This document shows, in pieces, positions 1-64,000 of a stretch of DNA of 64,000 nucleotides (the first letter of the stretch is position 1; each line of letters begins with the position of its first letter). The DNA comes from an uncultured Chloroflexia bacterium. GTDB taxonomy: Bacteria > Chloroflexota > Limnocylindria > Limnocylindrales > CSP1-4. Made by a program: the position numbers and the translations under genes. Where the stretch lies: contig CAWJQZ010000033.1 of the NCBI GenBank assembly GCA_963844945.1, positions 75,680 through 139,679 on the forward strand, given 5' to 3'. The notes under the pieces are model-generated. The model saw nothing but the letters and a program-made list of their open reading frames with translations. It searched no databases and was not told the origin of the DNA.

Positions 1-413
1 CGACCGCGACCTTCCCGGCCAGGCGGCCGGCGCCGATCGGCGGCGCCCGCGACGGCCTGCCGATAGCCGTCGGTCCCACCCTGGCGCACCAGGCGCCGGG
101 CGGCGTCGGCCTGCGCCCACGTGGGGCCGGATGCGAAGAGCCCGAGGCCCGGGACCACCACCACGGCAGGCACGACGCCGTGGGAGGCGCGGTGCGCGAC
201 GACCCGGTCGTACAGCAGCGGGAGCACCTCGTCGGCCGTCGTCTCCGGCCGGACCTCCGCGAGCAGGGTCCCCGCGGACTCGCCGGTGGGGGCCGCGGTC
301 CCGTCCGCGTCGTCGAACACGACGATCGGCAGCGGGCCGTCGCCGGCGAGCAGGCCGCGGAGCGTGGGTCCGAGCACGTCGACGAGCGCGCGGGCGCGGG
401 TCGTGTCGTTCAC
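1..413 (-). CDS. Partial ORF whose 3' end lies beyond the window. It resembles the junction between the aldolase-like and short-chain dehydrogenase halves of bifunctional rhamnulose-1-phosphate aldolase/dehydrogenase (RhaEW-type).
   Basis: GTG at 413-411 overlaps the stop of the upstream gene (GTGA). My own minus-strand translation gives ...HGVVPAVVVVPGLGLFASGPTWAQADAARRLV.... After a frame switch near 30-45 it gives RLAGKVAV, the start of an SDR Rossmann motif, at the window edge. The assignment rests only on remembered motif similarity. Confidence 0.3.
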   Translation of the reverse strand, partial: MNDTTRARALVDVLGPTLRGLLAGDGPLPIVVFDDADGTAAPTGESAGTLLAEVRPETTADEVLPLLYDRVVAHRASHGVVPAVVVVPGLGLFASGPTWAQADAARRLVRQGGTDGYRQAVAGAADRRRPPGREGRG

Positions 414-1650
414 CGGGAGGCCTCCACCATGCGGTCGCGGATGAGCTCGGCGCCGAGCTCTGAGAAGAAGCGGATGCGGGACTCGCCGTCGGGGAACCCG
501 GGCGCGAGGCGGCCCTCGCCGTCCACGTACCCGGTCCGGCCGGACGCCCGGAGGTGCTGGTGGGCCGCGACGACGCGCGTCGACTCGAGGAAGACCGCGC
601 GCGCGGCCGGTGACGGGGTCGGGCGCGTCGACGCAGTGCGGCGCCATCGGGATCCGTGCCGGCGTGTTGTGCTCGGTGCCCGCGGTGACGAGGATCCCCG
701 CGTCGCGGTACGCGGCCACGTACGCGTCCACGACGGCGGTCGCGGTTCCGGATCGGGATGAGCTCGGCGACGAACGCGCCGCGCTCCAGGACGCGCTCCG
801 CGAGCGCCGGGGCGGGCGCCTCCCACGCGCAGATCGGGGTCCGCGCCGTCCGCGAGCGTCGGGTAGCAGGGGATCCCGCCGTAGCCGAGGACGATCCGGT
901 ACGCCTCGGCGAACGAGAGCGGCGTCTCCTCGACGAACGCGGGGCGCCCGGCCTTCATGAGTCGCGACCGGATCTCGCCCTGGACCGCGGCGGCGTCGTC
1001 GCGGGTCGGATGCGGGCGCCGCGCCGAACGCGCGGGCGAGCACGGCGGCGCGCGCGTCGCGGTCGGCCGCGCGGAAGAGCGCCTCCTGGAACGCCCATCG
1101 CGAGGTGCCGCTCCTGCAGGACGACCCATCCACGCGGGACGTCCGCACGCGCGGCGACGTCGGACGCGATCGCCTCGTCGGTCAGCGCCGTCTCCAGGCC
1201 GGCATCGGCGAGGATCCCCGCGAGCAGCGCGGTCATCGCGCCGCGCCCGCTCGTCGTCGGCGGCACGGGCCCGGCCGCGGAGCGCCGCGTCCTCCGGCGT
1301 CGGCTCCGTGAACGGGTCGAGGCCCTTCCCGCAGAGGTAGAAGCGCCCCGGGTTCGCCGGGTCGTTCACGAGGATCCCCTCGCGCCGGAGGTCCTCGTCC
1401 ACCGAGATGATCTCGATCCCATGGAGCGCGACGATCCCGTGGGCCTCGGCGGCCTTCGCGATGCGCGCGTACACGCGCAGGTCGTGGAAGTTGGACGTGC
1501 CGAGGACCGCGACCCCTTCCCGCGCGGCGCTGGCGACGGCGTCCTCCGGGCTGTCGAACGCGGAGAAGTTCGGCGGGACGTGGACGTGCGTGTTGACGAC
1601 CGGCGTGCCGTCCTCGCCGGCGGCGGCCGGTCCTCGCCCCGGCCGGTCAT
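410..1650 (-). pseudogene. PHP/amidohydrolase-like metal-dependent hydrolase of unknown function, with at least 3 frame switches
   Basis: ATG at 1650 forms an ATGA overlap with the inferred rhaB stop. Coding-looking segments are spread over three minus frames. These are GTPVVNTHVHVPPNFSAFDSPEDAVASAAREGVAVLGTSNFHDLRVYARIAKAAEAHGIVALHGIEIISVDEDL (410..2917 frame), MTALLAGILADAGLETALTDEAIASDVAARADVPRGWVVLQE (955..1266 frame), then MKAGRPAFVEETPLSFAEAYRIVLGYGGIPCYPTLADGADP and ...GFPDGESRIRFFSELGAELIRDRMVEAS. The HxH-type N-terminal motif suggests a metal-dependent hydrolase fold, but the family was not firmly recognised. Confidence 0.45.
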
Positions 1651-3135
1651 CGGTCGCCGCCGGCCGGCGCGCCCGGCGCAGCGCGGCGGGCGAGGATCGA
1701 CGGCGAAGCGTGCGCGCGCCTCCGCCCAGTCGCCGGCGGGCTCGTGGTCGCGCAGGGGGAACGACCGCGCGACGAGCGCGCGAGCCTCCGCGACGCCGGC
1801 GAGCTCGCCGGCCGCGATCGCCTGGACCGCGACGTTCCCGATCGCCGTCGCCTCCACGGGACCGGCGCGCACCGGCAGGCCCGTGGCGCCGGCGGTGAGC
1901 TGGCAGAGAAGTCGGTTGTTCGACCCGCCGCCCACCACCTGGATCGATGTCACGGGCCGCCCGCTCACGCTCTGCAGCTCGGCGATCGCCGCCGCGTAGC
2001 GGAGCGCGAGGCTCTCGAGGATGACGCGGACCAGCGTCCCGGCATCCTCCGGCACGGGCTGCCCGGTCTCCGCGCAGAACGACCGGACGCGGCCGGGCAC
2101 GTCGCCCGGGCGGAGGAAGCGCGCGTCGTCGGGATCGATGAACGCCGTGAACGCGGGCGCCGACGCCGCGAGGTCGGCGATCTCCTCGTAGGAGGGGGGG
2201 TCGCCAGCGGGCCAGAGGGTCCGCCGGCTCTCCTGGACCAGCCAGAGCCCCACGACGTTCCGCAGGAGCCGCACGGTCCCGCCGACACCGCCTTCGTTCG
2301 TCAGGTCCGCAGCGAGGGACGCCTCCGTCACCACCGGGCCCGGCATCTCGAGGCCGAGAAGCGACCAGGTGCCCGAGCTGAGGAACGCGGTGGACGGCCC
2401 GGCCAGCGGCGTGCCCACGACGGCGGACGCGGTGTCGTGCGACCCGGGCGCGACGACGCGTGTCCCATCGAGGCCGGTCGCGTCGGCGAGGTCGCCGCGG
2501 ACGGGGCCGAGGACCGTCCCCGGCGCGACGACCGGCGGAAGGATCCGCGACGGGATCCCGAACCGCTCCACGAGCGGACGGGCCCAGTCGCGGGTGACGG
2601 GATCGAGGCACTGGCTGGTGCTCGCGAGGGTGTACTCGGCGACCGCCGAGCCCGCGAGGAAGTGGTGGAAGAGGTCGGCCGTCATGAGCAGCCGGTCCGC
2701 CTGCGCGAGCAGCGGGTCGCCCGCGCGCGCCATCGCGAACAGCTGGAAGAGCGTGTTGATGGGCATGAGCTGGTTGCCCGTGGCCGCGTAGATCTCCGCG
2801 CGAGGGACGATCGCGAACGCGTCGTCGAGGATCCCCTCGGTCCTCGCGTCGCGGTAGTGGACCGGGTTGGACAGGAGGCGGCCCCGCGCGTCGAGGAGGC
2901 CGAAGTCGACCCCCCACGTGTCCACCCCGACCGACGCGACCGGCCCACCCGCGGCGGCCTTGCGCAGCCCGGTCGTCGCCTCGCCGAACAGCCGCAGGAA
3001 GTCCCAGTGGAGCGTCCCCGCCAGGGAGACCGGCACGTTCGGGAACCGGTGGGCGTCCTCGACGGTGAGGCGGTCGCCGTCGAACGTCCCCACGACGGCC
3101 CTGCCGCTCTCCGCCCCGAGGTCGAGCGCGACCAT
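1647..3135 (-). CDS. rhaB: Rhamnulokinase (FGGY family); the 3' end is ambiguous
   Basis: ORF 1366..3255(-), starting at internal Met41 (MVALDLGAESGRAVVGTFDG...). The motifs VGVDTWGVDFGLLD, GSHDTASAV, SSGTWSLLG and VVGGGSNNRLLCQLTA are typical of rhamnulokinase. The uninterrupted frame runs on to 1366 through non-protein-like Arg/Ser/Thr sequence. A 1-nt frame change near 1650-1700 would terminate at TGA 1649-1647, overlapping the next ATG. Confidence 0.85.
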
Positions 3136-3148
3136 GCGCAGCGTCCCG

Positions 3149-4018
3149 TCACCCACGGCGCTCGCTCCTCCCCGTCCGCGTCCCGGGGCCGCCCGGTCGC
3201 GCCTCGTCATCGGGACCCGCCGCGACGACCTCGACCCCGGCCGACCGGAACGCATCGACCATCGAGGCCGGCGCCGTGCTGTCCGTGAAGATGCCGCTCA
3301 GCCGGTCGGCGCGGCAGAAGGTCACCGAGGCCACGCGGCCCCACTTCGTGTGGTCCGCCAGGGCGTGCACCTCCCGGGCGGCGGCGACCATCGCCCGCTT
3401 GATGTGGGCCTCCTCCTCCGTGGCGTCGGTCAGCCCCGCCTCGAGCGTCAGCCCGGCCGCGCCGAGGAACGCCTTCTGCACGTTCACCCTCTCGAAGAAG
3501 CCGTCCCCGAGCGGGCCGACGATCGACAGCGCCTCACGCCGGACGCGCCCGCCGAGCATGAGGACGGTGATCCCCGGGTGGTCGGCGAGCTCCGTGGCGA
3601 TCGGGATGCTGTTCGTCACGACCGTCAGGCCGTGCCACGCGTCCCGCTCCTTCAGGCTGCGCGCGAGGTAGAGCGCGGTGCTGCTCGCGTCGAGGACGAT
3701 GCTCTCGCCATCGCCGACGCGGGCCGCGGCCGCCGCGCCGATCGCGACCTTCGCATCGCGCTGGAGCCGCTCGCGCTCCCGGAAGGCGGGCTCGGGGCGG
3801 TCGTCCGCGGGCGCGATCGCCCCGCCGTGCGTGCGGACGACGAGGCGCTCGTCCTCGAGGACGGCGAGATCCTTCCGGATCGTCACCGTCGAGACGCCGA
3901 ACCGGTCGGCGAGGTCCGCGACCCGCGCCCTGCCGGAGGTCGCCACGAGCCGCGCGATCTCCTGGCGGCGCTCGCTCGCGAAGACCGCGTCCGCCGCCGG
4001 GCCTGCAGGTGCCGTCAC
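3149..4018 (-). CDS. DeoR-family transcriptional regulator, probably the rhamnose regulator
   Basis: ORF 3149..4117(-). It has an N-terminal HTH (RRQEIARLVATSGRARVADLADRFGVSTVTIRKDLAVLEDERLVVRTHGGA) and a C-terminal DeoR sugar-phosphate-binding domain (IVLDASSTALYLAR...TVVTNS...LGGRVR). The start was chosen at GTG 4018, 10 nt after GGAGG; ATG 4078 or 4117 are also possible. The gene lies 14 nt upstream of rhaB. Confidence 0.85.
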   Translation of the reverse strand: MTAPAGPAADAVFASERRQEIARLVATSGRARVADLADRFGVSTVTIRKDLAVLEDERLVVRTHGGAIAPADDRPEPAFRERERLQRDAKVAIGAAAAARVGDGESIVLDASSTALYLARSLKERDAWHGLTVVTNSIPIATELADHPGITVLMLGGRVRREALSIVGPLGDGFFERVNVQKAFLGAAGLTLEAGLTDATEEEAHIKRAMVAAAREVHALADHTKWGRVASVTFCRADRLSGIFTDSTAPASMVDAFRSAGVEVVAAGPDDEARPGGPGTRTGRSERRG

Positions 4019-4246
4019 CCGCCCGTCACCTCCGCTCCACCCGGAACTCACATTTCGATTGGTTCCGTTCACCTGCATGTTCGGACCGGCGCGATGCGCT
4101 GTCAAGTCGCGCCGCACCCGCGAGTCCCGCTCAGTGGGCCGCCGCTCACGCGAGTCGCGACATTACGGATGGTTGCGATATATTGCGGTTCGATGCTACT
4201 CTCGAGCCGTCGCCCTGATCGACCTGCCATCCAGCGGAGGTGTCCC

Positions 4247-5072
4247 GTGTCCGTCCCCGAGCCGTACCCCGAGCTGGAGGAGATCCTCGTCTCGATCGGC
4301 GCAGCGGGCACGCGCGTCGCCGCGATGGACGCCGGCGAGGGTGGCGCCGGGAACATCTCCGCGTGCATCGGCTGGCCGATCGAGGTCCGCGGGCGGTTCC
4401 CCGTCGTCGACCGGATCGACCTCCCCCTCCCCGCGCCCCACCTCGCGGGCCATCGGATCGTGGTGACCGGTTCCGGGCGCAGGCTCCGGGACATCGCCGT
4501 CGACCCGGCCGCCAACCTCGGCGTCGTCGTGGTCGAGGAGGGCGGACGGACCGGGCTCCTCCACACCTCGCCCGGGCGCCTGTTCGAGCGGCTCACGAGC
4601 GAGTGGAACTCGCACCTCGGCGTCCACGACGACACGGTCGCGCGGACGGGGACGAACTTCAACGCGATCGTCCACGCGCAGCCGCCGCACATCGTCTACC
4701 TGAGCCACATCCCCGCGTACCGCGACGAGGCGTACCTCAACGCGCGGCTGCTGCGCTGGGAGCCGGAGACGATCATCAACCTCCCCCAGGGGATCGGCTA
4801 CGTCGGGTTCCACGTGCCGGGCGCGCCGGAGCTCATGGCGCGGGAACGTGGAGAGCCTCCGGACGCACCGCATCGTCCTCTGGGCGAAGCACGGCGTCAT
4901 GGCGCGGTCGGACATCTCGGTGACGCGGGCCGTGGACCGGATCGAGTACGCGGAGACCGCCGCGCGCTACGAGTACATGGACCTTCTCGCCGGGGGCCGC
5001 GCCGAGGGCCTCACGCGAGACGAGGTCCGGAGCGTGGTGGAGGCGTTCGGCGTGGAGACGGATCTCGTCTGA
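4247..5072 (+). pseudogene. rhaD: Rhamnulose-1-phosphate aldolase (class II aldolase) with one frame switch near 4840-4850
   Basis: GTG 4247 lies 6 nt after GGAGG. The N-terminal part is in the 2867..5083 frame: GGAGNISA...RIVVTGSGRRLRDIAVDPAANLGVVVVEEGG...LTSEWNSHLGVH...NAIVHAQPPHIVYLSHIP. This aligns with what I recall of E. coli RhaD ([37 protein letters not shown]). The C-terminus continues in ORF 4848..5072 (VESLRTHRIVLWAKHGVMARS...). Confidence 0.8.
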
Positions 5073-5201
5073 GGCGCCGGTGAGCGGCGCGAGTGGCGCC
5101 CCTCCGCATGCCCTGCACGACGGCAGGCCCGGGTGCGCACGTCACACCCACGGCCCGCACACGCGGCGGTCGCAACGCTCCGGCAACGTGTCGGAATCGA
5201 T

Positions 5202-5229
5202 TTGACAACCGTCGCGGACGCGTTACCAT
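5202..5229 (+). promoter_or_regulatory. Candidate sigma70-type promoter for the sugar ABC transporter operon
   Basis: TTGACA (5202-5207), a 16-nt spacer, then TACCAT (5224-5229), in a locally AT-richer patch about 130 nt upstream of ATG 5358. This is a pattern match only. Confidence 0.3.
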
Positions 5230-5241
5230 CCCCGGTGTGTT

Positions 5242-5260
5242 ATCGGTAACGGATACCGAT
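5242..5260. promoter_or_regulatory. Candidate operator: inverted repeat ATCGGTA-N5-TACCGAT
   Basis: Perfect 7-bp arms at 5242-5248 and 5254-5260, immediately downstream of the putative -10 box. This position is consistent with repression of the transporter operon by the DeoR or LacI regulator encoded nearby. Confidence 0.3.
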
Positions 5261-5357
5261 GCATGGCGTGGGACCCTGGTTCGCTCCGGTCCCGCCGACC
5301 AGCCGCTCCATCCCGGCAGGCGTGCCGGGATCCTCACGGTTCAGGGGAGTGTCCGTG

Positions 5358-6872
5358 ATGGCTGATCTCCTCGTGGAGATGACCGGCATCGACAAGAGCT
5401 TCCCGGGCGTGCACGCCCTGGACGACGCCCGGTTCGACCTGCGTCCCGGAGAGGTCCACGCCCTCGTCGGCGAGAACGGGGCGGGCAAGTCGACCCTCAT
5501 GAAGATCCTCGCGGGGATCTACCACCGCGATTCCGGGACGATCAAGGTGAAGGGCCAGGAGGTCGAGGTCCCCTCCCCGAAGGCCGCCCAGAACCTCGGC
5601 ATCGCGATCATCCACCAGGAGCTCAACCTGATGGGCCACCTGTCGGTGGCCGAGAACCTCTTCATCGGGCGCGAGCCGCGGCGCCGCGTGCACTTCGTCC
5701 TGAACGACGGCGAGCTCAACGCGAAGGCCCAGGCCCTCTTCGACGAGCTGCACATGAAGCTCGACCCGAAGGCGAAGGTCTCCACCCTGGCGGTCGCCCA
5801 GCAGCAGATGGTCGAGATCGCGAAGGCGATCTCCTACGAGTCCGACGTCCTGATCATGGACGAGCCCACCGCGGCCCTGACGGACACGGAGATCGACGAC
5901 CTCTTCCGGATCATCCGCCACCTCCGCGAGCAGGGCAAGGGCATCGTCCACATCTCCCACCGCCTCGAGGAGCTCAAGCAGATCTCCGACCGGATCACGG
6001 TCATGCGCGACGGCAGGTACATCGACACCGTCGAGACGAAGGACGCGGAGATCCAGCAGATCATCAACATGATGGTCGGCCGGACGATCTTCGAGGCGAC
6101 CCCCGAGCTGCCGGAGCATCCGAGCGACGAGGTCGTCCTCGAGGTCCGGAACCTCAACCGCGGCCGCCAGGTCCGCGACGTCAGCTTCCAGCTCCGCAAG
6201 GGCGAGATCCTCGGGTTCTCCGGGCTCGTCGGAGCCGGCCGGACGGAGGTGGTCCGGGCGGTCTTCGGCGCGGACAAGCGGGACTCCGGGGAGATCCTCG
6301 TCCACGGCAAGCCGGTGACCATCAAGTCGCCGCAGGACGCGGTCGCCAACGGGATCGCCTACCTCTCCGAGGACCGGAAGCGATACGGGCTGGCGCTGAT
6401 CATGGACGTCGAGGCGAACGTCGTGATGGCGTCGATGAAGAAGTTCACCGGCCTCCTCGGCTGGCTCCGCTTCGGGAAGATGCGGAAGGCGGCCGACCGC
6501 CAGGTCGAGTCGCTCCTGATCAAGACGCCGTCGATCGAGCAGAAGGTGCGGAACCTCTCCGGCGGCAACCAGCAGAAGGTCGTCATCGGCAAGTGGCTGA
6601 CGGCCGACACGGACATCCTCATCTTCGACGAGCCGACGCGCGGCATCGACGTCGGCGCGAAGAGCGAGATCTACCGGCTCCTCAATGACCTCGCCCAGTC
6701 GGGCAAGTCCGTGATCATGATCTCGTCCGAGCTCCCGGAGATCCTCCGCATGAGCCACAGGATCCTCGTCATGTGCGAGGGCCAGATCACCGGCGAGCTG
6801 TCTTCTGCGGAAGCCACGCAGGAGAAGATCATGACCTTCGCGACGCAGCGTGAAGCCGTTGCGGCAGCCTGA
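5358..6872 (+). CDS. Sugar ABC transporter ATP-binding protein (CUT2 family, RbsA-like, two ABC domains)
   Basis: ORF 5259..6872, starting at internal ATG 5358, which is preceded by AGGGGAG. Walker [10 protein letters not shown] is in domain 1, and a second ABC domain carries LSGGNQQKV and [10 protein letters not shown]. The ~504-aa length is typical. Confidence 0.9.
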
Positions 6873-6923
6873 CCCATCCACCCAGACAGGCCCAGTCCAG
6901 GCAGGAGACGAGGCGGCTCACCG

Positions 6924-7910
6924 ATGACGACGATGCAGGCAACGGGCACGACCAAGGCGCGGTCGCTCCTGAGGGGAGCATCGCTGCAGCGCCTCCTGGC
7001 GCTCGGCGCTCTCGTGATCCTCCTGGTGTTCTTCTCGCTCATCGCGGAGTCCTTCCGCACGACCGAGAACTACATCTCCATCCTCGTCGCGGCCGCCGTG
7101 AACGGCGTCCTGGCGATGGGCGTCACCTTCGTCATCATCACCGGCGGGATCGACCTCTCGATCGGCACGGCGATGACGTTCTGCTCCGTCGTCATGGGCA
7201 TCGTCGTGACGAACATGGGGTTCCCGCTGCCGGTCGGGCTCGCGGCGGCGCTCGCCGCGGGAGCGTTCGTGGGCCTCATCAACGGCACGCTCATCGCGAA
7301 GGCCAAGCTCCCGCCGTTCATCGCGACCCTGGGCATGCTCTTCGTGACCCGCGGCATGGCCCAGGTCATCTCGGACGTGAAGCCGATCTACTTCGACAGC
7401 ACGCCGATCTTCTACGACATCTTCATGGGCAAGCCGATCCTCGGCATCCCGAACATCGTCTTCATCATGTTCATCGTGGCGATCGTCGCGTCGCTCGTGC
7501 TGACGCGGACCTCCCTGGGCCGGTACACGTTCGCGATCGGCTCGAACGAGGAGGCGACCCGCCTGTCCGGCGTCAATGTCGACCGGTGGAAGATCGCGAT
7601 CTACGCCACGTGCGGTCTCTTCGTGGGACTCGCGGGCATCCTCATCGCCGCCCGCATGACCTCCGCCCAGCCGTCGGTCGGCATGGGCTACGAGCTCGAC
7701 GCCATCGCTGCCGCCGTCATCGGCGGCGCATCCCTCAGCGGCGGCGAGGGCAGCATCCTGGGCACGATCATCGGCGCGCTGCTCATCAGCACGCTCGCGA
7801 TCGGGCTCTCCATCGTCGGCGTGCCGGACCAGTGGAAGATGGTGATCACCGGCCTGGTGGTCATCGGCGCGGTCTGGCTCGACATCCTGCGGCGCCGCAG
7901 CCTCGCATAG
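6924..7910 (+). CDS. Sugar ABC transporter permease (RbsC/BPD_transp_2-like)
   Basis: ORF 6924..7910. It is a multi-pass hydrophobic protein with IITGGIDLSIG, FIATLGM and IGSNEEATRLSGVNV motifs, characteristic of CUT2 permeases. Confidence 0.9.
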   Translation: MTTMQATGTTKARSLLRGASLQRLLALGALVILLVFFSLIAESFRTTENYISILVAAAVNGVLAMGVTFVIITGGIDLSIGTAMTFCSVVMGIVVTNMGFPLPVGLAAALAAGAFVGLINGTLIAKAKLPPFIATLGMLFVTRGMAQVISDVKPIYFDSTPIFYDIFMGKPILGIPNIVFIMFIVAIVASLVLTRTSLGRYTFAIGSNEEATRLSGVNVDRWKIAIYATCGLFVGLAGILIAARMTSAQPSVGMGYELDAIAAAVIGGASLSGGEGSILGTIIGALLISTLAIGLSIVGVPDQWKMVITGLVVIGAVWLDILRRRSLA

Positions 7911-8008
7911 CGCGAGCCGGCACCCCCACCCTTCGCGCTGACACCGGCGCGGGCACGCCCCGCCGGGAGGAGTCGGTCAGTGGCAACCAGTCAAGGAGGA
8001 GAGACAGA

Positions 8009-9010
8009 GTGAAGTTCTTCAAGACGAGCGGCGTCATCCTCACGGCCGTGGCCGTGACCGCCCTGGTCGCCGCCTGCAGCAGCAGCGGCAGCACGCCCGC
8101 CCCGTCCGGCTCCGCCGCCGCCGGCGGCGGCAGCGGCGACAAGCCGTACATCGCGATCGTGTCCAAGGGCTCGCAGCACCAGTTCTGGCAGGCCGTCCAG
8201 AAGGGCGCGACCGACGAGGCCGCCGCCAAGGGCGCGACGATCTCCTACGAGGGCCCGGCGTCCGAGTCCGAGGTCGACAAGCAGCTCACCATGCTGCAGA
8301 CCGCCCTCGACAAGAAGCCGGCCGCGATCTGCTTCGCAGCCCTCGACAGCAAGGCCGCCACCCCGTACCTCGAGAAGGCCAAGGCCGCGGGCATCCCGGT
8401 CGTCGGCTTCGACTCGGGCGTCGACAGCGATATCCCGGTCACCACCGTGGCGACCGACAACATCGCCGCCGCCGGTGAGGCTGCGGACAAGCTCGCCGCC
8501 GCCATCGGCGACTCCGGCAAGGTCGCGGTCATCGTCCACGACCAGACCAGCCAGACGGGCACTTCCCGCCGCGACGGCTTCGTCAACCAGATGAAGGCCA
8601 AGCACCCGAACGTCGAGGTCGTCGACATCCAGTACGGCGCCGGCGACCCGGTCAAGTCGGCCGACCTCGCCAAGGCGATCATGACCAAGAACCCGGACCT
8701 GAAGGGCTTCTTCGGCGCCAATGAGGGCTCGATCAAGGGCATCCTCAACGCGCTCAAGGAGACCGGCAACGAGAACAAGATCCTCGCCGTCGGCTACGAC
8801 TCCGGCCAGCAGCAGATCGACGCCATCACCAGCGGCGTCGAGATGGGCGCCATCACGCAGAACCCGGTCGGCATCGGCGCCAAGTGCGTCGACGCCGCGC
8901 TCGATGCCATCGCGGGCAAGACGCTCCCGAAGAACATCGACACCGGCTACTACTGGTACGACAAGGCCAACATCAACGACCCGCAGATCCAGGCGGTCCT
9001 CTACAAGTAG
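8009..9010 (+). CDS. Sugar ABC transporter substrate-binding lipoprotein (periplasmic binding protein type I, RbsB-like)
   Basis: GTG 8009 is preceded by AAGGAGGA. The signal peptide has a lipobox (VKFFKTSGVILTAVAVTALVAAC). The body (IAIVSKGSQHQFWQAVQKGA...VVGFDSG...VGYDSG) is typical of ribose-type binding proteins. Confidence 0.9.
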   Translation: MKFFKTSGVILTAVAVTALVAACSSSGSTPAPSGSAAAGGGSGDKPYIAIVSKGSQHQFWQAVQKGATDEAAAKGATISYEGPASESEVDKQLTMLQTALDKKPAAICFAALDSKAATPYLEKAKAAGIPVVGFDSGVDSDIPVTTVATDNIAAAGEAADKLAAAIGDSGKVAVIVHDQTSQTGTSRRDGFVNQMKAKHPNVEVVDIQYGAGDPVKSADLAKAIMTKNPDLKGFFGANEGSIKGILNALKETGNENKILAVGYDSGQQQIDAITSGVEMGAITQNPVGIGAKCVDAALDAIAGKTLPKNIDTGYYWYDKANINDPQIQAVLYK

Positions 9011-9035
9011 TCGGCCCCCTCGCGTAACGGTCCAC

Positions 9036-9064
9036 GGGGGCTGCCCGACTGACGGGCAGCCCCC
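9036..9064 (+). terminator. Rho-independent-type terminator hairpin after the transporter operon
   Basis: Perfect 12-bp stem GGGGGCTGCCCG / CGGGCAGCCCCC with a 5-nt loop, 26 nt after the stop, followed by GTGCTTTC. Confidence 0.6.
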
Positions 9065-9124
9065 GTGCTTTCACCGCCAGGGACCTCTTCCCACGCCACC
9101 ACCGAAGGTCCGGATCCCCCACCG

Positions 9125-10222
9125 ATGAGCACGATCAGCGACGTCGCACAGCGAGCCGGCGTCTCGACGATGACGGTCTCCCGGGTGCTCAACAGCTCCG
9201 GGCACGTCAGCGCCGCCACCCGCGACAGGGTCGAGCGCGCCATCGCCGAGCTCGGGTACGTCCCCAACGCCCTCGCGCGCCAGCTGCGCTCGAAGCAGAC
9301 GAAGACGCTCGCCCTGGTCGTCTCCGACATCTCCAATCCGTTCTTCACGACGATCGCGCGCGGCGTCGAGGACGCCGCCGGCATGCGCGGCTTCAGCGTC
9401 ATGTACTGCAACACGGACGAGTCCGAGGAGGAGGAGGCGAAGTACCTGCGGGTGCTCGTCGAGCGCCAGGTGGACGGCGTCCTCCTGGTCCCCGCGCGGA
9501 GCTCCGGCGAGTCGCTCCGCATGCTCCGCGCCCACGGGGTCCCGGTCGTCGTCCTCGACCGTCGCGTCCGGGCACGACAGGTCGCCTGCGTGCGCACCGA
9601 CTCCGAGGCCGGCGCGTACGCCCTCACCCGCCATCTCCTCGACCTGGGGCACCGCAGGATCGCGGTCCTGAGCGGACGCCGCGAGATCTCCACCTCGCAC
9701 GATCGCGTCGCCGGCGCCCGCCGCGCGCTCCAGGAGGCCGGGCTCACGCTCCCCGAGTCCCTGATCCGCTTCGGCGGCTTCAACTTCGGCCCGATGAACC
9801 AGGCCGACGGCCACCGCATGGCGCTCGACGTCCTCGCGGCGCCGGGCGGGCCGCCCACGGCGCTCTTCTGCGCGAACAACTTCATCGCCTTCGGGGCGAT
9901 GCGCGCGCTCCGTGAGCAGGGCCTCGCGATCCCGGAGGACATCTCCGTGGTCGCCTTCGACGACCTGCCCGAGGGCTGGGTGAGCGAGCCGTTCCTCACC
10001 GTCGCGTCCCAGCCGGCCTACGAGATCGGGCACCGCGCCGCCGAGATGCTCCTCTCGCGCCTCGCCGGGGAGCCGGAGGAGGAGTGCCGGGATGTCGTCT
10101 TCCCGTTCGACCTGAAGATCCGTCGCTCCAGCGGCCCCCCGCGGGCCGCGACGACGGACAGGGCCGGGTCGGCGACCGGCAGCCACACGGGCCACGCCGG
10201 CGCCGTCGCCGCCACCCGCTGA
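9125..10222 (+). CDS. LacI-family transcriptional regulator
   Basis: ORF 9065..10222, starting at internal ATG 9125. The HTH is MSTISDVAQRAGVSTMTVSRVLNSSGHVSAATRDRVERAIAELGYVPNALARQLRS, followed by a periplasmic-binding-like effector domain. Confidence 0.9.
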   Translation: MSTISDVAQRAGVSTMTVSRVLNSSGHVSAATRDRVERAIAELGYVPNALARQLRSKQTKTLALVVSDISNPFFTTIARGVEDAAGMRGFSVMYCNTDESEEEEAKYLRVLVERQVDGVLLVPARSSGESLRMLRAHGVPVVVLDRRVRARQVACVRTDSEAGAYALTRHLLDLGHRRIAVLSGRREISTSHDRVAGARRALQEAGLTLPESLIRFGGFNFGPMNQADGHRMALDVLAAPGGPPTALFCANNFIAFGAMRALREQGLAIPEDISVVAFDDLPEGWVSEPFLTVASQPAYEIGHRAAEMLLSRLAGEPEEECRDVVFPFDLKIRRSSGPPRAATTDRAGSATGSHTGHAGAVAATR

Positions 10223-10299
10223 GGCCGATCGCCCATGTCACCGACGCCGCGCGCCGCCAGCCGTCGCGCGATCGACGATCACCGCCTGAAGGAGGACCG

Positions 10300-10719
10300 A
10301 TGCTCAGGACGCGCCTTCTCCACCCGCAGATCCTCCAGGCGCTGGGCGAGGCCGGGCACGGGGCCCAGGTCCTCATCGCGGACGGCAACTACCCGCTGAT
10401 CACCCGCTCGAACCCGGCCGCTCACCACGTGTACCTCAACCTGGCCCCGGGGATGCTGTCCGTCACGGACGTCCTCGAGGTGATCGCGGACGCGATCCCC
10501 GTGGAGGCCGCGCACGTGATGGGCCCCGACGACGGCTCGGAGCCGTCGATCTACGCGGACTTCCGCCGCCTGCTGCCCGACACGCCCCTCCAGCGGATGG
10601 AGCGCTTCGCCTTCTACGACAGGGCGCGCGGGCCGGACACCGCCCTCGCGATCTCGACGGGAGAGCAGCGCATCTACGCGAACATCCTCCTGACGATCGG
10701 CGTGGTGATGCCCGACTGA
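10300..10719 (+). CDS. fucU: RbsD/FucU-family sugar mutarotase (L-fucose mutarotase-like)
   Basis: ATG 10300 is preceded by GAAGGAGGA. The sequence [32 protein letters not shown]...[11 protein letters not shown] matches the RbsD/FucU transport-protein family, and the gene sits directly upstream of fucI. Confidence 0.85.
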
Positions 10720-10793
10720 CCCCGGGCCCCCATCCCCGACCCCCCGGCGCGCGTCCCGCGCGCGCCGCTGCCACGACACGAGTGAGGTACGAC

Positions 10794-12599
10794 ATGAGCG
10801 AGGTGAACACGCGCGGCCGGTTCGTCGGCGACTGGCCGAAGGTCGGCATCCGGCCGGTCGTGGACGGTCGCTTCCACGGGATCCGCGAGTCGCTCGAGGA
10901 GCAGACCCGCAGCATGGCGCTGCGGACGGCCGCCCTCATCGCCGGGAACCTGCGCTACCCGGACGGGACCCCGGTCGATGTCGTGGTCCCCGACCACAAC
11001 ATCGGCGGCGTCTACGAGGCTGCGAAGGTCGCCGAGCTCTTCCGCAAGGAGGGCGTGGGCGTCTCGCTGACCATCACGCCGTGCTGGTGCTACGGGTCCG
11101 AGACCATGGACATGGACCCGCTGACGCCCAAGGCCGTCTGGGGCTTCAACGGGACGGAGCGGCCCGGCGCCGTCTACCTCGCCGCCGTCCTCGCCGCCCA
11201 CACGCAGAAGGGCCTCCCGGCCTTCGGGATCTACGGGCGCGACGTCCAGGACGCGAGCGACGGGACGATCCCGGCGGACGTCCAGGCGAAGATCCTCCGG
11301 TTCGCGAAGGCGGGGATGGCCGCCGCGATCCTCCGCGGGAAGTCGTACCTCTCGCTCGGCGGCGTCTCGATGGGGATCGCCGGCTCGATCGTGGACCAGC
11401 CCTTCTTCGAGAAGTACCTCGGCATGCGCGTCGAGGCCGTGGACATGTCCGAGGTGTACCGGCGGCTCGATCGCGAGATCTTCGACCCGGTCGAGCTCGA
11501 GAAGGCGCTCGCCTGGACCAGGGCGAACTGCCGCGAGGGCACCGACCGGAACGCGCCGGAGAAGCAGAAGGGCCGCGTGGAGCTCGACGAGGACTGGGCG
11601 ACCGTCGTGAAGATGGCGCTCATCACCCGCGACCTCCTCGTGGGCAACCCCCGGCTCGCGGAGCTGGGCCACGTCGAGGAGTCGCACGGCAAGAACGCGA
11701 TCCTCGGCGGGTTCCAGGGCCAGCGCGCGTGGACGGACCACTCGCCCAACGGCGACTTCATGGAGGCGATCCTCAACTCGTCCTTCGACTGGAACGGGAT
11801 CCGCGCCCCGCACATCTTCGCGACCGAGAACGACAGCCTCAACGGCGCGACGATGCTGCTCTCCTACCTCCTGACGAACCGGGCGCAGATCTTCGCGGAC
11901 GTCCGGACGTACTGGAGCCCCGACGCCGTGGAGCGCGTCACCGGCTACCGGCCGGAAGGGCTCGCGGGCGACGGGTTCATCCACCTGATCAACTCCGGCG
12001 CGGCCACGCTCGACGCGACCGGCGCGATGACGGACGCGGACGGGAAGCCCGCGATGAAGCCGTTCTGGGAGATCACCGAGGCGGACGTGGACGCGGCGCT
12101 CGCGGCCACCACGTGGTACCCGGCCAACCTCGGCTACTTCCGCGGCGGCGGGTTCTCGTCGCAGTTCGTCTCGCGCGGCGGGATGCCCGTGACCATGGCA
12201 CGCCTCAACCTGGTCGCGGGGACAGGGCCCGTCCTCCAGATCGCGGAGGGCTGGACGATCGAGCTGCCGCAGGCCGTCCACGACGTCCTCGACCAGCGGA
12301 CCGACCCGACGTGGCCCACCCACTGGTTCGTCCCGCGCACGAACGGCGTGGGCCCGTTCCGCGACGTCTACTCGGTCATGGCCAACTGGGCCGCGAACCA
12401 CGGGGCGATCAGCTACGGCCACATCGGGGCCGACCTGATCAGCCTCGCGTCGGTCCTGCGGATCCCGGTCCACATGCACAACGTCGCGGACGAGGACGTC
12501 TTCCGGCCGAGCGCCTGGGCCAACCTGGGGACGGCCGACCCCGAGGGCGCCGACTTCCGCGCCTGCGCGAACTTCGGCCCGCTGTACGGGCGCCGCTGA
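10794..12599 (+). CDS. fucI: L-fucose isomerase
   Basis: ORF 10782..12599; ATG 10794 is the preferred start. It shows near-colinear similarity to E. coli FucI as I recall it: [95 protein letters not shown] and [10 protein letters not shown]. Confidence 0.95.
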
Positions 12600-12688
12600 G
12601 GCGTCCGACCACCGCCGGCCGGGATCGCCCGGCCGGCGGCCCCTGCCCCGGCACGAAGCCGAGGGCGACCGGCGACGGCACGTGAGGG

Positions 12689-14192
12689 ATGACCGTGACC
12701 GACCTGCTGCTCGGCGTGGACATCGGCACCGCGAGCTCCAAGGGCGTGCTCGCGCGGCCCGACGGGACGATCGTCGCGACGGCGCAGCGCCCGCACGACC
12801 TCTCGCTCCCGCGCCCGGGCTGGGCCGAGCACGATGGCGAGGCGATCTGGTGGGCCGACTTCGTCGCGATCGCCCGCGAGCTCGCCGGTGGCGGCCACGG
12901 CACGATCGCCGCGGTCGGCGTCAGCGGGATCGGCCCGGCGGTCCTCCCGGTGGACGAGGCCGGGCGGGCTCTGCGCCCGGCGATCCTCTACGGCATCGAC
13001 ACGCGCGCGATGGCCGAGGTCGAGGAGCAGACCGCGCTCTTCGGGGCCGACGCGATCCTCGCGCGCGGGGGCACGCTCCTCACCTCGCAGGCCGGCGGCC
13101 CCAAGCTCGCGTGGATCCGCCGGCACGAGCCCGGAGACGTGGGCGCGGACGCGCCGCTTCCACATGGCGAACTCGCTCGTCATCGAGCGTCTCACCGGCG
13201 AGTACGTCCTGGACCACCACTCGGCGAGCCAGTGCGACCCGCTGTACGACATGCGGACCGCGTCGTGGGCGGACGACTGGGCGGCGGAGGTCGTCCCCGG
13301 GCTCGCGCTGCCGCGCCTGGCCTGGTCGGACGAGGTGGTGGGCCGCGTGACCCCGGACGGCGCCGCCGCGACGGGGATCTCCGAGGGGACGCCCGTGGTC
13401 GCCGGGACGATCGACGCGTGGGCGGAGGCCCTGAGCGCCGGGGTCCGCGACCCGGGCGACACGATGCTCATGTACGGGACGACGATGTTCATCGTCGAGG
13501 TCGCCCGCGCGTTCCGGCCCGAGGCGACCCTCTGGAGCACCCAGGGCGTCTTCGCCGGGACCGTCACGTACGCCGCCGGGCTCTCGACCTCGGGCGGCCT
13601 CACCGTCTGGCTGCGCGACATCGTGGGGCGCGACTTCGCCGACCTCATCGACGAGGCGGCGGCGACACCCGCGGGAGCCGACGGCCTGGTCGTGCTCCCC
13701 TACTTCGGCGTCGCCCGATCCCCGATCTTCGACCCGCAGGCTCGCGGCGCGATCCTGGGGCTCACGCTCGCGCACGGCCGCGGCCACCTCTACCGCGCCC
13801 TCCTGGAGGGCTCCGCCTACGACGTCCGCCACAACCTCGAGGTGATGGCGGCGGCCGGCGCCGCGCCGGAGCGCCTCATGGCCGTGGGCGGCGGCACGAA
13901 GAGCGGGCTGTGGACCCGGGTCGTCTCCGACGTCACCGGCCTCCCGCAGACGATCCCGGCCGTGACGATCGGCGCGAGCTATGGCGACGCGCTCATGGCC
14001 GGGCGCGGCGCCGGGCTCGTGGCGCGGGATGCGCGATGGAACGCGCCGGCGGAGCTGCTCGAGCCGGATCCGGGCGTCGCGGCGACGTACGCGGAGCTCT
14101 ATCGGGTCTACCGGGATCTCTACCCGGCGACGCTGGACGCTGCGCACGCGCTCGCCGGCATGCAGGAGGCCGCGGCGGCCGAGGCGCGGTAG
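12689..14192 (+). pseudogene. FGGY-family carbohydrate kinase (probable L-fuculokinase by context) with one frame switch near 13131-13140
   Basis: The N-terminus is in ORF 12689..14332 (LLGVDIGTASSKGVLARPDG...PGWAEHDGEAIWW...GVSGIGPAVLPVD). The remainder is in ORF 12834..14192 (FHMANSLVIERLTGEY...GTIDAWAEALSAG...LPYFGVARSPIFDP...AVGGGTKSGLWTRVVSDVTG). Removing one G in ccgga at ~13133 restores HEPETWARTRRFHM. Confidence 0.8.
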
Positions 14193-14264
14193 GGAGCGAG
14201 GAGTCCGGGAGCGCGCGCCGGGTCGGAGGCCTTCGAGCGCCCGCCCGTCCGGCGCGCCCGCGCG

Positions 14265-15211
14265 TCAGGCGAGGCCGGCCGCGCGCATCTCCGCGAGCGT
14301 GGGCGGCTGCGCGCCTGCCCGCGTGCAGTTGATCGACGCGGCCGTGTTCGCGAACGTCAGCGCCGTCCGCAGGTCGTCCTCCGTCACGCCGCGGATCGCC
14401 GCCCGGTCCAGGCGCCCTGCCCGCTCGAGCCACGCGAGGAGCCCGGAGGTGAACGTGTCGCCCGCGCCGACCGTGTCCGAGACGGCGACCTGGATCCCCG
14501 GCACCTCGGCGCGCCCGGCGCCCGTGAGCGCGACCGCACCGTCGCCGCCGCGCGTCATCACGACCGCGGCCGGGCCACGGTCGAGCCAGGCGCGCGCCGC
14601 GGCCTCGGGAGCCGCATCCGGGTAGAGCCACTCGAGGTCCGCCTGGCTCACCTTCACGAGGTCCGCGAGCGAGACCCATCCCTCGAGCCGCTCGACGTAG
14701 GCGGCACGGTCGTGGATGAGGCCCGGGCCGGACGTTCGGGTCCAGGCTGACGAGGCGGCGGCCGTGCTCGCGGCGCATGAGCGACTCGTAGGCGCTGGCG
14801 CCGGGCTCGCGGAGCAGGGAGATCGACCCGAAGTGGAGCGCCGCGGATCGCATCCGGCAGCGTCGCGGGAACGTCCTCGACACGGAGGAGCCGGTCGGCC
14901 GCGCCCTCGTCGTGGAACGTGTAGACGGGCTCCGCCCCGCCCTCGAGGAAGACGATCGCGAGGGTCGAGGGCTCCGCGCCGTCGAGGACGAACCGGCAGT
15001 CGACGCCGTCCTCCTCGAGCTGGCGCCGCATCATCCGCCCGAACGGGTCCAGCGACAGGCGCCCGAAGAAGCCGACGGGCACCTCGAGCCGGCCGAGGCC
15101 CATCGCGACGTTGAACAGGGAGCCGCCGCACTTCGCCACGTAGGCGGGCTGTTCCGGGCTCGCCGGCAGCGGGACCATGTCGATGAGCGCCTCGCCGCAG
15201 ACCAGGATCAT
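14265..15211 (-). pseudogene. PfkB-family sugar kinase (fructokinase-like) with two frame switches
   Basis: The N-terminus is in ORF 14654..15211 (MILVCGEALIDMVP...KCGGSLFNVAMGLGRLEVPV). The middle is in the 13993..14883 frame (ALHFGSISLLREPGASAYESLMRRE). The C-terminus is in ORF 14265..15224 (VVMTRGGDGAV...VSDTVGAGDTFTSGLLAWL...FANTAASINCTRAGAQPP). Confidence 0.8.
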
Positions 15212-15354
15212 CCGACTCCCTCACGCTCGTTCTCGGGCGGGCGACGACCCATCCGGCGCGCGGCGAGCCGCGTGCCGGGGATGCGGCGCTCAGCCTCCAT
15301 CATCGCGCATCGTCGGGGCTCCCGGACCGCCACGGCGGACCCGCGGCCCGATCG

Positions 15355-16995
15355 GTGACCGTCATGTCCGAAACCCGCCAGCGCCCGTACGGCGCGCGTG
15401 TCATCCTCGGCCGCATGACCTCGCCGGCCGCCGATCCCGAGCTCTTCGACCGCCGATACCGTGCCGTCGCCAGCCGCGATCGGCGGTTCGACGGGTACTT
15501 CGTCACGGCGGTCACGACGACCGGCATCTACTGCCGGCCCAGCTGCCCCGCGAAGACGCCCGGCCGGGAGCGCGTCCGCTTCTACCCGACCGCCGCGGCG
15601 GCGCAGGGCGCCGGCTTCCGCGCGTGCAAGCGATGCCTCCCGGGCGCGGCGCCGGGCTCGCCCGACTGGGACCTCCGCGGCGACGTCGCCGGGCGCGCGA
15701 TGCGGCTGATCGACGAGGGCCTCGTGGAGCGGGAGGGCGTGCCGGAGCTGGCGCGGCGCCTCGGCTACGGCGAGCGGCAGCTGCGCCGCATCCTTCGCGC
15801 CGACCTGGGCGCCGGGCCGCTCGCGCTCGCCCGCGCGCAGCGGGCGGCCGTCGCGCGGCTCCTGCTGGAGACGACGGACCTGCCCGTCACGGAGGTCGCC
15901 TTCGCGGCCGGCTTCGCGTCGCTGCGCCAGTTCAACGACACGATCCGCGAGGTCCACGCCGCCACGCCGACGCAGCTGCGGGAGCACGGCAGGCGACGCA
16001 GGACGCTGCCCGAGGCGCGACCATCGGAGAACGACGACCCGGGCCGGCCCACGCGGCTGGCGCTCCGCCTCGCGCGCCGCGATCCCTTCGACTTCGGCGC
16101 GCTGCTCGCGTTCCTCGGGCCGCGGGCGATCCCCGGCGTCGAGTCGGTCGCCGGTGGCGCGTACCGGCGCAGCCTCCGCCTCCCGCACGGGCCCGGCCTC
16201 GCCGAGATGCGCGACGGCGACGGCGTGGTGGACTGCATGCTCGTCCTGGCGGACCCGCGGGACCTCGCCCCCGCGGTGGCGCGCATCCGCCGGCTGCTGG
16301 ACCTGGACGCGGACCCCGTGGCGGTCGGCGAGGCTCTCGGGGCGGACCCGGACCTGGGCCGTCTCGTCCGTGCCGCACCGGGCCGGCGTGCGCCCGGCGC
16401 CGTGGACGGCCTGGAGCTCGCGGTCCGCGCGATCGTCGGGCAGCAGATCTCGGTCGCGGCCGCCACGCGCATCGTCGGGCGGATCGCGGCGCGCCTGGGG
16501 ACGCCGCTCCCCACGCCGGCCGGCGACGTGACCCACCTGTTCCCGGGGCCGGCCCGCCTCGCCGATGCGGCCGACGCCGACCTCCCGGTCCCCGCCGCCC
16601 GGCGCGCGACGATCCGCGCGCTCGCCGCGGCCGTCGCCGACGGCCGGATCGACCTGGGGCCGGGGGCGGACCGCGATGAGGCGCGCGCCCGGCTCCTCGC
16701 GATCCCCGGCATCGGCCCGTGGACCGCCGGCTACATCGGCCTGCGGGCGCTGGCCGACCCCGACGTCCTCCTCGCGGGCGACCTGGGCGTGCGCCGGGCG
16801 GCCGCCCGGCTGGGCCTTCCCGACGACCCGGTCCGCCTCGCCGCGCACGGCACCCGCTGGGCGCCGTGGCGCTCGTACGCCACGCACCATCTCTGGGCGT
16901 CGCTCGGGGCCGTCGCGGCTTCGGCGGGCCCGTCGGCCGTCGCGCCGGACCCCGTGCCGTCGCCTGCGCCCACCCCGGCCCGGGCCGCCCGATGA
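15355..16995 (+). CDS. Ada-like regulatory domain / AraC HTH / AlkA DNA-3-methyladenine glycosylase II fusion
   Basis: ORF 15355..16995. It has an Ada Zn-binding N-terminus (FVTAVTTTGIYCRPSCPAKTP...FRACKRCLP), an AraC-type HTH (TEVAFAAGFASLRQFNDTIRE) and an HhH-GPD glycosylase domain (AIVGQQISVAAA...LLAIPGIGPWTAGYIGLRA). An alternative start is ATG 15415. Confidence 0.85.
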   Translation: MTVMSETRQRPYGARVILGRMTSPAADPELFDRRYRAVASRDRRFDGYFVTAVTTTGIYCRPSCPAKTPGRERVRFYPTAAAAQGAGFRACKRCLPGAAPGSPDWDLRGDVAGRAMRLIDEGLVEREGVPELARRLGYGERQLRRILRADLGAGPLALARAQRAAVARLLLETTDLPVTEVAFAAGFASLRQFNDTIREVHAATPTQLREHGRRRRTLPEARPSENDDPGRPTRLALRLARRDPFDFGALLAFLGPRAIPGVESVAGGAYRRSLRLPHGPGLAEMRDGDGVVDCMLVLADPRDLAPAVARIRRLLDLDADPVAVGEALGADPDLGRLVRAAPGRRAPGAVDGLELAVRAIVGQQISVAAATRIVGRIAARLGTPLPTPAGDVTHLFPGPARLADAADADLPVPAARRATIRALAAAVADGRIDLGPGADRDEARARLLAIPGIGPWTAGYIGLRALADPDVLLAGDLGVRRAAARLGLPDDPVRLAAHGTRWAPWRSYATHHLWASLGAVAASAGPSAVAPDPVPSPAPTPARAAR

Positions 16996-17475
16996 CCGTC
17001 TTCACCCGCCACCCGAGCCCGATCGGCGACCTGCTGCTGGTGGGCGAGCCCGTCCCGGACGGCGTCGCGCTGCGCGGCCTGTACATGGAGGGCCACCTGC
17101 GCGGCCCCGCGGTCGATCCGGCGTGGACGCGCGACGACGCCGGCGTTCGCCGCGGTGGCACGCGAGCTCGACGAGTACTTCGCCGGTCGACGCCGGGCGT
17201 TCGACCTCGTTCTCGCACCGGCGGGGACGCCCTTCCAGCTGGCCGTCTGGGAGGAGCTCCGCCGCATCCCGTTCGGCGGGACGACGACGTACGGGGAGCT
17301 CGCGCGACGGGTCGGCCGGCCCACGGCCGCGCGCGCGGTGGGAGCGGCGGTGGGGCGTAACCCGATCTCGATCATCGTCCCGTGTCACCGCGTGGTCGGG
17401 AGCGACGGTGCGCTCACCGGGTTCGCCGGCGGGCTCGACCGGAAACGCGCGCTCCTCGCGCTCGAGCGCGCCTGA
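16992..17475 (+). pseudogene. ogt: Methylated-DNA--protein-cysteine methyltransferase with one frame switch near 17140
   Basis: ATG 16992 overlaps the upstream stop (ATGA). The N-terminus [19 protein letters not shown]... is in the 16719 frame. The C-terminus is in ORF 17155..17475 and carries [26 protein letters not shown] and the active-site [13 protein letters not shown]. Confidence 0.85.
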
Positions 17476-17569
17476 GGCCGCCGCCGTCGGGCGTCCGCCC
17501 GGCCGCCGGTGCGCCGATCGCTTCGCCGGCGCCGCGCGAGGCCACGCGTCGACGCCTGCGCCGTGTCGC

Positions 17570-17597
17570 TGATAACGTTATCCTGTTAGCGTTATCA
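17570..17597. promoter_or_regulatory. Two abutting 14-bp LacI-type operator palindromes, with an overlapping candidate promoter
   Basis: TGATAACGTTATCC (17570-17583; its core GATAACGTTATC is a perfect palindrome) is followed directly by TGTTAGCGTTATCA (17584-17597). This is an AT-rich island in GC-rich DNA, 60 nt upstream of the LacI gene at 17657. A possible -35 TGATAA (17570-75) and -10 TATCAT (17593-98) with a 17-nt spacer would both be occluded by the operators. Confidence 0.5.
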
Positions 17598-17656
17598 TCC
17601 AGTACGGCGGCGGCCCGCACCGAGGCCGCCCGACCGGTCACACGCCAAGAGGTCGC

Positions 17657-18697
17657 ATGCCCACGCTCGTGGAGGTCGCCCGCCGCGCCGGCGTCGCGCC
17701 GATGACCGTCTCCCGCGTCGTCAACGACAGCGGCCCGGTCAGCGACGACGTGCGGGCGCGCGTCGAGAAGGCGATCGCGGAGACCGGGTACGTCCCCAAC
17801 GCCGTCGCGCGCAGCCTCCGCTCCAGCCGGACGCAGACGCTCGCCATCGTCGTCCCCGACCTGACCAACCCGTTCTTCACGACGATCGCATCCGGGGCAC
17901 AGGCCGCGGCGGCGGACGCCGGCCTCATGCTCGTCGTCGCCAACACGGACGAGCGGGCCGACGAGGAGGACCGGGTCCTCGGGATGCTCCTCCAGCGGCG
18001 CGTGGACGGGATCCTGCTGGTGGCGGCGGGCGACGGCGCGGATGCGATCCGCCGTGCGGCCGCACAGGGGACCCCGGTCGTGGCGGTCGACCGGCGCGTC
18101 CGCGGCCCCCGCCCCGACACGGTCCGGGCGGACTCCCGCGGCGGCGCGGCGGCGCTCGGGCGCCTGCTGGTCTCGCTCGGCCACCGCCGGATGGCGATCC
18201 TCGCCGGCCCGACGTCGGTCTCCACGTCGGCCGACCGCGTCGCGGGCTTCCGCAGGGCCCTCGCCGACGCCGGCATCGATGCCCCGCGCGTGCTGCACGG
18301 CGCGTACACGATCGAGAGCGGGCGCGCCATGGCGGCCGAGGCGATGCGGGCGACCGCCCGACCCACGGCGATCTTCGCGGCGAACAACTTCATCGCCATC
18401 GGCGTCCTCCACGCACTGGAGGCCGAGGGGATCCGCGTGCCCGAGGACGTCGCCGTCGTCGGGTTCGACGACCTCCCGCCGTCGATGGTCACCTTCCCGT
18501 TCCTCACGGTCGCGGCGCAGCCGGCGGACGAGATGGGCCGCCGTGCCGTCTCCCTCCTCCTCGACCGGATCGCGGACCCCGGCCGCGCGCCGCGCGAGAT
18601 CGTCCTCCCCACCGAGCTCATCGTCCGTCGATCCAGCGGTGGGCCGCTGGACGGCGCCCTCCACCCCCAGCCAGCAGGAAGAGGCACGACGGCATGA
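17657..18697 (+). CDS. LacI-family transcriptional regulator, first gene of the epimerase/kinase/cytidylyltransferase operon
   Basis: ORF 17657..18697. The HTH is MPTLVEVARRAGVAPMTVSRVVNDSGPVSDDVRARVEKAIAETGYVPNAVARSLRS, followed by an effector domain. Its stop overlaps the next ATG (ATGA at 18694-18697). Confidence 0.9.
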   Translation: MPTLVEVARRAGVAPMTVSRVVNDSGPVSDDVRARVEKAIAETGYVPNAVARSLRSSRTQTLAIVVPDLTNPFFTTIASGAQAAAADAGLMLVVANTDERADEEDRVLGMLLQRRVDGILLVAAGDGADAIRRAAAQGTPVVAVDRRVRGPRPDTVRADSRGGAAALGRLLVSLGHRRMAILAGPTSVSTSADRVAGFRRALADAGIDAPRVLHGAYTIESGRAMAAEAMRATARPTAIFAANNFIAIGVLHALEAEGIRVPEDVAVVGFDDLPPSMVTFPFLTVAAQPADEMGRRAVSLLLDRIADPGRAPREIVLPTELIVRRSSGGPLDGALHPQPAGRGTTA

Positions 18698-19757
18698 CCA
18701 GCGAGTACACGGACATCGTCCCCGGCACGACTCATCCGGCGCGGCCTCGCGAAGGACGACCTCATCGTCATCGCCGGCGCGGGCGGGTTCATCGCCGGCT
18801 CGTTGACGAGGTACTTCCACGACCAGGGGTTCACGCGGATCCGGGCGATCGACAGGAAGCCGCTCCCCGACTGGTACCAGCGGGTCCCCGGCGTCGAGTC
18901 GATCTCGATGGACCTCTCCCACGAGGAGAACGCCGATCGAGGCCGTGAAGGGCGCGACCGAGGTCTACAACCTCGCGGCCGACATGGGCGGGATGGGCTT
19001 CATCGAGAACTTCCGCGTGGAGTGCCTCCGCAGCGTCCTCGTCAACACGCACCTCATCGAGGCCGCCTGGCGCGCCGGCGCGACGCGCTACTTCTTCAGC
19101 TCGTCCGCGTGCGCGTACAACACCGACCTGCAGAAGGTCCCCACGGCGATCGCGCTGAAGGAGTCCGACGCCTACCCGGCGATGGCCGAGCGGGGCTACG
19201 GCTGGGAGAAGCTCATCAGCGAGATGTTCTGCCAGGAGTACACGGCGGAGCGCGGCCTCGAGACGCACATCGCACGGTTCCACAACATCTACGGCCCCAA
19301 CGGGACGTGGTTCGGCGGGCGCGAGAAGGCGCCCGCGGCGATGATCCGCAAGGTCCTCGAGGCGCAGGACTCCGGCGACATGCGGATCGAGATCTGGGGC
19401 GACGGGACCCAGACGCGGTCGTTCTGCTACATCCGCGACTGCGTGAGCGGGATCGACCGGATCATGCACACGCCGGAGCTCACCGCGACCCCGATCAACC
19501 TCGGCTCGTCCGAGCTCGTGTCGATCAACGAGCTCGTCTCGATCGTCGAGGAGATCGCGGGCGTGACGCTCGAGCGCTCGTACAAGCTCGACGCGCCGAA
19601 GGGCGTCGCGGGGCGCAACAGCGACAACACGTTCATCGAGCAGGTCCTCGGCTGGGAGCCGAACACGCCGCTCCGCGCCGGGATGGCCGAGACGTACGCG
19701 TGGATCGCCGACCAGTACGCGGCGCGCAAGGCCGGCAAGCGCGTCGTCGAGGGCTGA
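18694..19757 (+). pseudogene. Extended-SDR NAD-dependent epimerase, GDP-mannose 3,5-epimerase (GME)-like, with two frame switches near 18740 and 18940
   Basis: The gene must be assembled from three frames (18694, 18803, 18945). It carries the Rossmann motif IAGAGGFIAGSL. The stretches NLAADMGGMGFIE, FFSSSACAY, AYGWEKL, RFHNIYGPNGTWFGGREKAPAAMIRK, IWGDGTQTRSF and GVAGRNSDN closely parallel plant GME as I recall it (NLAADMGGMGFIQ, RFHNIYGPFGTWKGGREKAPAAFCRK, GVRGRNSDN). Confidence 0.8.
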
Positions 19758-19762
19758 TCCCG

Positions 19763-20565
19763 ATGACCGACGCGTCCGCGCGGCGCCCGACCTGTCGGGC
19801 GTCGTGGGCGGGCTCCCCTACCGGATCCAGCTCGCGGGCGGGTGGATCGACCAGCCGTTCGTCTCGCGCCTGGACCCGGAGCCGCCGGGGTCGATGGTCG
19901 TCGTCTCGCTCCTGCCGACCGTCCGGTACATGGACCGCTGCGGGATGGCGACGGGGACGCGGGCGGTGGCGCGCGCGCTCTGGGGCGACGCGCTGCCCGA
20001 GGGCCGGGACCCGGCCGACCTCGTCCGCGTCCTGTACGCGGCCGAGAACGAGGGCCGGGCCGACCCGTCCGGCTCGCAGGACATGTGCGGCATCGTCTAC
20101 CCGGGCGTGAGCCGGCTCGACTACGACGCGACCGTCGACGGCGGGTACTTCCCGTGCCACGTGGAGTCCACCTCCGACCCCGACGTCGTCGCGTGGCTGG
20201 AGCGCGTGCTGCACCTCGTGCCGGTCGCGCAGCGGCCGCCCGACTACAGCCCGCTGGGCGTCCAGCGGCTGGACCCGGCGTGGATCGCCCGCCTCGGGCG
20301 GAGCGGACGGGACTGCTACGACGCCATCGTCCGGCGGGACGTGGACGCGCTCGGCGCGTCGTTCACCGAGTGCTCGCTCGCGTGGGACGCCCTCCTCCCG
20401 GCGATCTTCGTCCACCCGACGATCACGATCGACCTGAAGGGGCTGCTCGCCGCGTACGCCTCCCGCTACCCGGGCGCGATGTACTCGGGCTGCGGCGGCG
20501 GCTACATCATCGTCGCGTCCGAGGACGCGGTGCCCGGCTCGTTCCGCGTGCGGGTCCGGGCATGA
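19763..20565 (+). pseudogene. Small GHMP-like sugar kinase (fucokinase/HddA-like motifs) with one frame switch near 19790; alternatively it starts at GTG 19804
   Basis: ATG 19763 lies 5 nt after the epimerase stop. The body is ORF 19804..20565. YRIQLAGGWIDQPF resembles the N-terminal (A)GGW.D.P motif of fucokinase-type GHMP kinases. GMATGTRA may be a degenerate motif 2, and MYSGCGGGYIIV resembles GHMP motif 3. At ~265 aa it is shorter than canonical members. Confidence 0.6.
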
Positions 20566-21431
20566 GCGCGGGGCCGGGCGCGCGCGGGGGCGGGCAGGCA
20601 CAGGCCGTCGTCGTCCAGGCGAGCCTCGACGACCTCACATCCGCCGACGTCAGGTTCCTGCAGGAGGCGGCGCGCCTGGGGCCGCTCCACGTGCGGATCC
20701 CGTCGGACGGGCTCGTGGAGCGCGAGACGGGCCGGCCGCCGCAGGTTCCCCGTCGCGGAGCGGCGCTTCCTCGCCGCGTCGCTCCGCTGCGTGGACGCTG
20801 TGAGCGTGGTGGAGGAGCACGACGCTCGCCGCGATGGCGGACCTCGCCCGCCGGTACGCGGACGCTCGTGGTGCGCGAGGGCGCCGCCGCGCCGGCCATC
20901 CGTGACGCGGCAGCGGCGCGCATGGGCTCGCGTGCACGGTCCTCGGCCCGGCGGACCTCGCGGGCTTCCCGGCGTGGGACGCGGACGAGCAGGAGGTCCG
21001 CCCACCCGGCGCCGGGCGACCCGCCGCGCGCGATCGTCACTGGCTGCTACGACTGGCTCCACTCGGGCCACCTCCGGTTCTTCATGGACGCCGCCGCCGT
21101 GGGGGAGCTGTACGTCGTCGTGGGCAGCGACCGCAACGTGGAGCTCCTCAAGGGACCGGGCCATCCGCTCCAGCACGAGGACGAGCGGCGGTACATGGTC
21201 GGCGCCGTGCGGTCCGTCCACCGCTGCCTCGTGTCGTCGGGGTCGGGGTGGATGGACGCGGAGCCGGAGATCGCGCAGATCCGTCCGCGCTTCTACGTGG
21301 TGAACGAGGACGGCGACCAGCCGGCGAAGCGCGAGTTCTGCCTGGAGAACGGCATCGAGTACGTCGTGCTGCGGCGGCTCCCCCACCCCGGCCTGCCAGC
21401 CCGCTCGAGCACCGACCTCCGCGGCTTCTGA
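20562..21431 (+). pseudogene. Tandem cytidylyltransferase-fold (CTP_transf_like) nucleotidyltransferase with at least 4 frame switches within 20740-21030
   Basis: ATG 20562 overlaps the kinase stop (ATGA). The N-terminal domain is degenerate (VVVQASLDDLTSADVRFLQEAARLG...RFPVAERRFLAASLRCVDAVSVVEE, with no HxGH). The C-terminal domain looks catalytic (AIVTGCYDWLHSGHLRFFMDAAAVGELYVVVGSDRNVELLKG...ERRYMVGAVRSVHRCLVS...YVVNEDGD...YVVL). The middle of the gene needs all three frames. Confidence 0.6.
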
Positions 21432-21583
21432 CGGGTCGGCGCGATGGGTCGGCCGACTCTCGGGTCCTGTCACGCGTACGCGGCCGGCGCGGCGCCCCCC
21501 GCTCGTGCGCGGCCGGCTCACCATCCGTCCCCGCGGGTGTGCGACGATCGTCGAGGGATCCCCCGGGGGCTGCAGGAGCCGGC

Positions 21584-22365
21584 ATGAGTCCGTTGGTCAA
21601 CGTCGAGGTCCAGGGTCCGATCGCGTGGATCACGATCGACAGCCCGCCCGTCAACGCCATCAACGTCGCGCTCATCGACGCGCTCTCCCTCGCGCTCGAC
21701 GGCCAGTCGCCGCCGGACGTGCGGGCGGTCGTCATCCGGTCGGTGCCCGGCGCCCACATCTGGTCGGCCGGCCACGACGTCCGCGAGCTCCCGACCGACG
21801 GTCGCGACCCGCTCACGTACAACGATCCGCTCCGGCGGGTGGTCCGCCGGATCGAGACCCACCCGCTCCCGGTCATCGCGATGGTCGAGGGGTCGGTGTG
21901 GGGCGGCGCCTGCGAGCTGGTCCTCGCGTGCGACCTCGTCGTGGCGTCGAACCAGGCGACCTTCGCCCTCACTCCGGCGCGCCTCGGGCGTCCCGTACAA
22001 CCTCTCGGGCGATGCTCAACCTCATGAAGGTCGCGGACATGCACTTCGTGAAGGAGATGCTCTTCACGGCCCGGCCCGTCCACGCGGCGCGGATGGCCGC
22101 GTACGGGGTCGTGAACGCCGTGGTCCCGGTCGAGGAGCTCGAGAGCACGACTGCGGATCTCGGCGCCGCCATCGCCGCCTCGTCGCCGCTGGTCATCCGG
22201 ATCATGAAGGAGGAGCTGCGCGTCCTCGCGAACGCGCACCCGCTGACGCCGGAGGCCTACGAGCGCATCCAGGCGCAGCGGCGCGAGGTGTACGACAGCG
22301 AGGACTACCAGGAGGGGATCCACGCCTTCCTGGAGAAGCGTCGCCCCGAGTTCCACGGCACCTGA
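21584..22365 (+). pseudogene. scpB: Crotonase-family methylmalonyl-CoA decarboxylase (ScpB/YgfG-like) with two closely spaced frame switches near 21985-22015
   Basis: ATG 21584 follows GCAGGAG. IWSAGHDVRELPTDGRDPLTYNDPLRRV...MVEGSVWGGACEL is in the 21248 frame. LGVPYNLSG is in a third frame. HFVKEMLFTARP...IMKEELRVL...ERIQAQRREVYDSEDYQEGIHAFLEKRRPEF is in the 21505 frame. All of this parallels E. coli ScpB as I recall it. Confidence 0.85.
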
Positions 22366-22797
22366 GACCCGCGCGCGAGACCGGCGCATGGACGACGAGC
22401 TCCCGCCCGCGGAGCAGGCACGCGACAGGCGACGCGATCGCCGCATCAGCGCGCGCGAGCGCGAGCTGATGCGGACCGGGTCCGCCAAGGTCTTCAAGCA
22501 GATCCTCGACACGCAGGAGAAGCGGGCCCGCGACGGCGAAGGGGCCGAGGACGATGGGCCTCACGAGGACCCGGCGGGCGATCCGCACGCCGGGGAGCGG
22601 CACCGGCGACGGTCACGGCCACGGGGCCGACCGGGACCGCTGAGCCCCGGGCCGCGGGCTCGGCGGCACCTGGGGCGCCCGGAGTGCACCGGCGGCGGGG
22701 CCAATCCGCGGCCGCCGGCCCCGCGAAGGGACGGGTGCAGCGGGGGGCGCGCCTCCCGCGCGGACCAAGTCGATCCTTCCCGGAGGCATCCCCTTCC

Positions 22798-23823
22798 ATG
22801 CCGAACCCCGCCGTCCTCGCCGAGGGGCTCGCCAAGTCGTATGGCACCGTCCGCGCCCTCCAGGGCGTGGACATGGAGGTCGCTGAGGGCACCGTCCTCG
22901 GCGTCCTCGGCCCCAACGGCGCGGGCAAGACCACCGCGGTACGCATCCTCGCGACGCTCCTGCGCCCCGACGCGGGGCGCGCGACCGTCGCCGGCCACGA
23001 CGTCGTCCGCGAGCCGGACGCCGTCCGCGCGTCCATCGGCCTCACCGGCCAGTACGCCGCCGTGGACGAGAACCTCACCGGCCGCGAGAACCTCGAGCTC
23101 GTGGGCCGCCTCCTGCACCTGGGCCGGGCCGAATCCCGGACGCGCGCCGACGAGCTGCTCGCCGGGTTCGACCTCTCCGATGCCGGCGGGCGACCGGCGC
23201 GCACCTACTCCGGCGGGATGCGCCGGCGCCTCGACCTCGCCGCGTCGCTCGTGGGCCGTCCGGCCGTCCTGTTCCTCGACGAGCCCACGACCGGCCTGGA
23301 CCCGGCGTCGCGGATCGCGCTGTGGGAGGTGGTGGAGACGCTCCGTCGCGACGGCACCACCATCCTCCTCACCACGCAGTACCTCGACGAGGCCGACCGC
23401 CTCGCCGACCGGATCGCGGTCATCGACGGCGGGCGCGTCATCGCCGAGGGGACCTCCACCGAGCTGAAGGACCGGCTGGGCGAGGACGTGGTGGACCTGC
23501 GCGTCGCCGACGCGTCCCGCACGGATGACGCCCTGGGCCTGCTCCGGGACCTGGCCGCGACCGAGCCGCGCGCCGACGTCGCGTCCGGACGGATCTCCCT
23601 CCCCGTCCACCATGGCGCAGGGATCCTCGCGGAGGTCGTCCGCCGGATCGACGGAGCCGGGCTCGAGGTCGCCGAGCTGTCGCTCCACCGGCCCAGCCTG
23701 GATGACGTCTTCCTCGCCCTCACCGGCCGGAGCGCCGAGGCCGCGGAGGCCGCGGCGGCGGAGGCCGCACCCACGCGGCGCCGGTTCGGGCGTCGCCGCA
23801 GCTCCACGGAGGCCGCCGCATGA
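22798..23823 (+). CDS. ABC transporter ATP-binding protein (DrrA-like, ABC-2 exporter type)
   Basis: ATG 22798 follows CGGAGG. It has Walker A GPNGAGKTT, the signature YSGGMRRRLDLA and Walker B LFLDEPTTGLD, plus the C-terminal extension typical of DrrA-type ATPases. Confidence 0.9.
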   Translation: MPNPAVLAEGLAKSYGTVRALQGVDMEVAEGTVLGVLGPNGAGKTTAVRILATLLRPDAGRATVAGHDVVREPDAVRASIGLTGQYAAVDENLTGRENLELVGRLLHLGRAESRTRADELLAGFDLSDAGGRPARTYSGGMRRRLDLAASLVGRPAVLFLDEPTTGLDPASRIALWEVVETLRRDGTTILLTTQYLDEADRLADRIAVIDGGRVIAEGTSTELKDRLGEDVVDLRVADASRTDDALGLLRDLAATEPRADVASGRISLPVHHGAGILAEVVRRIDGAGLEVAELSLHRPSLDDVFLALTGRSAEAAEAAAAEAAPTRRRFGRRRSSTEAAA

Positions 23824-24632
23824 GCGCCGCGATCGCCACCCGGTCGGCCCGGACGCCGTCCATCCGCCGGACCCCCACCTGGATCTTCACCGACTCCGTC
23901 AGCATCGCGTGGCGGAACATGCTCGCGGTCGTCCGCAACCCGCAGCTGCTCGTCATCGACACGGTGACGCCGATCATGTTCGTGCTGCTGTTCGCCTTCG
24001 TGTTCGGCGGCGCGATCAACGTCCCCGGCGGCTCGTACATCACCTTCCTCATGCCCGGGATCTTCGTCCAGACCGTCGTCTTCGGCGGGACCAACACCGC
24101 CGTCGGGCTCGCGGAGGACCTCCAGAAGGGCGTGATCGACCGGTTCCGGTCGCTGCCCATGGCCCCGTCCGCCGTGATGATCGGAAGGACGTTCGCCGAC
24201 CTCCTCCGCAACATCTACGTCGTCGCGATCATGACGGTCGTGGGCCTCGCGATCGGGTTCCGACCGACGGGCAGCCCGGCCGAGATCTTCCTCGCCCTCG
24301 CCCTCGTGGCGGCCTTCGGCTACGCGATCAGCTGGCTCTCTGCGAACGTCGGCCTGCGGGCGAAGTCCGCTGCAGCCGCGCAGGGCGCGATCTTCCTGCC
24401 GATCTTCCCCCTCACGTTCGTCTCGTCGGCCTTCGTGCCGATCGCGACGATGCCGACCTGGCTCCAGCCGATCGCCGAGGCGAACCCGGTGACGGTCGTC
24501 GTCAACGCCTCGCGCGGCCTCTTCCTCGGCGTCGCGGACGTGGGGATGGTGCTCGGCGCCGTGGCGTGGATCGTCGGACTCGTCGCGGTCTTCGCTCCGC
24601 TCGCGATCTGGAGCTACCGCAAGGCGCGCTGA
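23820..24632 (+). CDS. ABC-2 type transporter permease (DrrB-like)
   Basis: ORF 23820..24632, overlapping the ATPase stop (ATGA). It is a six-TM-like hydrophobic profile of ~270 aa. Confidence 0.85.
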   Translation: MSAAIATRSARTPSIRRTPTWIFTDSVSIAWRNMLAVVRNPQLLVIDTVTPIMFVLLFAFVFGGAINVPGGSYITFLMPGIFVQTVVFGGTNTAVGLAEDLQKGVIDRFRSLPMAPSAVMIGRTFADLLRNIYVVAIMTVVGLAIGFRPTGSPAEIFLALALVAAFGYAISWLSANVGLRAKSAAAAQGAIFLPIFPLTFVSSAFVPIATMPTWLQPIAEANPVTVVVNASRGLFLGVADVGMVLGAVAWIVGLVAVFAPLAIWSYRKAR

Positions 24633-24726
24633 GAGATCCGATGCGACCCCGCCGGAGAGGCGGATCGGACCCGGGCGGGCGGCGGACGAGGTCGTAGGCC
24701 CGCGCGGTCGCTGGTGCGGGTCCCGC

Positions 24727-25821
24727 CTACGGCGTCGGCGCCGCCCCCGGGAAGACCTGGCCGAACACCCCGTAGCGATCCACGGGGGTCGTCGGGTCGA
24801 ACATGTCGGGCGACCCGAGAAGCTCGAAGTAGCCCAGCCCGGCGTAACTCCCGGAACCCGTGTACCACATCGCGATGACGTCCCCGCCGTCGTCCAGGAT
24901 GCCCGAGCCGGTGCCCTGCCATGAGCCGTCCCCAGCCTCGAGGCGTGTGGGACCCCACTGCGTGCCGATCCCGAAGGAGTCGCCGGTCGCGCCCGTGAAG
25001 TGCGTCGTCCAGGACGGGGCGAGGTACGTTCCGCTGACACGGGGGTCGTTGACCTGGTCGATGCCCGCGTAGGTGTTGGTCCCGATGTCGACGTAGGTGT
25101 ACGCCGAGGTCCCCTCGACCACGCTCACCGGCCCGTAGGCGATCGCCGCGGGCGTCGCAGACGGGATGGGTACGGGAGTGTCCGAGGCGTTCGATGACGG
25201 CACGGGGCCGGTGACGGGCGGGAGGCCCGCCAGTTCCGGGGGATCGCCGGGGAAGATCAGGCCCCGTATCGCGTAGGGCTCCATGCCGGACCGCATCTCG
25301 AAGTAGCCGAGGCCGGCGTAACCGCCCGTCCCCTTGTACCAGGAGACGACGATGTCCCCGCGATCCGATGAGTAGACGCCGGAGCCCGTGCCCTCCCAGG
25401 CGCCGCCGGCGTTCTCGAGGCGCAGCGTTCCCCACTGGACGGCCGCGCCGTCGGTCGGGCCCGACCCCCAGACGCGCAGCGTCCACGGGCTCGACGTCGC
25501 CGTGCCGCTGACGCGGGGGTCGTCGGTCGACGCGGTGCACGCCAGGTCCGTGGTGATGACGCTCTCCTCGTCGGGATCCTTCCACCACATGTCGGCCAGG
25601 CCCACGCAGGTGGCCGTACCGGCGACCGGGGTGTCGTCCGCGACCACGGCCGGCGTCGCCGATGCCGTGGACGCCGGGGGAGCCGTCGCCAGTGGAGCGA
25701 CGCTCGCAGGGGCAGGTGTCGCCGGCGACGGAGCGACGGTCGCCTCAGCGCCACATCCGCTCAGCACGCCCACCATAGCCAGACCAGCGAGGAGCCGCGT
25801 CGTCGAGGACCGCCCGCGCAT
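24727..25821 (-). CDS. Lipoprotein of unknown function containing two tandem copies of an unrecognised ~140-aa domain
   Basis: The internal start ATG 25821 gives MRGRSSTTRLLAGLAMVGVLSGC (lipobox LSGC). Repeat 1 is DDPRVSGTATSSPWTLRVWG...QWGTLRLENAGGAWEGTGSGVYSSDRGDIVVSWYKGTGGYAGLGYFEM...LIFPGDPP. Repeat 2 is NDPRVSGTYLAPSWTTHFTG...QWGPTRLEAGDGSWQGTGSGILDDGGDVIAMWYTGSGSYAGLGYFEL...QVFPGAAP. Confidence 0.75.
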   Translation of the reverse strand: MRGRSSTTRLLAGLAMVGVLSGCGAEATVAPSPATPAPASVAPLATAPPASTASATPAVVADDTPVAGTATCVGLADMWWKDPDEESVITTDLACTASTDDPRVSGTATSSPWTLRVWGSGPTDGAAVQWGTLRLENAGGAWEGTGSGVYSSDRGDIVVSWYKGTGGYAGLGYFEMRSGMEPYAIRGLIFPGDPPELAGLPPVTGPVPSSNASDTPVPIPSATPAAIAYGPVSVVEGTSAYTYVDIGTNTYAGIDQVNDPRVSGTYLAPSWTTHFTGATGDSFGIGTQWGPTRLEAGDGSWQGTGSGILDDGGDVIAMWYTGSGSYAGLGYFELLGSPDMFDPTTPVDRYGVFGQVFPGAAPTP

Positions 25822-26135
25822 TCCGACCCCCTGGGATGCCCATCCTGCCGGTCCGTCTCGCCCGTGGCTCGGCGCGGCCCCGGCGGCAGGCATCGGGGCC
25901 GTGCGTCACAGCTGCCCCGCGTCGAGCGCGACGATGTGCGTCACGCCGCGGGCCGCAAGTGCCGGAGGTCGTCGCCAACGGCGCGGAGGCTGCCGCGCGC
26001 GGCACCGGACCGCCCACCAGGGGTCCCCGTACCCAGACGGGCCGCGGGGTCGGCGCGCGGACCCGGACCGACCGCCCTGCTTCGTCCCGAGCTGCCGACC
26101 GGCATGGGCGACGTGACGACACGGCCGGATCCGCG

Positions 26136-27950
26136 TCAGCCTCCGTTCAGCGCCGAGATCGTGACCCAGACCGAGCCGTCGGGAGCCACCGCCACGCCCG
26201 CCGCGCGCCCGCCCACGTCGATGGTGCGCAGCACCGCGAGCGACGATGGGTCGAGCGCGAGCACCTGGTGGCCGTCGCCGTTCGCGACGTACACGCCGCT
26301 CGCGTCCACGGCGATGCCGGTGAGCGTCGGGGCGACCGTCGCCGCCACCGGCGTCACCGACGGCTCGCCCACGCGCGCGACCTGGCCGGCGGCATAGGCG
26401 ACCCAGAGGTCGCCGTCGAACGATGCGAGGCCGGTGGCGGGGCCGGAGGCGCCGGTCGGGGTCACGTGGGTCGTCATGCCGCTGTCGCGGTCGAAGGCGG
26501 ACAGTGCGGGCGAATCCACGTGCGACGCCCAGATCGTCGGCCCGACGAAGGCCATGGGGCCGGTCCCCGGGAAGGGGTGGGCGGAGGGGGTGAGCGAGAG
26601 ACAGACGGTCGTTCCGGCGTAGTAGCCGGAGTTGCACACCATCCGGACCAAGTCGACCGCCGGGTCGATCTGGACGACCGATCCCTTCGGGCGCTGCAGG
26701 AAGACCGACGCGTTCGCAGTGCGCTTGTATAGCGGATCCCTCACGAGCTGGCCCGTGTGCCGGTTCGAGACCCAGACGTGGCCCTGGTCCTCCGCGATGC
26801 CCGCGTACTCTCCCGTCGCGTCCGTGAACCAGTAGATCAACCGGGGCGTCGGGAACAGGTCCTGCAGCCGTGCGAGGTCGTCAGCAGAGATGAACCCCTC
26901 GCCCTCGCCGGGGAGCTTGTCGGTCCCAAGGACCGCCGCGGTGGCGAGGTCGATGGTCGTGAGGAGGCCGTCGGGGCCATCGAGGACGTGGAGGGCGTCC
27001 GTGCCGGCGGACATCGCCGTGACGGGGTCGGCGCTCGCGCCCCCGACGCCGACGGTGGCGAAGGCGACGCCGGTGGAGGCATCGAGCGCGGTGACCGTCC
27101 GGTCGCCCGCGTTCGCGACCCACATCCGCCCGGCGGCCGACAGGATGAGCGACGGATCCCGCCCCGTCGGGTACGCGGCGACGACGCAGCCGCGCGCGGG
27201 GTCGATCCGCGCGACGACGTCCGCGGTGTCGGGGCCGAGGACGAGGCAGTCCACGGGGCGTGTGACCGTCCAGGCGGCGGCGCCCGCGACGAGGAGGACG
27301 ACCGCGGCGGCGACGGCGAGCACGGCCCGCCGGCGATGCGCCGCGAGCCGGCGGCGGAGGTGCGCCAGCCTGCTCGCAGGGACGGCCTCCACCCGGTAGA
27401 GGGCGACCCCGCCGTGGATCCCCTTGAGCGGCTGGGTCCCGAGGGGCACGAACCCATACGGGAGCATCGTCCGGGTGATCGCGCGGACGGTGTCGGTGAC
27501 GAGGACCTCGCCCGCCTGGGCTCTCGCGCACACCCGGGCGGCGATGTTCACCGCACCGCCGACGGGGCCCTCCCCCGTGGCGATCGTCTCGCCCGCGTGG
27601 ATCCCGACCCCGACGTGCATCGGCCGCTCGGCGGTGCTCGCGGCCCCCGCGGCGTCGACGATCGCGAGCCCCGCCTCGACCGCCGCCGACGCGGTGGGGA
27701 AGACGACGTAGACGCTGTCGCCCTCGGTGCGGATCTCGGCGCCCGCGTGGCTCGCGACCGCGGCGCGGACGAGGGCGCGGTACGTCGCGAGCAGCTCCGC
27801 CGCGGCGTGGTCGCCGTGCGCGTCGACGAAGGCCGCGTACCCGCGCAGGTCGCAGAAGAGAAAGCCGTTCGTCCCCGCCGAGCCGGTCGCCACGTCGGCC
27901 CCCCGTGCAGGGCGCGCGGACCGCGCGCCCCGGTGTCGTGCCGCGAGCAT
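26136..27950 (-). CDS. Membrane-anchored class III adenylate/guanylate cyclase with an extracytoplasmic beta-propeller-like domain
   Basis: Internal ATG 27950 of ORF 26136..28772. The cyclase homology domain reads FLFCDLRGYAAFVDAHGD...EIRTEGDSVYVVFP...VGVGIHAGETI...GGAVNIAARVCARAQAGEVLVTDTV. It is followed by one TM helix (AVLAVAAAVVLLVAGAAAW), then ~380 aa of repeats such as MWVANAGDRTVTALD, VWVSNRHTGQLV, LWVAYAAGQVARV, VYVANGDGHQVLALD and VWVT, which look YVTN/NHL-like. Confidence 0.85.
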   Translation of the reverse strand: MLAARHRGARSARPARGADVATGSAGTNGFLFCDLRGYAAFVDAHGDHAAAELLATYRALVRAAVASHAGAEIRTEGDSVYVVFPTASAAVEAGLAIVDAAGAASTAERPMHVGVGIHAGETIATGEGPVGGAVNIAARVCARAQAGEVLVTDTVRAITRTMLPYGFVPLGTQPLKGIHGGVALYRVEAVPASRLAHLRRRLAAHRRRAVLAVAAAVVLLVAGAAAWTVTRPVDCLVLGPDTADVVARIDPARGCVVAAYPTGRDPSLILSAAGRMWVANAGDRTVTALDASTGVAFATVGVGGASADPVTAMSAGTDALHVLDGPDGLLTTIDLATAAVLGTDKLPGEGEGFISADDLARLQDLFPTPRLIYWFTDATGEYAGIAEDQGHVWVSNRHTGQLVRDPLYKRTANASVFLQRPKGSVVQIDPAVDLVRMVCNSGYYAGTTVCLSLTPSAHPFPGTGPMAFVGPTIWASHVDSPALSAFDRDSGMTTHVTPTGASGPATGLASFDGDLWVAYAAGQVARVGEPSVTPVAATVAPTLTGIAVDASGVYVANGDGHQVLALDPSSLAVLRTIDVGGRAAGVAVAPDGSVWVTISALNGG

Positions 27951-28131
27951 CCGCCGTGCCGGAACGGTGCTACAAGGGCCGGATGGCGTGGCCGGGGGAC
28001 GGGGGTCGGCGCCAGGAGACGAGCAATTCCCCCGCCAGGCAGGGCGCGTCGGTCTCCTCCAGCCGCGGAAGCGTATCCACGGAGTCCCGGATGAGGCAGC
28101 CATGGTCGGGTCGAGCGCGGACCCGACCGCC

Positions 28132-28772
28132 TCAACCCGCGAGCGCCGCCGCGATCGCGTCCGCGAACCCGCCGAGCCCCTTGCGCGTGCAGACCGCCGT
28201 CCGCCCGTGCCGGGCGGACCCCGTGTACAGGTCCGACACCGTGTGCGCGAGGCGCGTGGGCGCCCAGATGACGACGACGTCCGCCCACGCGATGTCCGCC
28301 CGGGTGGCAGCTCGGTGCGACGGGCCGTGCCGTCCACGAAGCGCCACTCGATGCCGCCGGGGCTCGCATCGTCGCGCTGCCATCGCGCATCGCCGCCGAG
28401 GATCTCGTCCCGGTGGCTCGGCGCCCCGCCCACCACCACGATACGGCGCGCCCCGCTCGCGAGGCAGGCGGCGTGGATGCGTGCGCGCGCCCGCTCGTTC
28501 GCGGAGCCGCCGCAGACGCAGCACCGATGGGCGCCGACGTGGACCACGGACCCTCCGCGCAGGCGCGGCGCCATCACGTCGCACTCCGCCTGGCCACACG
28601 TGAGCGCGAGGGCGTCGTCCAGGAACGGGCGGACGACCCCCAGCGTCGCGCCGTCGACCCCGTCGTCCACGAGCAGCCCCGCGCGGTCCAGGACGACGCG
28701 CATCACGGGGGTCGCCGCGACGGGGTCGAGGTGGAGCTCCCGTGCGAGCCGGGCCAGGGGGACGACGTTCAC
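28132..28772 (-). pseudogene. Cys-rich (putative zinc-ribbon) DUF2325-like protein with one frame switch near 28300
   Basis: The N-terminus is in ORF 26136..28772 (MNVVPLARLARELHLD...LTCGQAECDV...HVGAHRCCVCGGSANERARARIHAACLASGARRIVVVGGAPSHRDEI...IEWRFVDG). The C-terminus is in the 28132..29250 frame (DIAWADVVVIWAPTRLAHTVSDLYTGSARHGRTAVCTRKGLGGFADAIAAALAG). The pattern VVGG...aDvVvv.t..vsH matches my recollection of DUF2325. The gene lies directly upstream of the cyclase. Confidence 0.5.
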
Positions 28773-28892
28773 CCACCGATGGTAGTGGTCGCGGCCGCCT
28801 CCCCGACATCGGGGATGCCGCCGTGCCGTCGGGGCGACGTCGCCTGGCCCTGCTCGCGGCCCGCCGCGCCCGCAGCGGGCAAGAATTCCCGC

Positions 28893-30550
28893 ATGACACG
28901 CCCTGACCCCGCCGGCTCCGAGAGCCCCTCCCCCGTCCTTCCCTCGCCGACCCGGACGCCCTTCCGGTCGTCGTCGTGGGCGCCGGGCTCGCCGGCCTCA
29001 CCGTCGCGCTCCAGCTCGCCGACCGCCACCGGATCGTCGTCCTCGCGAAGCGCGGGTTCGAGGAGGCGGCCACCGCGTGGGCACAGGGCGGGATCGTCGG
29101 CGTCATCGGGGACGACGACAGCGTCGAGCTGCACGTCCACGACACGCAGGTCGCCGGCGGCGGCCTGGTCGACGAGAACACCGCGCGGTTCGTCGCGGAG
29201 AACAGCGGCGACGTGATCCGCTGGCTCGTGGACCAGGGCGTCCCGTTCACGACCGATCCGGCCGGCCCGCTCGGCCTCCACCTGACGCGGGAGGGCGGGC
29301 ATGCGGTGCGCCGGATCGCGCATGCGGCCGACGCGACGGGACGGGCGATCCACGAGGCTCTCCTCGAGCGCGCTCACCTCCACCCCAACATCACGATGCG
29401 CGAGAGGTGGATGGCCGTGGACGTCATCACCTCGCGTCACCTGCGCCGGGAGGAGCCCACGCGCGCCTATGGCGTGTACGCGCTGGACCTCGACGCGGGT
29501 CGCGTGGAGACGCTGCCCGCCTCCGCGGTCGTCCTCGCCACCGGCGGCGTCGGGAAGGTCTACCGGTACACGACGAACCCGGACACCTCGACGGGTGACG
29601 GGATCGCGATGGCGTGGCGCGCCGGCTGCCGCGTCGCGAACATGGAATTCGTCCAGTTCCACCCGACGTGCCTGTACCACCCGGAGGAGCGGACCTTCCT
29701 GATCAGCGAGGCGCTGCGCGGCGAGGGCGCCTACCTGGAGCTGCCGGACGGGACCCGGTTCATGGCCGCTCACGACCCGCGGATGGAGCTCGCCCCTCGC
29801 GACATCGTGGCCCGGGCGATCGACTTCGAGATGAAGAAACACGGCCTCGACAACGTCTGGCTCGACGCGCGACACTCGGCGAGCCGTTCCTGCGGGAGCA
29901 CTTCCCCACATCCACCACCGGTGCATGGAGCTCGGGATCGACATCGCGACGCAGCGGATCCCCGTGGTCCCGGCGGCGCACTACACGTGCGGCGGCGTGG
30001 TCACCGACCTCGAGGGCCGGACCACGTCCCCGGGCTGTACGCCGTCGGCGAGACCACGTACACGGGCCTTCACGGCGCGAACCGGCTCGCGAGCAATCGC
30101 TCCTGGAGTGCGTCGTCATCGGGCGGTCCTGCGCCGTCCGCATCGACGAGAATCGCCGAACGGGGCCACGGATTCCCCGACCGGGACGAGAGCCGGGTGG
30201 AGATCCGGACGAGATGGTCGTCGTTCCCATAACTGGGAGGAGCTCCGGCTGTCGATGTGGAACTACGTCGGGATCGTCCGGACGACGAAGCGGCTCGAGC
30301 GCGCGCTCCACCGGATCACCCTGCTGACCGCGGAGATCGAGGAATATTACGCGACGTTCCGCGTCACGCGTGACCTGCTGGAGCGGCGCAACCTGGTGGC
30401 GTGCGCGGAGATCGTGGTCCGCCCCGCCCTCTGGCGCCACGAGAGCCGCGGTCTCCACTACAGCGCGGATTACCCGTACACGCTCCCGGCGACGCTCCCC
30501 ACGTGGCGATCCCGGGCCCCCGGGCGGACTCGGCCCCCCGCTCGGACTGA
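28893..30550 (+). pseudogene. nadB: L-aspartate oxidase with at least 4 frame switches; both ends are approximate
   Basis: ATG 28893 is out of frame with the FAD motif VVVVGAGLAGLTVAL (the 28976 frame has an in-frame TGA at 28904). The body is in ORF 28976..30232 (WAQGGI, TLPASAVVLATGG, TGDGIAMAWRAG, MEFVQFHPT, SEALRGEGA). It continues in the 29614 frame (LGEPFLREHFP), the 29925 frame (PVVPAAHYTCGGV; ...WRHESRGLHYSADYP) and back in the 28976 frame (PGLYAVGETTYTGLHGANRLASN). A TGA at 30548-30550 in a third frame is the most plausible end. Confidence 0.85.
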
Positions 30551-30590
30551 CGCCGGGCCGGCCCGGCACCGGGGCCGCCGGCAGTCGGCC

Positions 30591-31460
30591 TCAAGATCCG
30601 CATCGAGTATCACCGCGCGCACGTTCTTCGTCAGCCACCCACCAGATCCGGTCGACCCCGCGGCGGCGATCCCCTCCATCTCCTCGAGCGAGATCCCGCC
30701 CGACGCCTCGAGGAGCGCCCGCCCGTCGGTGATGCCGACTGCCTCGCGCATGAGGTCCGGCGTGAAGTTGTCGAGGAGGATGCTCGTCGCGCCGTTCGCG
30801 GAGCGCTTCGCGGAGCTGGTCGAGCCCCTCCACCTCGATCTGGATGGACACGCCCGGGCCGGCCCCGAGCGCCCGGGCGGCCGCGAGGGCCTCCGCGATC
30901 CCGCCGGCCTCGGCGATGTGGTTCTCCTTGATGAGGATCCCATCCCAGAGGGCGATCCGCTGGTTGGCACCGCCGCCCACCCGGACGGCGTGCTTCTGGG
31001 CGAGCCGCAGGCCGGGGACCGTCTTGCGCGTGTCGAGGACCAGGCAGCCGCGCGCGTTCGGGGAGGCTCCCCGGATCGCCCGCGCGTACCGTCGCGTGAC
31101 CGTGGCCGTGCCGGAGAGCAGCTGGAGGAAGTTGAGGGCGGGGCGCTCGCCGGAGAGGAGCGCGCGCGCGTGGCCGGCGAGCTCGCAGACCGTGGAGCCG
31201 GCCGTCATCTCGTCGCCCTCCGCGAACGACCAGTCGAACGTCACGGCAGGGTCGAGCGCACGGACGCAGGCCTCGAACCAGTCGATCCCGCAGAGGACGG
31301 CCTCCTCGCGGACGCGGATGCGCGCACGTGCCGGGCCGGACGGGACGAGCCGGGCGGTCCAGTCGCCCGTGCCGATGTCCTCGGCGAGAGCCTCGCGGAC
31401 GTTGCGTTCTCGCGCCTCCGCGAGCGTCTCGTTGACCTCGACGACGCCGAACGGCTCCAC
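30591..31460 (-). pseudogene. nadC: Nicotinate-nucleotide pyrophosphorylase (quinolinate phosphoribosyltransferase) with at least 3 frame switches
   Basis: ORF 30591..31460 gives [12 protein letters not shown]...ERPALNFLQLLSGTATVTRRY...VLDTRKTVPGLRLAQKHAVRVGGGANQRIALWDGILIKENH...IEVEGLDQL. The motifs ILLDNFTPDLMREAV...LEASGGISLEEM and LTKNVRAVILD are only found in the 30470..30970 frame. The 3' end is uncertain. Confidence 0.85.
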
Positions 31461-31470
31461 CGGCCGCCGC

Positions 31471-32584
31471 CTACGCCGAGCCGAGGTCGGGGACGTGGCC
31501 GCGATACGAGGCGACCAGGCTGTCCGGGTGCGCGGCGACGAAGTCGAGCATCCGCTCGACCGGGACCATCGCGCGGACCCGGGTCTCCTCGGGCACCTCG
31601 ATCGCGCCGTCGCCCGTCTCGAGGCAGTCGATGACGCCCTGCAGGCTGTTCATCGCCATCCACGGGCAGTGCGCGCAGTTCTTGCACGTCGCGCTGTTCC
31701 CGGCGGTGGGTGCCTCGATGAGCGTCTTCCCGGGCGCGAGCTCGTGCATCCGGTGGAAGATCCCGTTGTCCGTCGCCACGATGTACTCGGCCGCATCGCC
31801 TTCGACGACCGCCTTGAGCAGCTGCGACGTGGAGCCGACGACGTCCGCCTGGGCCACGACGCTCGCCGGGGACTCCGGGTGGACGAGGACCGGCGCGCCG
31901 GGGTGCTCCGCGCGGAGCAGCTCGAGCTCGATCCCCTTGAACTCCTCGTGGACGACGCACGCGCCGTTCCACAGGAGCATGTCGGCACCGGTCTCGTTCG
32001 CGATGTAGCCCCTCGAAGGCGCCCTTCCGCTTGCAGCAGCATCCTGTGGCCGTTCGCCGCGAGGTGACGGACGATCGCGAGAGCGCAGGACGAATGCGAC
32101 CATCGAGTCCGCACGGGCCTTCACCGCGGCGCTCGTGTTCGCGTAGACCACGACGGTCCGGTTGAGGATTGGTGTCGGAGAAGGCCGCGAAGTTGTCTGG
32201 CGGGCAGCCGAGGTCGAGCGAGCAGGTCGCGTCGATGTCGGGCACCAGCACGCGCTTCTCCGGCTGAGGATCTTTGGCCGTCTCGCCCATGAAGCGGACG
32301 CCGGCGACGACGAGCGTGCTCGCCGCGTGATCGCGTCCGAACCGCGCGATCTCCAGGGAGTCGGCGACGCAGCCGCCCGTCGCGAGCCAGGTCCTGGATG
32401 TCGCCGTCGACGTAGAAGTGGGCGACGAGCACGGCCCCCTTCGCCGCAAGGAGTGCGGCGGCGCGCTCCTTCTGCGCGGCGCGCTCGGCCGGCGTGGAGA
32501 TCAGCGGGACGCGCGCCCAAGCACGCGCGATGGTCTCGGTCCCGTCCGTCCGCGGAGCGCGTAGTCGACCTCCACCCGGCTCAT
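31471..32584 (-). pseudogene. nadA: Quinolinate synthase with at least 5 frame switches
   Basis: ATG 32584 gives MSRVEVDY.... Conserved pieces are scattered over all three minus frames. [15 protein letters not shown] is in 32121..32432. [33 protein letters not shown]...[24 protein letters not shown] is in 31241..32449. [20 protein letters not shown], and the intact C-terminal half [13 protein letters not shown]...VLVHPESP...VGSTSQLLK...[12 protein letters not shown]...[13 protein letters not shown], are in 31471..32520. Confidence 0.85.
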
Positions 32585-32650
32585 CTCTTCGCGTTCTCCA
32601 TCACCTGCCGGGTCCCGCCCGGCCGATCGATCGTACCCCAGGCGGAGGGC

Positions 32651-33366
32651 CTACCCCTCCGCGGGCTCGGTCAGCCGGTCGACCGAGGTCGATTTCGCGT
32701 CCGTCTCCCCTGCCGGACCAGGAGGCTGCGCGCCCCGCCGTGGGCGGTGTCCAGGTGCGCGAGCGCGGAGTCCATGAACTCGGGCGGGCTGTCCACCACG
32801 AGGCCGGCGTGGCGCCAGTCGTCGGGCTCGATGTGCGCCACGGGCGAGGCGAAGTACCCGGCCGAGAGGGCGTAGTCCTCGACGATGAGGTCGCGCGGCA
32901 CCCCGCACAGGTCCAGCAGGAGCGCGATCGTCACGCCGGTCCGGTCCTTCCCCGCGGCGCAGCCGATGACGACGGGGAGCCCGTCGTCGGCGAGGAGCGC
33001 CATCGCGACCGCGGCGAGCTGCGGCCTCGCGCGTCGAGGACGTGCCGGTATATCCCGGCCAAGCCGAGGAACGGGTGGGGTCGTCCGCGAGCAGCGGGAT
33101 GCTCGTGTACCGGACTTCCGGGTGGCGGCGGAAGTCGTTCGGCGAGATCTCGAATTCCTCGGGCCACCGGAGGTCGACCACCTGTCGGATCCCGAGGTCG
33201 ACGAGGGCATCCACGTGCGCTTCGGGAGGCGCGCCAGCTCGTCGGATCGCAGGAGCGTGCGCCAGCGCATGCGCCTGCCGTCGAGCGTGGGGTAGCCGCC
33301 GACGACGCGGACGTTGCGCGTGCCGTCGAGGGCCAGATGTCGGTCGGGGTGCGGCTCGGTCTTCAT
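32651..33366 (-). pseudogene. Protein tyrosine/serine phosphatase (CX5R, PF13350-like) with at least 3 frame switches
   Basis: ATG 33366 gives [47 protein letters not shown]. It continues as VDALVDLGIRQVVDLRWPEEF...YTSIPLL in the 32651..34219 frame. The active site VVIGCAAGKDRTGVTIALLLDLCGVPRDLIVEDYALS is back in the 32671..33558 frame. The gene lies immediately upstream of nadA on the same strand. Confidence 0.75.
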
Positions 33367-33578
33367 CGCCGCCAAGCGTATCGCGACCGCCGCCGGAGGC
33401 CGGTCCCGGGTCGCAGGCCCGCCGGCCGGGCCCCGCGTCCCCGGCGGATGGCCGGCCGGCCCCCGGAGGACCATCCGTCCCGCCCGTCCGGCGCGCCACT
33501 CGGCCCTCCCCGTGCGAGGCCCCGATGCGGCACCCTGTACGGACCCGCGTCCCGCCACTGTGCACCACCGAGGTCCCC

Positions 33579-36305
33579 ATGTCCGCCCATGCCCCCGCGA
33601 ACCCCCATGCCGACGCCGACGACGGCGGCCCGCGCCCGCTCGACGCGATCTTCCACCCGCGGTCGGTCGCCGTCATCGGCGCCACCGAGAAGCAGGCTCC
33701 GTCGGCCGGACGATCCTCTGGAACCTGCTGTCGTCCCCGTTCGGGGGGACCGTCTACCCGGTGAACCCGACGCGCCCGGCGATCCTGGGCGTCAAGGCGT
33801 ACCCGTCGGTCTCCGCGATCGGGGAGCCGGTGGACCTCGCGGTGATCGTGACGCCGCCCAAGTCGGCGCCGGCGCTCGTGGAGGAGTGCGGCCAGGCCGG
33901 CGTCCGCGGGATCATCATCATCAGCGCCGGGTTCAAGGAGGTCGGCGCCGAGGGCGTGGAGCTCGAACGCCAGGTCCTCGAGGCCGCACGGCGGCACGGA
34001 TCCGCGTCGTCGTCCTAACTGCCTCGGCGTCATGAACACCGTGGGCGGCATGAACGCGACGTTCGCGACCGGGGATCTCCCGCCGGGATCCGTCGGGTTC
34101 GTCTCGCAGTCCGGGGCGCTCCTCACCGCGATCCTCGACTGGGCGGCCCACGAGGACGTCGGCTTCAGCGCGATCGTCTCGCTCGGCTCGATGCTCGACG
34201 TGGGCTGGGGAGACGTCATCGACTACCTCGGCAACGACCCGGGGACGGACAGCATCGTCATCTACATGGAGACGATCGGCGACGCGCGCGCATTCCTGTC
34301 CGCGGCGCGCGAGGTCGCGCTGACGAAGCCGATCATCGTCATCAAGCCCGGACGGACGGCGCAGGCGGCCAAGGCCGCTGCGTCGCACACCGGGTCACTC
34401 ACCGGCTCCGACGACGTCCTCGACGCCGCCTTCCGGCGCGCGGGCGTCCTGCGGGTGGACTCGATCAGCGAGCTGTTCGAAGTCTCCGAGATCCTCGCGA
34501 AGCAGCCGCGCCCGAAGGGGCGCCGCTTGGCGGTCGTCACGAACGCGGGCGGGCCGGGCGTCATCGCGACCGACGCCCTCATCGGCGGCGGTGGCGAGCT
34601 CGCCGACATCTCCCCCGACACGATGGAGGCGCTCAACGCGATCCTGCCGCCCGTCTGGAGCCACAACGACCCGATCGACATCATCGGGGACGCGCCGCCG
34701 CACCTGTACGCGAAGACCCTCGACATCGTCGCGGCGGACCCGGCGTCGGACGGCATCCTCGTCATCCTCACGCCCCAGGCGATGACGGACCCGACGGCGA
34801 CGGCGAAGGCGATCGAGCGCTTCGCGCGGGTCGAGGGCAAGCCGATCTTCGCCTGCTGGATGGGCGGCGAGGAGGTCGCCGAAGGCGCGGCGCTCCTGCG
34901 CCAGGCAGGCATCCCGACGTTCGCGTACCCGGACACCGCCTGCATCCTCTTCAACCACCTCTGGCGCTACGACGCGAACCTCCGCTCGCTCTACGAGACG
35001 CCGAAGCTCCCGGTCGCTCCCGAGCGCGGCGAGGACCGCGAGGAGGCCGACCGGATCATCGCGGGCGTCGCGGCCGAGGGCCGGACCCTCCTCACCGAGC
35101 ACGAGAGCAAGAAGGTCCTCGCGGCGTACGGGATCCCGATCACGGACACGGAGCCGGCACGGACCATCGACGAGGCGGTCGCGGCGGCCGAGAGGATCGG
35201 CTTCCCGGTGGTCGTCAAGCTCCTGAGCCGGACGATCACGCACAAGACCGACGTCGGCGGCGTGAAGCTCAACCTGCGGTCGGCGGAGGCCGTACGGGAG
35301 GCGTTCCTGCAGATCGAGGCGTCGGTCGCGGAGAAGGCCGGGCGCGAGCACTTCGAGGGCGTGACGGTCAAGGCGATGATCGACTGGAACGGCTACGAGC
35401 TCATCGTGGGGAGCAGCCCCGACCCGCAGTTCGGCCCGGTCCTGCTCTTCGGGATGGGCGGACAGCTCGTCGAGGTCTTCCGCGACCGCGCCCTGGCGCT
35501 GCCGCCGCTGAACACGACGCTCGCGCTGCACCTGATCGACGAGACCAGGATCTCGACCGCGCTCCGCGGCGTCCGCGGCCGGAAGCCGGTGGACCGCGAG
35601 GTCCTCGCGGCGCTCCTCGTGCGCTTCAGCGAGCTCGTCGCCGAGCAGCCGCGCATCGCGGAGATCGATATCAACCCGCTCCTCGCGTCTCCCGAGCGCG
35701 TCATCGCGCTCGATGCACGGGTCGTGCTGCACCCCAATTCGATCGTGGACGCGGACCTGCCGCGGCTCGCGATCCGACCGTATCCGCACGGGTACGAGCG
35801 CGAGGCCGCGACGCACGACGGCGTGGCGATCACCCTCCGGCCGATCCGTCCCGAGGACGAGCCGGCGATGCGGCGGTTCCACGCGGCGCTCTCGGACGAG
35901 ACCGTGCGCGCACGCTACGGGTTCGACCGCTCGCTCGCCGAGCGGACCGCGCACGAGCGGCTCGCCCGGATCTGCTTCGTGGACTACGACCGCGAGTTCG
36001 CGATCGTCGCGGAGGCGCCGGCGGCGAACGGCGGGTCGGAGCTCGCCGGCGTGGCACGCCTGTCGCGGATCCATGCGACCGACGACCGGGCGCTCACGAT
36101 GACCGTGGCCGACGCCTGGCAGCGGCACGGGATCGGCGAGCAGCTGGTGCGCTCGGCCATCGACGTGGCCCGGGGCGAGGGTGTCGCACACGTCCTCGCC
36201 GAGCTCGCCCCGGAGAACACGGGGATGCGCGAGCTCCTCACGGACGCGGGGTTCACGCTCGAGGAGCGCGACGGGGTGCTCATCGCGTCTCTCGCGATCG
36301 ACTGA
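33579..36305 (+). pseudogene. Pat-like bifunctional ADP-forming acyl-CoA synthetase-family / GNAT N-acetyltransferase (protein lysine acetyltransferase type) with two frame switches in the first 460 nt
   Basis: ATG 33579 gives MSAHAP...[18 protein letters not shown]. It continues as [25 protein letters not shown]...AVIVTPP...[10 protein letters not shown] in the 33314 frame. The intact ORF 34032..36305 follows ([16 protein letters not shown]...SHTGSLTG, the ATP-grasp [23 protein letters not shown] and the C-terminal [22 protein letters not shown]...[11 protein letters not shown]). Confidence 0.85.
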
Positions 36306-36313
36306 GGGGCGGC

Positions 36314-36357
36314 GGAGGGCCAACGGGGCGGGGGCCGGGGCGGCCCGGGGGCCCTCC
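36314..36357. terminator. GC-rich hairpin between convergent genes, a possible bidirectional terminator
   Basis: The outer stem is GGAGGGCC (36314-36321) / GGCCCTCC (36350-36357), enclosing further G/C pairing. It lies between stop 36305 (+) and stop 36361 (-). There is no U-tract. Confidence 0.3.
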
Positions 36358-36360
36358 CGG

Positions 36361-37363
36361 TCAGGCGCGCAGCGCGGCCCGCTGCGCGGCCGTGACCGCA
36401 TCCATCGCCGCGGGCGCGTCCCGGGCGAACCCCGGGACGGTGAGGAACCCGTGCGGCATCGCGGGGTATCCGGCGAGCGTCGTCGGGACGCCTGCGCGCC
36501 GGAGTGCGTCCGCGTACGCGACGCCCTCGTCGTGGAGCGGGTCGTGGCCCGCGACGACGACGATCGCCGATGGCAGGCCCGCGTGGTCGGCCGCGCGCAG
36601 AGGCGAGACGCGCGGGTCGAGCGGGTCGGCGCCCGACGGGAGGTAGTACCGGAAGTACGCCTCCATGTCCGCGGCGGTGAGGATCGGCGCGTCCCGGAAC
36701 GTCCGATACGAGTCCCAGGACATCGAGCCGTCGGTCACCGGGTAGAGCAGCGCCTGGTGCGCGATGGGCGGGCCGCCGGCATCGCGTGCCTGCAGGGAGA
36801 TGACGGCCGCGAGGTTCCCGCCTGCGCTGTCGCCCATGACGCCGAGGCGGTCCGGGTCCGCGCCGATCGAGGCCGCGTTCGCGCGGACCCACGCCACGGC
36901 CGCGAGACAGTCTTCCGGGGCGGCCGGGAACGGGTGCTCGGGCGCAAGGCGGTAGCCGACGGACACGACGATGGCGTCCACGTCGCGGGCGACCGTGCTG
37001 CAGATCCAATCGCCGCCGCGGAGGTCGCCGAGGACCCCAGCCGCCGCCGTGGAAGTGGACGACGACGGGGCGGGGCGCGGGCGGCACCGCGGCTGACGAG
37101 GGGGCCGCCGCGGCAGACGATGCCGGCGCGGGGGTGTAGACGCGGACGGGGAGCTCGCCGCCCGGCCCGGGGATGATCCGGTCCGTTGCGGTGACCCCGG
37201 GACGGACCACGCCGACCGAGCGGTCCACGAGGAACAGGACGAGCCGGCCGGGCGGCCGGGTCGAGGCATGGAGACGCTCGACATCCTCGCGCGACATCCT
37301 CGCGATGGATGAGCCGGGCACGAGGCCGAAGATGCGGCAGCCGATGCGCATGCCGAGCGGCAT
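36361..37363 (-). pseudogene. Alpha/beta hydrolase, hormone-sensitive-lipase-type esterase, with one frame switch near 37035
   Basis: The N-terminus is in ORF 35984..37363 (MPLGMRIGCRIFGL...PVRVYTP...VVVHFHGGGW). The rest is in ORF 36361..37527 (VLGDL...VSVGYRLAPEHPFPAA...GVMGDSAGGNLA...VVVAGHDPLHDEG...MPHGF). HGGGW and GDSAGG are the HSL-family signatures. Confidence 0.8.
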
Positions 37364-37719
37364 CCGCTCCAGGGCTGGGCCCTCCTTCCGGGGGCGACGG
37401 CGTCGCCCTCACCGGACAAGGGTACGCCCCGGCCGGAGGGGGGCCCCGGCCGAGGCGATGGTGTGTGGTCAAGCGGCCGACCCGATGGCTGCCCGCGGCC
37501 GGGCCACCCGCCTTCCACTGCGCACATCGTGGCGGCCGTGGGCCCGTGCGTCTGTCAGACATCCGGAAGTCCTCTGTCGGCAGTGGGGCAGAGTCGCCGT
37601 CACCGCAGGCGGGACCGATGGGCCTTGTGGGGGGCGCGCGGCGGGCTTAGGGTATCGGTTGCGTGCCCGGGCACCGCGGGGGCCAGATGCGGTGCGGGCA
37701 CCGACGGGAGGGATCGAGC

Positions 37720-38280
37720 ATGCGACGTCACCTGTTGGCACTCCTCGCAGCCGCAGCGCTCGCCGCTGCGTTCGTCGCGCCCGCGAGCGCCGCCACCGGG
37801 GTCATGCTCAACGGGGTCCCGCTCGTCGGGCCGAACGCGATCGTCCGGTGCGACACCGGTGCCCCGTACTACCCCGGCATCGCCGACATGGCCCGATCGC
37901 CCGGCCCCGGCATGGTCGGCTACATGGCCAGCGACTCGATGGTGGGCGGAACGGCGACGCTGAAGGGTGCCGCCCCGTACACGCGCTACGTCGTCCGGTT
38001 CATCCAGGCCACACCCGATCCCGCGTACTGGCTGTCTCAGTGCCACGGTGTGGACGGGTATATCTGGACCGATGGAGCCGGGAACGGCTCGCTCTACGTC
38101 CGCGAGTGGCGGATCCCGAGCGCCGTGGCGCTGTCGTTCATCATCGACACCGGCAGTGAGTACCTGACCCCGACGTACCGCCCGAAGATGGAGTTCACGC
38201 TGACGCCCCTCGTGCCGTACGTCCCGTCGACGGTCGTGGGCCCGGCGCGCACCGGCTCGCCGATCTCCAGCCACCGATAG
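37720..38280 (+). CDS. Small secreted protein of unknown function (paralogue A)
   Basis: ATG 37720 follows GGGAGGGA. The signal peptide is MRRHLLALLAAAALAAAFVAPASA. The mature protein is ~160 aa with two Cys (VRCDTG, SQCHGVDGY). I recognised no family. Confidence 0.7.
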   Translation: MRRHLLALLAAAALAAAFVAPASAATGVMLNGVPLVGPNAIVRCDTGAPYYPGIADMARSPGPGMVGYMASDSMVGGTATLKGAAPYTRYVVRFIQATPDPAYWLSQCHGVDGYIWTDGAGNGSLYVREWRIPSAVALSFIIDTGSEYLTPTYRPKMEFTLTPLVPYVPSTVVGPARTGSPISSHR

Positions 38281-38300
38281 CCTCGCCTGCAAGACGGATC

Positions 38301-38332
38301 CCGAGGCCCCGGCCGTCCGGCCGGGGCCTCGG
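38301..38332 (+). terminator. Terminator-like hairpin after paralogue A
   Basis: Perfect 14-bp stem CCGAGGCCCCGGCC / GGCCGGGGCCTCGG with a 4-nt loop, 20 nt after the stop. There is no clear U-tract. Confidence 0.5.
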
Positions 38333-38456
38333 CACGCCCGGGTGGAGCGAAGGCCGATGGCCCTCGACGCGGGTGCCAACGGCTGCTACGTTCTGCTCGA
38401 CCGGCTGCGTGAGTGCCGTGGGGGCTACGTGGACAGTGGCCGGCAGGAGGGTTGGC

Positions 38457-39061
38457 ATGCGTCGTCGGCTTCTTCCCCTGCTCGCGGCGGTGGCGCTCGT
38501 CGCGGCGTTCGCGGGACCGTCGAACGCGGGCACCGCGGTGATGGTCGGCGGGATCACCAACGTGGGGCCTCACGTGAACTCGTGGTGCCGTGACCAGATC
38601 CCGTGGTCCATGTACGGACCGCTGCGCACCGGCTATGGGACAACGTCCCTCACCGCCAGCGACACGATGGTGGGCGGCGTCTTCGTCCTGCGCGGGGTCC
38701 GCCCAACACCGTCCTCGAGGTCCGGCTCATCCAGGCGGTGCCGGACGCCGTGCAGCCGGCGAGTGCCACACGTGGACGCCTACGTCCTGACCGACGGTGC
38801 GGGGACGCGACCGTGTCGATCCGCGAGCCGCGCGATCCGTACGCCACTGCGGTGAACTTCTTCTCCGGGATGCTCCAGTACACATCGCCGGAGACGTCGT
38901 CACCTACTCCGGCCAGAGGCCGCTCACGTTCTCGCCGCAGCTCGTCCCGGCCCCATCGGGCGGCGCGGGCGCACAGACGAACCTGCGACGGTCCGCAGGT
39001 AGCAAGCCCCACCGCGACCGGCAGGTCCGACACGGCCTGCGGGTCCCCGGCATCCACCTAG
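38457..39061 (+). pseudogene. Small secreted protein (paralogue B of 37720..38280) with at least 3 frame switches
   Basis: ATG 38457 follows AGGAGGG. The signal peptide is MRRRLLPLLAAVALVAAFAGPSNA. Segments colinear with paralogue A are found in different frames: DTMVGGVFVLRG / DSMVGGTATLKG; VLEVRLIQAVPD / YVVRFIQATPD; CHTVDAYVLTDGAGN / CHGVDGYIWTDGAGN; and the tail ...PTATGRSD... ending at TAG 39059-39061. Confidence 0.6.
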
Positions 39062-39101
39062 GGCCTCGGTGCCCCGGCCGCACGGCCGGGACGCCGAGGC
39101 C
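39062..39101 (+). terminator. Terminator-like hairpin after paralogue B
   Basis: GGCCTCGGTGCCCCGGCC ... GGCCGGGACGCCGAGGCC, an imperfect stem with 2 mismatches, followed by TTTCC. It is related in sequence to the hairpin at 38301. Confidence 0.4.
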
Positions 39102-39289
39102 TTTCCGATCCCTGCCGATGACGGCGGGGCGGGCTGCCGGGGGCACGCGATGCGCCCGCTCGCGGCCCATCGGCACGATCGGCAGGGTCGATCCGCTCGT
39201 GCGACCTCGGCGCGTCGCCGCGCGAAGCGCCCGAGGCACCTCGCCATGTCGGCGCCGCCGTCGCGATCCTGGAGCAAGAGGGAGTTGCC

Positions 39290-40255
39290 ATGTGGACCGA
39301 CCGCACCGGATCCGCGCCGGAGCCGTTCGACGCGATCAACGGCCACCGGCTCGCCGGCCCGGACGGCAGCCACCCGCTCCATGACGTCCGGGCGGAGGAG
39401 CTCGTCCGTCCCGGCAGCGGGCCCATCGGCGGGGGGATCGTGATCGAGAAGCCGGTCCGCGTCGGCGAGTCGATCGAGGGGGTCGTCCGCCTCCAGGCGG
39501 TCGAGCGTGTCGAGGCCCGGAAGTGCGTCCTCCGGCTCGTGGGCCTCCGGCTCGACGAGGTGCAGCGGTCGGAGGACCACACGGACTCGGACGGACACGT
39601 CACCAGCACCGAGCGCTGGGTCGAGGTGGACGGGGACCTGTTCGCGGAGAACGCCTCCCGGAGCCCGCCCTCCCGCCCGTGCTCGCGCCCGGCCAGACGG
39701 TCGAGACCCGCTTCTCCCTGCCCGCCCCGCGCCTCGGCCCGCCGTCCGCGCACCTGGGCGAGTCGATCGTCGCGTGGGCCCTCGAGGTGCGGTGGGACAT
39801 CCCGATGGGCGACGACCACTTCGTCGCGGTCCACCTGCCCGTCGCACAGCACCCGGACCTGATCCGGGCAGGCGTCGGGAAGCAGGGCGGCATGAGCGTC
39901 CTCGACGCGGTCGCGGTGGCGATGCCGTCATCGGGGTGACGACGCCCCTCCCTGCCGCGCCCGGCTCCGAGGTCGTCGTGACGGTCCACTGGCCGTCGGC
40001 CGCGAAGGGACCACGGGGCGCGTCGAGATCCAGCGCCACACGAACGCCCCGAACAGCGAGACGGGCATCATCGCGTCGGTCGTCGTGGATCCGAAGGCGT
40101 TCCAGTCGGGCGCCGAGGTCCGCCTGACGATCCCGGGCGGGACGGCGCCGTCGTTCGACGGCGCGGGCCTCGAGAACGCCTACGTGGTCCGCGCGCTCGT
40201 CGATCGGCGCTTCCGGCCGGACGCCGCGATCGAACGCCCGATCGCGATCGCCTGA
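39290..40255 (+). pseudogene. Two-lobed arrestin-fold-like (Spo0M-like) protein of unknown function with about 3 frame switches
   Basis: ATG 39290 follows AGAGGGAG. Lobe 1 is PVRVGESIEGVVRLQAVERVEARKCVLRLVGLRLDE... (39290 frame), then ...PPVLAPGQTVETRFSLPAPRLGPPSAHLGESIVAWALEVRWDIPMGDDHFVAVHLPV (39523 frame). Lobe 2 is PLPAAPGSEVVVTVHW..., then by my own translation RVEIQRHTNAPNSETGIIASVVVDPKAFQSGAEVRLTIPGGTAPSFDGAGLENAYVVRALVDRRFRPDAAIERPIAIA ending at TGA 40253-40255. The pattern (pGe.v.G.v.l ... l.l.g ... f.lP ... v.W.l) resembles Spo0M/arrestin-like proteins, but this is a fold-level guess only. Confidence 0.45.
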
Positions 40256-40405
40256 CCTTCCGGCGTGCCGCGGACCGGCGGCGACAGCGGCGCCGGGTCC
40301 CCGCGCACCGGCCTGAGTGCCGTCATCGTTCGACAGGCGCGGTATCCGACCCTCCCTGCATGCGGTGAGGCCGGGACCACGACGGGCCGGCCGCAGGAAC
40401 GGAGC

Positions 40406-40788
40406 ATGACGATGATCGCGACCTACGACACCCCCCCACGTTCGTCCTCCAGCGGCCGGCCCCCACGCCGACGACCCGCCGCGAGCTCCTGACCCTCCTG
40501 GTCCTCCGTGAGCTCGAGGGAGGCGGCCCGCGCGCCGGGACGGCGCTCTTCGACGCGATCTCGGCACTCGTCTGCTCCTTCGACCTGGACGCCCCCGGCT
40601 ACGCTCTCCTCCACGACCTGTGCGACGCCGGCCTCCTCGTCGCGGTCGGCGCCCGGCCCCCGCGCTATGCGGTCACCGCGACCGGGCGGTCGGAGGCCGA
40701 GCGGCTGGCCATCCGATGCTGGCCCGGGATCCGCGACGCCCTGGTGGACCTGAACGTCTGCGTCGGCTGTCTCGCGCCGCGCGGCTGA
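40406..40788 (+). pseudogene. Small winged-helix (PadR-like) putative transcriptional regulator with one frame switch in a C7 homopolymer
   Basis: ATG 40406 gives MTMIATYDTPP, then a premature stop at 40490-40492. Reading the C7 run at 40431-40437 as C8 gives TFVLQRPAPTPTTRRELLTLLVLRELEGGGPRAGTALFDAISALVCSFDLDAPGYALLHDLCDAGLLVAVGARPPRYAVTATGRSEAERL... ending at TGA 40786-40788. Confidence 0.45.
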
Positions 40789-40909
40789 GGGCCGGATCGT
40801 CCCCGGCGCACGCGGCACCCGCGCGGGTGCGTCCCCCACGTATCGTGGAGGGGTCCCGTGCGCGGGCCGCGCCACGCGCCTGCGCGGGCCGCCGTGCACG
40901 GGAGACGCC

Positions 40910-42130
40910 ATGCGGCCGCTGTTCAAGGACGACACGTTCGACTTCCTGGCCCGGATCGCACTCGGGTCCGCGTCCGCCCGGTGCGCCGACGTCGGCGAGG
41001 TCTTCGCGACGCTCGACGGGCTGCGCGACGGCGACGCGGACGGATGGGTGCAGCGATGGGGCGCGACGGCCCGTCGCCTCGAGGCCGAGGCGAGCGCCCG
41101 GAGGGACGCGGGCCACGACCGCAGCGCCGCGGCGGCCTTCCTGCGCGCGGCCAAATACTACGACGGCCACGTACCAGGCGTACGCAGCGAAGGGCCCGAA
41201 CCCCTTCCTCGCGCTGTGGGAGGACTACCGTCGCTGCTGGGAGCTGTCCCTGGCGCTCTCCGGCCTCGACGTGGAGCGCGTCGCGATCCCCTACGACGGG
41301 ACCACGCTCCCCGGCTAGTTCCTGCGCGCCGGCGCGGGGCGGCGCCGCACGCTCGTCTTCAACAACGGCAGCGACGGGTCGATGGTGGACGCGTGGGGAG
41401 GATGCGCCCTCGACGGGCTCGCCCGCGGCTGGAACGTCCTTCTGTTCGACGGGCCGGGCCAGGGTGCCGCGCTCGTTCGGCAGGGGCTCTTCTTCCGGCC
41501 CGACTTGGAGGCGGTCGTGACCCCCGTGGTCGACATGCTCGTCGCGCGGGACGACGTGGACCCTGCACGCCTCGCGATCATGGGCGTGAGCCAGGGCGGC
41601 TACTGGGTCCCACGCGCGCTGGCGTACGAGCACAGGCTCGCGGCCGCGATCGCGGATCCCGGCGTGGTCGACGTCGCGGCGACGATGACCGCCCACCTCC
41701 CAGCTCGATGCTCCGGCTCCTCGCGTCGGGCGAGCGCGAAGCGTTCGACCGGGACGTCCGCCGGTGGACGCGCCTCTCGCGGAAGACATCGGCACAGATG
41801 GCGTTCCGGTTCCGCCCGTACGGCCTGGAGAGCCCGTTCGACGTCTACCGGCGCGCGATGGAGTCACGCCTCTCGGACGAGGACATCGCGCGGATCCGGA
41901 CGCCGCTGCTCGTGACCGCACCCGAGGACGAGCGGTTCTGGCCCGGCCAGTCGGCCGACCTGTACGCGAAGCTTCCCGGCCGGAAGGCGCTGATGGAGTT
42001 CACGGCCGCCGAGGGCGCCGACCTGCACTGCGAGCCGATGGCGGGGTGCCTGCGGGGCGAGCGGGTCTTCGACTGGCTGGACGAGGTGGTGCCGGCGGAC
42101 GCAGCGGAGGCCCCGGGGCGGCCGGCGTGA
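40910..42130 (+). pseudogene. Alpha/beta hydrolase (FrsA/peptidase S9-like) with two frame switches plus an in-frame TAG at 41316-41318
   Basis: The N- and C-termini are in ORF 40910..42130 (MRPLFKDDTFDFLARIALG...; ...RIRTPLLVTAPEDERFWPGQSADLY...). The core is in the 40620/41382 frame ([33 protein letters not shown]...LLFDGPGQG...LAIMGVSQGGYWVPRA). GVSQGG is a nucleophile-elbow G-x-S-x-G motif. The TAG interrupts an otherwise continuous frame. Confidence 0.75.
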
Positions 42131-42175
42131 CGGAGGGGCCCCGCGTCCCGGCCGGCGCGGGGAGGCGCTGCGCCG

Positions 42176-42688
42176 TCAGTCCTCGCCGATGTCCTCGTTC
42201 CAGACGTCCGGGCGGCGCCGGATGAACTCGGCCATGAGCTCGATGCAGTCGGGATCGTCCAGGTCCACGACCTCGACGCCGCGCGACCGGAGGTAGTCCT
42301 CGCCGCCCACGAAGGTGCGGTTCTCCCCCATCACGACGCGCGGGATGCCGTACAGGAGGATCGCCCCGGTGCACATGTCGCACGGCGAGAGCGTCGTGTA
42401 CATGGTGGCGCGACGGTAGGTCGACGCCGGCAGCCGGCCGGCGACCTCGAGCGCGTCCGTCTCCCCATGGCGGATCGCGCTGCCGAGCTGGACCCGCCGA
42501 TTGTGGCCGGCGCCGAGGACACGGCCGTCGGCCACGAGCGCCGCCCCGATCGGGACGCCGCCCTCGTCCCGCCCGATCCGCGCCTGCTCGATCGCCACCT
42601 CGAGGAAGAGTCGGTCGGTCAAGGGCGGGTCGCCGGAGGAGGCGGTGGCCCCGGAGATGCCGTCGGAGCCGGAGTCGGGGTCGAGCAT
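42176..42688 (-). CDS. FCY1-type cytosine deaminase (CMP/dCMP-type zinc deaminase)
   Basis: Internal ATG 42688 follows GGAGGA. HGETDALEVAGRL...MYTTLSPCDMCTGAILLYGIPRVVMGENRTFVGGEDYLRSRGVEVV...FIRRRPDVWNEDIGE closely parallels yeast Fcy1 as I recall it (HGEISTLENCGRL...LYTTLSPCDMCTGAIIMYGIPRCVVGEN...FIDERPQDWFEDIGE). Confidence 0.85.
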   Translation of the reverse strand: MLDPDSGSDGISGATASSGDPPLTDRLFLEVAIEQARIGRDEGGVPIGAALVADGRVLGAGHNRRVQLGSAIRHGETDALEVAGRLPASTYRRATMYTTLSPCDMCTGAILLYGIPRVVMGENRTFVGGEDYLRSRGVEVVDLDDPDCIELMAEFIRRRPDVWNEDIGED

Positions 42689-43027
42689 CAGCGGTCCTCC
42701 ATCGGGCCGCGGGCGCCCACCCTCGTCGCCGCGCGCAGCGCGACGAGCATGCGCCCCGGTTCGACGTGAAGCGCGCGCCGGACGGCCCCTTGGCGCCCGG
42801 CCGTGGGTCACGACGAGTCCACGGCGCGGTCACCCTTCGGTGTCCGCGGCCCTCGGAGCCTCCGTTCCCTGGAGGCTCTCGTTCGGTCGTGCGCCGTCAG
42901 AGCCCCAGGGCCCGTGCCTCCCGGCGGGGCCGCCAGAGCTTCTTCTTCGACTCGACGGAGAAGATGCGGCGGTGCATGGCCGGCAGGGTAGCCGACCGGG
43001 CAGGACGATGCAAGCCGCGTATGCATG

Positions 43028-43061
43028 CAGGGTCTATGCGCATACCAGTGCATAGACCCTG
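43028..43061 (-). terminator. Terminator-like hairpin downstream of the minus-strand membrane protein gene
   Basis: Perfect 12-bp stem CAGGGTCTATGC (43028-43039) / GCATAGACCCTG (43050-43061) with a 10-nt loop, in an unusually AT-rich patch. It lies 74 nt after the inferred stop at 43135. Confidence 0.4.
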
Positions 43062-43134
43062 GTGGGTGATCCGCGTCCGACGGCGCCGTGACGGCGTGTG
43101 GACCGCCTCGCGGCGGGTGCCGGGAGCCGGTCCG

Positions 43135-43996
43135 TCAGGCCGCCGGACCCTGGGGCGCCGGCGGGGCCGGCGGCTCGGCCGGCGGCAGGGCGATCGCCGG
43201 GGCGGGGGCCTCGACGGCCGGGGCGCTCGCGGGCGCCGCGATCGCCGCGGACGGCTCCGCCGCAGCGGCCGGCGCCTGGATGGCCGGCGCGGCGGCACGT
43301 CCCCGCGGCGGCGGCGGCGGCTGCGGCCGCGGCCGGCGTCTCCTTCGTCATCCGGAGCATCCGGCGTCCGAGCCAGAGGGCGGCGAGCGCGGTCATGCCG
43401 AGCCACGCGAGGTAGATGCCGACGAAGATGACGCCGATCCCGAACAGCATCGGCAGGTCGTCGAGGCGGTCCGCCGCCTGCAGCTCTGCCTTCGCCTTCT
43501 CGGTCTTCGCCTGGATCTCCTGGAGCGCGGGGACCGCGGCCTCCAGGTCGCCGCCGACGTTGGAGAGCGAACCGGACATCGCGCTGATCTGCGTCTTGAT
43601 CTGCCCAGCCTGGTCCGCGATGTTCGTGAACGCGTCGCCGATGCCGGCGAAGGGCTTCTGGCCGAAGATGTTGAAGTCGGCGAACCCGGCGATCGAGCTC
43701 GATGCGCTCGCCGCGCTGTCGGCGAGGGATGCGGCCTGGTCGAGGGTCGCCGCCGCGTTGTCGAGCCCGACCTTGATGTTCCCGGACGCGGTCGTCACCG
43801 TCCCGAGGAGCAGCGTGGTGCTGTCGAGGGTCGAGATGAGCGCCTGACGCTGGGTGGTCACGGCGTCCCGCAGGCGCGCCACCTGGTACCCGAGCACGAT
43901 CGAACCGATGAGGACGGCGACCGCGGCGACGACGCCGACGAGGCCGTAGATCGACAGGAGCCACCCGAGGCGGCGGCTCGGCGGGATCAGCGTCAC
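43135..43996 (-). pseudogene. Bitopic/two-TM membrane protein with a helical ectodomain and an Ala/Pro-rich tail; function unknown; one frame switch near 43300
   Basis: GTG 43996 follows GAGGAGAAGG. TM1 is LGWLLSIYGLVGVVAAVAVLIGSIVLGY. The ~170-aa Ala/Ser/Thr-rich helical region reads ...DNAAATLDQAASLADSAASASSSIAGF...QIKTQISAMSG...EIQAKTEKAKAELQAA. TM2 is MLFGIGVIFVGIYLAWLGMTALAALWLG. The tail PAAAAAAAAAA continues plausibly only in another frame (APAIQAPAAAAEPS...PPAPQGPAA), ending at TGA 43137-43135. Confidence 0.55.
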
Positions 43997-44273
43997 GGCG
44001 GACCTTCTCCTCTCGCGGGATGCATGACGGGGTGGTCGCGCCGGCAGCCGGGGGCATGGCTGCCGGCGCGACGGGCCGGGACCGCCCGAAGGCACGTCCG
44101 GCCCGCCGAACAGCCTAATGCGTCCGCCGCGCGCGCGCGGCCACGGAGGTCGCGAGGGCGGGTGGTACCTGTGGTGCATGTCGGACCTCTCCCGCGTGCG
44201 TCATCATCACGGCACCGGTGCAGGCCGGGATCGCGCGCCGGCACGGGGCCTCCGGCGGACACGGGAGGTACGC

Positions 44274-44826
44274 ATGCGTTCGAGGAGATCTCATCCGCCT
44301 CGCGGCGGTCGCGCTCGTCGCCCTGTCGGTCGCCGCGTGCGGAGGCGGCGGCGGCGACCCGACGGCGCCCGTCAAGGACCTGGTCAACCTCGTGGAGACG
44401 AAGCAGTTCGCCAAGGTGAGCGATCTCGCGTGCGCCGCCGAGAAGGCGGACATCGCCCAGCGGTTCGACTTCACGTCCGCGATGGCGGGCGGCCTCGGCG
44501 AGGGCGTCGACGCCCAGGCGGTCACCGACGCGATGACCGTGAAGTTCGCGGAGCCCCTCTACAAGGAGGTCTCCAAGAGCGGCGACAAGGCGACCGTCCA
44601 GCTCACCGGCACGCTGAAGGTCGGGTTCGACCAGGCGAAGATGGCGGCGGTCCTGAAGACCGCGCTCGCGGCGCAGGGCCTCCCCGCCGACGACGCCACG
44701 ATCCAGGGCGCGCTCGGGACCATGTCCACCGGGTTCGAGCAGGGACAGCCGGTCGACTCGACCGTGGACCTCGTCCTCGAGAACGGGAAGTGGATGATCT
44801 GCGGGGTGACCGACAAGACCCAGTGA
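44274..44826 (+). pseudogene. Lipoprotein of unknown function with one frame switch near 44290
   Basis: ATG 44274 follows GGGAGG and gives MRSRRS. A 1-nt shift joins this to IRLAAVALVALSVAAC (lipobox) of ORF 44218..44826. The mature part reads ...VKDLVNLVETKQFAKVSDLACAAEKADIAQRFDF...VDLVLENGKWMICGV. Confidence 0.6.
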
Positions 44827-44918
44827 CGGCGGCCCGCCGGCCGCTCCACTCTCCGCCCCGCGGGACCATCCGGCGAGGCGGAGCCGCCTCCGGCCCCGGA
44901 GGGCCGTAGACTCCGCCC

Positions 44919-45605
44919 GTGACCACGCTCATCCTCGTCCGCCACGGGCTCACCGCCGTGACCGGCCGCGTCCTCAGCGGCCGCCTGCCGGGGTATCCCG
45001 CTCGACGAGCGTGGCCGTGCCCAGGCGGCGGCGGTCGCGCGATCGGCTCCGCGCCGTCCCGCTCGCGGCGATCGTCTCGTCCCCCGTCGAGCGGTGCGCC
45101 GCGACGGCCCAGGCGATCGCCGCCGGACGCGGCCCGGACGGGGACGCCGGCCCCGGTCACCTTCGACGACCGCCTCGCGGAGGTCGACTACGGCGAATGG
45201 GCCGGCCGCGAGCTCAGGGATCTCGCCCGGGAGCCCCTCTGGCGCGTCGTGCAGGCCACCCCGTCGGCGGTGACGTTCCCGGGCGGCGAGACGCTCCGCG
45301 CGATGGCGGCCCGTGCGGTGGAGGCCGTCCGGGCGGGCAACGCGGCGGCAGGGCCGGACGCCACGTGGCTCGCCTGCACGCACGGGGACCTCGTGAAGGC
45401 GATCCTCGCGGACGCCCTCGGCCTCCATCTCGACGCGTACCAGCGGATCGCCGTCGGGACGTGCTCGATCAGCGTCGTCCGGTACGCGCCGGACGGCAGC
45501 GCCCTCGTCTCGCGGGTGAACGACACCGGCGCGGCGCTCGACGACCTCGTGCCCCGGCCGCACGGCGCCGGACGTGGGCGCCGAGGGACGAAGCGCCGGG
45601 ACTGA
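44919..45605 (+). pseudogene. Histidine phosphatase-family protein (MSMEG_4193-type putative phosphomutase) with about 3 frame switches within 44990-45150
   Basis: GTG 44919 gives MTTLILVRHGLTAVTGRVLSGR, with the catalytic RHG. The segment LRAVPLAAIVSSPVERCAATAQAIAAG is in the 45011 frame. ...DDRLAEVDYGEWAGRELRDL...VTFPGGETL...LACTHGDLVKAIL is back in the first frame. Confidence 0.75.
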
Positions 45606-45687
45606 CGCGCGACGAGCCGCACGGCCGCGACGGTGTACAGTCGGAGCCCCGACGGCAGCCGCCTGCCGCCGCGTCCACGGAGGACCC

Positions 45688-46313
45688 ATGACCCGACGCG
45701 CCTACCTCTTCGACTCCCCCGAGCGCTTCGTCGCGGGCACCGTGGGCCTGCCGGGGAACCGGACGTTCTTCCTTCAGGCGCGCGACGGAGGGCGGATCGC
45801 GTCGGTCGTGCTCGAGAAGGTCCAGGTCGCGGCCCTTGCCCAGCGCCTGGCCGAGCTGCTCGAGGACCTCCGCGAGCGCGGCGTGGAGGCGCCGGACTCG
45901 ATCGCCCCGTCGGAGGTGGACGAGCGCCCCCTCGACGAGCCGCTCATCGAGGCGTTCCGCGTGGGGACGCTGACGATCGGCTGGGACCCCGCCCACGAGC
46001 GGGTGGTGCTCGAGGCGTTCGCGATGACCGACGCCGACGACATGGACGTCGACGACGAGGACGAGGACGAGAGCCTCGAGGACGACGACGAGGAGGAGGA
46101 CGAGGACGACCCGTTCGACGAGCTCGCCCTCGCCGACGACACCACGGAGGGGCCCGACTTCGTCCGCGTCCGGCTGACGACGGACGCGACGGCCGCGTTC
46201 ATCGAGCGCTCGCTCCGCGTCGTCGCGCAGGGCCGGCCCCCGTGCCCCATCTGCGGCCGCCCCTCGATCCGCAGGGCCATCTCTGCCCGCGGAAGAACGG
46301 CTACCTCAACTAG
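45688..46313 (+). pseudogene. DUF3090-family protein with one frame switch near 46265
   Basis: ATG 45688 gives MTRRAYLFDSPERFVAGTVGLPGNRTFFLQARDGGRIASVVLEKVQVAAL.... It has an acidic insert at 46030-46122. The C-terminal CPICGRP is followed, in the 45633..46313 frame, by LDPQGHLCPRKNGYLN, the family's Cys/His-rich tail as I recall it. Confidence 0.75.
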
Positions 46314-46322
46314 CCGGACGGC

Positions 46323-47154
46323 ATGACCGACGACGGGACGGAGTCCGCGGCGGAGATCCGCCTCCCGCACCTGGGCCCGGTCGCGCCCGAGGTCGCGGCG
46401 CGGCTCATCGCCGAGGGCGAGCTCGAGGTCCTGGGCAGGCTCGTCGCCGCCTCGAACGCGACGCTCCTCTGCCGCGTGACGCTTCCGGCGGACCGGGCCG
46501 GCTCGGCCGGCGTCCTGCGCCCGGCGAGATCGCGGAGCGCGTGTCGGTCCCGCTCGAGGGCGCCGCGATCTACAAGCCGGTCCGCGGCGAGCGACCGCTC
46601 TGGGACTTCCCCGACGGGACGCTCGCCGGGCCGCGAGTACGGCGCCTTCCTCGTCTCCGAGGCGTCGGGCTGGGGGATCGTCCCGCCCACCGTCCTGCGC
46701 GACGGCCCGTACGGCCCGGGGATGGTCCAGCTCTGGATGGACGTGGACGAGTCCGTGGACCGGGTCGCGCTCGTGAACGACGCGGACGAGCGCCTCCGGC
46801 GCATCGCGGTCTTCGACGCCGTCGTGAACAACGCCGACCGGAAGGTGGGCCACCTCCTCCCGATGCCGGACGGCGCGATCCACGGCGTGGACCACGGCGT
46901 CTGCTTCCACCGGGAGCCGAAGCTCCGGACGGTGCTCTGGGCGTGGCGCGGGAAGCGGCTGCGGAAGGACGAGGTCGAGACGGTCGAGCGGCTCGAGGAC
47001 GCCCTGGGCGGCGACCTCGGGCGCGGTGCTTCGCGAGCACATCGCGCCCGCTGAGGTGAAGGAGACGCGCCGTCGCGCGCGGCGGCTCATCGAGAGCCGC
47101 CGCTTCCCGCAGCCGAGCCCGGACTGGCCCGCCGTCCCCTGGCCGCCGTACTGA
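46323..47154 (+). pseudogene. SCO1664-family protein (PI3/4-kinase-like fold) with about 3 frame switches
   Basis: ORF 46323..47054 gives ...ELEVLGRLVAASNATLLC.... AIYKPVRGERPLWDFPDGTLAG is in the 46541 frame. REYGAFLVSEASGWGIVPPTVLRDGPYGPGMVQLWMD...FDAVVNNADRKVGHLL...HGVDHGVCFH is back in the first frame. The tail ...AVLREHIAPAEVKETRRRARRLIESRRFPQPSPDWPAVPWPPY ends at TGA 47152-47154. Confidence 0.7.
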
Positions 47155-47158
47155 CGGA

Positions 47159-47207
47159 GGCGGGCCAGGCGCACCGGATGTGCCGGCGCGCCTGGGGTCA
47201 TCCCGCC
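47159..47207. terminator. Hairpin between convergent genes, a possible bidirectional terminator
   Basis: The outer stem is GGCGGG / CCCGCC and the inner stem is CCAGGCGC (47165-72) / GCGCCTGG (47188-95). It lies between stop 47154 (+) and stop 47218 (-). Confidence 0.3.
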
Positions 47208-47217
47208 TGGCTGCGGG

Positions 47218-48630
47218 TCATCTCACGGTGATGTACTTCTTCGACGCGGAGCTCGTCGCGTTCGCGGGGCCGGCGAGGGCCGTCGCCTGCATGTAGAACC
47301 GGCCGCGCGTCGCGAACGTCCTCGAGAACGTCACCTTCCCGGCGGTGTTCGTCGTCAGGACGATCGTCCCGCCGCGCAGGACCCACGATCCCCCGCTGTA
47401 CTGGTACACGCGGAGCCGCACCGAGACCCCCGCGGTCTTCGGGCGCAGGGTCACGACCCACCGCAGGGTCGATCCGGCAGACGTGGTCCGGGTCGTCGCC
47501 GCCGGCGAGACGATGACCTGGAACCGCACGGTGACCGAGACCGACGCGCTCGTCGACGCCGCGAGGGTCGCGTCTCCCGGCCAGACGGCGCGGTAGTCGG
47601 CCGTCCGTGCCGGCAGGTAGTCGATGGAGCCGGTGCTGGAGGCGTCCGTCGTGATCGTCCCGATCTGCGACCAGCTCGCGGCACCTGCGATCCTGCGCTC
47701 GACGGTCACCAGGCGGCCGGCTCCGGCGCCGGCGAAGGCGAGCGCGAGCGTCACGTCAGCCGGGTAGGTGACGGTCGTGCGCGAGGCTGTGAGGACCATC
47801 GCCGTCGGCGGCATCGGGGTCGGCGACGGGCTCGGCGAGGCCGAAGGGCTCGGGCTCGGGCTCGGTGTCGGAGCCGAGGTCGGGCCTGCCGAGATGTCGA
47901 ATGCGGTGCTCGTGGCCGCGCTCAGCCCGGGCGACGTCGCCACGATGAAGAACCCGCTGCCCGGGAGATCGACGGCGCATCCGGCGAACACCGCGATGCC
48001 GTTGACCGCGGCGAGGACGGTCCCGCTCGCGCAGGCCAGGCTTGCCGCGACGCCCGGCGGCGACACGAGACCCAGCGAGATGACGGAGGTCGCGGCCACG
48101 GCGCGGTTGCCGTAGGGGTCGTACACGGTCACCCGGGGCTGCTGGCTCAGGGAGCTGCCCGCCTGGGCGCCGCCAGGCTGGACCGTGAACGCGAGATGAT
48201 CGGCGGCTGCCGGTTTGACCGTCAGGGCGGGGGACGTCCCGTGCATCGTGGCATCGAAGACGGCCGTCACCGTGATCGTCTGGGTGCCCGCCGTCTTGAA
48301 CGTCACCGTGAATCCGTGGTCGCCGTGGTCGCTGGCGACGAACGTGTACGGGGCGGGCAGCACCGCCAGCGGGTCGGTGCTCGTGAACTTGACCTTGCCG
48401 GTGTAGTCGGTCCACGGGTTCTCGGTGAACTTCCTGGCCGTGACGAGGAAGGCGACCGGTGACCCGGCCGTCACCGAGGCCGTGCAGGGGTTCGGCCAGC
48501 AGAACCGGGAGGCCGTGAACCAGTGTGAGACGCCGAGCGCCGTCCCCGTGGAGAGCGTGGACGCCGCAAGTACGAGGGAGACGGCGGCGGCGAGAAGCGC
48601 CGCCCGGCGACGAAGGCCTGAAGCGCGCAT
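47218..48630 (-). CDS. Secreted multi-domain Ig-like (bacterial Ig/invasin-like) protein, paralogue 1
   Basis: Internal ATG 48630 gives MRASGLRRRAALLAAAVSLVLAASTLSTGTALG (signal peptide). It has an N-terminal CWPNPC motif. Beta-sandwich-like domains follow (FTVTFKTAGTQTITVTA; LAFTVQPGGAQAGSSLSQQPRVTVYDPYGN...LACASG...FAGCAV), then an SP/TP-rich linker and a C-terminal pair of further beta domains. The ORF is intact. Confidence 0.75.
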   Translation of the reverse strand: MRASGLRRRAALLAAAVSLVLAASTLSTGTALGVSHWFTASRFCWPNPCTASVTAGSPVAFLVTARKFTENPWTDYTGKVKFTSTDPLAVLPAPYTFVASDHGDHGFTVTFKTAGTQTITVTAVFDATMHGTSPALTVKPAAADHLAFTVQPGGAQAGSSLSQQPRVTVYDPYGNRAVAATSVISLGLVSPPGVAASLACASGTVLAAVNGIAVFAGCAVDLPGSGFFIVATSPGLSAATSTAFDISAGPTSAPTPSPSPSPSASPSPSPTPMPPTAMVLTASRTTVTYPADVTLALAFAGAGAGRLVTVERRIAGAASWSQIGTITTDASSTGSIDYLPARTADYRAVWPGDATLAASTSASVSVTVRFQVIVSPAATTRTTSAGSTLRWVVTLRPKTAGVSVRLRVYQYSGGSWVLRGGTIVLTTNTAGKVTFSRTFATRGRFYMQATALAGPANATSSASKKYITVR

Positions 48631-48844
48631 ATCGTCCCTCTTCGTGCGATCGACAGGTCGATCGTGCGAGGCGACGAACCGCGGACAAGAGCCATCGGTC
48701 GTCGCGTCCATCCACGCAGCCGTACAGAGGCTGACCGGCGCGGCCGGTCGGTCCGGCGCGCGCGTCTACGACGGATGCAGGACAGGAACGGCCACGCCGG
48801 CCGGGATGCCGCCGCTGGGTCCGGCGACCCGCGGTGGCCGGGCG

Positions 48845-49346
48845 TCAGTCGTCGGCGGCGGCCCCGATCTCGAAGTGGCCCACGTCCGCGCCACCCTCAT
48901 CCACGCCCTTCGGCCGCCGGAACCAGACGATCGCCGAGAGGATGAACCGGACGATCAGCGTGACGAAGTACGTCGCGCACCAGATGCAGATCGCGTCGAT
49001 GACGAAGAGCTCGAGGTACGTGAAGTAGGTCTCGAAGATGACGCCGACGAGCGACCCGACGTAGTGCGCCGCGAGCAGCCACGTGTAGCCCGTCCGCCAC
49101 CACGCGAGCGCGGCGCGTCATGAGGAAGAGCGAGAGCATCACGCCGAAGACGGCGACGGGGATCCCGTTGATCCGGCTGTACGGGCTCGACGCGACCGTC
49201 TCGCACCCGTGCAGCGGCCCGCAGACGGGCGTGCCGCCGCCCACCTCCACGACCGCAAGGTAGCTCGCGATGCAGAGCCCGAGGAAGTCGAGGCTCGCAA
49301 GGATGAGGGCGGGGTGGATGTGGCGTATGCGCTGTCCGAGGGTCAT
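48845..49346 (-). pseudogene. Vitamin K epoxide reductase (VKOR)-family disulfide oxidoreductase with one frame switch near 49110
   Basis: ORF 48897..49346 gives LILASLDFLGLCIASYLAVVEVGGGTPVCGPLHGCETVASSPYSRINGIPVAVFGV, containing the loop Cys pair. My translation of the next frame gives ALAWWRTGYTWLLAAHYVGSLVGVIFETYFTYLELFVIDAICIWCATYFVTLIV... with the CxxC active site, ending at TGA 48847-48845. Confidence 0.75.
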
Positions 49347-49407
49347 GCGACGATGATGCCCGAGGGCGCGGAATCACGCATGCGGCCACAGGTCCCGGAA
49401 CGGGGGG

Positions 49408-50967
49408 TCAGCGGACCCGGACGAAGATCCATGGGGCGGCGCCCGGCCGGTTCGCCGGGCCGCGGCCCGTCACGGCGGAGATCGCCCAGAGGCCGGGGAG
49501 CACGAAGCGCCGCGTGTACGTGACCACGCCGGAGGCCGGCGCCGTCACCGTCTTCGTCGTCCGCAGCTTCCACTTCCCGTCGGTCCACTGGTACATCCGG
49601 AAGGCCACCTTCACGCCGGCGGCACGCGGCTGGAGCTTGAACGTCCACGTCACCGTCCGGCCCCAGGACACCGTCCACTTCGACCTTCGACGGGGAGGCA
49701 CTGAGCGCGAACCGGACGGCGACCGTCGCCGGGCGAGCTCGTCGCGGCGCGGCAGCCCGTCCGCGCCGGACCAGAGCGCGCGGTAGCTCGTCGTGTGCGC
49801 CGGCTTCACCGTGAGGGTGGCGGCGCCGAAACGGTCGGTGGTGACGGACCCGACCGGGGTCCACGCGTCCGCGTCGACGACCTTGCCCTCGATGGTCAGC
49901 GTCCTGCCCTCGCCGCCCTCCGGGAACGCGATCGAGAGCGTCGCGGCTGCCGGGTAGGTGATCGTCGAAGGCGTGCGGGTGATCCGCGGGACGGCCGCGC
50001 CGGGCGGCGGGCTGTCCGTCGGCCCGGGCGTGCCGCTCGGCACGGGCGTGGCGGTGGGGCCGGGTGTCGCCGTCGGGCCGGGGGTCCCGCTCGGCTCGGG
50101 CGTGGGTGAGGCGCTCGGCGCGGGGTCGCCGTGGGGGTGGGGGTGGGCGACGGGGTCGGCGACGGGGTCCCGCCGGGCGGCTGAGCCGTGGGGAACGAGA
50201 CGATGAAGTAGTCGGTCCGCCCGGACGTCAGGCCGGCCGCGTCCGCGCGGATGCGGTAGCCGTTCGCGACACGGCTGATCGCGCAGCCGTCGAAGGTCGC
50301 GACGCCGGCGACCGCCTTCCGGTGGACGCCCTCGAAGCACGTGATCAGCGCGCCGAGGCCGTCGGGCGGCACCTCGAGGTTCAGCATGACCTCCGGCGTC
50401 GCGTCGGTGAGGTTGCCGAACTCGTCGCGGACGGAGACCACGGGCTGCGGCGAGAACGGCTTCCCGACGGTGGCGCCGGCCGGCGTCGAGGCGAACGTGA
50501 GGTGGTCCGGCTTCGCCGGGATCACCTCGATGGGGTCGGAGACACCCGACATCTTCACGGGGTCCGTGGAGCTGACGGTCACGGTCTGCTCGCCGGACGT
50601 CCGGAACTCGACCGTGAAGAAGTGCTGCCCCTGGTCCTTCCCCTCGCCCGAGCCGGTGAACGTGTACGGCGGAGGGAGGACGGCCTTCGGGTCCGAGCTC
50701 GTGAAGCGCACCGTGCCCGGTGTACGCGGTCCACGGAACGCCGGCGATGGCGTCGTTCGGCGTGACGAGGAAGGTCACCTCGGCCCCGGCCGGCGGCGTG
50801 TCCTCGCATTTCAGGCAGAAGCGGGTGACCGTGAACCAGGCCGCCGGCAGGGAGGCCGCGCGGACGCCGCCCGCCCGGGGTGCCGCGGACGCCGCAGCCT
50901 GCGGGGCGCCGCCGAGGAGGCCGCCACCGGCGACCACCAGCGCCGCCGCGAGAGCGACCGCGGGCAT
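49408..50967 (-). pseudogene. Secreted multi-domain Ig-like protein, paralogue 2 of 47218..48630, with at least 3 frame switches
   Basis: Internal ATG 50967 gives MPAVALAAALVVAGGGLLGG.... CLKCEDTPPAGAEVTFLVTPND is in the 49408..51045 frame. The middle (FTSSDPKAVLPPPYTFTGSGEGKDQGQHFFTVEFRTSGEQTVTV...ITCFEG...FDGCAI) is in ORF 49896..50711. The PT-rich linker and C-terminal domains return to the first frame. The protein is colinear with paralogue 1. Confidence 0.7.
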
Positions 50968-51123
50968 GAGATGAGGTCGGGACCGCGTCACGCGGCCCCG
51001 GAGCGAACCTGCGAGCACGGCGCCAATGGTAGCGTCGTGCGGCAAGGAGCGGCCGCGGGAAGCATCCGGACGAGGCGCGCAGCCGGCCCGCCGCGCCGGT
51101 CGGACGTCGTGACGGTCGACGCG

Positions 51124-53547
51124 TCAGTCGGGTGCGCCGCCCTGGGCGAACGCCCGCGCCGTCTCGGCGAGCGCGTGGAGCCGGGCTTCCACGGCGGCGT
51201 TGACCGATGCCGGCGTCCATGCCCCGGCCCTGCCCCGCCGCCCCGCCGGCCGCCCCGTGAGGACCGTGAGCGCCTCGTCCACCGTCGAGACCGGCCAGAC
51301 GTGGAACCGGCCCGCCGCGACGGCGGCGACGACATCGCGGCGGAGCATGAGGTCGGTGCGGTTCGCGGCCGGGATCACGACGCCCTGGACGCCCGTGAGG
51401 TCGCGGATCGCGCACGCGTCGAAGAAGCCCTCGACCTTCTCGTTCACCCCGCCGACCGGCTGGACCTCGCCGCGCTGGTCGACCGAGCCGGTCACCGCGA
51501 GCGACTGGAGGACCGGGACCTCGCCGAGCGCCGAGAGGAGTGCGATGAGCTCCGCGAGCGAGGCGCTGTCGCCCTCCACGCCGCCGTACGACTGCTCGAA
51601 GACGAGGCTCGCATGGAGCGACAGCGGCTCGTCGGGGAGGTACCGCCAGCCCAGGAACCCGGTGAGGATGAGCACGCCCTTCGAGTGGATCGGCCCGCCG
51701 AGGTCCACCTCCCGCTCGATGTCCACGATGTCGCCCGAACCGAGGCGGACGGCGGCGGTGATCCGGCTCGGCAGCCCGAAGGCCTGGTCGCCCGTCAGCA
51801 CGACCGAGAGGCCGTTGACCTGACCGATGGCCGTCCCGGACGTCTCGACGAGGAGCGTCCCCCGCTCCACCGCCTCGAGCAGCCGGTCGCGCGCCCGGCC
51901 CGCACGCCGGCGCCGTCCCGCGAGGGCGGCGTCCACGTCGGCCACGGTCGCCACGTCGCGGCCCGCCCCGGCCGCGAGGTGGTCGGTCTCGTGGATGAGG
52001 TCGGAGAAGGTCCGCATGTGCGCCGAGATCCGTTCCTGGTCGGATGCGAGCCGCGAGCCCTCCTCGATGAGCCGCGCGACCGCCGCCGCGTCGAGCGGCC
52101 GGAGGCCCTCGCGCCGCGCGAGGGTGGCGACGAGCCGCGCGTAGATCGCCGCGTTCTCCGGGGTCCGCGGCACGTCCTCCTCGAAGTCGGCCGCGACCTT
52201 GAAGAGCTCGAGGAAGTCCGGGTCGGCTGCCGCGAGGAGCCCATACACCTGGCGGTCCCCGACGAGCGCGACCTTCACGTCGAGCGGGATCGGCTCCGGC
52301 TCCAGGGTCACGGTGCTCACGAGCCCGAGCAGCTGGGCCGGCGAGCCGATGCGGATCTCCTTCGTGCGCAGGGCGCGCTTCAGGCCCTCCCACGCCAGCG
52401 GCTGCTGGAGGACCTTGAGCGCCTCGAGGATCAGGTAGCCGCCGTTCGCCCGGTGGAGCGCGCCGGGGCGGATGAGGTGGAAGTCGGTCGTCAGCGCGCC
52501 GAGGGTGGAGACGTACTCGACCCGGCCGACGAGGTCGGGGTAGGCCGGGTCGTCGCCGATGACGACGGGTGCCGCGGTCGTGGACGCATGGTCCACCAGC
52601 AGGTTGACCTCGTACCTGCGTGTCGAGCCCACCTCGGAGGCGAACGACCGGAGCATCGCCGGCAGCTCCCCCTCCTGCGCCGTGGTGGCGGCGACGAGGA
52701 CGCCGGCGTTCTCCACGACGTCCGCCTGGACGCGGTCGAGGTGCGCCAGGACGTCCGGCAGGTCCGCCATCGACGCTCGCGGGTCCTCGAGCAGGTGCCC
52801 GACGGTCCGCAGGGCCGTCTCGCGCTCGAGGTCGCGCACCTTCGCGCGCTGCTCGCGCTCCCACCGCGGGAAGCGGTGCACGACCTCCTCGACGCGCCCC
52901 TCGTGGACCTCCATCACGGCGCGGATCCGCGCCTGCTCGTCGTCGGGCAGCTTGTGGAACTGCTCCGCGGACATCGGCTCGCCGTCGCGGAGCGGGACGC
53001 AGCCGACGCCGACCGGCGTCCGCACCACCGCGATCCCGTCCGCGCGCGCCGCCTGGTCCACGGCTTCGAGGGCCTTCTCGCGGCGCTCCTTCAGCGCGTC
53101 GTCCAGCGCCTCGCGCCGGCTGCGGAACCGCTCGTCCTCGAAGGCGCTCGAGAGGGCCGTGCGCAGGTCGGCGGCGAACCGGGCCATCTCGTCGCGCAGG
53201 ACGATCCCGCGCCCGGCCGGCAGGCGGAGCGCACGCGGCCGCTGCGGCGCGTCCGGGTCGAGGACGTAGCACCAGTCATGCGGCGGCGGACGGGTCGCCG
53301 CGATCCGGCCGATGTACGTGCGGAGCGTCGTCAGCTTGCCGGTCCCGGTCGGGCCGAGCGCGAAGACGTTGTACCCATCGTCGAGCATCCCGGTCGCGAA
53401 GGCGATCGCCTCCACGGCCCGCTCCTGGCCGACGATGTCGTCGAGGTCGGGGAGCTCGGCCGTGGTCGCGAAGCCGAGCGTCGCCGGGTCCGTCTCACGG
53501 TAGAGGTCCGGCGCGGTCAGCTCGCGGACGGTCGGACGTGCGCCCAT
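51124..53547 (-). CDS. Lon-like ATP-dependent protease, LonC type (AAA+ module with a long helical insertion, plus a Ser-Lys protease domain)
   Basis: Intact ORF of 807 aa. It has Walker A FALGPTGTGKLT, a ~200-aa helical insert, and a C-terminal Lon protease domain with GGVEGDSASLAELIALLSAL (catalytic Ser) and VGGVNEKVEGF (Lys). Confidence 0.9.
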   Translation of the reverse strand: MGARPTVRELTAPDLYRETDPATLGFATTAELPDLDDIVGQERAVEAIAFATGMLDDGYNVFALGPTGTGKLTTLRTYIGRIAATRPPPHDWCYVLDPDAPQRPRALRLPAGRGIVLRDEMARFAADLRTALSSAFEDERFRSRREALDDALKERREKALEAVDQAARADGIAVVRTPVGVGCVPLRDGEPMSAEQFHKLPDDEQARIRAVMEVHEGRVEEVVHRFPRWEREQRAKVRDLERETALRTVGHLLEDPRASMADLPDVLAHLDRVQADVVENAGVLVAATTAQEGELPAMLRSFASEVGSTRRYEVNLLVDHASTTAAPVVIGDDPAYPDLVGRVEYVSTLGALTTDFHLIRPGALHRANGGYLILEALKVLQQPLAWEGLKRALRTKEIRIGSPAQLLGLVSTVTLEPEPIPLDVKVALVGDRQVYGLLAAADPDFLELFKVAADFEEDVPRTPENAAIYARLVATLARREGLRPLDAAAVARLIEEGSRLASDQERISAHMRTFSDLIHETDHLAAGAGRDVATVADVDAALAGRRRRAGRARDRLLEAVERGTLLVETSGTAIGQVNGLSVVLTGDQAFGLPSRITAAVRLGSGDIVDIEREVDLGGPIHSKGVLILTGFLGWRYLPDEPLSLHASLVFEQSYGGVEGDSASLAELIALLSALGEVPVLQSLAVTGSVDQRGEVQPVGGVNEKVEGFFDACAIRDLTGVQGVVIPAANRTDLMLRRDVVAAVAAGRFHVWPVSTVDEALTVLTGRPAGRRGRAGAWTPASVNAAVEARLHALAETARAFAQGGAPD

Positions 53548-53673
53548 GTGGCCACCTCCACCGTCAGCGTAGGCGCGCGGCGCGGGCGGGGCACAGCGCC
53601 GAACGTCCCGTTGGCGGTGGCCGTGGGTCGGCGGCGGTGCGGGAAGGCGCCGGGTGCGCGGGCGGACCCGCGA

Positions 53674-56600
53674 TCAGATGCCCGCGGCCTCCCGCAGGGC
53701 GTCGAGGCGGTACCCGGCCGACTCGGCAGCCTCGGTGAGCGACCGCGACACGTCCGTCGCGGCGATCGCGGCTTGCCGACCCGCGGCGACGTCCGGCTCG
53801 CCCGGCCGCGCGGCGGCCCGGACCGCGTCCAGGACCCCGCTCCAGCCGAGCAGCTCCTCGAACGCCTCCTGCTCGAACCAGGCGACGCCCTCCCAGCGGT
53901 TCACGCGGATGTACCGGCGGAGATCGTCGTCGGACGAGCCAGGCGGCGAGAAGCGCACGCGCGCCGGCGGGCCCGCCGTCCGCGGCCGCAGGGCCCGCCG
54001 GGGGTGTCGCCGGAGCGGACGCGACGGGTCGCGCCGCAGCGGACGCTGTCGGCTCCGCGCCGGCGGCGTCCGCGTCGGCCCGCGGCGAGCCGACCGTCGG
54101 GAGGCGGACGAGGAGCCGCGACAGGTCGGCCGCGCGCCACGCCTCGCTCTCGTCGAGTCCCACGCCGCGGAAGATCCCCGCGAGCGCCCCGCCGAGCCGG
54201 AGCTCGTCGAGCCACGCGCGGCTCGTGAGGGTGGGGTCCGTGCCGGGGGCGAGCTCGCCCATCCGCCGCGTCACCAGCCACCCGAGCAGCGCGGCCCACG
54301 CCGGACGGTCGCCGGCGAGGAGGCGGTCCGCGACGGCACGCGCGGGGATCGGCGCGCCGATGGCGGCCTCGTCGCCCGCGTCCGCCGCCGCGTCACCGGC
54401 CGTTGTGGCCGGGGCCGTCGCGGGCACGGGGCGTTCCGGTGCAGGCACGGCTGCCACGGCCGCGGCGGTCGCTTCGTCGCCGGCCGCCGCGGCGCCCGGC
54501 TCGCCCAGGTCGCGCAGGCGGAGGATCGCGGCGAGGTCGTCCCCGACCCGCGCGGCGATCGCGCCGGCATCGCCCGGCGTCCCGGTCGCGTCGCGGACGA
54601 CGCCGAGGAACGCGTCCACGCGGCCGGCGGCCTCTGCCCGCAGGCCGGAGGCATCGCCCTCGGAGGCCCCGCGCCGGTGGCCGCGGCGACGATCCGCCGG
54701 AGGAGGTCGCCCTCGGCGAGGCGGCGGAGCGCGTCGTGGACGGGCTGCAGCTGGAGCTCGCGGAGTGCCTCGTCGATGCTCGGCACGCCCGCTCCGCCGA
54801 GGCGGGCGGCGAGACGGCCGTACTGCCCGGCCGGCCCGTCCGCGACCTCGCGGATGTCGATGAGCACCTGCCGGCCGTAGGCGCCCAGGCGGACCTCGAG
54901 CCCGCGCTCGGCGAGCTCGCGGCTCGAGCGGATGTGCTCGAGCCCGGTGACGACGTCGCGCATCACCGTGTACCAGCCGTCCTCGCGCCGGAGGTCGAGC
55001 CCGTGGGCGAGGTCGCGCTGGATGACCGCCTTCGAGCCGTCCGGGCGCTTCTCGGCGAAGCCCACGCTCGTGCGGATCCAGCCCGTGCGCGTCCGCGTAC
55101 TGGTTGTTGTAGACGATGAGCGCACGATCGCGGCCCACCCGGTTCGAGTACGCGAAGACGTCCTCGTTCACGTGGCCGTCGTCGGTCATCACGTCGTACA
55201 GGAGGAAGTCGTCCACGCCGGCGAACAGCCAGCGACGGTGCAGGAGCGGGAAGATCTCGCGCTCGTGCCGGTCCACGAGCCACCCGTCGGGCGTCTCGTC
55301 GTGGTACGCGCGGCGGTACTCCATGCCGTACTTCTCGGCGAACCCCTCCACCTGGCCGTGCCCGAACATCGGCAGGCCCGGCAGGGTGGCCATGAGCGTG
55401 GCGACGCCGAAGTACTTGTCGCCCTTCCCGAACTGCTCGACCGCGGTCTTCTCGTCCGGGTTGTTCATGAAGTTCACGTACCGCCGGAGGATCTCCGGGT
55501 CGAACTCGAGCGTGTTCTTCATGACGAGGCGGTACCCGCCGTTGTCCTCGTCGCGGAGCATGTGCATGAACGCGCTGTTGTAGACGCGGTGCATGCCGAG
55601 CGTCCGGACGAAGTAGCCCTCCATCAGCCAGAAGGCCTCGGCGAGCAGGAGCGTGTCCGGGACCTCGGCGGCGACGCGGTCCACGACCTCGCGCCAGAAC
55701 TCCTCGGGGATCGCGGCGTCGAACGCGGCGCGCGACATGGCGTGCTCGGCGCGGGACGCGATCGCCCCGCCGTGCCCGGGCTCGGGGAACCAGAGGCGCT
55801 GGATGTGCTTCTTCGCGAGCGTCATCGCGGCGTCGAACCGGATGACCGGGAAGCGGCGGGCGACGTCGAGGATCGTCTGGATGACCGCCTCGCGCACCTC
55901 GGCCTTCAGGTAGTCGAGCTGCGCGGTGTCGTTCCACGGCATGCTCGTGCCGTCGTTGCCGTGGTAGATGTACCGGGTCTCGCCGCTCCACCGTGTCGCG
56001 GCGCTGGAAGACGACGGCCGCGTCGCTCCGGTCCCAGTAGTGGTCCTCGAGGCGGACCTCGACCCGATCGTCGGGCGAGAGGTCGGTCCCCGTGAACGAG
56101 TAGGCCGGGTAGGGCGGGTACGGGAGCGAGAGGAACCGGTCCGGGTGCTCGATCACCCAGGTCGAGTCGATGCCCATGTGGTTGGGGACCATGTCCGACG
56201 CGAGGCGGATCCCGCGCGCGCCAGGCGCGCTCGCGCAGGTTCTCGTACGCCCACTCGCCGCCGAGGTCGTCGGCGATCCGGTAGTCGCGGAGGCTGTACG
56301 CGGAGGCGACCGCCTCCGGGTTCCCCATCATCCGCTTGATGCGTGCGGACGCCTCGCTCCGCTCCCAGAGGCCGATGAGCCAGAGCCCGGTGATCCCGCG
56401 GCGGGCGAGGAGGTCGAGCTCCTCGTCCGGGATCGCGTCGAGCGTCCGGATGTCGCGCGAGTAGGCGCGCGAGAGCTGGTCGAGCCAGACGTACGTGCTC
56501 TTCGCCATGAGGACGAGGCGCGGCATCCAGTCCTTGTCCGCGCTGAACCGCTCGGGCTCGTCGTAGGCGCCCGCGGCCCCGAAGCCGCGGAGCGCGGCCG

Positions 56601-57402
56601 AGTCCGCCCCGCCGCCCGCCGTCGCCGTGCGCGGACATCCACCGGAGCCACGCGGCCCGCTCCTCCTCGGAGAGGACGTCGAGCGTCACCACGAGGCGGT
56701 CGAGGTACCGGCCGAGCAGCAGGCCCCAGCGATCGCGGATGAACCGGAGCTGGCCCGCGAGCGAGTCCGGCGAGGCGATCGCCGGGGCGCGGAGCATCTC
56801 GAGGAGCGGCTGGCCGTCCGGCCCGAAGGGCGGCTTGGCGCGGAAGTGGTCGGCGACGGCGTCGAAGACCTCGCTCGTACGCCGTCTCCGCGGCGAGGGC
56901 GCGGTCGTCGAAGAGCTCGCGGAACGGCCCGAATGCGGGGTTGAGGTTCGCGAGCCGCAGGAGCGTCATCTCCTCGAGGACGACGGCGCGGTTCGGGATC
57001 CCGTCGGTCGTCCCGTCGAGGTAGGCGACCGGGTCCACCTCGCCGCGATGGACGGCGAGCGCCGGGTACGCGGCGGAGAAGGCGAGAAGCGTCGCGTCGA
57101 CCTGCTGCTCCCCGACGCGCCCGCGCGCGGCGGCGAGCGCGCCGTTCATCGCCTCGGCGTCGCGCGTCTCGCGGTACATCGCACACGACGACGTGGAGGA
57201 TCTCGTCCACCAGCCCCATCGCGTTCAGGTCGCCGGCCTGGACCGGCGGCGCGCCCGGGTCGCGCGCCGCGTTCATCGCGGCGGCGAGGCGCCGCGTCGC
57301 CGGGAAGTCCGGCAGCAGGACGTTCCCCGTCACGGAGAAGAGGGAGGCGTCGACGCGGTAGCGCTCGCGGGCGGCGCGCGAGACGTGGAATTCCATCGGC
57401 AT
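53674..57402 (-). pseudogene. Large (~1240 aa) GH13 alpha-amylase-family protein with long N- and C-terminal uncharacterised regions and at least 8 frame switches
   Basis: The gene must be assembled from ORFs 56686..57402, 56328..57179, 56153..56797, 55906..56526, 54963..56192, 53564..55942, 54271..55125 and 53674..53958 (all minus). GH13 regions are present: GITGLWLIGLWERS, DMVPNHMGIDS (region I), VIRFDAAMTL (II), LLLAEAFWLMEGYF (III) and YVNFMNNPDE (IV-like). Confidence 0.8.
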
Positions 57403-57474
57403 GCGGCGAGGATACCGCCTCGGGGGCCGCCGGCCGAGGCCGAAGCGCGGCCGGGGACGCCCGGAGCCGACGAC

Positions 57475-58228
57475 TCAGACGGCGGGCGAGCGCAGGAGGA
57501 CGCCGATCGCGTAGCCGGCGAGCGCGGAGAGCAGGCCGATGACCGCCATCTGGATGGCGGCGCGGTACGGGCGGCCGCCGGAGACGCGCGCCCGGTAGAG
57601 CCCGACCCCCACGAGGACGGCGGTCGCGAGCGCGAGCGCGGCCCACGGGGCGACGGTCACCGGGAGGAAGAGGAACGGGATGAGCGGGATGGCGGACCCC
57701 GAGAGCGTCGAGACGCCGACGATCGCCGCGGCCGCGACCGGGTGGTACTCGCTCATCGGGGCGAGGTCGCGGCGAACGCTCGCGACCTCCTCCTCCCACG
57801 CCGCGGCCTCGTCCGAGAGCGCCTCGCGGACCACGGACCCCTCCGCGCCCCGGGCCTCCGCCTCGGCTGTGACGGCGGCGTGGCGCGCCTGGGCGCGCGT
57901 CCGGATGCCGGCGAACACCGTCGCGGCGACGAGCTGCGTGCGCTCGCGCTCCGCGCCGGCGGACGTGTACGCGACGCCCGGCCATCGCGATGGACTCGGC
58001 GAGCATCGCGGCGAGCCCGGCCGTGATCACGACCCGTGGGTCGCCGGTGGCGGCGGACATGCCGAGCGCGAGGCCCAGGACGTTCACGAGGCCGTCCTGG
58101 CCGCCGAGGATGATGTCGCGGAGCGGGACCGCCGGGCGCGGCCGGGGGCCGCGCGTCGCGGCGAGGGGGACGCGCGGGGCCTCTGTGGGCGGGGCGGAGG
58201 TGATCGGCACGGGCGCAGGGTACGACAT
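57475..58228 (-). pseudogene. VIT1/CCC1-family iron/manganese transporter with one frame switch near 57975
   Basis: ATG 58228 gives MSYPAPV...LRDIILGGQDGLVNVLGLALGMSAATGDPRVVITAGLAAMLAESIAMAG (57146..58369 frame). ORF 57475..57918 then supplies the cytoplasmic helix region and the C-terminal TM helices (PVAAAAIVGVSTLSGSAIPLIPFLFL...). Confidence 0.8.
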
Positions 58229-58352
58229 GGGCGCGGCGGAGCGGGCCGCCGGCCCGGGCACGACCCCGGCTTGCAGACCGCGGTGGGCGCCGCGACACTG
58301 ACGGAGGCCCGCGGGTGCCCGGCGGACGGCACCGCGGCCGAGGGAGGACCCA

Positions 58353-59733
58353 GTGACCACGCACGACACGCCGACGCTCGACCGCGGCCGCCTCGCGCGG
58401 CTGACGGAGCGCGAGAACGCGCGCTTCGCCGACGCGCACCGCCGATCGGGCGAGCTCTTCAGCCGCCGCGCGCGGCCCGCTCCTCGACGGCGTCCCGATG
58501 AACTGGATGGTGAAGTGGGCCGGGCCTCATCCGGTCTTCGTGGACCACGCCGAAGGCGCGCGCTTCTGGGACGTCGACGGGAACGAGTACGCGGACTTCT
58601 GCCTCGGCGACACCGGCGCGATGGCCGGGCACTCCCCTGCCCCGACCGTGGAGGCCGTCCGTCGCCAGGTCGCGCGCGGGATCACGACGATGCTCCCCAC
58701 GGAGGACGCGATCGCGGTCGGCGAGGAGCTGCAGAGGCGGTTCGGCCTCCGGTACTGGCAGTTCACGATCACCGCCACGGATGCGAACCGGTTCGCGCTG
58801 CGGCTCGCGCGGATGCTCACGGGCCGGCCGAAGGTCCTCGTCCACGACCACTGCTATCACGGGTCCGTGGACGAGTCGCTCGCGACGCTCGGCGCGGACG
58901 GGCCTGGTCCATCCGCGCCACGGGAACATCGGGCCGCAGGTGGATCCGGCGGTCACCACGAAGGTCGTGGAGTTCAACGACGTCGAGGCGCTGGAGCGGG
59001 CGCTGGCCCCCGGCGACGTCGCGGCCGTGCTCATCGAGCCGGCCCTCACGAACGTCGGGATCATCCTCCCCGACCCCGGGTATCACGACGCCGTGCGCGA
59101 GATCACGCGCCGGACCGGGACGATCCTGATCATCGACGAGACCCACACGATCAGCGCGGGCCCGGGCGGGATGACGGCCGCGTACGGCCTCCAGCCGGAC
59201 ATGCTCACGATCGGCAAGTCGATCGGCGGCGGGATCCCCGTGGGGACGTACGGGATGAGCGAGGAGCTCGGCGCGCGCGTCTCGGCCGTCGATCCCGATC
59301 GAGGACTCCGACGTGGGCGGGATCGGAGGGACGCTCGCCGGCTACGCTCTCTCGCTCGCGGCCGTCCGCGCGACCCTGGGCGAGGTCCTCACGCCCGAGG
59401 CGTACGCGCACACGATCCCGCTCGCCGAACGGTGGGAGGCCGGGGTCCGGCGCGCGATCGAGGCGCGGGACGTCCCGTGGTACGTCACGCGGCTCGGCTG
59501 CCGCGCCGAGTACCACTTCCTCCCGAGCCGAGGCACGGACGGGGCGCGAGCACTCGGAGGCGAACGACTTCGAGCTCGAGCGCTTCCTCCACCTGCACGC
59601 GCTCAACCGCGGGATCCTCCTCACGCCCTTCCACAACATGGCGCTGATGTGCCCGGCGACGACCGCCGACCAGGTGGACCACCACACCCGGTGCTTCGAG
59701 GAGGCCATCGAGGACCTCTTCGGGGAGGGGTAG
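58353..59733 (+). pseudogene. Class III (PLP-dependent) aminotransferase, glutamate-1-semialdehyde aminomutase-like, with about 4 frame switches
   Basis: GTG 58353 follows GGGAGGA. Pieces lie in four ORFs: 58353 (LDRGRLARLTERENARFADAHRRSGELF), 58498 (VFVDHAEGARFWDVDGNEYADFCLGDTGAM...), 58781 (AAVLIEPALTNVGIILPDPGYHDAVREITRRTGTILIIDETHT...LTIGKSIGGGIPVG, with the PLP Lys) and 59313 (GGTLAGYALSLAAVRATL). The gene then returns to the 58498 frame for the C-terminus. Confidence 0.8.
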
Positions 59734-59903
59734 CAGCGGTCCGTGGCGGCGTCGGGCGCGCGACCTTCGGCCCTACCGCCGGCAGCGGGACCCCACGAGA
59801 GTCGTGGCGACGGGCCGCGCACCGGGCAGGGCCGGCGAGGGTGTTCGAGTCCTCGCGGCGGAAGACCCGTCGGAGAGGTTCGCGTCCCGCGGGGGGTTCC
59901 GCG

Positions 59904-61750
59904 ATGCGCACCGCGCTCGCTCGGTCCGCTGCCATCCTCGTCGCGGCCGCACTCGTCGCATCCTGCGGATCCGCCCCGACGACCCCGCCGGCGCCATCGG
60001 CCTCTGCGGGCCCCTCCGCGACCCGGCGGCCGCCCAGCCCTCGCCGCCGCCGGTCGCCACGGCCGCGCCCGTGACGCCCGCCCCTCCGCAGCCGAGCCCG
60101 ACGGCCGCCCCCTCGCCCACGGCCACGCCCACGCCGGCGGACGTGCCGCTGGCGCCGGGGGACATCGTCCGCACGACGATGGACGACATCTTCATGCGAG
60201 CGGAACCGCGGATCGCCCAGGACTCGGCCGCGTACGCGCCCCTCCTCCAGGCGGGCACGGAGCTCGAGATCATGGAAGGCCCGACCACGGCGGACGGCTA
60301 TGTCTGGTACCGGGCGCGGCCGACGAACGTGACCATGCTCGAGGGTCCCGGCTCAGGCTGGGTGGCCGTCGGCCGGCCGGACGGCCTGTGGATCACCCCG
60401 GCCGCGGCCTCGATCGGCGGCATCGAGCTGGCGCGCGCGACCGTCCCGCGCACGTCCCCGGATCCGGCGGCCGCGCGCGAGGCGGCGGCGTCCATCAACG
60501 CGTTCGGCGTGGACCTCTACCGCAGGGCGCTGACGGACGGGACGCTCGATCCCGCGAAGGGAGCCGTCATCTCCCCGGCGAGCATCGTCCTCGCGCTCGC
60601 GATGGCGCGGGCGGGGGCGAAGGGCGAGACGGCCGCGCAGATGGATCGCGTCCTGCACACCGCAGGATGGGACGCGCTCGCCTCCGGCCTGAACAGCCTC
60701 GACCAGCTGCTCGCGTCACGGAACGCGACGTTCGTGGACGAGACGGGGAGGCCTCACGAGCTGACGCTGCGCATCGCGAACGCCGCGTTCGGCCAGCAGG
60801 GCTGGGCGATCGAGCAGGGCTACCTCGACGCGATCGCGGCCGCGTTCGGGTCGGGCCTCCAGCTCGTCGACTTCGAGCGCCAGACCGAGGCCGCCCGGCA
60901 GGCGATCAACGCCTGGGTGTCGGTGCGGACACGGGGACGGATCCCCGAGCTCCTCGGCCCCGGGACGGTCAACGACCTCACCCGGCTCGTGCTCGTGAAC
61001 GCCATCTACCTGAAGGCCCCGTGGCTCACCGAGTTCGAGGAGGGCGCGACACGGCCGGCGCCGTTCACCCGGCTCGACGGGTCGACGGAGGACGTGCCGA
61101 CGATGCACCGGTTCGGCGAGCAGGAGATCCCGTACACCCGCGGGACCGGCTGGCAGGCGACGGAGCTCGACCTCAACGGAGGGGAGGGCACCGCGCCGCT
61201 CGCCATGACGTTCGTCCTCCCGGACGACCTCGCGGCGTTCGAGGGCAGGCTCTCCGCCGCCCAGATCGGCCGGATCACCGGCGCGCTGACGACGGAACGC
61301 AAGCGCCTCCAGAACGTGACGTACACGGGCCTCTCCTACGAGGAGACGGGCGAGCTCGACTGTGGCACGTATCCCTACGCGGTCGATCTCTCCCTCCCGC
61401 GGTTCGGCGTCGCGACCGGCCCGAAGGACGTCAAGGACTCACTCAAGTCGCTCGGCATGACCGACGCGTTCGACGCGCGCTCTGCGGACCTCTCCGGCAT
61501 CACCACTGTCGAGGATCTGTTCATCTCGTTCGTCATCCACCAGGCGAACATCGACGTGGACGAGAAGGGCGTCGAGGCGGCCGCAGCCACCGCCGTGGGA
61601 GCCTCGACCACGGGCGGCTGTGGCGGGCCCTCGCCGCTGAAGACGATCACGCTGCGCTTCGACCGGCCGTTCCTCTTCTTCGTCCGGGACGTGGAGACCG
61701 GCGCGATCCTCTTCATGGGCCGGGTCGCCGACCCGAGCGTGCGGAGCTGA
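59904..61750 (+). pseudogene. Serpin (serine protease inhibitor) with a lipoprotein signal, a Pro/Ala linker and an SH3b-like N-terminal domain; one frame switch near 60000-60030
   Basis: ATG 59904 gives MRTALARSAAILVAAALVASCGS (lipobox) in the 59313 frame. ORF 59804..61750 follows. Its SH3b-like part is GDIVRTTMDDIFMRAEPR...GTELEIMEGPTTADGYVWYRA...GWVAVG. Its serpin core is FGVDLYR, ISPASIVLALAMARAGAKGETAAQM, LVLVNAIYLKAPW, the hinge DEKGVEAAAATAV and FDRPFLFFVRD. Confidence 0.85.
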
Positions 61751-61754
61751 CGGG

Positions 61755-63805
61755 ATGCACCGCCCGACGATCGCGGTCCGCCCGGGTCGACCGCCGCCTC
61801 CGCGCCGGCGTCACCGTGGCTGCCGTCACCGTGCTCTGCGTGGCGTGCGGCGGCGCCCCGGGCACGACGCCGGGTGGCGCCGGATCCCCCGCCCCGGCCT
61901 CGGCCGGGGCGACGGCAACGCTCGCCGCCCGGACCTCCACGCCGGCCTCGGGCGCGCAGCCCCTCATCCCGCCGTCTTCCTCGCCATCGCCGGACGCGAC
62001 CCCGGCGGCCTACGTGTCCGCGAGCGGGGTCGTCGGGAAGTGGGTCGCCCTCGGGCGCCTGCCGGTCGGCCCGGGCGGCGGGGTCGTCGACCGGCTCGTC
62101 GCGCTGCCGGACGGACGGATCCTCGTGACCGGCGCGTTCCCGGGTCCGGAGACCCGCGCGCTCGTCTTCGATCCGGTCGCCAGGACGTGGACGCCGAGCC
62201 CCGTCGAGGTCGACCCGCGTGACGCGGTCGTCGTCCGGCCCGACGGGAGCGTCTTCGTCGCGGGCGCGTCGGATGCGACCGTCTGGCGCGACCTCGCCTA
62301 CGGCGTCGGCTCGAGCCACCCGTCGCGTCACGGGCTCGCGCCATCGGCCGCGGCGCTCGACGACGGCCGGATCCTCGTCGCCGGGGGGTGCATCCCGAGG
62401 AAGGCGGCCTCCGGGGACGCGCGGGGACGACTCGCCGGTGGGCGGCGACGCGATCAGGGCCGCGGAGATCCGGGACCTGGATCCATCGACGGGTCGCGAC
62501 GTCGCCGCGCCGACCGCCGACCTCGGCCGCGCGCGCGTCGGTGCTCCGGCCGCCACGCTCGCGGACGGGCGGGTGCTCGTGGCGGGCTCGGTCACCGCGC
62601 ATCAGTTCTCGTTCTCGGACGAGGCGGCGATGCGGTGTGCGCGCCGGACCCGGCCGGCGACGCGGAGTGGACGGCCGACGTCTGGGACCCGGCGACCGGG
62701 CGGTTCATCCCGACCGGCGCGATCCCGGAGCCCGATCGGGCCGCCGTGGCGGCGCTGGGGATCGAGCTGCCGGACGGCCGGCCCCAGGTGGACGACGGGG
62801 GCCGGCTCGTTCCCCTCCTCGACGGGGGTGCGCTGCTGCTCGACAGGCGCGAGAGCTGGTCCGTCGGCGTGGAGGACCCCGCACGCAGCTGGCCGGTCGA
62901 GACGCAGCTGACACGGTCTCTCCGGTACGACGCGGCGTCCGACGCCTGGCGCGAGATCGGGCTGTCGTACGTACGGCAGGCGGACGACCAACGCGGCGCA
63001 GAGCGCCAGGAGGCGGCGGTCGCGCGCCTCGCGGACGGCCGGGTGCTCGTGGCGGGCGGCGGCCCGTACTACCGAGACGCGATCCGCTGGGCCGACCTGT
63101 ACGACCCCGCCACCGGCCTCTGGCTCCCGGTCACGCCGCTGCCGGAGGCCATCGGGCCTGCCGCGGCGGTCGCCATGCCCGACGGCTCCGCGATCCTCGT
63201 CGGATCGACAGAGGAGGACTACCGCACCGACGGCCCGCCGGAGCTGGTCGCGTTCGGGTTCCTCCTCGCGGCCCCGCCCGGCACCGCCTCGGACCAGGGT
63301 GCGTCGGGCTCGGCGCCGACCCCGCCCCCCGCGGGTGCGTGCCCGGAGGCCGTCACGCCGTCGTCGCTCGCCGCGATGGAGCCGGGCCTTCGCATCGCCT
63401 GCTTCGGCGGCCGGGACCTGGTCCTCGACGCCGACGTCGTGATCGCGACGGGCATGATCGTCGACAGGGTCCCGTTCGAGACGCCCGCGACCTTCCGCCA
63501 GGTGCGGCGACCGTCACCCGAGGGGGACTACGAGACGACGTGGCCGGTCCTCATCGTGGATCCCGGCTCGACCGTCGACGACCCCGGCGACCTGGCTCCC
63601 ACTGGTGGTCGCCGACGGGACCGAGGTGCCGTCGGCGCTGGACGAGACGTCGCGGGTGCACGCCCGCCTCACCGGCCACGTCGATGACACGGCGGCGTCC
63701 GCCTGTCTCCGACCGAGCACCGGCTGGCCGGAGCTCACCGACGAGCAGGCCGTCCTCGTCTGTCGCTCGACCTTCGTCGTCACGCGGATCGAACCGCTCG
63801 ACTGA
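61755..63805 (+). pseudogene. Kelch-repeat/beta-propeller-like lipoprotein of unknown function with at least 4 frame switches
   Basis: ATG 61755 lies 4 nt after the serpin stop. The lipobox VTVAAVTVLCVACGG is in the 59743..63687 frame. Recurrent motifs include DGRILVTGA, DGSVFVAGA, DGRILVAGG, DGRVLVAGS (62219 frame) and DGRVLVAGGG...LYDPATGLW. The C-terminus is in ORF 63605..63805. Confidence 0.6.
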
Positions 63806-63888
63806 CCGGCGCTCGGCCGGCCGACGGGACCGGGTCACAGCGACGCCCGGCACTCCCCGGATCGACCGTCGGAGCGCATCCTGACGTC

Positions 63889-64000
63889 GTGTTCTTCCCC
63901 GTCGAGGACTGGCTCCGGGCCTTCCTCCTCACCCTCGTGGTCGAGGTCCCGGTCGCCGCGTACCTCCTGCGCCGGGCCGAGCCCGACCGTCTCCGCCTCC
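63889..64000 (+). CDS. 5' fragment of a probable membrane protein, continuing beyond the window
   Basis: My translation from GTG 63889 gives VFFPVEDWLRAFLLTLVVEVPVAAYLLRRAEPDRLRL, a hydrophobic helix. It is too short for any assignment. Confidence 0.25.
   Translation, partial: MFFPVEDWLRAFLLTLVVEVPVAAYLLRRAEPDRLRL

Follow-up and report, generated by a model that had tools for sequence, protein, structure and literature searches.

What does a LacI-type repressor control when its own gene leads an operon of sugar-nucleotide enzymes in a Chloroflexia bacterium? The question is raised by positions 17570-21431 of the window (the whole 64-kb stretch of DNA analyzed here), where two abutting LacI-type operators lie ahead of a lacI gene, itself intact, to which genes for an epimerase, a kinase-like protein (X), and a nucleotidyltransferase are coupled in that 5'-to-3' order. 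The initial annotation had read this operon as a possible Leloir-like route.

17569..17598, + strand: candidate sigma70-like promoter (-35 CTGATA, 18-nt spacer, -10 TATCAT; consensus match only), overlapping both operators
17570..17583: LacI-type operator O1, TGATAACGTTATCC, palindromic over its 14 bp, CG at the center
17584..17597: LacI-type operator O2, TGTTAGCGTTATCA, abutting O1
17657..18697, + strand: lacI-family repressor gene, intact, 346 aa (Pfam LacI HTH, 2.9e-17; Peripla_BP_1, 4e-44)
18694..19757, + strand: extended SDR gene, GDP-mannose 3,5-epimerase-like; undisrupted length, 353 aa (PDB 8sg0 and 2c59, E about 1e-77)
19763..20565, + strand: X, putative anomeric sugar kinase, fucokinase-like, a short member of the GHMP superfamily, 267 aa (fold and family profile)
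20562..21431, + strand: putative sugar-1-phosphate nucleotidylyltransferase with a tandem cytidylyltransferase fold, 287 aa (PF01467, hhalign, and fold match)

Operon layout and LacI control

The start/stop chaining described in the initial annotation was borne out at each junction: an ATGA at 18694-18697 overlaps the lacI stop with the epimerase start, the TGA stop of the epimerase ends at 19757 and is followed after a 5-nt gap by the next ATG at 19763, and a further ATGA at 20562-20565 joins the stop of X to the start of the transferase, whose own stop (21429-21431) is the last of the operon. All four genes that had been counted are present, the first being the LacI repressor itself, and all four are intact in a public contig (L001) with 97.8% identity, in which the lacI product shares 93% identity with that of the window.

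The two operators, correctly placed at 17570-17597 from the outset, form a 14-nt direct repeat (spacing, 14 nt) and are the only matches to TGATAACGTTATCA in the 64 kb with ≤3 mismatches allowed (2 observed versus 0.08 expected by chance; 2 reached in 0/100 shuffles). Both are kept in L001, at 983 and 997, and the sigma70-like promoter that they overlap is the single such match within 17300-21700 (0.1 expected in shuffles). Consistent with the proposed LacI gating, a predicted operator motif (consensus TGGTAACGTTACCA) precedes the leading gene of the cassette, whichever that is, in 25 of 82 related loci. As judged from these sequence features, the operon is most likely autoregulated and LacI-repressed: LacI would bind both operators overlapping the promoter, and the substrate sugar or a phosphorylated intermediate, as the putative effector, would release it.

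The cassette had been located inside an L-fucose/L-rhamnose utilization island. It lies instead beside a fucose cluster (FucI at 10782-12596), with about 2.3 kb of unrelated sequence between them.

Enzyme families

The epimerase shares about 50% identity with plant GDP-mannose 3,5-epimerase (E about 1e-77 to PDB entries), as its signature stretches had suggested. The SSSACAY, YGWEKL, and GGREKAPAA stretches are conserved, of which SSSAC, YxxxK, and GGREK presumably hold the catalytic Cys, Tyr/Lys, and Lys, respectively, and the GVxGRNSDN stretch of the GDP-specific plant enzymes is also kept.

Sequence searches with X returned no Pfam or NCBIfam match, including none to Pfam GHMP_kinases_N, and nothing significant in PDB (best E, 0.038), yet X is a member of a large family despite its absence from these models. 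The Foldseek matches of the X model (pLDDT 63 overall, with a poor N-terminal half) were all GHMP kinases, the top ones being heptokinases (WcbL 4usk, 3k85), and the ATP loop of X, CGMATGTR, is divergent. With the X family profile, the fucokinase domain of FKP (1.9e-16) ranked above heptokinases (3.8e-7) and mevalonate kinases, and a fused paralogue of X reached FKP at 1e-9 by plain phmmer. Fusions of the cytidylyltransferase to X also recur, including a RhaM mutarotase-cytidylyltransferase-X protein. Five residues invariant in X (R21, W28, D30, Q106, and D107) sit in the motif counterparts of FKP residues R592, W599, D601, Q761, and the general base D762, which are catalytic or sugar-binding (PMC11982464); the FKP alignments cover the fused paralogue and the wider profile, and the residue mapping was extended to X by eye. 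Profile, fold, and fusion evidence places X among the GHMP kinases, nearest to the L-fucokinase domain of Bacteroides FKP, its closest solved relative, which upholds the earlier description of a short GHMP kinase with a fucokinase-type AGGW.D.P motif.

For the transferase, two cytidylyltransferase domains in tandem, the first of them degenerate, had been predicted, and three lines of evidence agree with this. PF01467 matches its C-terminal domain only, the N- and C-domains align with each other by hhalign (probability, 99.9; E, 1e-32), indicating an internal duplication, and a single HxGH is found in 49/49 orthologues, always in the C-terminal domain. The best full-length fold match of its AF2 model (pLDDT 90.6) was human ethanolamine-phosphate cytidylyltransferase (4xsv/3elb; TM, 0.70), which has a similar tandem architecture; the HxGH of the transferase survives only in the second domain. 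Single-domain matches included the heptose-1-P adenylyltransferase HldC. The matched enzymes illustrate the use of CTP or ATP by this fold. Known cytidylyltransferase-fold enzymes are CTP or ATP users and none, to our knowledge, uses GTP, whereas GDP is the specific nucleotide of both GDP-mannose 3,5-epimerase and ManC, which leaves the choice of nucleotide ambiguous.

The kinase and epimerase steps draw on the superfamilies of their Leloir counterparts, since GalK belongs to the GHMP kinases and GalE to the extended SDRs. Of the three enzymes, only the transferase differs in fold, and the proposal that every enzyme differs in family from GalK, GalT, and GalE goes too far.

Conservation and gene neighborhood

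Among 82 related loci, the epimerase gene is directly upstream of X in 76/79 and the transferase gene directly downstream of X in 63/78, so that the gene trio, a neighborhood whose conservation the initial annotation had left to be checked, is indeed strongly conserved. The four-gene operon is conserved in at least seven bacterial phyla, the cassette being spread over Chloroflexota, Verrucomicrobiota, Planctomycetota, Latescibacterota, Acidobacteriota, Armatimonadota, and Victivallales. One carrier, Anaerolinea thermolimosa IMO-1 (locus L028), is a cultured organism.

ManC lies 3' of the cassette in 15/82 loci and phosphomannose isomerase in or adjoining it in 4/82; in the window, neither gene turned up close to the cassette. 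GH29 is directly upstream of the epimerase in 8 loci, and two FucU mutarotase types (10 and 7 loci), FucI (9 loci), and a ribose-type ABC transporter (15 loci) occur nearby, the sugar-specific neighbors (GH29, FucU, and FucI) all belonging to L-fucose families. Locus L068 combines many of these genes in the order LacI, operator, ABC transporter, epimerase, X, cytidylyltransferase, ManC, and FucU. Inspection of recurrent neighbor clusters by their representatives (clusters 4-18 and ten others) revealed no glycosyltransferase or export gene, and neither GmhA nor GmhB was recognized among them.

Proposed pathway

We assign a probability of roughly 0.55 to the operon serving as a Leloir-type pathway that takes a hexose of L-fuco configuration (most probably L-galactose rather than L-fucose) to GDP-mannose. 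The sequence comparisons strengthen this L-galactose-to-GDP-mannose reading, in which the nucleotide is probably GTP and for which we infer a catabolic direction. In the related loci, the ABC transporter would import the sugar, or a GH29 alpha-L-fucosidase/galactosidase would free it, and a FucU-type mutarotase would supply the beta anomer. X would then phosphorylate O1 of the sugar, and the tandem cytidylyltransferase, acting as a pseudo-dimer whose single live active site lies in the second domain, would combine the sugar-1-phosphate with NTP (probably GTP) to yield an NDP-L-sugar. Epimerization at C3 and C5 by the GDP-mannose 3,5-epimerase-type enzyme would give GDP-D-mannose, which ManC, phosphomannomutase, and phosphomannose isomerase could convert to fructose-6-phosphate. 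Several observations weigh against this reading: the poorly modeled N-terminal half and divergent ATP loop of X, its lack of a GHMP_kinases_N match, the scarcity of ManC and phosphomannose isomerase among the loci, and the frame disruptions that the three enzyme genes carry in this assembly.

Alternative readings

The operon could instead supply GDP-L-galactose (or GDP-L-fucose) for cell-surface glycans, de novo through the epimerase and by salvage through X and the cytidylyltransferase, a possible but doubtful scheme that resembles the Gmd/Fcl de novo route plus FKP salvage in Bacteroides. Where the cassette includes ManC and phosphomannose isomerase, these suit forward GDP-mannose synthesis and would fit de novo GDP-L-galactose synthesis equally well, and two distant X-family members (P0180 and P0179) are fused to glycosyltransferases. 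Moreover, FKP is a salvage enzyme feeding fucosyltransferases (PMC11982464), and the only characterized bacterial GDP-mannose 3,5-epimerase has an anabolic setting, beside a glycosyltransferase (PMC6678494). However, a LacI repressor with a conserved operator governs the operon, and the genes that recur around it encode a fucosidase, mutarotases, FucI, and transporters for uptake, with no glycosyltransferase or export gene in the inspected recurrent clusters. The published equilibrium of GDP-mannose 3,5-epimerase also favors GDP-mannose, which argues against anabolic supply.

An unlikely variant keeps the mechanism and changes the substrate or nucleotide: L-fucose would be converted through NDP-L-fucose to NDP-6-deoxy-D-mannose (D-rhamnose), or D-arabinose, L-gulose, or CDP-/ADP-sugars would be involved. 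FKP accepts L-fucose, L-galactose, and D-arabinose, favors L-fucose about 100-fold over L-galactose, and leaves the C6 group of the sugar uncontacted (PMC11982464). Because of this missing contact, and because all sugar-specific neighbors are of "fucose" families, L-galactose and L-fucose cannot be told apart from sequence. Some of the loci (L056, L068, and L052) also carry a second kinase/transferase/epimerase set, paralogous to the first, which implies at least two different substrates, and the CTP or ATP use of known cytidylyltransferase-fold enzymes speaks for another nucleotide. On the other hand, no catabolic route for GDP-D-rhamnose is known to us, the ManC and phosphomannose isomerase genes of the cassette suggest mannose as the product, and the epimerase retains about 50% identity to GDP-specific plant enzymes, including the GVxGRNSDN stretch. 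In addition, L-fucose is already covered in the window by separate FucI and FGGY kinase genes, so its catabolism does not require the cassette.

Compared with L001, the three enzyme genes carry 8 frame disruptions, in agreement with the at least 7 claimed initially, and these are real in the assembled sequence:

about 18729-18734 (net +1), 18933 (+1), + strand: epimerase gene
about 19786 (-1), + strand: X gene
about 20741 (+1), 20817 (+1), 20859 (+1), 20912 (+2), 21008 (+1), net +6, + strand: transferase gene

By tblastn, the epimerase gene is split over frames 1, 2, and 3. Eight disruptions in 2.3 kb beside an intact lacI, some of them not simple homopolymer length changes, could mark true pseudogenes in this organism, the operon being a decaying relic of a family functional elsewhere. 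We consider this improbable, since the intact genes of L001 speak against dead genes, the outcome that would have undercut the initial annotation, and the indels relative to L001 form same-direction clusters along the whole 13 kb and also disrupt unrelated genes, in the window (for example, an FAD/SDH-type gene with nine deletions at 29875-30502) as well as in L001 (an ECH gene broken there instead). The shifted segments also keep their amino-acid conservation, as in the epimerase (98% over 273 residues). Because of the intact L001 genes and the indel clusters in unrelated genes of both assemblies, the frame disruptions are probably assembly noise.

A pathway to nucleotide-heptoses, with the three enzymes as counterparts of the HddA/WcbL kinase, the HldC adenylyltransferase, and the HldD epimerase, is very improbable: the top Foldseek matches of X, the best NCBIfam match of the cytidylyltransferase (rfaE domain II), and HldC among its fold matches hint at it, but TIGR02199 (68 bits; cut-off, 181.5) and the heptose epimerase model TIGR02197 (42; cut-off, 274.6) scored far below their cut-offs, FKP outscored heptokinase by sequence profile, the epimerase is of the GDP-mannose 3,5-epimerase type, and the inspected recurrent clusters yielded no recognizable GmhA or GmhB. 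Homology searches thus did not put X or the transferase in a characterized unrelated pathway.

If the L-galactose-to-GDP-mannose reading is true, the cassette would embody a route for which we found no published bacterial description in the literature, leading from an L-sugar through a sugar-1-phosphate and a nucleotide sugar to GDP-mannose.

Organization and regulation of the cassette

The arrangement given in the initial annotation for 17570-21431, with operators followed by lacI and three chained enzyme genes, was re-located in full. The lacI and epimerase genes overlap in an ATGA at 18694-18697, a 5-nt gap (19758-19762) separates the epimerase gene from that of X, the short GHMP-like kinase-like protein (267 aa), and X overlaps the transferase gene in another ATGA at 20562-20565, with the last stop codon at 21429-21431. 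The regulatory elements at the head of the cassette are as follows.

Regulatory elements of the cassette
17570-17583: LacI-type 14-bp palindrome TGATAACGTTATCC with a central CG, abutting the second operator
17584-17597: LacI-type 14-bp palindrome TGTTAGCGTTATCA with a central CG, abutting the first operator
17657-18697: intact lacI-family repressor gene, 346 aa, LacI HTH and Peripla_BP

When TGATAACGTTATCA was searched at up to three mismatches, only these two sites were found in the 64-kb window (G+C content, 73.6%), against a chance expectation of 0.08, and two matches were reached in none of the shuffles. A candidate sigma70-like promoter overlaps both operators (-35, 17569-17574; -10, 17593-17598) and was the sole match in 17300-21700. 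The repressor matched PF00356 (LacI HTH; 2.9e-17, residues 3-48) and PF00532 (an effector domain resembling periplasmic binding proteins; 4e-44, residues 60-322). Comparison was extended to 82 loci, comprising the best 80 of the 551 loci confirmed when genomes were scanned with the X alignment plus two (L001 and L002) from metagenome contigs, a set biased to close relatives. The operator motif (consensus, TGGTAACGTTACCA) lies 5′ of the first cassette gene, be that lacI or the epimerase gene, in 25 of these loci, and a LacI orthologue (at least 45% identity) is encoded within 4 kb in 38. Judged by sequence, the two sites are conserved putative LacI operators overlapping a candidate promoter. 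The motif was absent from the fucose cluster upstream in the window (1366-15221). No Rfam family reached its gathering score on either strand of the window (1-64000), so no leader RNA or riboswitch was matched. Just 5′ of the operators, a short ORF (17155-17475) ending in PCHRVV...GGL resembles, by eye, a methylated-DNA-protein-cysteine methyltransferase, and two longer overlapping ORFs (15177-16676 and 16565-17569) had no Pfam match.

Frame disruptions in the enzyme genes

The initial annotation had noted at least seven frame disruptions in the three enzyme genes; mapping by three-frame translation and tblastn with intact orthologues gave eight relative to L001 (near 18729-18734, 18933, 19786, 20741, 20817, 20859, 20912, and 21008). 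The epimerase gene is spread over frames 1, 2, and 3, the first eight codons of X are displaced into another frame, and the transferase gene crosses several frames before regaining the original one (net +6). Taken at face value, these breaks would make the three genes true pseudogenes in the source organism, a reading that we consider improbable, since the sister contig is intact and clusters of indels also strike unrelated genes. L001, a public metagenome contig (ENA ERZ25039503 contig_115991) that is 97.8% identical to window 17569-30565, carries all four genes whole and in unchanged order (346, 353, 267, and 287 aa). The window differs from it by 45 indels, which fall in same-direction clusters across the entire 13 kb. 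Between window 28836-30502 and L001 12231-13911, about fourteen indels were counted, every one a deletion in the window, and nine 1-nt deletions at 29875-30502 disrupt an FAD_binding_2/Succ_DH_flav_C (FAD/succinate dehydrogenase-type) gene that L001 carries undamaged. Conversely, L001 has the shorter version of the enoyl-CoA hydratase gene found at window 21505-22365. Because of the indel clusters that break the FAD gene in the window and the shortened hydratase gene in L001, both assemblies look noisy, and the frame disruptions of the cassette are probably assembly errors. The flank upstream of the cassette is 87.8% identical to L001, compared with 97.8% downstream.

Conservation and genomic neighborhood

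The best 80 of the 551 loci belong to Chloroflexota, Verrucomicrobiota, Planctomycetota, Latescibacterota, Acidobacteriota, Armatimonadota, and Victivallales, and the Chloroflexota carriers include Limnocylindrales-like bacteria and Anaerolineae, among them the cultured Anaerolinea thermolimosa IMO-1. The epimerase gene lies directly 5′ of X in 76 of the 79 loci with room for it, and a tandem cytidylyltransferase gene directly 3′ of X in 63/78, which bears out the trio as a conserved neighborhood. Neighboring ORFs were obtained with a crude ORF caller and a GC3 filter, grouped by single-linkage clustering, and checked against Pfam; the following counts are approximate owing to the crude ORF calling and clustering.

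Recurrent neighbors of the cassette
ManC-type mannose-1-phosphate guanylyltransferase: 15 loci, right after the cassette
Type I phosphomannose isomerase: 4 loci, within or adjoining the cassette
GH29 alpha-L-fucosidase: 8 loci, directly upstream of the epimerase gene
RbsD/FucU mutarotases, two types: 10 and 7 loci, nearby
L-fucose isomerase: 9 loci, nearby
Ribose-type ABC transporter: 15 loci, nearby

No glycosyltransferases were found among the recurrent neighbor clusters whose representatives were inspected. At locus L068 the order is LacI, operator, ABC ATPase, permease, binding protein, epimerase, X, cytidylyltransferase, ManC, and FucU. The phosphomannose isomerase gene (PF20511, 30 bits) was located at 10724-11716 of L004 and also in L010, L023, and L075, and that of L023 is situated between the cytidylyltransferase and ManC genes. 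In A. thermolimosa IMO-1 (L028; NZ_DF967965.1, 3228006-3244776), LacI, GH29, epimerase, X, and cytidylyltransferase genes stand in a row; downstream, on the opposite strand, lies what appears by eye to be a GH2-type glycosidase gene, and the next gene contains a long masked run of N. Three Chloroflexota/Anaerolineae loci (L035, L051, and L068; cluster 34) encode a GH65 hydrolase/phosphorylase (697 aa) and MalG-type ABC components upstream of the cassette.

In the window itself, a fucose cluster (1366-15221) lies about 5 kb upstream of the cassette, with about 2.3 kb of unrelated sequence in between.

Fucose cluster of the window
1366-3252, minus strand: FGGY kinase
3149-4114, minus strand: DeoR regulator
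5259-6869: ABC ATPase
7586-9007: sugar-binding protein
9065-10219: second LacI paralogue
10782-12596: L-fucose isomerase (FucI)
12689-14329: FGGY_N fragment, probably frame-disrupted
14265-15221, minus strand: PfkB kinase

Families of the three enzymes

The initial annotation had described an epimerase with GDP-mannose 3,5-epimerase signatures, a truncated GHMP protein with a fucokinase-like AGGW.D.P motif, and a tandem cytidylyltransferase with a degenerate first domain, and all three descriptions held on closer comparison. The epimerase matched the plant GDP-mannose 3,5-epimerase structures 8sg0 and 2c59 at E ~1e-77 (residues 24-346, ~50% identity), and the next family after the GDP-mannose 3,5-epimerases, MoeE5, reached only 1e-24. 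Its stretches SSSACAY, YGWEKL, and GGREKAPAA align to SSACIY, YGLEKL, and GGREKAPAA of the Arabidopsis enzyme, and by our reading they hold the Ser/Cys, Tyr/Lys, and Lys of the family, which make up its Ser/Tyr/Lys catalytic triad and its specific Cys and Lys acid/base pair; the roles of the cysteine, lysine, and tyrosine have been described (PMC6678494). On these matches, the protein is assigned to the extended short-chain dehydrogenases/reductases (SDRs) of the GDP-mannose 3,5-epimerase type.

X alone had no match in Pfam or NCBIfam and nothing significant by sequence in the PDB, yet it is highly conserved. In the 90%-identity collection it has over 6,600 matches at E ≤ 1e-3, all of them unnamed or "hypothetical," and the 50%-identity collection contains 750 clusters of the family. 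Its AF2 model is mediocre (pLDDT 63, with an unreliable N-terminal half) and was kept out of residue-level claims; in Foldseek, all 50 top PDB matches of this mediocre model were GHMP members (best E, 4e-3; TM-score, 0.44), led by heptokinases and including the fucokinase part of FKP, the Bacteroides L-fucokinase/GDP-L-fucose pyrophosphorylase. The tie to GHMP kinases and FKP comes from a wider X-family profile (A2), which matched FKP at 1.9e-16, heptose kinase at 3.8e-7, and WcbL and mevalonate kinases at ~5e-4, and from a fused paralogue, 31-34% identical to X and placed behind a single cytidylyltransferase domain in three related loci, which matched Bacteroides FKP in phmmer (E = 1e-9) over the AGGW.D.P and GAGGGGY motifs. 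Narrower searches were insufficient, the narrow profile (A1) reaching FKP at an E of only 1.1, at the AGGWID motif. FKP was aligned by HMMER to the fused paralogue and to profile A2, and the positions were transferred to X by eye on the strength of the common RIxLAGGW.D.P and GSQD motifs. The residues R21, W28, D30, Q106, and D107 of X, invariant in 34 sequences, are the counterparts of the FKP motif positions. In FKP, which accepts L-fucose, L-galactose, and D-arabinose, the sugar-binding and catalytic residues are R592, W599, D601, Q761, and the general base D762 (PMC11982464). Motif III of GHMP kinases (GAGGGG-like) takes the form SGCGGGY in X, invariant in the family, and KLSGAGGGGY in paralogues; the phosphate loop of motif II (typically PxGSGLGSSAA-like) is divergent (CGMATGTR; GMASSTR in paralogues), so that X is best called a putative kinase. 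Pfam GHMP_kinases_N matched neither X nor the relatives checked, and GHMP_kinases_C was matched in distant fused relatives only (P0230, 29.1 bits; cut-off, 21). With 267 aa, X falls about 100 residues short of the kinase part of FKP (a 361-419-residue chain), and because of this length and the insignificant direct similarity the two are related but separate families. X thus appears from its sequence to be a member of a distinct, shortened GHMP family whose nearest characterized relative is an L-fuco-specific anomeric kinase.

In the transferase, PF01467 was matched by the C-terminal half only (3e-10, residues 161-253). Alignment of the N-terminal and C-terminal halves with hhalign, built on 49 orthologues, revealed a duplication (probability, 99.9; E, 1.2e-32; 35% identity over 124 columns) that is visible by profile-profile comparison only, BLASTP of one half against the other giving no match. 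HxGH occurs once per protein in 49/49 orthologues, every time in the second domain, where nearly all have the form HSGH and the RSST.LRGF tail is conserved; where it was lost, the first domain reads FDDLRS..VRFLEEA. Part of the motif survives as FDNLHAREV in the first domain of the A. thermolimosa enzyme. AF2 modelled the transferase with confidence (pLDDT 90.6), and the sole full-length structural match of this model in Foldseek was human ethanolamine-phosphate cytidylyltransferase (4xsv/3elb; TM-score, 0.70; ~300 columns). Single-domain fold matches include TagD, Fom1, and the heptose-1-phosphate adenylyltransferase HldC, so that sugar-1-phosphates are among the known substrates of the fold. 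The protein is therefore classed as a tandem cytidylyltransferase with a predicted single live site, in its second domain.

Proposed pathway

The best-supported reading of the cassette is a repressor-controlled four-step L-sugar pathway. An L-fuco-configured free sugar would be anomerized by FucU, X would place a phosphate on O1 of the sugar, the tandem cytidylyltransferase would make the NDP-sugar with its live second domain, and the GDP-mannose 3,5-epimerase-type enzyme would change C3 and C5 of that NDP-sugar. The overall interpretation of the initial annotation, a Leloir-like route from an L-sugar to NDP-mannose, is upheld as far as computation reaches. Sequence cannot separate L-galactose from L-fucose as the substrate, and we favor L-galactose on three grounds: its product would be GDP-mannose, with ManC and phosphomannose isomerase encoded in some cassettes; no catabolic fate is known to us for the corresponding product from L-fucose, GDP-6-deoxy-mannose; and fucose has its own FucI and FGGY kinase genes in the same genomes. 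The nucleotide is presumably GDP. Known cytidylyltransferase-fold enzymes use CTP or ATP, and GDP-mannose 3,5-epimerase and ManC are GDP enzymes. For the passage from free sugar to glycolytic intermediate, support comes from context (ManC, 15 loci; phosphomannose isomerase, 4 loci).

Our data support a widespread nucleotide-sugar salvage or Leloir-type pathway whose kinase family is unmodelled and whose transferase is unusual. To its most specific form we would give a probability of roughly 40%: a second Leloir-type pathway, present in many phyla rich in polysaccharide degraders, that leads from L-galactose through L-galactose-1-phosphate, GDP-L-galactose, and GDP-D-mannose to glycolysis, by way of an unmodelled GHMP kinase family, a pseudo-dimeric cytidylyltransferase-fold guanylyltransferase with one dead half, and a dedicated LacI with a conserved operator.

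The strongest competing reading is one of biosynthesis and salvage, in which the same enzymes would supply GDP-L-galactose or GDP-L-fucose for glycans. It is disfavored by the LacI repressor, by uptake and hydrolase genes as neighbors, and by the lack of glycosyltransferases among the recurrent neighbors checked. A heptose-nucleotide pathway was rejected, as the curated heptose models scored far under their cut-offs on the transferase (TIGR02199, the model of RfaE domain II/HldC, 68 bits against 181.5; PRK11316, 48.9 against 521), the epimerase is not of the type required, and the expected partners GmhA and GmhB were not seen among the recurrent neighbor clusters inspected.

Comparison with known systems

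The proposed L-sugar pathway follows the logic of the Leloir pathway (GalK, GalT, and GalE), in which an anomeric kinase, nucleotide activation, and nucleotide-sugar epimerization lead to a sugar of central metabolism, and both operons are under a LacI-family repressor. GalR and GalS are LacI-family proteins, GalK is a GHMP kinase, and GalE is an extended SDR; the cassette kinase and epimerase share these superfamilies and come from non-orthologous subfamilies. The claim of the initial annotation that every enzyme is from a different family than its Leloir counterpart stood for the fold of the transferase and was overstated for the kinase and epimerase, because two of the three steps use Leloir superfamilies. 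The cassette further differs from Leloir in having a pyrophosphorylase of the cytidylyltransferase (HxGH) fold instead of the HIT-type exchange enzyme GalT, a 3,5 double epimerization instead of a 4-epimerization, presumed GDP instead of UDP, and an L-sugar as its presumed substrate.

FKP of Bacteroides fragilis (PDB 5yys and 9iip), the closest relative of X with a solved structure, has the catalytic Arg, Trp, Asp, Gln, and Asp motifs that recur in X, and its kinase is coupled to a sugar-1-phosphate nucleotidylyltransferase, as X paralogues are also fused to a transferase. The cassette transferase, however, has the cytidylyltransferase fold and not the NTP_transferase/beta-helix fold of FKP, the epimerase is an obligate partner, and the context is repressor-controlled sugar utilization, whereas FKP serves glycan decoration. 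With the plant Smirnoff-Wheeler segment (GME, the GDP-L-galactose phosphorylase VTC2, and the phosphatase VTC4), the proposed route shares the epimerase family (~50% identity) and the intermediates GDP-mannose, GDP-L-galactose, L-galactose-1-phosphate, and L-galactose, but it would run in the reverse direction, has no ascorbate link, and replaces phosphatase and phosphorylase with kinase and pyrophosphorylase. The ADP- and GDP-heptose pathways (HldE or HldA/HldC/HldD; HddA/HddC) likewise pair a sugar kinase with an SDR epimerase and a sugar-1-phosphate nucleotidylyltransferase of the cytidylyltransferase fold (HldC), and the GHMP kinases HddA and WcbL are the top fold matches of the X model; unlike them, the cassette has an epimerase of the GDP-mannose 3,5-epimerase type and not the HldD type, and its neighbors are fucose-type catabolic genes. 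Ethanolamine-phosphate cytidylyltransferase (Pcyt2/ECT) shares the tandem folds forming a pseudo-dimer. ECT, in contrast, is eukaryotic, acts on a phospho-alcohol, and carries HxGH in both halves, whereas the first domain of the cassette enzyme has lost it, and the two are 17-18% identical; with a single HxGH per protein, the cassette transferase is an architectural analogue and not an ECT orthologue.

Oxidative L-galactose catabolism in Phocaeicola vulgatus and Luteolibacter LG18 acts on the sugar presumed for the cassette, and the two overlap in part in their phyla (Verrucomicrobiota), but its chemistry is that of a dehydrogenase followed by L-galactonate, D-tagaturonate, and KDG and involves no nucleotide sugar (PMC12632266). 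The only characterized bacterial GDP-mannose 3,5-epimerase, GM35E of Methylacidiphilum fumariolicum (UniProt I0K0X9), was read as serving LPS synthesis and, unlike the cassette enzyme, has glycosyltransferase and methyltransferase genes as its context and no reported kinase or cytidylyltransferase partners (PMC6678494).

Fusions and a second mini-cassette

In the X superfamily, the kinase domain has been fused to cytidylyltransferase domains many times. The fusion proteins (P0163, P0230, P0180, P0179, and P0138) and architectures of the superfamily include L-rhamnose mutarotase (RhaM)-cytidylyltransferase-X, PNP_UDP_1 phosphorylase-cytidylyltransferase-X, tandem cytidylyltransferase-X, GT2-X, and TcdA/TcdB-type glycosyltransferase-X. 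Because such fusions recur, X and the cytidylyltransferase are likely tied functionally as kinase and nucleotidyltransferase; FKP and HldE are fused likewise. The architectures suggest a general module of L-sugar kinase plus cytidylyltransferase-fold activase for salvage and glycosylation. A second, paralogous mini-cassette was observed in three loci (L056, 4412-6602; L068, 11790-12968; L052, 5563-6717, minus strand). It encodes a 384-392-aa fusion of one cytidylyltransferase domain and an X-like kinase domain with more canonical GHMP motifs, followed in L056 by a second GDP-mannose 3,5-epimerase-like SDR (44% identical), an arrangement that points to a second pathway running in parallel on another sugar.

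Significance

In the literature searched, which had subscription journals outside its coverage and in which "3,5-epimerase" could not be matched as a phrase, we found neither an account of this cassette nor a published GDP-sugar route for L-galactose, and the bacterial L-galactose routes it contained were oxidative ones only. The roles proposed so far for bacterial GDP-mannose 3,5-epimerases are, to our knowledge, speculative and confined to the making of LPS or antibiotics. Oxidative routes are the only ones cited in a 2025 article on the breakdown of L-galactose, which does not mention GDP (PMC12632266). With A. thermolimosa IMO-1 as a cultured carrier, the hypothesis is directly testable. 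GDP-L-galactose is scarce and costly (PMC6678494), and an enzyme set interconverting L-galactose, GDP-L-galactose, and GDP-mannose would, if the proposal is true, be useful to makers of L-sugars and GDP-sugar donors. The substrates of the cytidylyltransferase fold would widen to L-sugar-1-phosphates, and the transferase would be the first sugar-1-phosphate guanylyltransferase of that fold. A kinase-like family without a Pfam or NCBIfam model would gain a function and bacterial GDP-mannose 3,5-epimerases a physiological role, and a nucleotide-sugar route for L-galactose, chemically parallel to the Leloir pathway, would be added to central carbohydrate metabolism.
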